Source: Macrostomum lignano (lineage: Eukaryota). Taken from it: DNA of 64,000 bases. The notes beneath the pieces are model-generated. The model was not told where the DNA came from and did no database searches. It was given only the letters and a program-made list of their open reading frames with translations. The translations under genes were made by a program, and so were the position numbers. The stretch lies in NCBI GenBank assembly GCA_002269645.1, contig NIVC01001619.1:76636-140635 (forward strand), written 5' to 3'. This document shows positions 1 to 64,000 of this stretch, piece after piece. The first letter of the stretch is position 1, and each line of letters begins with the position of its first letter.

Positions 1-57
<57 letters not shown>

Positions 58-58
58 G

Positions 59-113
<55 letters not shown>

Positions 114-122
114 GATAGATGG
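1..122. repeat. (TAGA)n microsatellite
   Basis: Direct reading. Confidence 0.95.
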
Positions 123-415
123 ATAGAATGTAACAAAAGTGCATTCTACCATCCCTTAAGCCTCAAGTCTGCTAATGGGAACAAGTCCAACAGGAAATTC
201 TCCCCACGGGATGAGATGAGGCGAGGGGAGCAGAACTCAGATGATGATGGCAATTTTTATACGCCATCATGGCTGGGGTGGGATTCTGTGCGGAGTTTGA
301 TGCAGCTGGCTGAGTTTGATGGATCCGCCTAAGTGGCTTCTCCGCAGCTGCCGGCTCCAGCGGGAGCACTTTTAGAAACTTTCTTATAAATATTCATCTG
401 CTTCACTGACTGCAC

Positions 416-10072
<9,657 letters not shown>

Positions 10073-11049
10073 CTGTCAAATAAATTTTCTTTACAAAACA
10101 AAAAAACAAAATTCTGAAGCAAAACAGACTTTCACTACTTTGAAATTTGAGTCTTGGCTTTAGAAAGCTTATTAGAGCTGGAAAATCGATTCTTTGAGCT
10201 GCTGTATAGTCCCAATGGCAGAGCACTGCACTTCTTATAGAGTTGCGGTTCTCAGTTGTGGGCACACTGAGATCCTATTAATCTAAACGCAGCGTTGGAT
10301 CTGCCTTTGAGCACAAGTGCGCGAGTACACTGCAGTTAGAGATAAGGAATATCAAGCGCATAGCGCATGCGTTTATGCAAAACTGGGTGCGTATTTTTTT
10401 ACACCAATAGAGGACGACAGTCAGAGTCTCAAGCTTGCAACATATATACGAGTCTTGTAGCAGTTTGCTTTGTCAATACAGATAGACAATACTGTGGCTG
10501 CCTTATTCCATGATAGCACAGGCTCATATTGGTTCAGTGCTTCCGTGTGCTTCTGCAGGTGAAGCCCATTTCCTGTGCTCACATGCTCACGGATTTAGCT
10601 ACACACAATTGAGTACAAAATGAAACAATTTCCCAATACGCATTTCGCGTGTTCACATAGTCTCCTGGTCGACGTGATAATGAAATTTGGAGGTTTGGCA
10701 AGGCTGCACTGAGGCGAAGGTTAAAGAGTACTCAAGTACTTCAAGTTTTTATAGAAAAATACATTGTGGAGATATTATAGGAGGTTTTCATTTCTTCAGT
10801 ACTATAATTGTTATTGCTTTTGATAAAAGACAGACTCAATATTCATCTTTTAATGTCTCCTTTCTTATAGGTTTATTGCTATTCATCACAGCTTTTCATT
10901 AAAAAAATTAAGATTCTATGTTAATTATATATCAAACGTACAATCCTACATGTCCAGTGCCTAAAATAAAATAAAAATATGTAACAGAGAATAATAAAAT
11001 TGTATCATAAAACCATATGAGTCGAGCTCATAGGATAGGATAGGATAGC

Positions 11050-12080
11050 TTTTCGGTGAGGTGGCACCCAACGAACGGACGACGGCGCACATCGTCGCTA
11101 TTCCGAAGTAGCCGGACACTACACGGCCTGAGGAGCACCAATGTATCTGCCTGCAGTCCTGCGCTGCGAAGCTGTTCAACCGGATGCTGCTATCGCGGTT
11201 GCAGCCCGTACGTGCTGAATCCGTACTTGCGGCCTGAGCAGAACGGCTTCCGGCCCCATCGCGGCGCAGTGGCACAGATCCTGGCTCTTCGCCGAGTCAT
11301 CGAGGATGCGCGGACCCGCCAGTTGAGCCTGATTTCTCTCTTTATTGACTTCAGGAAGGTTTTCGACTCGGTCGTGAGGGCCATGCTCCCAATGGTGCTC
11401 CCAACGACGGGCGTTGCGACGAGCGTCGGCCTGGTGATCAACACACAGAAGTCCGACTTGCTCTGCGTGCCGCATTACATCGAGGCTGCAATTTTCTGCC
11501 GAGGCGCTGACGGGTAGGTGATGAGACTTCCGAGCTGTCAGCAGTTCGTCTACCTCGGCGGTCTGATGCCTGACGTTCGCGAGGACCTGCGACGTCGCCG
11601 TGGACTTGCCTGGGCTGCCTTCCGCTCTCTGAGGGCTTTCAGTACGAGGCCCTGCCTGACCGCCAGAGGACGGCGTTGTTCTAGGCGGGGATCGAGATCG
11701 TCATGTTGTACAACGCCGAGACCTGGACTCTGACGGATTCGCTGGAACAGCAAGTCGATGAGGCGCACGCTGGCCTGCTGCGCCTTCAAGATCGGCACTC
11801 AATCGTCGCACTCGCCTGTTCCGTCCCATCAAATCGTTTCGCCATCGGCGACTCCAGCTGGCAGGCCATAATATTCGAGCCGAGTCGTACTGCCCACAAC
11901 CGGTGCAGGAACTGCTGCTGCTGACAATGCAGGCACCCTACTTGCAGGGACAGGCGCGCACTCGGCGTTTCGTCGACTACCTGTTGGCTGATGCCGGCGC
12001 CCCAGACACTGCGGCGGTGCGGCCTACGTTCGCGCCCAGGCCCTGAAACGCGCCCTGTGACGTTGTCCCACTCTTGACTG
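11050..12080 (+). mobile_element. Decayed non-LTR retrotransposon (RTE-like RT fragment) with internal deletion
   Basis: Frameshifted fragments AKLFNRMLL, LRPEQNGFRPHRG..QILALRRVIE, LFIDFRKVFDSV, GLVINTQKS, FVYLG, LYNAETWTLT; the YADD region is missing. Confidence 0.85.
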
Positions 12081-14745
12081 GCTGACAACGTATTTTGTTA
12101 TTGTAGGATAACATAGAATCCTGTAATTTTCTAACCGAAAAGCTTTATGAATATCAATAGAGCAATAAGAAAGGCATGCAAGACATTTCAAAGATGAACA
12201 TTGGGGCTCCCTTCTATCAAAAGCAATAGCGATTACTGTGCTGAAAAATGAAAACCTATCTCCGTAATGTATACATATTGTTTTTATAAAATCTGCCTCT
12301 TAAAAATTATAAAGAAACGTATAGTTTTCTGTCCTACTACTTTAGTAGGGTCCTTGGGAGAAAAAACCTTCGCGATTAAGTTACTCTTTTGATGAAGAAT
12401 TAAGGGATAGTGGTATATGTCTAGTGTAGTCGGCATAGTCAGTCGGTCTTTAGAGACCATCAATGGAGGCAATAAGAAACGTGTCCAGTCTTTCTTAAAT
12501 TTGATTTGTTGCTATCATTAAAACAAGCCAAGCTTAGCTTATTAAATACTGTGATTTAGTACTCAAAATACTTAAGCCTTAAATAATCTACATCATGTAG
12601 ATGTGTTTGTTATGTGTTTCATATATCTTACAAGTTAAACGCTACAAGTTACAAGTTGATTAGCGATTATCGCCACGTAGTGTTTTGCTCTACTGTGGTT
12701 TGCAATTCCATAAGGGAAATTATGATAACTATATATAAGCTTGAGTAAAAGACAAAGACTTTTTCTCAGCTTGTCAATCATTACACGCGTCGAGAATTGT
12801 AGACATTTCAAGACACTGTATAAAACGGATCGCTTGTACTCATAATAAGAACAATTGCAGCTTTGGAAAATTTTATGAAACGAAATTTATTTGTCACTTG
12901 TCACTAGTCGCACTTGTAGTCACTATATAGCTTAGCTACAAGTCGTATATGAACACCCCCTGGGAGGGGGGGCGTTTCATAGAAGTAATAAATTAAAAGC
13001 TACTACAAGCTTGTAGACTACAAACTACAAATGACAAGTTACAAGAGTATGCGTTTCACCACTTAATTTGTAAGTTTGAGCGAATAGCTACAGGCTACAA
13101 TTGTGTCAATCTACAATTATCTATGGTTAAAATCTATTAAAAACAAGACTATATTAAAAGACGTTCTCGTTTTCAGCAGCCGCGGCCCATTCCTCTAGCT
13201 GCCAAACCCTTTTCCTACGCGAGCAAGAATGCCACTGTCTATCTTTGGAGAAGAAGATTGTATTAAAAAAAAGAGATGAAATATCATCTTAGTCTAAATC
13301 AAAGTTATAAGTTAACTCGATCCTTAAACGTGCGTCGGTGTTCCGGGGCGACTTCAACGTCACTAGCGTCTCTATCACTATCTACGAGGTTGCAGGCTCG
13401 TACTTAGCATTATTATTCAGCATAAAGATACCATAGACGATTGAGCGCATTCCATGTACTTACTTTCTACGTATTTTCTTTGCTAACAATGTATGATCAT
13501 CATTTTGTCTCTTGCGTATCCAATTCCGGTTTCGTCAATGTTCTATGTCGATGCGACCTTGGTTTCTGGAAAACACCCACTGAACAATTTCCTTATAAGA
13601 GTTTTGTTGCGACATCAATGACTTTAACCACAAAACGACAAATATTCATTTACCGTAGGGTACGGCACGTTCCTTCCTGCACAGAAATCCGAAATTGATG
13701 ACATTGTGCTTTCACATAACATCAACTAATAACGAACGACGTCTGCATGCGTTGGCTGAACGTTGGTGTAATGTAAAAGTACATATCTGTCATCAGTGTC
13801 AGATTATTGTACGGGTCTATCGGCCTCGAACTCATTTCTAGGAAAATCGAACGTAATTCGCGTCCTTCCACTTCAGCGCACTGCCCAGTTGCCAAAACAA
13901 CTTCAATGTATTCGTCTATTTTTAGCTTGAAAAACTGAAATCTTTTTTACATTTTTTTTCTTTTACCATGACTTTGTATTGTTGGTTCTAAGAAAACAAT
14001 GCGTTAATCGATTTGTAAAGAAAACAATGGTTCGCTTCTGCGGATGCGTTACTACCTACTTCTTTGTGTCTCGAATTTCCGCAACTTGCCTTCTCTGCAC
14101 CAGTCTTATAGACAGAGAGATGCCTTTGGGGTTGAACGCTGCATCAGCTACCCACAGGAAACGCTCCGAGACAATGCAATGGGTCTGCCTTCCATGACAG
14201 AATCAGTAATTGCCCAACTAAACTTGGGAAGGCCAGGGAGACAGGCACCTGAGGAAAATTATTCCTTCAACTTTTTTATCGGTTCTTGTTGCGGGAACTG
14301 ACAGCTTATTCATATCACAAGATACTTCTATATCTAGAAATAGGTAATATTTTACATGTATGCATCAAATTTGCTGTTAGGGATATCCGAAAGCTAAAAA
14401 AATTAATGACGAATTAGCCGAAATTATTATCGATAGCCAAAGCAAAAATTAAAAAGGTTTGTATTTTCTGTTTCTTTAAAGCTACACAGAAATCAGATTT
14501 TGTTTCACTACTCAAAAGAATATTACGGGGCACGTTAGCATCAAACTTCATTCGAGGCCGGGAAAATAAAAACTCGATTTCAGGGTTAGCAGCAAATGTT
14601 CTTCGGGGGTTCAATGTGTCGTTTTCAATAATCTTTGTTGCAGTTCTCTTCCGTATACAGTCTCTATAGCTCCTTCATCTACTAAGCCTTCATAGCTTTA
14701 TCCCGACTCACTCAGCCTCACAGCTTCATCCTGACTCACTCAGCC

Positions 14746-15598
14746 TCACAGCTTCATCCAGATCCACTCAGCCTCGCTGGCCACCTCAGCGGGCACAGCG
14801 GCGAATCTCAGCAGGCGGCACATGCGGCTCGAAGCTGCGAAGACGCAGCCCTGACAGTCCGTGCTGCCGTAGCAGATGGTGGCGCATTCAACTGCGCTGC
14901 TGGCTGCGATGCTGCGGTGAGTGATGGAGCTGGCGGAGGCTGTGATGTTCGGCAGAGACGTCACGGGCAGTTTCGACATCACCGGATCGACTGCAGAAGG
15001 TTTGGTTAAAAATATGGAATGGCAATATTTTATTTGATATTTTTATCGCTCAGAGTTATTCGAATATTGCTGGTAAAATCGCTCATTTAAGGACTACTTT
15101 AGAACACAGCGTTTTTATAAAGTCGTCCTTAGCTAAATTAGCTTGTGTTTAAGCTTGTACGAGCTGCGTTAATCCAGAATGCTTACTTGGTGAGTAAGTC
15201 AGTTCGTAGATAGAATTTCTGTAAGTTCCACCGCAAATCTGAGACGAGTTTCCGCTGCAAGCCAAGCTGCAGTTGCCAGCCGGTGCGATGCCGTGCGATC
15301 CGTAGGCCGAGCCGCAGCAGCAGTAGCCCGCGGCCTGAACTCCAAAGTAGCGAAATCGGCCGTAAGAGCACATCTGGCTGCACAGTTGCAGTGTCATCCT
15401 GGCGACATCGAAAACAAATCCTGGGACATTGGGGTGAGTCTCAAACTGTCCGAACTTTTTCACCCCCTCCAGTCCTACAAGATCTCGGTTGCCACTAGCG
15501 CCATCCACGTAGCAGCCGAGGTGGCGAAACTCCAACGGTTGAGGCGGCACCGCAGCAGCGGCTGCCCAGCAGAGCAGCAGAGCGCAGAGTTTCAGCAT
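14746..15598 (-). CDS. Secreted WSC-domain protein with C-terminal PAN/apple-like module, 2 exons (15187-15598, 14746-14990), about 218 aa
   Basis: Signal peptide MLKLCALLLCWAAAAA; WSC pattern LGCYVD...MTLQLCSQMC...YFGVQAAGYCCCGS...CSLACSGNSSQICGG; GTAAG donor and TGCAG acceptor in phase 1; exon 2 SAVECATIC...DCQGCVF...MCRL resembles PAN/apple. Confidence 0.85.
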
Positions 15599-15779
15599 TG
15601 GGAGTCCAGAGAGTGACCAAACCGCAGTTTCTGAGACGCTTCTTCTGATTCAGGTAAGAAATTTAAGCAATATATTTGCTGGAAGAAGCCAATGGAAAAT
15701 CGCCCACCAAATCTGTGCATGGATTGGCTGACACCCTATCACCGTTTCTATTTGTTATTCCGACCGATTACGTCATGCG

Positions 15780-16290
15780 GCTGGCTCTGCGCGACGAAGA
15801 CGGCTATGAAGTGGTGCCTCGCCGCAGCTCCCGCTTTCCCTGTGTCAAAAGCTGACCTGCCTCGCCTACGCCGACGACTTGGCGCTGACCTGCTGCAGCC
15901 ACGAAGCTGCGCAGAGGGCGGTGAGTCGGCTGGCTGACGAGCTGGCTGGCTCCACATCAACTACGGCAAGACATAGGTGCTGCATGTTGGCATTGCCAAC
16001 TCTTCACCGCTGCTTCTACCGGACGGCAACACCATCGCCCAGTGCAACCAGTTCAAGTATCTGGGCGTCCTGACCCGGATGCCATTGTTAACAACCGCAA
16101 ACAGCTGGCTTGGCGAGCCTCCCACCTTCTCCGCTCCATCTTCAACTGCCGGCTCGCCTCCGACAGCTTGAAGGTCGCCCTCTTCCGCTCGGCAGTTGAG
16201 ACGGTGCTGACCTATGGGCTGGAAGCTGTTCCCATGACTGCCACTCTGACTGACACGTCGCTTCTCACTGACTTGCCTAGGCTCTGGGCC
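15780..16290 (+). mobile_element. Decayed non-LTR retrotransposon RT fragment
   Basis: GCC TAC GCC GAC GAC TTG (AYADDL) near 15865, then HINYGKT, QFKYLG, FRSAVETVLTYGLEA across frameshifts. Confidence 0.8.
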
Positions 16291-18201
16291 TTAGCCCTCA
16301 GTCTGCAACTAGGCTAGAGTCAGCTGTTTTTCACCAGCGGGTGCTTCGCTGACCCCTGCGCCAGCGTCTGTTTGATAATAATAATAATAATAATGTTAAT
16401 AATAATAATAATAATAATAATATTAATAATAATAATAATAATGTTAATAATAGTAATAATAATAATAATACTAAATAATAAATAATATTAATAATGGCGG
16501 AGGAGACTTTATCAGACAAATCTCTGAAATCTCCTATTTATCTCCAATATGTATAATTTTTCGGTAAAACCTTTCTACTAAAATTTTACAAGAAACGTAT
16601 AGTTTCCCGTCCTACTTGAGTAGCCGTTGATACAGACATTGATGCTTTTGAAATTTTTAGACCTAAATAACTCCAAGGAAAATTTTAATTAAAATTTATC
16701 CAGATTATTCTTTGCATGTACGTTTGCATAAATTTCTGTATTAATTATAAATATTCCGATAAAAAATTGTTACCCCATCCTATAATTAGGATTTTAACTT
16801 TTTTGATAGATTTTATCAAGGACCACTAGGAACACTTCGTTATATACTTATAGTCTAGTAGTCCTTGGATTTTATTTGTAAACCACAGATTTTTATAGTA
16901 AGTAGAGATCTCGATCACTTTAGTAATGTAATGTATCTTTATATCTATTTTAAAAGTAATCATATTTTGTATTTATTTCACATTGTGCATTATTTGTATT
17001 TGTATTCTATTTATATTTTACTGTATGTACTTGTTTATTTTGCTTGACAGTTTATAATGAAGATTGAAGCTTGTTTTAATGACTAATAATTAACTAAAAT
17101 AAATATGAATCATAGATTTTTTGGTAACAGTTCGCCGCTCTGATTCAGCACCTCTCGATTGAAAATTCAAATTATGGTCTTCGGCTATTCATTTCATTAC
17201 AGTAAATGCAGTTTGAACAAAACGAATCAGTTCATCGGTGTTTACATTAACTTAACAAAATTATTTGTAGAATCCGATTAGCTAAACAAATAATAAGCTT
17301 GTTATATTTATTTAATAATAAATTTAGTAATAATTAAAAAATACAAGAATAAAAATTAAAGTACAATATACTTCCAAAATTATGAACTCTCAGATTTTTC
17401 TTATTATTGCGTATCTAACAGATATGATTTTAGAGGCAAAAACAATTTTTGGATTTTTTATATTAAATACAATAAACTACAACACAGCCAAAAAGCATAA
17501 AAAACTAAAAAAACTGCAGAAAGGCTAACAGGGGTTAAAAATGTTTCCAAACAGCTAGACAACGAAGATGATTGTGCAAGAATGGAAGTGAATGGGTAGT
17601 ATAATATATGAAATGGCAAGAAAAAATGAAAAAAATTATGAGAAAAACAAACGGAAAGAGCTTCTGTGAGCTTACGGAGTGCTCACAGAAATTTAAACAA
17701 TTAGCCACCCATCTTACGGTACTACTGACAATTGCAAGTAAGTAGTAAGATAGATAGATATGATTGTGCTAGCTAAAATTGTAGTTCGCAATTAATTAAA
17801 TTACTGAGGTGCAACTGTTGACGTCCAGAAAGCTAACACAAAGGACAGAGAAGCGGCAGAAATAAATTTTGTTCAAATTCATCAAACGTTCAAAATATTA
17901 AATTTTTAACAATTCGTAAATATAAATACCCACAACTTAACGATTAAAACATCAAATAGACCCCGAACTGTCAGCAATTCGTAACCATTAGCTCTTTTAA
18001 CAAACAATAGAAGAAGTATAAAGTCAACTTAATTTATAATTAACCTTTACGAAAGGTTCAGAATTTAAGATTCTGTCCGTCCGGGCTTCAAAAATTAAAA
18101 TGGTTCAATATTAAAATGGACCCATATTTTTTCTATTTCCAATTCGGTTTTAACTTATGTGCCTAAACTTGAATTTGTCGAATAGTAATTACTGCAAAAA
18201 A

Positions 18202-29463
<11,262 letters not shown>

Positions 29464-30469
29464 GCGGTCTCTATCGTGTCCGTGGAGATTGAGGAATAGA
29501 CTGTAAAAATATGGTGATGAAGAGCAGGCGGAGTCTGGTACAGAAGTCAGACAACTACCATAAACTGGGCTGTCTGTCTCTCCAAAACAGCCTTCAACCT
29601 TTACCGCACACGCTAGCCTATGGCTATATTTATATACAGAGATAAACAGCATTTGGTCTGAGGCAGAAGTACATTTACGTTTGAGCTCTCAGCTCTGCTC
29701 AACGGTGGTTGGACCCTCTCGAGGCTTCTGGGGTGAACGGAGGGCTTTGAGAGGGCCCTCCCCGACTCTCCCCGACTCTCCCTTTCTCTCCGTGCGGTCA
29801 CAATCCAGTGCGCAAAAAAGCCGAGGAACTGAGTCCCCGTTCAAATCCCTTAAGCTGTCAATTTTCCCCTTCCCTTTCCACCCTCTCTCTCCTGCAGGCC
29901 AAGTCTCAATTAGACCCATGCAGACTCTATCTGTAAGTGTATCTCCCAAGCCATGGCGACTTTCAAGGCCTTCTCACATGTACTAGCAAAGCTCGCGTAC
30001 TAAGAGGGAAGACAGATTGGGAGACGTCTGAAGGTATGGATTTATAGTGTACTCAGTGGCCCTCTCCATCTTCACACATGGCTCTGTTCGCCTTCTCTAT
30101 CCGTGCCAAGCTGCACGCCATTGGGGAGGAGTATACAGCTCAGGCCCCGAGACAGAGACAGACGGACAGATAGATTAGGATTCTGCTGTACAGTGTTAAA
30201 ACCGGATGGATCTGGCGACGGCTGGACTGGGGCGTTTTTAGCTCAGCTCCTCCTCAGTTAGTTATATTTTTCTCAATCCAACATGCATCTTTTTGCAGTG
30301 GCTACTGAAAAATCAGCATTAGTACTGTAGTGTACTTGCGCAGAGGAGCATGTCACAACTTTATCAAAATTTACCTTCAATCTTGAACCCACTAGGACTA
30401 AATATCACATTGATTGACTTATACACCATAGATATACCACACAGACAGCGTACCCCTTAAATGCCACAC

Positions 30470-31370
30470 ACCATAGATCCCAAACCCCACAGATCCCACA
30501 CCCCATAGATGCCATACCTCATAGATCACACAACCAATGGATCACCCACCCTATGGATCCCGCACCCCATAGATCACACACACCCCATAGATCCCACACC
30601 CCATAGATCTCACACCCCATAGATCCCACACCCCATAGATCCCACACCCCATAGATCCCACACCCCATAGATCCCACACCCCATAGATCCCACACCCCAT
30701 GGATCCCACACCTCATAGATCCGACAATCCCATAGATCCCACACCACATAGATCACACATCCCATAGATCCCACACCCCATAGATGACACATCCCATAGA
30801 TCACACATCCCATAGATCCCACACCCCATAGATCCCACACCCCATAGATCCCACAACCCCATAGATCCCACAACCCCATAGATCCCACAACCCCATAGAT
30901 CCCACAACCCCATAGATCCCACAACCCCATAGATCCCACAACCCCATAGATCCCACAACCCCATAGATCACACACTCCATAGATCCCACAACCCCATAGA
31001 TCCCACAACCCCATAGTTCCACACCCCATAGATCACACATCCCATAGATCCCACAACCCCATAGATCACACACTCCATAGATCCCACACCCCATAGATCA
31101 CACACCCCATAGATCCCACATCCCATAGATCCCACATCCCATAGATCCCACATCCCATAGATCCCACAACCCCATAGATCACACACTCCATAGATCCCAC
31201 ACCCCATAGATCACACACCACATAGATCCCACATCCCATAGATCCCACAACCCCATAGATCCCACAACTCCATAGATCACACACTCCATAGATCCCACAC
31301 CCCATAGATCACACATCCCATAGATCCCACATCCCATAGATCCAACAACCCCATAGTTCCACACCCAATA
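30470..31370. repeat. 16-17-bp CCCATAGATCCCACAC minisatellite; related unit at 26200-26470
   Basis: Direct reading. Confidence 0.9.
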
Positions 31371-32784
31371 TATTTCACACGCATAGAATCTCAAACGTAA
31401 AAGTTGAACTAGACTAGTTGAACTAGTTGAACTGATTCAATCTACAATGAAAATAGTACGTGCAATAAATTTGAAAGAATCAAATGAAAACAATGATTGG
31501 TGCTGCTAGGGGAAACTATAGAAACGCCAAAGAAAGTAAAATACTTTCATTTGTGTAAATTTTTATTCAACACAGCTGTTGTTGGGGGGGGGGCTTTCAA
31601 CACTCCGCTCAGACACTTTTCTTGCCTTTCACTGTCACCTTTAATCAGTCACTCACGCGGTTCTTATATACACAGTCACAATCAGCATGCAGTTAATAAT
31701 AAACTGTGTTTTGGACAATAAGCTCAGACTATAGAAGTATTTAAGGAAGGTCTTTTAAGGAAGTTGCTTGAGAGTTTCCTGCGACAGTGGCTAATGGCGT
31801 GCTGTGGACCGACAGGATTCAGTTCACACAGGCACTTAAGAACTACACGAGTTTACAGTATTTGACGGCCTTGACGTAAATTATAAGTAGTAGCAATACT
31901 TTTCCCAGCTAAAATTCCTGCAGAGAGAGCTATAGGATAAAGACAGAGCAAAATTTGCATTTATTTATTAATAATTTCTATTTTGACTGTAGGCTGGTAC
32001 GAGATTTTGGCACATTGCCAAATTATATACATGTAGTTTAATAAAACATATTTATAATTTACACGTCGCTTTATTGAACACTACTCGTACATAGCTCAAA
32101 ATGGCCAGATAAAGATAATCTAGCAAATGACTGCAAGAGGATGTGAGAGTTGAGACTATACAGATCGCGAGAAGAGAGGGGCGAGAAAGGATCGATGAGA
32201 TGAGAGATAGGATGAAAGGAGAGAGAGGTGGAAGAAAAAGAGAAAGGCAAAAAGAGAAAAGATGAGAGAGATGAAAGATAAGATTTGAAAAAAGAGAAGA
32301 GAGGAAGGATGAGATAGATGAGCGATGGCATGAGATAAGGGAAGTGGAGGAAAGATGAGACAGATGAGAGATGGGATGGGAAAAAGAGAAGAGAGGAAAG
32401 ATGAGACAGATGAGAGATGGGATGGGAAAAAGAGAAGAGAGGAAAGATGAGACAGATGAGAGATGGGATGGGAAAAAGAGAAGAGAGGAAAGATGAGACA
32501 GGTGAGAGATGGGATGGGAAAAAGAGAAGAGAGGAAAGATGAGAGAGACGAGAGATGGGATGAGAAAAGGGAAATGGAGGAAATATGAGAGATGGGATGA
32601 GAAAAGCGAAGGAGAGGAAAGATGAGATGAGATCGCGATGATTGATGGGATAAGAAAACGAGAAGAGATGAAATATTAGAGATGATCGATGTGATGAGAA
32701 ATATGGGAAAGACGAGAGAAGAAAGCTATAAGAAGAGCCGGATCGCTATTCGCACGAAGCTTTAAAATAACCCATGGGCCGCGG

Positions 32785-33337
32785 GGTGGGTTTCACAAAC
32801 GCGAAATTTCACAACCGCGAAACTTCACAACCGCGAAACTTCACAACCGCTAAATGTCATTTACTTTCACAACCGCGAAACTTCATAACCGCGAAACTTC
32901 ACAAACGCGAAACTTCACAACCGCGAAACTTCACAACCGCGAAATTTCACAACCGCTAAATGTCATTTACTTTCACAACCGCGAAACTTCATAACCGCGA
33001 AACTTCACAAACGCGAAACTTCACAACCGCGAAACTTCACAACCGCGAAATTTCACAACCGCTAAATGTCATTTACTTTCACAACCGCGAAACTTCACAA
33101 ACGCTAAAATTTTTGCATTTACTTTCATATACAACAAACAGTCTTTTTAGCGGTTGTGAAGTTTCGCGGTTGTGAAAGTAGATGACATTTAGCGGTTGTG
33201 AAGTTTCACGTTTGTGAAGTTTAGCGCTCATGAAAGTATGTGATTTAGCGGGTTGTGAAGTTTCGCGCTTATGAAGTTCGCGTTTATGAAAGTAGGTGAT
33301 TTACGGTTGTGAAATTTCGCGTTTGTGAAAGCAAACC
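32785..33337. mobile_element. Foldback/Mutator-like MITE with TIRs made of tandem subrepeats
   Basis: Left arm TTTCACAACCGCGAAAC repeats are inverted in the right arm; 9-bp direct repeat GGGCCGCGG at 32776-32784 and 33338-33346. Confidence 0.75.
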
Positions 33338-34049
33338 GGGCCGCGGATAGAGAGGCTTCGCAGTTTGCCAACCTTATACTACTGTAGAGTTTCTACATTT
33401 CCATTGTGAATGCTTTAGCCGTCAAGCCGTCTCATTATTGAAATACTAAATAATGGACTTCGCGTATCTCATTGGCAGTAAATGCACATTTGGCCAAGAC
33501 ACAACCATTAGCAAAAAGCAACCCAGAACCCAGTAATTGCTAGAAATAATTGTCATTTGACCCAGCTCCTAAAGGGACTACGAATTTTGTAAAGCCAAAT
33601 TCACATAACAGGTGTGGCTTGCATCTATATATGTATACGACTTCTGTATATTTATATATCATTGCACTGATAGCATACCCCTAGGTATGTGAATGTGTTG
33701 TATTGATTTTTATGTAGGGTGTGGCTATTTTGTACGGTATGGCTCAGAACTCGACTTGACAATCTTGTTGAGCCCTCAAAAGCATGAGCAGGTCATACTG
33801 CAAGCTCAGTAGGATCTTCGCCAATGTTAATTAATCCCCACTAGCTACTATAAAGTCTGCCAACACTTGAAAAAACGCATGCAGTGTGCCAATCATGCCA
33901 AATCCGAGTGCTTGCCAACAGCAACGCTCAGGAAATGAAGTCAATAAAACTTGTTAAGCGGGGATCGTTCGATCCCAGCGGCCATAATTCACAGTTTATC
34001 ATCAAATATTCAGACCCAGACCGTGCCTGCATGCTCAAAGTACATATAC

Positions 34050-34520
34050 ATGTAAGATCTCTACAAAATCAGATCTCGTTGATGCTACTAGCAAGTAGCC
34101 TGAACAAGTTTTCAACTCTAAAACGACGTCCGAGATGTCGTCACGGTTACAAGTCGCTCAAAAGACGTCAGAGTCAATTTGAAGTGTTTTATGGTCTGCG
34201 ACTATGGGGCCATATAGAGTCGTATTTGAGGCATGCTAGAGTCGACTGTATCTAGTCACTGAGTTGTGTTTGAAGCGCATTTGCGTCGCTTGATCGACGA
34301 ATTAGAGTCACATCTCTGGCGAAATTGAGCGCCATCGCAACGATTCTTGGACGACCCTTTCGCGACTCTTTTAGGATTCTACAAGTCACGCGACGCAACA
34401 GACGACTCTCCGTCACATTGGACGTGCTTGAGTCATTAAAAAGTCACAATTGAGTCGCTAGTAGATCACTAGAGAATTTTTTGCAACTAGCGATTATTGT
34501 CACGGTATCGTTTTCAACGA
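34050..34520 (+). repeat. Old dispersed repeat rich in GAGTC/GACTC motifs; homologous copy at about 42520-44020 is interrupted by the hAT MITE
   Basis: Collinear blocks TCTAAAACGAC, TACAAGTCG, AGAGTCGTAT.TGAGG, GCGACTCTTT, CTCTCCGTC.CATT, TTAAAAAGTCA, CACTAGAGA, CGTTTTC in both copies. Confidence 0.6.
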
Positions 34521-34723
34521 GCCATCTTTAAATTGGGGTTTTAAGAGGTTATAAATGAAATAACTGAAACTCAGAAAAATCCATCAAAAATATTTTCGAA
34601 CGCAGAAATTTTCTTAAGACGTGGTTCAACAGCGAAGACTGTTTATTTACTATCGTAATTGTTGAATTTAAAACCCAAGAGAAGCTGGAGCGAGAAAGTT
34701 TCACAACAATGAAATGCCAGGAC

Positions 34724-39644
<4,921 letters not shown>

Positions 39645-40439
39645 GAGCTTGAATTCTTTATCTGGTCCTTGAGATAAAGAAATTTTGCCGCCCCTTGGAT
39701 TGGACCAACACACGATGCTACAGGGTTGCTATTGTCACTATAAATCATTAACTAAAATAGCTGTTGTACAACAAATACGAAAGCTTTTCAAAACATTTTT
39801 AAGAAACCAGGTGCTCAGGAAGTTCATTTTTTTCTCTAATAATTTTCTGTTAGTTACTACATAATAGTAGTTTTATCTTGTATTAAATGAATCGTAAACA
39901 AATATCTACACGAAGATATTAATGACCGCAATGAATTTATTTGACACTTGCAAAGAAAGCAAATATAGCTCGTTAATAACTTAATCAGCGAAATTCGCCA
40001 AACTTAAAGTAAATATCATACCTTTATTTTTAAGTACACTTAAAGTGCCAAAATAGTAAAGCAGTATAAAAGTAATAAGTATATAAAAATGGTGATGGCA
40101 TAATGGGATGATAGTAAGAAAGGAAATAACTATAGCTACCAAGTAATTAAACTAACCGACTTTACAGACAAAGTAAAGGAAAAAAGAATCAATTAAAAGG
40201 ATAAACAATGTTTAATAATAATTTATTGCACATCTTTTATCGTTAGGAATAAGTAAAAGAACAGTTCTGTGTTCGATAAATGAGTAGAAAAATATCTACA
40301 TTATATAAATAAATGAGAACGAATATTGCAAAAATTAGCATGATTCGAGTCGTAGTGGGGGGTGCATTTAAAAAAATGAATCAGATTAAACTGGAGAATA
40401 TGGAAATATATATTAATTTTCCATATGTACTTAAAATGA

Positions 40440-41035
40440 TATTTTCTCTATAATGAACTGTTTTAATGAGATCAGAAGCGACAGCTTTAACCATAGACAG
40501 TTGTAGACAGATGATATTTTCTCTATAATGCACTGTTTTAATGAGATCAGAAGCGACAGCTTTAACCATAGACAGTTGTAGACAGATGATATTTTCTCTA
40601 TAATGCACTGTTTTAATGAGATCAGAAGCGACAGCTTTAACCATAGACAGTTGTAGACAGATGATATTTTCTCTATAATGCACTGTTTTAATGAGATCAG
40701 AAGCGACAGCTTTAACCATAGACAGTTGTAGACAGATGATATTTTCTCTATAATGCACTGTTTTAATGAGATCAGAAGCGACAGCTTTAACCATAGACAG
40801 TTTTAGACAGATGATATTTTCTCTATAATGAACTGTTTTAATGAGATCAGAAGCGACAGCTTTAACCATAGACAGTTGTAGACAGATGATATTTTCTCTA
40901 TAATGCACTGTTTTAATGAGATCAGAAGCGACAGCTTTAACCATAGACAGTTGTAGACAGGTGATATTTTCTCTATAATGCACTGTTTTAATGAGATCAG
41001 AAGCGACAGCTTTAACCATAGACAGTTTCAGACAG
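40440..41035. repeat. 75-bp tandem repeat, about 8 copies
   Basis: TTGTAGACAG at 40501 and 40576; 25-aa period in ORF 40381-41178. Confidence 0.92.
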
Positions 41036-41107
41036 ATTAGAAAAAAACCACAACCATAATGAATAATAATAATGATAATAGGAAAAATTACATCCGCTCT
41101 AAATGAA

Positions 41108-41342
41108 GGCTTCGTACGGCTGTTCAGTCCAAGGACTAAGGGGGGGGGGTTGCCACGCACACACATACACACGCTCAATTACCCCAACTAATGCTGGCAC
41201 CCATTTTACAGCTGGGTGAACTGAAGCAATGCAAAGTTAAGTGTCTTGCTCAAGGTCTTGCTTGTTTCGAGTGGGTCGAGAATCGAACCTCTGACCTTTC
41301 ACTCGTGAGTCTGACGCTTTTAATCACTAGGCTACAACCCCT
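41108..41342 (-). mobile_element. tRNA-derived SINE family 2 with CORE (MIR-like) central domain
   Basis: A box TAGCCTAGTG, B box GGTTCGATTC, core GACCTTGAGCAAGACACTTAACTTTGCATTGCTTCAGTTCACCCAGCTGTAAAATGGG; second copy at 61231-61444. Confidence 0.8.
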
Positions 41343-41404
41343 ACCATAGAACTTTGAACTACACAGAACGGGCTCGTGGCGCAAGAGTCATACAGTTCAT
41401 TCTC

Positions 41405-44400
41405 TCAAATGTCGTAACTATTCGCATCGGAACTTGACTTCTCGATATTATCCGGTATGTTAGGCGTAGTGGACGTCTCATCAACAGTATCAATTGACGG
41501 ATTATTGGGCTGAAATGTAGGCTGAGGCCCGTCCTTGCTATTTAAACGCCTTTTTTCTTGGTCGCTTGACTCGTTGAAGCTGCTCTGACTACTGAGGCGC
41601 CTCCGTCTACGACGGAAAAACCAGAATGCGATACAAATAATAGCAGCGACTAAAACAAGACAAAGCAGCACGTATCCGATGATGTTCGAAATCGAAATAT
41701 CCTGTTTTTGAATAACTGATTTAGCAAGTTTTTCGCCTTCAGTACTATTATCTACAGGATTCCGACACTGCCGCATAGCTGTGCTGTTGAAACAGGCGCG
41801 AGATTCTTTAAAAGCTGTGCACTTATTAGCATTATAAATTGCCATATAGTGAGTTGGACAATGCCAGCAGGCGCAGTAAGAATCGTGATAGAAATTTCCA
41901 GTTTCAATTGCACAATAAACTTTTCTGATATTCTTGCAGTCATTTTGGAAGTTTTTCGGCACCTGCAATCGAAAAATTATTTAACGAGCCTATTTTTAGA
42001 GCTGAATTTTAATTCGGTCTTTTTTATTAGAGGCAGGGGGGTTGTGTGCACCCTGGCGCACTTTAAGCCACATAGGCACACAACCGGCGAGAGGCATTAC
42101 TGCCCATTCCGCCGACTCCCCTGAGCAGGCATACAAGCGCGCGGATACGTACGCAGGCACACACTCACACAGGAGTGTACAGCGGCCCACGACTTTATTT
42201 ATATTTAGGCATGTACACTTCACTGTGTCTTGGGGGTTGGCTCTCAAGGCCGTTAATTGCACGAGCAGAGCCAAGCCGAGATTCCAATTCAGCCCCAAAT
42301 TAATGTGACTGCACTTGGAATCGAGCCTGGGTCGCTGGCACACCAGAGCAGCTGCGCTACCGCTGGGCTACGGCTCCCCTTTAATTCGGTCTTTCGCATC
42401 GCGTAAATTCTCTAAATAATGACATCTTTTCAGTCATAAGGAGGCATCGAGGAGAAAAAAGTCACTCGACAAAAAGTCATGTGTCGCTTCAGAGTTGTTG
42501 CAGGTAAACGCAGGTAAAATCGGAAAAGAAGTGAATCTAAAACGACAAGATGTTACGGTACAAGTCGTCAAATAGTGGACTCTTTAATAGTGACTCCAGG
42601 GCCTTAGAGTCGTATCTGAGGCGGGCCAGAGCCTTGCATCTGACTCACTTTATGAATTAGAATCGCACTTCGCGTTCATAAAACTCTATATTTAGTCTAC
42701 TTGAGTTAGTAAAATGTCAAACACAAAAACGACTATTAGACGACTTTTTTGCGACTCTTTAAAGATACGGCAACTCATGTGAGATGCGCTCGTGACTCGA
42801 CTTAACAGTCGCCTCTCCGTCGCATTACAGTCGTTTGAGTCGTTAAAAAGTCATAAGAGAAGCCCCAGAGTCCAGGGGCGTCGCCATAGATTTTATGGTG
42901 GGGGGGGGACAAAAGCCGAGAATTCTAAATGTACATTATTTCCGAATCGGTGTTGTCATTGATTATTTTGAAACCGCAGGCACTCATTTTGGCGCCGCAG
43001 GCTCTCATTTTAGCGCCGCAGGCTCTCATTTTGGCGCCGAAGGCACTCATTTTGGCGCCGCAGGCACTCATTTTGGCGCCGAAGGCACTCATTTTGGCGC
43101 CGCAGGCACTCATTTTAGCGCCACAGGCACTCATTTTAGCGCCGCAGGCACTCATTTTAGCGCCGCAGACAACTCATTTTAGCGCCGCAGGCACTCATTT
43201 TGGCGCCGCAGGCATTCATTTTGGCGCCGCAGGCACTCATTTTAGCGCCGCAAGCTACTCATTTTAGCGCCACAGGCACTCATTTTAGCGCCGCAGGCAC
43301 TCATTTTAGCACCGCAGGCACTCATTTTGGCGCCACAGGCACTCATTTTGGCGCCGCAGGCACTCATTTTGGCGCCGCAGGCACTCATTTTGGCGCCGCA
43401 GGCACTCATTTTAGCGCCACAGGCACTCATTTTAGCGCCGTAGGCACTCATTTTAGCGCCGCAGGCACTCATTTTAGCGCCACAGGCACTCATTTTAGCG
43501 CCGCAGGCACTCATTTTAGCGCCACAGGCACTCTTTTTGGCACCGCAGGCACTCATTTTGGCGCCACAGGCACTCATTTTGGCGCCACAGGCACTCATTT
43601 TGGCGCCGCAGGCACTCATTTTGGCGCCGCAGGCACTCATTTTGGCGCCGCAGGCACTCATTTTAGCGCCACAGGCACTCATTTTAGCGCCGCAGGCACT
43701 CATTTTAGCGCCGCAGGCACTCATTTTGGCGCCGCAGGCACTCATTTTAGCGCCACAGGCACTCATTTTAGCGCCGCAGGCACTCTGTTTTGTCGCCCTG
43801 AAGCAAATTGATTATTGATTTCCATAATGGGTCAACAAGGTGGGGTGGGGGGGACAAAGGGACAAAGCATTGGCATGTCCCCCCATAGCTTCTACTGGGG
43901 GGGGGGCACATGCCTCCCCCCCCGGTGACGACGCCCCTGCCAGAGTCGCTAAAGCCACTAGAGAGTTGTTTACAATGACTATTTAGCGATTGTTCGTCAA
44001 GCTAACGTTTTCCGACGGGTCTATTTACCCTATTCTATCCAAGGACTGTTGAAGTAGAAGGACGAATAACCTCATTTTTAAGAACATTTTAGGATGCAGG
44101 TTTTTTTTTATAAAATACACTACGGAGATAGGAAGCTACGGAGATAGAATTATAAATTATTATTTTATGTTAATTTCTTATTCTGCGTACAAAATATCAA
44201 AATATGAAAACTTCTCATCTCCGTAGTGTATTTTTCGGCGAAAAGGGTTCAAAACTTTTTTCGATGAAACGTCTATGTCTGTGCTAGATTCTTTTGTACA
44301 AAAACCTGAGTACGCTATAAATAGGTCCAGTTTTGAAATTTATTCACCTTTACATCCTGCTGATCATTGCCGAAACACCGACAGATAAGAACAGCAGCGG

Positions 44401-44428
44401 CAATTAGCAGCTGAATTTGAAGATGCAT
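41405..44428 (-). CDS. Receptor A: type I membrane protein with 8-Cys TNFR-like ectodomain; exons 44348-44428 and 41405-41962; about 212 aa
   Basis: Exon 1 encodes signal peptide MHLQIQLLIAAAVLICRCFG and ends AAG|gtgaat; acceptor ttgcag|GTG in phase 0. Cys motif with CACWHC core, TM IIGYVLLCLVLVAAIICIAFWFF, RRRRRR stop-transfer. Confidence 0.8.
42023..42379 (-). mobile_element. tRNA-derived SINE family 1, full length, 15-bp TSD
   Basis: Head GGGGAGCCGTAGCCCAGCGG (A box) and GGCTCGATTCC (B box); AATAAAAAA tail; TSD TTTAATTCGGTCTTT at 42008-42022 and 42380-42394; near-identical to 60470-60834. Confidence 0.9.
42873..43939. mobile_element. hAT-type non-autonomous DNA transposon (MITE) containing a 21-bp tandem array
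   Basis: TIR CAGGGGCGTCG...CGACGCCCCTG; perfect 8-bp TSD CCAGAGTC at 42865-42872 and 43940-43947; internal (GCAGGCACTCATTTTGGCGCC)n at about 42975-43780. Confidence 0.88.
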
Positions 44429-45089
44429 CTGATCAGCTGATTAGGGAAGATTTAAAATAGTAAGATGCCGCTACTACTCTTAAAAGTAGTAATTCATAGC
44501 GAAATCGTATCTGAAATGAGCGACAAAGGTGGCAGATAAATTTGAAACTGATAACTGATAAAACTGCATATTAACTGAAAAAACTGCGATTATCCTACTC
44601 ACAAGTAGCCAAATAAAAAGTGTCAAGTCAAAAAACCGGTAAATGACTACAAAAATAGACTAAAATTTACAATCTGGCAGGTGCATGGATGTGTATTTTG
44701 TTTGAAATGGCAACTGCTAAAAAGATACAAATGTGAGAAAATTTCAAGTTGGCAAACTCGTCTTTTTTGCCTGAGAGATTAACCAGCGCAGTAAAACATG
44801 AACTCGCGGCACGTTAGTAGTAAAGTGCATGGCTAAGCAGAGAATTAAAACTATTGTAAAATTTATAAGCAGACAGTTTATCAAGGCTCTTGAGATAAAG
44901 CAGAAGTCAAACGGAATTTACACTACTAATAAGTAGAAATGTAAAAAGAAAGAAGCAAAATTTAAATAAAATATATTGTAGAATTGTTTAAACAGTTGGC
45001 ATTATCTGTAATTTTTCGTTGATTTAAAGACTATAATATATTCGTTAAAGTTTGAGTACACTAAAGAAATTATTACGACAAGGAGCCTT

Positions 45090-46230
45090 CAGTCAGTCAG
45101 TCAGTCAGTGTCAGTCAGTAAGTCACCCACTCACTCAAGTCAGTCAGTCAGTCAGTCAGTCAGTCAGTCATCACTCACTCACTCAAGTCAGTCATCACCC
45201 ACTCACTCAAGTCAGTCAGTCAGTCAGTCAGTCAGTCAGTCAGTGTCAGTCAGTAAGTCACCCACTCACTCAAGTCAGTCAGTCAGTCAGTCAGTCAGTC
45301 AGTCATCACTCACTCACTCAAGTCAGTCATCACCCACTCACTCAAGTCAGTCAGTCAGTCAGTCAGTCAGTCAGTCAGTCAGTCAGTCAGTCAGTCAGTC
45401 AGTCAGTCAGTCAGTCAGTCAGTCAGTCAGTCAGCACCCACTCACTCAAGTCAGTCAGTCAGTCAGTCACAAAGCCAAACAAATAAGATTGCATTCAGTA
45501 TCAACTGTAAGAAAACAATCAATAATTTCGCTAATGAATAAAGGAACGCAAGGCAATACTGTACAAAGATACAAAGACAGATGTCTGTACATTACTAATG
45601 TCAGTGTCGGTATAACAAAATGCGTCAGTTGAATCACGCAATTACTATGAGCATGACAAAAACATTGATGACAGCTGAGTACTGTTGGCATCGGTGTAGA
45701 AAAGCAGAGACACAGAGATCTGCTTTAAAAAATCCATTGGCAGGGCAACTGATTGAAATATTACTATAGGTCTTGTACTAGAGTACATTATTGTGGTTAG
45801 AAATATGAATTCCTACTTTATATAACTTTATTTCTATGAATATTGTCATCTTATGCGAGATCCGGGATATATGATAGAATAGCTTAGAGATTTTATGTGA
45901 AATATTAGAGATCTCAAATGAAATGTTAAAAATCTCATGAAAGATAATTGAGACTTCATATGACATTAGAGATCTCAAGTGAGATAAGAGATCTCATGCG
46001 GAAGATTCGAGATCTCATATGAGAGATTAGAAATCTCATGAGATATTTGAGATCTCATATGAAAGATTAGAAATCTCATGAGATATTTGAGATCTCATAT
46101 GAAAGATTAGAAATCTCATGAGATATTTGAGATCTCATATGAAAGATTAGAAATCTCATGAGCAATTAGAGACTTTATGTGAGATTTGAGATCTCATGCG
46201 AGAGATTCGAGACCTGATATGAGATTCAGA
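45090..46230. repeat. Interrupted (CAGT)n 45090-45470 and 40-bp GAGATCTC-containing repeat 45960-46230
   Basis: Direct reading. Confidence 0.85.
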
Positions 46231-46421
46231 ATATCATATGTAGGAGATTTCAGCTCAGTTTAAAGTACAAAAAAGTAACCATTTCAAATACAGCAAAAAA
46301 CTGAATGATTTAATTATTGAAAAGATAGTGAGCAGACAGAAAAACTAAATTCAGTCTGAGAACAATATATAATAAGCGGAGCTGATTATGCACATAAACA
46401 GACATGTCACATGATGTAGGA

Positions 46422-47916
46422 TCACACTTTTGATAGGATTTGGTCGCGGCACTTTAACCCATAAGCATTAGTAGCCGCAGGCGCCAGCATAGGCGCGGAC
46501 AGATGCAGCAGGGGATTCAACTGCCTAACGATTGAGCACACGGACATGCTAGACGCTGGTATGTTTGGCGCGAGAGCCTCCGATGAGACACCGTCTTGTA
46601 CTGAGCAGTTCTCGCTTAACCACTTCGAGCAACGTTGAGCGCCTTTGGATAAATATCTGCTGGACTCGTCTGGGCACTTTATTGGTTGACAGGTTCTACA
46701 GGGGCCGTTGCAGCCGCTGTCGGTGCCCCCGGGGTGCTCCACGATGGGGGACTGCTCTCTGCAGGTAGGTTAATTATCAGATATGATTGTTATCTGACTC
46801 AGGTAGGTTAACTATCAGAGATGATTGTTATCTGACTCGGGTAGGTTAATTATCAGATATAGTTGTTATCTGACTCAGGTAGGTTAATTATCAGATATGA
46901 TTGTTATCTGACTCGGGTAGGTTAATTATCAGAGATGGTTGTTATCTGACTCAGGTAGGTTAATTATCAGATATGGTTGGTATCTGACTCAGGTAGGTTA
47001 ATTATCAGATATGGTTGTTATCTGACTCGGGTAGGTTAATTATCAGATATGGTTGTTATCTGACTCAGGTAGGTTAATTATCAGATATGGTTGTTATCTG
47101 ACTCAGGTAGGTTAATTATCAGATATGGTTGTTATCTGACTCAGGTAGGTTAACTATCAGAGATGATTGTTATCTGACTCAGGTAGGTTAATTATCAGAT
47201 ATGATTGTTATCTGACTCAGGTAGGTTAACTATCAGATATGGTTGTTATCTGACTCAGGTAGGTTAATTATCAGATATGGTTGTTATCTGACTCAGGTAG
47301 GTTAATTATCAGATATGGTTGGTATCTGACTTAGATAGGTTAATTGTCAGATAAGAGATATTACTTACTCATCGAGTTCATCAGCAGACTCAACTGACTC
47401 GTTTAATCCACTCTGACGCCCGACTCCGCTCCGGCCTCGAGCGCAGAACCGGATTATTATGACCGTAAATAGTATGGCCAATGCAAAAAAGCAGGCTAAT
47501 AAACTGAATATCAAAGCCACATTGGAGTTCGAAGGATGCTGAACTGTTGAAGACAACGTCGCAGTCGTGGTTGACATTTCAGTTGAAGTATGCTGAATAC
47601 GCTCAGTGGTAGTGCCTGCCACTGGCGATAAGCTTACATTTCGCATAGTTGCCTGACAATAGCCCAGCGTCAGTGCGTCTCGACATTCTTGTAAAAGTTG
47701 TTGTCGAGGAATCAATGCTGAATAGCACGAATATTCATTTACCAATGGCTCGCAATCGACGCACATACAGTCGCCATTGTAATACTGCCGATCCAAATCG
47801 CATTCTGGCGGGAGATAGCAATCTAACTGGTTCTTAGGCGTGTCTACAAAACCGCTGGCTCGGTTGCTTGACAACAGGAACAGCAACAATATGCTTAGTA
47901 GCATTCGTTGATCCAT
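46422..47916 (-). CDS. Receptor B: type I membrane protein with 8-Cys ectodomain, Thr-rich stalk, TM and Cys-containing tail; exons 47369-47916 and 46422-46758; about 294 aa
   Basis: Signal peptide MDQRMLLSILLLFLLSS; CMCVDC core; TM VALIFSLLACFFALAILFTVIII; donor GA|gtaagt joins ctgcag|A in phase 2 into the open frame EQSPIVEHPGG... Confidence 0.8.
46764..47345. repeat. 38-bp minisatellite forming nearly the whole intron of receptor B
   Basis: Unit CTCAGGTAGGTTAATTATCAGATATGGTTGTTATCTGA, about 15 copies. Confidence 0.92.
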
Positions 47917-48819
47917 GCTGTTTAAATCAATCAATTGCCGCTAAGCCGTCACGTACTGGACATTTGCGTTGACGAAAGAAAAAGCCTCAACAAAAGCTCT
48001 TCTTGTTGTTAATGTTGACGACGACTGAAGAGTAGACAGAACCTTTAAGAAGAGTAGACAGGTTGGGTGAAAAGGTTTCTAACAAAAATGATGAGCCTAG
48101 CATATAATCTGTAGCTATTGCGTTGGTAAGAGCGAGCCAGAGAGGTAGAGACTATATAGGAGTTGCAGCGGCAGAGAAGAGCGGTGAAGACGCAGTAGTA
48201 GAAATAACAGAAAAACTGCTTACGAAGTTCCCTCGAAGACACTTTGTCATCAGCATCTCTAAAAAAACAGCTCTCTATTCTAAAAATAACTATTAGACAT
48301 GGTCCCCGCTACTAAAAATAGAACACTTGGTCTAGCTATAAGCTTAAAAACGAAGCGGGTGATGCTATAATACGAGGTATAATACAAACTTTTTCTACTT
48401 ATATAGCGTAATAACTGAACTCTAAAGTGGAACGATGCTTATTTTAACAGAACCCCCCCCCTTCCCCAAAGCCCAAGTGCGAGTTCATTCACTGCTAGCT
48501 GGTAACTACGCAATTGAAAGTAAAGTAGCGGAATTTATCTGGCGCAGATGCTAATAAATATGATAAATTTTTAGAGAAACAAAAACGTTTATTATTGCAG
48601 CGATAAAAGTTATAATGCGCAATTAACAGTAAAATAGGGGCGCTATTATTAAATATTATAACAAATTTTGTAAATATCTGCAATTTAAAAGAGCGCATTG
48701 TGAGCTAGAAGACAAAAGATAAAGAAATAACTATTGATTTGAATATGCGGTTGGCGATGATTCTTCGATAGCAAAACCTTAAAGCAATACAATATAGTTG
48801 AAACAACACGAAACGGTCT

Positions 48820-49790
48820 CTGTGGGGAGGGGGCGCCAGTCTCTGTATGGGAGGGGGCGCCAGTCTCTGTATGGGAGGGGGCGCCAATCTCTGTATGGGA
48901 GGGGGCGCCAGTCTTTGCGGGGGAGACGGCGCCAATCTCTGTATGGGAGGGGGCGCCAGTCTTTGCGGGGGAGGGGCGCCAATCACTGTATGGGAGGGGG
49001 CGCCAGTCTTTGCGGGGGAGGGGGCGCCAATCACTGTATGGGAGGGGGCGCCAGTCTTTGCGGGGGAGGGGGCGCCAATCTCTGTATAGGAGGGGGCGCC
49101 AGTCTGTATGGGAGAGGGCGCCAGTCTCTGTATGGGAGGGGGCGCCAGTCTTTGCGGGGGAGGGGGCGCCAGTCTCTGTATGGGAGGGGGCGCCAGTCTT
49201 TGCGGGGGAGGGGGCGCCAATCTCTGTATAGGAGGGGGCGCCAATCTCTGTATAGGAGGGGGCGCCAGTCTTTGCGGGGGAGGGGGCGCCAATCTCTGTA
49301 TAGGAGGGGGCGCCAGTCTTTGCGGGGGAGGGGGCGCCAATCTCTGTATGGGAGGGGGCGCCAGTCTTTGCGGGGGAGGGGGCCAATCTCTGTACGGGAG
49401 GGGGCGCCAGTCTTTGCGGGGAGGGGCGCCAATCTCTGTATGGGAGGGGGCGCCAGTCTTTGCGGGGGAGGGGGCGCCAGTCTTTGCGGGGGAGGGGGCG
49501 CCAATCTCTGTATAGGAGGGGGCGCCAGTCTGTATGGGAGAGGGCGCCAGTCTCTGTATGAGAAGGGCCGCCAGTCTCTGTATGAGAAGGGGCGCCAGTC
49601 TCTGTATGAGAAGGGGCGCCAGTCTCTGTATGAGAAGGGGCGCCAATCTCTGTATGAGAAGGGGCGCCAATCTCTGTATGAGAAGGGGCGCCAGTCTCTG
49701 TATGAGAAGGGGCGCCAGTCTCTGTATGAGAAGGGGCGCCAATCTCTGTTTGAGAAGGGGCGCCAGTCTCTGCGGGGAGGGGGCGCCAGT
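48820..49790. repeat. G-rich about 24-bp minisatellite (GGGAGGGGGCGCCAGTCTCTGTAT)n; degenerate copies at 50205-50330
   Basis: Direct reading. Confidence 0.92.
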
Positions 49791-50885
49791 TGCGACTGTA
49801 AATAATTTTAAGACTTTGAGATTGCGGTAGCACTTTACCCGAAGGGAGCTAGCTAGTGTGTCCCGGGGCCGGCTTGACTAATGATTCTGCGTCTTTGTCT
49901 GAGCTGCCTATCGTTCAAATAAAACACAATTATGCGAACGACATTGTAATTTTAACAGTTAAATAAAGGCGTAAATAGGCACATTGTAAAAAGGGAAAAA
50001 TGGAAGGAGGGGCACAAAAAGGGATATCAACTGATTTAAACAAGCGTTTGGAGGTGATTTGACAATAGAGCAATCTAAAACTATATACGAGCGTATTATA
50101 CGAAGGAGTATGGATATGAGAACCACTGTTAGCAACAGAGCGTACTGATTTTTATAGCAAAAACTGCTCAAAATTTGCCTGCCTGCCAGTCTCTGAGGGC
50201 CACATTTAAGGGGGGGGGCGCCAGTCTAAGGGGCAAAGTCTCTTTGGGGGGGAGCGCTAGTCTTGGAAGGGGGCGACAGTCTCGGAGGGGGGGGCGCTAG
50301 TCTCCGAGTTTCTGGGAGACAGGAAGACAGTCTCTGCGGAGAGGAAGTTGTGAAATATTCTGTCTTCCAGCAGGGACTCGCTCTAGTATTGCTTTTTCGA
50401 TCTAATAAACTTTTGAAGCCGCTATTGATCGCTAGATGATCTTCGTAGTACTGATAGAAAGAGGTTAGGCCCTTAAAATATAACTGGCAAGCTTAATATG
50501 TGCTTTTACTGATGGGTACAAACGATGCCGTTATAGTACCAATGACAATGACAAGCTCAACTGTGTGACGAATATAAGATTCCTTAGTAAACGTTTACAT
50601 ATATGAACTGTTTCATTGCTAATCCGAGAGTCTTGGGTTCAGGTTGCCAACCGGAACGACGACTCAATTTATTGTTTTTTTCATCTATTTTTCTCGGAGT
50701 GACTCATTAAATTGCTTGATATCATCTGCTGGATATCAAAGCGATCTAGAAAACTAGCGACAAGAAACTTGCTGATAATAAGCGTTAAAATAGGCTTCGA
50801 AGCACTTAGCCTTTGGCGTGGCGAAAAATATTGTGCACTCTTCACTATTGTGCATTCCTATTGAGGAATGTTCAACCAACGATGA

Positions 50886-51698
50886 TTAAAATTTGACAGG
50901 GTTTAATTTGCTTTGCATGAACTGTTGCTCAGGCCGCCTAATCGCGTCAAACTGTTCATCACCATTCTGCGCACAGAGAGGCAAAGGTATAACTGGCGCC
51001 GCAACCTGCGGTTCCTGATCGGAAGTTAGAGCTTCCGTTGCAGTTTCAGCAGCCGGTTCATGCCAACCTTCGGAGGTGAGTTTAGTTGACGGTGACGCCG
51101 CATCCGACTGAGACAGAGACTGTGCATCAATAGCTTGAGTATCTCCAGACTCAACTGCAGAAACGTCTTCGCCACTGTAGCATTGAGTAGCCCAATACCG
51201 AATTTTAAAGGACAGAAGTTGACTAGATCGATTGAGTCGAAATACTAGCAAGGCAAAGCAAAACGAGACAAACAACAAGCCGAAAGCGATAGCAACCGGT
51301 TGAATTCCAAACGCTAAAGAGCGGTTATGCAACGGGAGGTCATTGCTTGGAATAATAGGCCGAGCAGAATTACCATTTTCAAATTTCTCTGGAAGACCAA
51401 GTCTTGATGGCAAAACCGATTCATTACAATAAGAATACCTCTTAATTAGAATACAGAATTCGTCTTTGGAACTATGCGTGCTAGTGCAAGATTGGAGGAC
51501 ATCGTCGCAAGACTGACAATTGCATAGAAAGTCGTGGTACTGATTGGCCAAACAATGTACAAGGTTCTGCATAGATTCACTGCAATCTTCGCGACTTCGT
51601 GGAAAGCTGCCAATTGATTTAACTATGTTGAATTTAAAGTTGACAATCCATAGCCATAGTTGCTGATAATAAATAAGTTGATTGAAAAAGTTGCGCAT
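50886..51698 (-). CDS. Receptor C: single-exon type I membrane protein with 8-Cys ectodomain, 270 aa
   Basis: Intact ORF; CNCQSC core; TM VAIAFGLLFVSFCFALLVF; acidic tail. The signal peptide is only weakly hydrophobic. Confidence 0.8.
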   Translation of the reverse strand: MRNFFNQLIYYQQLWLWIVNFKFNIVKSIGSFPRSREDCSESMQNLVHCLANQYHDFLCNCQSCDDVLQSCTSTHSSKDEFCILIKRYSYCNESVLPSRLGLPEKFENGNSARPIIPSNDLPLHNRSLAFGIQPVAIAFGLLFVSFCFALLVFRLNRSSQLLSFKIRYWATQCYSGEDVSAVESGDTQAIDAQSLSQSDAASPSTKLTSEGWHEPAAETATEALTSDQEPQVAAPVIPLPLCAQNGDEQFDAIRRPEQQFMQSKLNPVKF

Positions 51699-52121
51699 TT
51701 TTTGTACAAATCTGTTGACTTTACAGACCTTTGCGGTATGGCTCGAGCGCCTGAAAATTCGTTAAAAACATAGCTAATTGTAAAGGTAAATTAGCAAGCG
51801 GTATGGTAGTGTGTGTGTGGACTACCTAATCCTTAGAATTCAATGAGATGTGTTCAACTTTAAGTGGGACAGCTTCGATATGGGAAAATGAGAGAAAAAC
51901 AGTGATGCTTAGCAAAGCATCAGAAGACTAATTACTAATTAATTAATCTTTAATTAGGGTTTATCACTCCAATGGGATTGTCGGCGAAGCTACAATAACA
52001 GTTTTGCGGGCTAAATATAGCTTTTTGAAGCCTATTTGGGCCTACGAGCATAGAATTTAATCCTAGATACGTTTGTAGTATGGATAGTATGGATGTAGTA
52101 TGAATTTTGTAGTATGGAGCT

Positions 52122-53019
52122 TTTGTCCATGGTAGCTGGGCTGGCACAGCGGCATTTAGTTTGGTCCAACAAGCACCAATTTGGTCCAACAAGCATCAAT
52201 TTGGTCCAACAAGCACCAATTTGGTCCAACAAGCATCAATTTGGTCCAACAAGCACCAATTTGGTCCAACAAGCATCAATTTGGTCCAACAAGCACCAAT
52301 TTGGTCCAACAAGCATCAATTCGGTCCAACAAGCATCAATTCGGTCTAACAAGCACCAATTTGGTCCAACAAGCACCAATTTGGTCCAACAAGCACCAAT
52401 TTGGTCCAACAAGCATCAATTTGGTCCAACAAGCACCAATTTGGTCCAACAAGCATCAATTTGGTCCAAAAAGCACCAATTTGGTCCAACAAGCATCAAT
52501 TTGGTCCAACAAGCACCAATTTGGTCCAACAAGCACCAATTTGGTCCAACAAGCACCAATTTGGTCCAAAAAGCACCAATTTGGTCCAAAAAGCACCAAT
52601 TTGGTCCAACAAGCATCAATTTGGTCCATAGCTTCATTTGCAACTGTTGCGAATGAGCAAGATCAGCCCCAGAATTGTGTATGATATGCTAGGCTGTTGA
52701 ACCAATGTCATTGGCTTGCGATCGAAGCGCTCGACAGAGGTGAACACCCAAAGGACATTGCAAGGCTGTTCAATGTAAAAGAAAGATGGTTTACAGCATC
52801 CAGCAGCGCTTTGAAACCACTGCCGGCAGAGGTCGCCTGCGAAAAGAAAGATAATTCTATGTTGACGTTGCAGAAAATGTAGCAGAATTTGAAGAAACAG
52901 TTCCAGTTGGTTATCAGATTTTTGACTATCGGTAGAGCTCTGGAAAAGCGTTTGGACCAAATTGATGCTTGTTGGACTAAATTAAATGCCGCTCTGACAG
53001 CCTCGCTACCATAGACAAA
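52122..53019. mobile_element. Inverted-repeat element with an expanded 20-bp subterminal array and a possible transposase HTH remnant
   Basis: Left TTTGTCCATGGTAGC...GCGGCATTTAGTTTGGTCCAACAAGC is inverted at about 52953-53019; (TTGGTCCAACAAGCACCAAT)n at 52160-52628; internal frame AIEALDRGEHPKDIARLFNVKERW. Confidence 0.6.
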
Positions 53020-53798
53020 CATTGGCAAATGTATCTTGGATTAACTTAAATGCGCGTAAATTTAAATAAGCTGCAAAAAAAGCTATATTTGATCGAACTA
53101 TGAGCTAATTATACCTTTGCTGAAATTGAAATGGTTAGGTCCTACAATGAATGGCGAAATGATTAACACGTAATTAGAACTTTTACCACAATTTTAAAGG
53201 AAATATATACGGCTGTAATTTTATTTACAAAATTTACGAATATATGGTATTATGATAGATACTTCTAACCTGCAAGAGTATATGTAGGTTAAAAATATTA
53301 CAATGGGAAAATCAGTTAAGGTTAGTGTTTGTTTGCATAAATAGAGAGTACGAGCGTATTTCGACTATATATCGAAAGCTACACGTCATCTTCACATATA
53401 TAAAAAGTGCGTAAATTATCTGTACATCACAAATTGTGCCCCTAAAGAAGAAAAATAATGCAAACATTCGAATCAAAACAAAAAAAACATTTCGCTTCAA
53501 AAGTAGCAGTAATTAGTGATATTGGAGACTGCTAAAAGTACGAATTTCTGGACCTTTACGGCGTGTAAATTTAGTACCAAGGACGACTTAGGAATTGCAG
53601 GAAACTTCATTTCCTACAAACCATCTGAAAGGCTGGTCTTTAATACACTACTGAGTTAGGAACTGTTCGCTAAAAGGATAACAAGCTTCTTATACGCCAT
53701 AAAACTTGCTTAGTACAAACTGGATATCCATAAAGCGAGCACAGGTCGGTCAAACGTCTTCCATAGTTAATATGTGATAAAATTGAAACACAAAAATT

Positions 53799-54178
53799 CG
53801 AAGGGTGTCTGGAAAGTTCTGACACTTTTGATTCTAGAGCAGCTGCAAGCACAACTTTGGTATCATTTTTAATGAATTCAGTCGCGTGTTTTTTGGTCAT
53901 TTCATTCAAAAGTTATGTGTGAAAAACCATCGCAGTGCCCCTAAAATAACTCCCCCCCCACTTCATTCCTCAACTCAAGTCTACCGCGGCGTAGCTAAGT
54001 TGCGTCACTTGCAAGATTGAGAGACTTTACCTGCACTCTCAAAAATGACGACCACAGACTGAATCTTCTGTAATGGCGAATTTTCGATGTTATAAATTTT
54101 GTTATAAATTTTGAATGAAATGACCAAAATACAGGCGACTAAACTCTATAAGTGTCAGACTTTTCCATACACCCCTCG
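53799..54178. mobile_element. Tc1/mariner-like MITE with long imperfect TIRs
   Basis: Right end reads TA-CGAGGGGTGTATGGAAAAGTCTGACACTT on the minus strand, matching left CGAAGGGTGTCTGGAAAGTTCTGACACTT; second inverted pair at about 53880-53917 and 54104-54140. Confidence 0.65.
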
Positions 54179-54284
54179 TACACGTAGGCTGAAATTTTAG
54201 CCACAACTCATTGCACAGCTGCTCTATTATTGACTGGTAAAACTGTAAAACTATTCAACATGCTGAGCACGGGTTATACAACGA

Positions 54285-54500
54285 CGTCTTAAGTAGAAGG
54301 ACGGGAAAAAACGGAGGACGGACACTACGGAGATAGGAAGTTTTTTTCAGCACAAAAATTGCTATTGCTTTTGATAGGAGGCAGATCCAGTGTTCATCTT
54401 TTGATATGTTGTGCCTTTCTTATTGCTCTATCGATATTTATAAAGCTTTTCGTTCAGAAAATTAGAATTTTATGTTAATTTTTTATTCTACGTACATTTA
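54285..54500 (+). repeat. Dispersed non-autonomous repeat; inverted copy at about 12095-12345, partial copies at about 44050-44240 and 16540-16625
   Basis: Shared CGAAAAGCTTTAT.AATATC.ATAGAGCAATAAGAAAGGCA...AAAGATGAACA...CTATCAAAAGCAATAGC...CCTATCTCCGTA. Confidence 0.7.
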
Positions 54501-55371
54501 CTGTACCTAACAATCATAAAAATGCATGGCACGGCTCCAATCATTGCTTCTATGAATCTATTTTATCATTTGTGCTACGCATATTTGTTACAGTCAGCTA
54601 AGAATGATAAAACAGACTCATAAAACTAAAGAGCTGAGCTGTGCTATTTTAACGGTTTTAGGCACAAGACATGCACGAATGTATGTAGAATCCAAGTTGT
54701 CCTTGGGGTTATATATAACTATTTGAACGCATTTGTCGCATACAACTTGCTGATTGAATATCACAGGGAAAATTAACCGAAAAGTTGTGCAATTTGGTTT
54801 AGCAGTTTTACTATTCAATAGATCAACCTATGCAAGGGGTTGTGGATAAAAGTTGGGCTCGTTCACAGCAACTTTTCGTAATTTATTAACGAAATATCAG
54901 CAAATGAACAGATAATACATTAAATAACTATTGCTACACAAATAATTATTCAATTTATTACAAAATGAAAACAATTTAGAATAAAATTAGCACCTGATAA
55001 TTTATAAGTAGCATAAAACTGATTAAATATGGCGCTTCATATTGTTAAAAAATTACCATAAGATACACAATATCAACATATAAGCGGAATGTGTACATAT
55101 GGATTGTTTTACTCGTAAATGGCGCTAAGAATAAATCAATTTGTCCAAAAATACGCACGTGTTTTTAGAAAAATTGCCAAGAACAGACACAACCATAACT
55201 TGTAGCCATAAAATCACGCGGTTACCTCGTGGATTTGTTTCTTTGCTTTGCGCTCTGGTCCGCCTTCATTGCACTAGGATAAAAAGTGAGTTTGACATAT
55301 TAGCTTTGCCTCAGATCATAGAATAACAAAGGCTTCCATTCTTGAATAAGTGTTGAATAAATTTGGCATCC

Positions 55372-56244
55372 TCAAAAGCTACTAGTGGCATTGGCACTAG
55401 CAGATGCTGCCACTTTTTTGCGCGCATTGTCTTGATCGCGCCTGCTTCCAGGCGTAGCAGACTGTTGCTCGGTAGTGCCACTAGCTGGAATGCCTGGCGT
55501 ACTGCCTGCCAGGACTGGATCCATCACGTCTAGTAGTTGCGCAGGCGGTGTCGTCTGAGTGACTCCGGCGCTTAGGCTGCGCGCTAGCAGCGGTCGGGAC
55601 GACTGAGTCTGCTCTGGAGGCGATGACGGTACCGAAGCGGCCCGACCGAATATGCGCCATTGTTGCATAAACTTTGGCAATCTCTTTGAGTATGTACGGC
55701 CAAGAAGCAGTGCTGCTACTAGTGCTGCGAAAATTATAATTAATACCAAACCGATAGCAAGAAAGACAACATAATTTGGCTGCTCATAGTTTGTAGTTGA
55801 CTGATAATTGTAGGCAGCTGCAGCATTATTATTAGTGGACGCAAATCTACTAGCAACCGAAGCGACACTGTTCAATGTGGAAAGATGGGTGATGGTGGAA
55901 GCTTCACGTGTTGTACTAGCGCTTGTAGAAGGCAAAGTAGTAGTTTTGGTACTGTTGTCGCAGTAATACAATTCTTTTAATTTTGAACAAAACTCGTCAC
56001 TAGGACGTGGCTGACTGCAATGCTGCCAAGTGGCCTCACAATGTACACAAGTGCAGTGGACATCGTAGTACTCATTTTCGGAGCAATTTAGCATGTTCTG
56101 AGTTTGCCGGACGCACTCGTACCGACTCATTGGGTAGCTCAGTGGATTTTTTACACTCATCGACAGAACCAAATTAGACATCAAGTTGATCTGAATCAGA
56201 GTTACAAAAGTCAGAAATTTCCAAATTTGGTTATTTGCTGCCAT
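55372..56244 (-). CDS. Receptor D: single-exon type I membrane protein with 8-Cys ectodomain, about 290 aa
   Basis: Hydrophobic N-terminus; CSENEYYDVHCTCVHC; S/T-rich stalk; TM YVVFLAIGLVLIIIFAALVAALLLG; Pro/Ser/Thr-rich tail. Confidence 0.85.
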   Translation of the reverse strand: MAANNQIWKFLTFVTLIQINLMSNLVLSMSVKNPLSYPMSRYECVRQTQNMLNCSENEYYDVHCTCVHCEATWQHCSQPRPSDEFCSKLKELYYCDNSTKTTTLPSTSASTTREASTITHLSTLNSVASVASRFASTNNNAAAAYNYQSTTNYEQPNYVVFLAIGLVLIIIFAALVAALLLGRTYSKRLPKFMQQWRIFGRAASVPSSPPEQTQSSRPLLARSLSAGVTQTTPPAQLLDVMDPVLAGSTPGIPASGTTEQQSATPGSRRDQDNARKKVAASASANATSSF

Positions 56245-57925
56245 CACCAGACTTCTCCAGGGAAGAGAGCGCTATCGCAGCCCGTTTTAGCTCACATGCA
56301 TGAAATTTTAGCAAGGCATTTAAAGAGAGCATATAGACGACATTGATATACAAACAAGTAGGGGACACATTTAAAAATCATTTCGTTAAGATGAACAGAA
56401 ACTGTAACTGAAAAAGTACAAAAAATCAACTCTTTACCAGTACTATTTCTGCATTAAAATTAAAAAGTCTACCATTTGTCATCTTGCCTTATGAGACTAT
56501 ATAATATTTAATATTTTGTAGCCATAAATACTTATTTAAAGCAGTGAATTAAATTTTAAAGACATCAATATCAAATTTATGACGTTTATTTTTACAAGCA
56601 AAATTTACAATGTTTACAACAGATCAAGTGGCGCTTGGAAGTAATAATTTAAAATCAATAAAATAACGTGCAAACAAAAAAGACAAAAAACAACTGCGGA
56701 TATTAAATAAGCTTCTTTTGATTTTGATTAATTGCTTTCGTTATTTCAAACACAATATTTTTTCGAAAACATATAAAAAGTAATTCTCCAGCTACACACT
56801 AGCATTGAATGCCAAGTATAATATAAGCAGATATGAGAGAGCATATGCAAATAGGACCGGAACGAAAACGCACAATTTAATATTTTGACATGGGCTCGCA
56901 ATATGTTGTGCTTCGAATGTACAAAACGGAATAATATTTGCCGGTGAAAAAATGACGCATTATTAGATTAATATATGCCAATCCCAGAAGTGGTCTGGTC
57001 TGGTCTGCAAGTGGTCTGGTAGCGCATTAGGCGTTGTCTTTTAAATGCCATAGCGCGAACGGGGTGACGCAACATCTAGCACCATTTTCCTGGCCACGCT
57101 GGCAACCTGACCATCGCTATTAACAACAACAGAAACATTGATAGTCAATTAGCAGGTTTTAAGTCACACTTGGTAATTTAGCTGTTTTAAAAACTAGAAA
57201 GAAAGACGCATAAAGACATTTAATTTTTTAAGTACAGTGTACATTTTCTTTAGTGATGTTTATCTGGTGCTGTTTAAAACAGAACAAGGCTTTTTAAAAA
57301 TTCAAAAATTAAGAATTGGAATACTTCACACGATATTTTGTTGAGGCAGAGTGACGCAAAGGATGATCACAGATATATAAATAAAAATGTTGCAGAAATA
57401 TTGACGATTACTACTTTAAGCATTGGGGACACAAGAAGCAGAATTTGGATTTTTGAATGGATTTTACAGCTGCTAATGTGTGTTATTTCAAGTGATCTTA
57501 AATCTCTTTCTCTGCTTACTATAAAGTTTGTCAACTTAAGCTTATAAAGTGGAGCCCAATACACAAATGATACGTCATTATGCTCACAGTGACACCAGGA
57601 AGCTAGGTTGGGCGAAAAAGTGACAAAAAATTGGACCTAGGATAGGGGAGAACAAGCAAAGGGATAATTTGGGACACCACTTTATTAGCTTAAGTTTACA
57701 TAATAGTTCCTGATTATACGTCGTCTTTTTGTGGTGATTTTTATCATGATGCATACAGAAATTTTTCGTCTGCTAAAAACTTTCTTTAACAAATACGATT
57801 GTTTTGTTCAAAGATGGTTAATTTTACAGATTACAGACCTAGGTTGGAGCGGCTGTTGTATTATTCGTTATGACAAATTAACAATTCATACAAAAACGCT
57901 TCAAATTTTCGAATGACCCGACAGT

Positions 57926-58675
57926 TCAGGCATTGGCTTGCGGAGCAGGGTCAGGAGTGTCTGGTATGTCGACCACTACCGGCTCATGATCCAAGTCATT
58001 TTCCACATGCTGCTGCTGCTGCTGCTGCACATCAAGCAAAGGAGCTGCTGGTTCAATTGCAGTAGGCTCACTGAACATGCTTACTCTGCGGTTGGCGCTG
58101 TTGTTATCAAATGGCGTCTGAGTCTGAGCTTGCCGACTCCTAGGCAACAGGCGACAAAAGCTAGTAAACTTCACTCTTATCACGTCGGCGTACTTCAATC
58201 GAATGAACATCGCTATTCCGATTACAACAACTATGATAATTAGAATAGGAATTGTTATCTTCACTGCAGTGGACAGACCGTCATAGACTTTGCCGTTGCT
58301 GTCGGTAGTTAACAACAGATTATCAGTAGCTCCGCTAGTAGACTCTACGCCTCTCGCACTGGTGGTAGGAGTGAAACTACTAGCATTGCCACTGCTTGTA
58401 GTATTCAGTGCGCAATAGTTTAGCTCACGATATTTCGGACAGATTAAGTCATTAGGATTTGAAAAGCATCTTTGTTTCACAATGGTGCAGCTCTGACACT
58501 CGCATTGCGAGTTGAAATAATTCTCGCTTTGATTCGAGCAAGCTTGAAGCAATCTTACATTAATTCTATCCTTGCAAATGTTGAAACTGAAAGGATACGA
58601 CAATTCCTGTGCCACGGAATCAAGTAGCTGGCATAAAAAGATTATTGTTGACAAAACGATAATCCGGCAATCCAT
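57926..58675 (-). CDS. Receptor E: single-exon type I membrane protein with 8-Cys ectodomain, about 249 aa
   Basis: Signal peptide MDCRIIVLSTIIFLCQLLDSVA; CECQSC core; S/T stalk; TM ITIPILIIIVVVIGIAMFI followed by RLK. Confidence 0.85.
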   Translation of the reverse strand: MDCRIIVLSTIIFLCQLLDSVAQELSYPFSFNICKDRINVRLLQACSNQSENYFNSQCECQSCTIVKQRCFSNPNDLICPKYRELNYCALNTTSSGNASSFTPTTSARGVESTSGATDNLLLTTDSNGKVYDGLSTAVKITIPILIIIVVVIGIAMFIRLKYADVIRVKFTSFCRLLPRSRQAQTQTPFDNNSANRRVSMFSEPTAIEPAAPLLDVQQQQQQHVENDLDHEPVVVDIPDTPDPAPQANA

Positions 58676-58849
58676 AGGGCCATAAAAAAGCAATAAAGTA
58701 ATTTTTGTATTACCAAATATTTGCTGCAGAATAAATAAACAAATATTGATTAGAAAAATAAGTATAATTCTCCATCAGAAAATTTTTTATCCACTACAAT
58801 AAAAATACCATTTTTCACTCCTAAATAATACTATCTAAGACTCTAGATA

Positions 58850-59555
58850 ACATCACCTGTGACTAGACAATAGCACCTGAGACTCTAGATAATTACCACC
58901 TGTGACTCTATATAATTACCACCTGTGACTCTATATAATTACTACCTGTGACTAGACAATAGCACCTGTGACTTTAGATAATTACCACCTGTGACTCTAG
59001 ATAATTACCACCTGTGACTCTAGATAATTACCACCTGTGACTCTATATAATTACTACCTGTGACTAGACAATAGCACCTGTGACTTTAGATAATTACCAC
59101 CTGTGACTCTAGATAATAGCACTTAAGACTCTAGATAATTACCACATGTGACTCTAGACAATAGCACTTAAGACTCTAGATAATTACCACCTGTGACTCT
59201 AGATATTTACCACCTGTGACTGTAGACAATAGCACTTAAGACTCTAGATAATTACCACATGTGACTCTAGACAATAGCACTTAAGACTAGATAATTAGCA
59301 CCTGTGACTCTAGATAATTACCACCTGTGACTCTAGATAATTACCACCTGTGACTCTAGATAATTACCACATGTGACTCTAGACAATAGCACTTAAGACT
59401 CTAAATAATTAGCACCTGTGACTCTAGATAATTAGCACCTGTGACTCTAGATAATTAGCACCTGTGACTCTAGATAATTACCACCTGTGACTCTAGATAA
59501 TTAGCACCTGTGACTCTAGATAATTACCACCTGTGACTGTTGATAATACCACCTG
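58850..59555. repeat. About 23-bp minisatellite (CACCTGTGACTCTAGATAATTAC)n
   Basis: Direct reading. Confidence 0.92.
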
Positions 59556-59852
59556 TCAAACAAAATCAAAAGAAAAGAGACAGATATACCCGTGAAAAAA
59601 AAATTGCATAGACAGCTCCCAATCGGGCACATGTGCCAATATTATATTATATTTACTTAACATTAAGGGAGCCCACAATGACGTTAGTAAGATAAATATT
59701 ATTTTATCTAAATTAAAGAACACTAGCTAGCTACCTACCTACCCAAATAATAACTATTAAACAATGAATAAACTAGCGCATCTGAGGGTGTGTTCCAGTC
59801 TGCAACAGAAGCATCTATGATAGGTCAGTCAACAACAAAGCTGGAGACACAA

Positions 59853-62462
59853 TCAAGTTCTGATTTTAATGAGCCAGAGGCGGCGGGTCGGGCTCGGGAA
59901 CTCGCCAATGCTGGCCCAGTAGTAGTTGTACAGCCGGTACGGCTTGATCTCCCAGTGAATCCGGTGCTCCAGCGGGGTGAGCTGCACACCCAGATCGGCC
60001 AGTGTCGGATTGCCAGGCGTCAGGGTGTCAGTCACAAATTCTCGTTCGATCCGGTCTAGCGAGTAGGGCGGACTGACCGGCCGGACGAAATTTATCAGGC
60101 GCATTTGCAGCTTGAATGGCAGTGTTCGATTGAATTCGGTTAAGCGAATGTTGCTGGGACTGTATCTAAGCACCTGGTAGATGTAGGTGATCAGGTGGTC
60201 CAGCCGGTACCTACGGACAGGGGGGGGTCATGACAAGATAACAGCTTTCTACTTTCAGATCTGTAGCAATGGATAATACATAAGCTTCTTTTATAAATAG
60301 AAGTCCAAGCTTGCAGGCGTTAAACAGCTTGCTAATTGGTTCACTGAAATGTACATGGCGGAATTAGGCTGGAACAATCGAGGAGGGGCAATAATAAAAT
60401 TGGGCGGCTCGGCAGGGGTAGAGGTTCTGTGTGGAGTCTGAGGGTTTATTTAAATTGGGGGGGGATAAGGGGGGCCGTAGCCCAGCGGTAGCGCAGCTGC
60501 TCTGGTGTGCCAGCGACCCAGGCTCGATTCCAAGTACAGTCACATTAATTTGGGGCTGAATTGGAATCTCGGCTTGGCTCTGCTCGTGCAATTAACGGCC
60601 TTGAGAGCCAACCCCCCAAGGTGCAGTGAATTGTACATGCCTAACGATAATATAAAGCTAGGGCCGGTGTACACTCCTGTGTGAGTGTGTGCCTGCGTAC
60701 GTATCCGCGCGCTTGTATGCCTGCTCAGGGGAGTCGGCGGAATGGGCAGTAATGCCTCTCGCCGGTTGTGTGCCTATGTCGCTTAAAGTGCGCCAGGGTG
60801 CACACAGCCCCCCTGCCTCTAATAAAAAAAATAATAAATGGGGGGGGGGTAAGAGCCAATAAATGAGCCTTGTGTCTTAAAAATACATTAAAATGCTTCA
60901 GTTTAACTTACTACTGAATTGAAAGTAGCTTACACGCAAATGTGCTGAATGGCCCATCTAGTGATTCTAGTATCTGTCTGTAGTTTTGATTAAGATGGAT
61001 AATAGCCTAGCATATTAACCCTTGGTGATGACCACCTAGTTCACTGAGCTTCTTGGTCATTTCTGAGCATCTTCCGGCTGACTTCTGAGCTGCCCTTGAC
61101 ATTCTGATTGTCTCTGCACCAGGGTTGGGAAGGCAGACCTTCAGGGAGCCTACGGTACAGATGCACTATAGCAACACGCAGTAAAACCAAAAATGCTACA
61201 GTATGAAATTGGATATACTTTAGATCAGGAGGGGTTGTGGCTTAGTGCTTAACGAATGAAAGGTCGGGGTTCGATTCTTGTCTTATTTGGAACAATTTGT
61301 GTCCTTGAGCAAGACACTCAACTCTGCATTGCTTCAGTTTTAAAATCACCAGCTGTATAATGGGTGCCAGCATTAGCTGGGGTAATTGAGGCTGTGTGGC
61401 GACGCCCCCCAGTCCTTGGACTGAACAGCCGTACGCAGCCTTCAGATGCGCCGCGCAATAGCTGCGGCTGAGCTGTCGGTTGCACATCTGCCCAATAGGG
61501 CAGGTGTAATTATTTTTATTTTACTTGAAAACAACTAACTCTGATAGCGAAACGACTAACTAGATGACAAGACATTTTTCTATTGCAGTACAGTTATAGT
61601 TACTCCTGCCGTTTACCCAGTTTTTAATCAATTTTTAATCCCATCAGCACTCACCTGTGCGGTCCAACAATATCAAAGGTCTTGCCCATACAGCCGGGAT
61701 CTAGCAGGGCTTTCACCACGCCGTCACCAACATCGCTAGCAAACACCGGCTGCTTGACAGTGGTCCGACCTTTCTTGTACAGTGGTATGTAGGTGACACC
61801 GCCCAGTCCGGCCACCCGACGATAAGGCCTAGCGTACAGAGTCAGAAAGTGATCCAACTGGCCAAACATATCGGCGGGTCGGAACACGATAGCCTCGGGA
61901 AATTCTTCCCTAACAGCCATTTCGCCTTTGAATTTGGTGCGCAAGAACTCGGAGCCCTCCGGCAGCACGTGACCAGCTGGATTCGGACAGGCGTTCAACG
62001 AGCTGAAGTGCAGCAGCTTCTCAACGCCGCTCTCCTTAGCTAGGCGAGCAATACGCTGAGCACCCAAGTAGTTCACATCCTCAAATGAGAAATTTCTGGT
62101 CTCATTGTTTTTGCCAATTAGATTGACAACTACGTTGGAATATTGCATCGCCTTGCGCAGGCTGGCTTCGTCCTCCAGGTGGATGGGCAAGAACAGGATC
62201 TGACCCAGGTCGCCCATCAGTTTCAGCTCCTTTACATCGTAGGGATCGCCTCGGTACGGGCAGATCACCTGGCAGCCCATTTTGCCCAGCCTATTGACAA
62301 CGTATTTGCCAAAGAAGCCGGAACAGCCAAACACTGTGGCAACCATGCCGCTAAATGAGCTGCGACCGCCTTTGCCACGCTTGTAGTCTGTTAGACGGCT
62401 TGCAGAGCTGTTGCACCGATGAGGCTGGTGAAGCTGGACAGCTTGGCATTGCTGCTGCTTAC
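59853..62462 (-). CDS. NDUFA9: NADH dehydrogenase 1 alpha subcomplex subunit 9; exons 61655-62462 and 59853-60210; true N-terminal exon uncertain
   Basis: RGKGGRSSFSG, ATVFGCSGFFG, PYRGD, LKLMGDLGQILF, SNVVVNLIG, ETRNFSFEDVN, FRPADMFG; phase-2 junction PHR/YRL. An in-frame ATG exists at 62526, but the peptide it adds does not look like a mitochondrial presequence. Confidence 0.93.
60470..60834 (+). mobile_element. tRNA-derived SINE family 1, full length, in NDUFA9 intron
   Basis: Same sequence as 42023-42379 in the opposite orientation; A-rich tail; degenerate TSD TAAAT-G-run-TAAG on both sides. Confidence 0.9.
61231..61444 (+). mobile_element. SINE family 2 (CORE-like), second copy, in NDUFA9 intron
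   Basis: GGGGTTGTGGCTTAGTG head, GGTTCGATTC, CCTTGAGCAAGACACTCAAC...CAGCTGTATAATGGGTGCCAGCATTAG, and the same 3' end GTCCTTGGACTGAACAGCCGTACG. Confidence 0.8.
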
Positions 62463-63329
62463 CTGAGTGGATGAATGTGTACAAATTGGGATACAGGTAG
62501 AGGTAGGGGCCTAGGCCAAGTCGCATACATATAAAAACAATATAAAATTATAAAAAACATATACTAACATATTACTGCTATACTAGTATACAATTAGTAT
62601 TGGTAGCATAAGCAGTTAGTAATACTAGTAGTACATACACACACACTGTCAGCCAACTAAAAAGATTCAGTCAATTCAGACAACCAGAGTGGCTTGGCCT
62701 TGCTTCAAACCTTTCATAACCAGCTCATGCATTTAATCTTGAACAAGCTCTTTGCTAATCCATGAATAAATAAAATGCTTCAAGGCTTAAATAAAATGAT
62801 ACAATATATATTCTGTATTTTATTAGCTAAAATTTAGCTAAGTATATGGCTACAATTTTGGGCGTATACTGTATGATTCAGAGTGTGAAATCATAATCTT
62901 AATATTGTCTTGTCAGAAGTTTTTGTCTAGCACTATATTGCACCAATGCAGCACATCTTTAACCCCCTTTAAAAGCCATTTCAAAATCGTTGCTATGTCA
63001 CTTTATAGTCTAGATCAAGCTGAATACACACCCAAACATAAAAAATAATTACAAATGCACACCAAAAAAGTTGAGTACATTCTCAAATCTAGGTTGGTGT
63101 TATATCAATAAAACATATTTTTGCATGTGAAAAAATGACCTTTTTGTGTTGCATCAATGACCCCTTTTTAGCTGATATTTTTTTATTTTCTTTGTTTTTT
63201 ATCTATTACAAATACTATTTATAGCTGAAAATTAATATACAAACTTTTGTTTGACTGCTTCACTATAGACTATTGTATGCCATTTTTTTGGTATATACTA
63301 TACCTTCCCAATATGGCATAGTATAAGCA

Positions 63330-64000
63330 AATTTTTTTGATAGGAATAGTTCTGGTACACAGCGCCATCAAAATTTTTGATAGGATTTGTTCTAGCGCAG
63401 GTGTGCCATGCATTATACCTGATAGCATACCGCGACAAAACAAATCCTTCTGGTGATTTACACTGTCATCATCCACCCCCTCAATCAGTTATTCCAGCCT
63501 CATATGGGCCACAGCCTGAGCGTCAAGAGCAACCTTAAAACTCATTACAAAATCCAGGCAGAGCCTGCTGTATCACTATGGGCACTCCACCCTCTACTCC
63601 TTTTGAAGGCATGAATGCCTTTTCTATGCCCCTCCTCTGGATAATTACATCAAAGGAGAGGCGGCAAAGAGCACTTGGGCATCTTCTAGATGCTGGGTGG
63701 CCTTCAAGAAAGTGCCAGCCTTTAAGAAGTGGTCGCTTATCCTGCATCTGACTTTGCCTTAAGGCTCTCGAGGAGTATGGCAGGCTCAACATCCTCACAG
63801 ACTCAATCCCAGCCACTCTTCTCCTGAGCCAAAGGTATTAGGTCACTATTCAGCCTTGACACAAGGCGAGTGACAGCTGGAGCAACTCTGAAGTCCACTG
63901 TTACACTGACAGCTCTATGAGGATGGTCTTTCAGGCTTGGAGCTTGCATCTTCTTCAAGGGAAAAGTGGTGTGGAGCTACTTCCAGCACACTAGGCTCAA
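63330..64000 (+). mobile_element. Decayed LINE with RT thumb and start of RNase H (R1/LOA/Tad-like)
   Basis: Hand-translated fragments in shifting frames: SYSSLIWA, RACCIT..PSTPFEGMNAF, PPLDNYIKGEAAKS, HCYTDSS, GACIFF. Many stops. Confidence 0.5.

What the first reader, a model, noticed from the sequence alone, without database searches (positions are those of the whole stretch)
41405..58675. Tandem array of five diverged single-pass receptors sharing an 8-Cys, TNF-receptor-like ectodomain
Seen: five same-strand genes (A 41405-44428, B 46422-47916, C 50886-51698, D 55372-56244, E 57926-58675). Each has an N-terminal hydrophobic segment (weak in C), one Cys module, a stalk (S/T-rich in B, D, E), one TM helix and a disordered tail with no death domain. 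All fit C-x5-11-C-x9-12-C-x-C-x2-C-x6-12-C-x8-13-C-x8-C. C-x-C-x2-C and the final C-x8-C are invariant, and aromatic residues precede Cys3 (FYHDSY, QYYNGD, QYHDFL, EYYDVH, NYFNSQ). Little else is conserved. Known: single-CRD TNF receptors (BCMA, TACI, BAFF-R, Fn14, Drosophila Grindelwald) have this architecture, and D (CSENEYYDVH..CVHC) echoes BCMA as I recall it (CSQNEYFDSLLHACIPC). Inference: a lineage-specific, fast-diverging family of TNFR-like or immune/recognition receptors that standard annotation would call hypothetical proteins.
Basis: partly seen in the sequence, partly recalled or inferred. Interest (0 to 1): 0.9.

Follow-up and report, generated by a model that had tools for sequence, protein, structure and literature searches.

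The report
Five tandem flatworm 8-cysteine membrane receptors
A free-living flatworm (Macrostomum lignano) carries a tandem row of five fast-diverging genes for single-pass surface proteins that share a small 8-cysteine knob; the knob weakly but specifically resembles the one-domain TNF receptors BCMA and TACI, so these could be missing receptors for the worm's many TNF ligands, but this is not proven.

Summary
Exactly five minus-strand genes at the stated coordinates encode signal peptide, 8-Cys module, stalk, one TM helix and a disordered tail. The full Cys pattern occurs 5 times in the window and 0 times in 100 shuffles. The window is Macrostomum lignano contig NIVC01001619.1. A and B carry GenBank accessions, and D and E are also in NCBI; that annotation is built from RNA-seq transcripts. 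A profile search of 1.84 billion proteins found only the window's own proteins, so the family looks lineage-restricted.

The TNFR reading is partly supported. For it:
- AlphaFold gives N-helix + β-hairpin + helix-loop-helix, the element order published for Grindelwald, BCMA and TACI.
- hhalign ranks BCMA (21.9) and TACI (15.4) above 18 other small Cys-rich sequences (≤11.3) and above all 300 shuffles.
- UniRef names a fused homeologous B+A model "TNFR-Cys domain-containing protein".

Against it:
- No Pfam TNFR model matches, and no PDB sequence or Foldseek match to a TNFR.
- The CxxCxxxC signature is absent.
- A DxL motif occurs only in C.
- TRAF motifs are not enriched.

The sequence searches have little power: a BCMA+TACI profile does not retrieve BAFF-R, Fn14 or Grnd either. 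Verdict: a real, uncharacterised receptor family; P(TNFR-type) about 0.45.

The parts
41405..44428 (-). Gene A (212 aa). Exon 1 44348-44428 encodes the signal peptide MHLQIQLLIAAAVLICRCFG. The intron holds a 21-bp minisatellite. Exon 2 is 41405-41962. The 8-Cys module is at 41765-41938 and the TM helix at 41615-41671.
   Evidence: The splice model gives a protein identical to GenBank PAA65775.1 / A0A267EW63 (BOX15_Mlig000476g3). Regex match, hydropathy, minisatellite.
46422..47916 (-). Gene B (294 aa). Exon 1 is 47369-47916 and exon 2 is 46422-46758. The intron holds a 38-bp minisatellite. The module is at 47656-47820 and the TM helix at 47455-47511. A stop codon overlaps the donor site, so a 183-aa unspliced form is possible.
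   Evidence: The protein is identical to PAA65776.1 / A0A267EWF3 (BOX15_Mlig030720g8) and to the gene called in locus L002.
50886..51698 (-). Gene C (270 aa, single exon). The module is at 51426-51584 and the TM helix at 51240-51296. It has the weakest N-terminal hydrophobic segment. It is not among the called genes in L001 or L002.
   Evidence: No gene is called there and the exact protein is not in the collection. The homeologous copy is 99.4% identical with an intact ORF, dN/dS 0.19 from 5 differences.
55372..56244 (-). Gene D (290 aa, single exon). The module is at 55960-56115 and the TM helix at 55714-55770. The stalk is 38% Ser+Thr.
   Evidence: The exact protein is called on three M. 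lignano contigs. AF2 of the module gives pLDDT 79.7.
57926..58675 (-). Gene E (249 aa from the ATG, single exon). The module is at 58412-58576 and the TM helix at 58202-58258. The stalk is 37% Ser+Thr.
   Evidence: It is called as a 250-aa product that starts one codon upstream of the ATG. The homeologous copy is 259 aa, with 1 change in the module against 23 in the tail.

Best explanation
SHOWN. The region is a five-gene tandem array in Macrostomum lignano. Each gene encodes a type I single-pass membrane glycoprotein with this layout: signal peptide, a roughly 55-residue 8-cysteine knob, an N-glycosylation sequon at or just after Cys8, a stalk (mucin-like in B, D and E), one TM helix, and a disordered tail with no recognised domain. 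The genes are real: four of the five are in an RNA-seq-based annotation, and ORFs are kept in homeologous copies. In B, C and E the knob is the most constrained part, while stalks and tails drift.

INFERRED. The knob is most likely a highly diverged single-CRD TNF-receptor-type domain of the BCMA/TACI/Grindelwald kind, built as follows:
- a beta-hairpin carrying the invariant aromatic residue;
- a disulfide-stapled helix-loop-helix after it;
- an extra N-terminal helix tied on by Cys1.

A likely disulfide scheme is C1-C3 and C2-C4 (intercalated, X2-like) plus C5-C8 and C6-C7 (nested, C2-like). This scheme is a guess, because no model coordinates were available.

Proposed mechanism (inferred). 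The membrane-distal knob docks in the groove between protomers of a trimeric M. lignano TNF/Eiger-like ligand. The species has 6-10 such ligands but only one canonical TNFR reported. Binding would cluster three receptors, and the disordered tails would then recruit adaptors through short linear motifs. Duplication and divergence would have produced five ligand specificities.
For: Real genes:
- The window is 100% identical to NIVC01001619.1 of GCA_002269645.1.
- A and B have GenBank accessions, and D and E are listed in NCBI.
- That annotation is derived from a genome-guided RNA-seq assembly, with novel transcripts below RPKM 0.5 discarded (PMC5730564).
- Homeologous copies keep intact ORFs.
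- Between copies, the module has 0 (B), 0 (C) and 1 (E) changes, against 6, 2 and 26 in stalk plus tail.

TNFR-type:
- AF2 of D (pLDDT 79.7, pTM 0.65) gives H12-19, E29-31, E37-39, H40-47, H55-62. A gives the same element order at low confidence.
- hhalign of the family profile against BCMA+TACI scores 19.7, against a maximum of 16.9 in 300 shuffles.
- BCMA (21.9) and TACI (15.4) rank first and second of 20 Cys-rich sequences; the rest score 11.3 or less.
- The signal persists without D.
- BLASTP of D against BCMA gives 9/19 identities, 20 bits.
- UniRef100_A0A1I8IZQ0, a fused model of the homeologous B+A genes, is named 'TNFR-Cys domain-containing protein'.

Context:
- M. lignano has 10 reconstructed TNF ligands but one NGFR-like TNFR (PMC7519573).
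- A preprint counts 6 Eiger, 16 Wgn-like and 1 Grnd-like in this species.
Against: - None of the five modules, nor the UniRef-named fused protein, matches Pfam TNFR_c6, BCMA-Tall_bind, TACI-CRD2 or BaffR-Tall_bind at E<=10. BCMA and TACI controls do match.
- No PDB chain matches by sequence.
- Foldseek of the D model finds no TNFR. The best PDB hit has E 4.6 and TM 0.26. The viral library also gives nothing.
- hhalign probability is only 16-33%. BAFF-R, Fn14 and a TNFR1 CRD score at background.
- The Cys framework CxCxxC-x6-12-C does not contain the CxxCxxC/CxxCxxxC signature used for ligand-binding CRDs.
- A DxL motif, the hairpin-tip ligand-binding motif of BCMA and TACI, occurs only in C.
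- TRAF2/TRAF6 motifs in the tails are not enriched over shuffles.
- Which segment of the fused protein earned the UniRef name is unknown. The separate A and B entries are named 'Uncharacterized protein'.
- The AF2 alignment has only five sequences.
Confidence: 0.45

Rival explanations
1. This is a lineage-specific (Macrostomum or Macrostomorpha) family of mucin-like surface recognition or adhesion proteins. On this reading the 8-Cys knob is a new small disulfide-rich fold unrelated by descent to TNFR CRDs, and it binds some other partner (self, microbe, gamete or matrix). The BCMA resemblance would be convergence of short hairpin-plus-helix disulfide motifs.
For: - No homologue outside the species in 1.84 billion representative proteins, and none with a single-protein search.
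- No Pfam domain.
- No structural neighbour in the PDB or BFVD (TM 0.31 or less).
- The Cys framework and the extra N-terminal helix are not those of any described TNFR module pair.
- No TRAF motif enrichment and no death domain.
- The tandem array shows 20-40% identity in the module and unalignable tails, which is typical of fast-evolving recognition genes.
Against: - hhalign picks BCMA and TACI specifically out of 20 Cys-rich sequences and beats all shuffles.
- The predicted element order equals that published for Grnd, BCMA and TACI.
- UniRef gives a 'TNFR-Cys' name to the fused homeolog model.
- Negative sequence searches carry little weight. A BCMA+TACI profile does not retrieve BAFF-R, Fn14 or Grnd from the PDB either.
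- Grnd 'superposes poorly' with BCMA, TACI and Fn14 (PMC8024323).
Confidence: 0.42
2. These are CD164/endolyn-type (MGC-24) sialomucins: trafficking or adhesion mucins with a Cys-rich subdomain.
For: - Weak Pfam hits: B to MGC-24 (E 0.08, 13.7 bits) and A to CD34_antigen (E 0.051).
- Ser/Thr-rich stalks in B, D and E.
- Type I topology.
Against: - Scores are far below the gathering cut-offs (13.7 against 28.5 bits). The match spans the low-complexity stalk.
- Only one of five proteins hits.
- The Cys module is N-terminal rather than set between two mucin domains.
- None of the five tails ends in a YxxPhi motif; CD164's C-terminal YHTL is recalled from memory.
Confidence: 0.04
3. These are not functional genes: chance ORFs, or decaying pseudogene copies of one ancestral gene.
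For: - C is not annotated and has a weak signal peptide.
- No expression data could be retrieved for any member.
- D's 100% identity between copies is uninformative, because at least 1.8 kb around it is identical too.
Against: - Five ORFs of 212-294 aa have the same architecture and all eight Cys invariant. The pattern occurs 0 times in 100 shuffles.
- A, B, D and E are in a transcript-derived annotation.
- ORFs are intact in homeologous copies, including E, where all indels are in frame.
- The module is far more conserved than the tails between copies.
Confidence: 0.03

Closest known systems
Drosophila Grindelwald (Grnd), single-CRD TNFR (PDB 6ZSY/6ZT0; PMC8024323)
   Same: - Type I single-pass protein with one small N-terminal CRD.
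- 8 cysteines.
- A beta-hairpin followed by two antiparallel helices, as in the AF2 element order here.
- An aromatic residue on the hairpin packing against the helices. Here this is the invariant Tyr/Phe before Cys3.
- No death domain.
- Not detected by Pfam TNFR_c6 (stated for Grnd in the preprint).
   Different: - Grnd helix cysteines are spaced C-x3-C...C-x3-C; here they are C-x6-12-C...C-x8-C.
- Here an extra N-terminal helix carries Cys1.
- The CxxCxxxC signature is absent.
- There is no Foldseek hit to 6ZSY or 6ZT0.
Human BCMA (TNFRSF17) and TACI CRD2 (TNFRSF13B)
   Same: - They give the best and second-best hhalign scores of 20 Cys-rich sequences (21.9 and 15.4).
- There is a local match CS[EQ]NEY[YF]D..H.C..C between D and BCMA.
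- In the hhalign alignment with BCMA+TACI, five of BCMA's six cysteines pair with family Cys4-Cys8, and BCMA's first falls next to family Cys2. The N-glycosylation sequon follows the last Cys.
- A hairpin plus helix-loop-helix layout.
- A single CRD and no death domain.
   Different: - BCMA and TACI have 6 Cys and are type III proteins (no signal peptide).
- Their hairpin is about 3 residues longer and carries the DxL ligand-binding motif, which only C has here (DFL).
- Pfam BCMA-Tall_bind and TACI-CRD2 do not match the flatworm modules.
- hhalign probability is only 16-33%.
Platyhelminth canonical TNFR (SmTNFR/NGFR-like; PMC7519573)
   Same: It occurs in the same phylum and is a single-pass receptor with Cys-rich ectodomain. 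M. lignano has one.
   Different: The canonical receptor is described as NGFR-like with conserved TNFR domains (CRDs), and the M. lignano one has a conserved death domain. The five genes here have one atypical 8-Cys module, no death domain, and were not reported in that survey.
CD164/MGC-24 sialomucin
   Same: Type I membrane protein with a Ser/Thr-rich stalk plus a small Cys-rich region. There is a weak Pfam hit for B.
   Different: The hit is below threshold. The domain order differs. There is no similarity in the Cys region.

Membership tests
TNF receptor superfamily, single-CRD subgroup (BCMA/TACI/BAFF-R/Fn14/Grnd) | Match to a curated TNFR CRD sequence model (Pfam PF00020 TNFR_c6, PF09257, PF09305, PF09256) | tested here: not met
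   There was no TNFR family at E<=10 for the five full proteins, the five isolated modules, or the UniRef 'TNFR-Cys' fused protein P0008. BCMA and TACI positive controls match at 81 and 90 bits. Caveat: the preprint states that Grnd itself fails PF00020.
TNF receptor superfamily, single-CRD subgroup | Ligand-binding CRD signature CxxCxxC or CxxCxxxC (as used in preprint 10.1101/2024.07.27.603686) | tested here: not met
   All five have C-x-C-x2-C followed by 6-12 residues before the next Cys. Only the CxxC part is present.
TNF receptor superfamily, single-CRD subgroup | Fold: beta-hairpin module followed by a disulfide-stapled helix-loop-helix module | tested here: inconclusive
   The AF2 element order fits (D: E29-31, E37-39, H40-47, H55-62 at pLDDT 79.7; A gives the same order at pLDDT 51.5). 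Foldseek gives no TNFR hit. Published members superpose poorly on one another, so the negative result is weak.
TNF receptor superfamily, single-CRD subgroup | Module-type disulfide connectivity (A1 or X2 followed by C2 or D2) | not testable with these tools
   Model coordinates are not returned, and all eight Cys are invariant, so no covariation is available.
TNF receptor superfamily, single-CRD subgroup | Profile-profile similarity to solved single-CRD members | tested here: inconclusive
   hhalign against BCMA+TACI scores 19.7 with probability 15.7%. This is above all 300 shuffles. BCMA and TACI rank first and second of 20 sequences, and the result is robust to leaving out any one paralog. 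BAFF-R, Fn14 and TNFR1 CRD2 score at background.
TNF receptor superfamily, single-CRD subgroup | Hairpin-tip DxL motif (BCMA/TACI/BAFF-R) | tested here: not met
   Only C has D-F-L. A has DSY, D has DVH, B has NGD and E has NSQ. Grnd also lacks the motif.
TNF receptor superfamily, single-CRD subgroup | Single-pass topology with a membrane-distal CRD; tail signals through adaptors (TRAF motifs) | tested here: inconclusive
   The topology criterion is met. TRAF2 major motif SDQE occurs in A and C, and PxQxxD in D, but this is no more than in shuffled tails (P=0.2-0.36).
TNF receptor superfamily, single-CRD subgroup | Binds a trimeric TNF-family ligand 3:3 | not testable with these tools
   There is no multimer prediction or ligand sequence at hand. 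The ligands exist in the species.
CD164/MGC-24 sialomucin (PF05283) | Pfam gathering score, and a Cys-rich subdomain set between two mucin domains | tested here: not met
   B scores 13.7 bits against a cut-off of 28.5, and the other four have no hit. The Cys module is N-terminal with a single stalk. hhalign scores 10.7, which is background.
Twin Cx9C / Cmc1 (PF08583) | Pfam gathering score, and a soluble mitochondrial intermembrane-space protein | tested here: not met
   Only C hits, at 19.5 bits against a cut-off of 22. The proteins have a TM helix and sit in a secretory-pathway architecture.

The most novel reading that the evidence does not exclude
The 8-Cys knob is a new disulfide-rich fold with no structural neighbour in the PDB. 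On this reading it defines a receptor family born within the Macrostomum lineage and expanded in tandem, and its resemblance to BCMA and TACI is convergent. The ligands would be non-TNF partners such as microbial or reproductive ones.
Probability: 0.3. Interest if true: 0.6.

Novelty: new variant of a known kind. Interest (0 to 1): 0.48.

Why it matters
Published surveys give flatworms a single NGFR-like TNF receptor, yet report 6-10 TNF ligands in M. lignano. That leaves a ligand-receptor mismatch. If these five genes are BCMA/Grnd-type single-CRD receptors, they would be candidates to fill the gap. They would also show an independent radiation of minimal TNFRs in a spiralian, and they would supply natural variants of a very small ligand-binding scaffold in a model animal that supports transgenesis. 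If they are not TNFRs, they are a compact example of a taxon-restricted receptor family with a possibly new mini-fold. In either case the claim is directly testable by binding assays and multimer modelling. The topic is fairly specialised and the evidence is still weak.

Tried and rejected
Searches that found no relatives:
- The search for homologous proteins with the module alignment found no candidate. With D alone it found only D itself.
- The third search, with BCMA+TACI, was meant to build a deep TNFR profile. It returned only two PDB-derived chains, so no deep profile could be made.
- The full HMMER scan of 1.84 billion representatives returned only B and E.
- PDB sequence searches with D, the family profile and the fused UniRef protein found nothing relevant.
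- Foldseek of the D model against the PDB and BFVD, and of the low-confidence A model against the PDB, gave only noise.

Readings rejected:
- Cmc1/twin-Cx9C hit for C: sub-threshold and topologically impossible.
- MLANA, EphA2_TM, CD34 and similar hits: driven by the TM segment or low-complexity sequence.
- B exon 2 Cys cluster as a second CRD: no similarity to the family or to TNFRs.
- D's 0/873 differences between contigs as evidence of selection: the identical tract extends at least 1.8 kb beyond the CDS.

Other negatives:
- TRAF, dileucine and YxxPhi motifs are not enriched.
- Expression look-ups by gene ID found nothing in the main text of the library or in the supplements of two M. lignano papers.

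Full report
**Source and setting.** The exact protein of gene D is encoded on three contigs of GCA_002269645.1, the Macrostomum lignano Mlig_3_7 assembly. Window 45372-64000 is 100% identical to locus L002, the end of NIVC01001619.1. Two further contigs (loci L001 and L003) carry copies that are 93-97% identical, either homeologous or allelic. The neighbours in the window have no evident link to TNF signalling:
- a TRPM channel (about 21.5-26 kb, minus strand);
- a DEAD-box helicase (34.7-38 kb, minus strand);
- a WSC-domain ORF (15149-15598);
- an NAD-dependent epimerase/NmrA-type gene, NDUFA9-like by my reading (61651-62526).

**Observation.**
- A six-frame scan for the full 8-Cys pattern gives exactly five matches, one per gene. 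It gives zero in 100 locally shuffled windows.
- Each protein has one strong TM helix (hydropathy 2.8-3.3). The N-terminal hydrophobic segment is strong in A, B and E, moderate in D and weak in C. There is an NxS/T sequon at or right after Cys8.
- Stalks are 37-40% Ser+Thr in B, D and E, and 12-16% in A and C.
- My two-exon model of A (212 aa) and the two-exon model of B (294 aa) are identical to GenBank PAA65775.1 and PAA65776.1.
- tblastn finds no sixth member in the window.

**Are they paralogs?** C-D, D-E and C-E are significant by BLASTP (4e-14, 1.5e-8, 8e-4). A and B reach only about 0.004 against D or E in a five-sequence database. Their membership therefore rests on the identical Cys framework, architecture, strand and adjacency.

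**Are they real genes?**
- A and B carry GenBank accessions, and D and E are listed from NCBI. A and B are named 'hypothetical' or 'Uncharacterized'.
- The GenBank annotation of this assembly was derived from a genome-guided RNA-seq transcriptome with TransDecoder ORFs, and novel transcripts below RPKM 0.5 were discarded (PMC5730564). These four genes therefore have transcript support by construction.
- C is not annotated.
- Between the window and the homeologous copy, ORFs stay intact. dN/dS is 0.4-0.46 for B, 0.19 for C and 0.77 for E, all from few differences.
- More telling is where the amino-acid changes fall. The module has 0 (B), 0 (C) and 1 (E, R to K) changes, against 6, 2 and 26 in stalk plus tail. 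A is the exception, with 6 module changes, but all Cys are kept.
- D is identical at the nucleotide level, but so is a tract of at least 1.8 kb around it. That says nothing about selection and suggests gene conversion or a shared haplotype.

**Distribution.** A profile of the five modules searched with HMMER against 1.84 billion representative proteins returned only B and E themselves. A word-indexed search with D returned only D. At detectable similarity the family is restricted to M. lignano, or to relatives that are not in these collections.

**Testing the TNFR interpretation: negatives.**
- No Pfam TNFR model matches the full proteins, the isolated modules or the fused UniRef protein. BCMA and TACI controls match strongly and cross-match each other's models.
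- No PDB chain matches by sequence.
- The AF2 model of D's module is moderately confident (pLDDT 79.7, pTM 0.65), yet Foldseek finds nothing in the PDB (best E 4.6, TM 0.26) or in BFVD. The A model is poor (pLDDT 51.5).
- The CxxCxxC/CxxCxxxC signature is absent, and a DxL motif is present only in C.
- TRAF motifs are not enriched in the tails.

**How much do the negatives weigh?** They weigh little.
- A BCMA+TACI profile retrieves only BCMA and TACI chains from the PDB, not BAFF-R, Fn14 or Grnd.
- BCMA and TACI find each other only at E about 0.1.
- The Grnd structure paper states that Grnd 'superposes poorly' with BCMA, TACI and Fn14 despite a shared topology (PMC8024323).
- The preprint notes that PF00020 misses known Grnd homologues.

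**Testing the TNFR interpretation: positives.**
1. *Element order.* The AF2 secondary-structure order in D is N-terminal helix, beta-hairpin (29-31, 37-39), helix (40-47), helix (55-62). A gives the same order. [quoted passage not shown] The flatworm module also has 8 Cys, and its one invariant non-Cys ectodomain residue besides a Pro is the aromatic on the first hairpin strand.
2. *Profile comparison.* hhalign of the family profile against BCMA+TACI scores 19.7 (probability 15.7%). Five of BCMA's six cysteines pair with family Cys4-Cys8, and its first falls next to family Cys2. Across 300 column shuffles of either side the means were 9.2-9.5 and the maximum was 16.9.
3. *Specificity.* Against 20 small Cys-rich sequences, BCMA (21.9, 33%) and TACI (15.4) rank first and second, and everything else scores 11.3 or less. 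The result survives leaving out any one paralog.
5. *Database name.* The 90% cluster that holds A and B also holds UniRef100_A0A1I8IZQ0. This 472-aa protein is a fusion of the homeologous B and A gene models and is named 'TNFR-Cys domain-containing protein'. I infer that this reflects an automatic PROSITE- or SMART-type domain call. I could not determine which segment triggered it, and the separate A and B entries do not carry the name.

**Context.** Bertevello et al. found one NGFR-like, death-domain-bearing TNFR in M. lignano but 4+6 TNF ligands (PMC7519573). A 2024-26 preprint counts 6 Eiger, 16 Wgn-like and 1 Grnd-like in this species. I could not tell whether any of those is one of these five genes.

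**Conclusion.** The family is real, probably expressed, taxon-restricted, and constrained mainly in its knob. The best single explanation is a very divergent single-CRD TNFR-type receptor family, at about 0.45. Nearly as likely, at about 0.42, is an unrelated taxon-specific recognition family with a new mini-fold. The mechanism of ligand-induced trimeric clustering with adaptor recruitment by disordered tails is inference from the TNFR analogy. No step of it is shown here.

Noticed in passing
window 46422-46758 (B exon 2) and 47365-47371 (donor): B's predicted cytoplasmic tail contains a dense Cys cluster (C-x3-C-x2-C-x4-C-x14-C-x7-C), which is unusual for a cytosolic segment. It has no similarity to the family module or to TNFR CRDs. 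A TAA stop overlaps the GTAAGT donor, so an unspliced 183-aa isoform with a 29-aa tail is possible.
   Followed up: partly
window 54695-56500 versus L001 and L003: A tract of at least 1.8 kb that includes the whole D gene is 100% identical between three contigs, while adjacent DNA differs by 3-5% or more. This suggests recent gene conversion, a shared haplotype or an assembly effect rather than selection on D.
   Followed up: partly
window 57926-58675 versus L001 7532-8311: The homeologous copy of E is 259 aa against 249 aa, with 88.8% identity. 23 of its 30 differences, including in-frame indels, fall in the tail, and only one conservative change falls in the 8-Cys module.
   Followed up: yes
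UniRef100_A0A1I8IZQ0 (P0008): An older gene model fuses the homeologous B and A genes into one 472-aa protein with two signal peptides and two TM helices. This looks like an annotation artefact, yet it is the only member with an informative name ('TNFR-Cys domain-containing protein').
   Followed up: partly
window 40436-41037, 42974-43785, 45089-45469, 45884-46224, 46762-47353, 48816-49790, 52160-52628, 58835-59556: Every intron or spacer of the array holds a long minisatellite (periods 75, 21, 4/135, about 20/40, 38, 24, 20 and 23/112 bp, with up to 41 copies). Copy numbers differ between homeologous contigs. These repeats produce many of the long spurious ORFs in the region.
   Followed up: partly
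C-termini of B (…SKV), D (…SSF), C (…VKF) and A (…YDI): B and D end in a class-I PDZ-ligand-like motif [ST]-x-hydrophobic (2 of 5 proteins; P=0.007 against shuffled tails, but it was one of seven motifs tried post hoc). Grnd is reported to have a binding domain for Veli, which I recall to be a PDZ protein.
   Followed up: partly
tails of D (aa 234-242) and E (aa 207-215): D and E share a short tail motif P-A-x-L-L-D-V and a juxtamembrane segment rich in basic and aromatic residues. A, B, D and E each have R-x-x-S sites in their tails (A, B and D also close to the membrane), but these are not enriched over shuffles.
   Followed up: partly
window 50886-51698 (gene C): C is the only member that is not annotated or called on either contig, and it has the weakest signal peptide. 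It is still 99.4% conserved with an intact ORF in the homeolog. It is also the only member with a DxL motif (DFL) before Cys3.
   Followed up: partly
window 1-41000 and 59000-64000: Neighbouring genes are a TRPM channel (SLOG and TRPM2-like domains, about 21.5-26 kb), a DEAD-box helicase (34.7-38 kb), a WSC-domain ORF (15149-15598) and an NAD-dependent epimerase/NmrA-type (NDUFA9-like) gene (61651-62526). A reverse-transcriptase-like ORF by eye at 11056-11517 gave no Pfam hit.
   Followed up: partly
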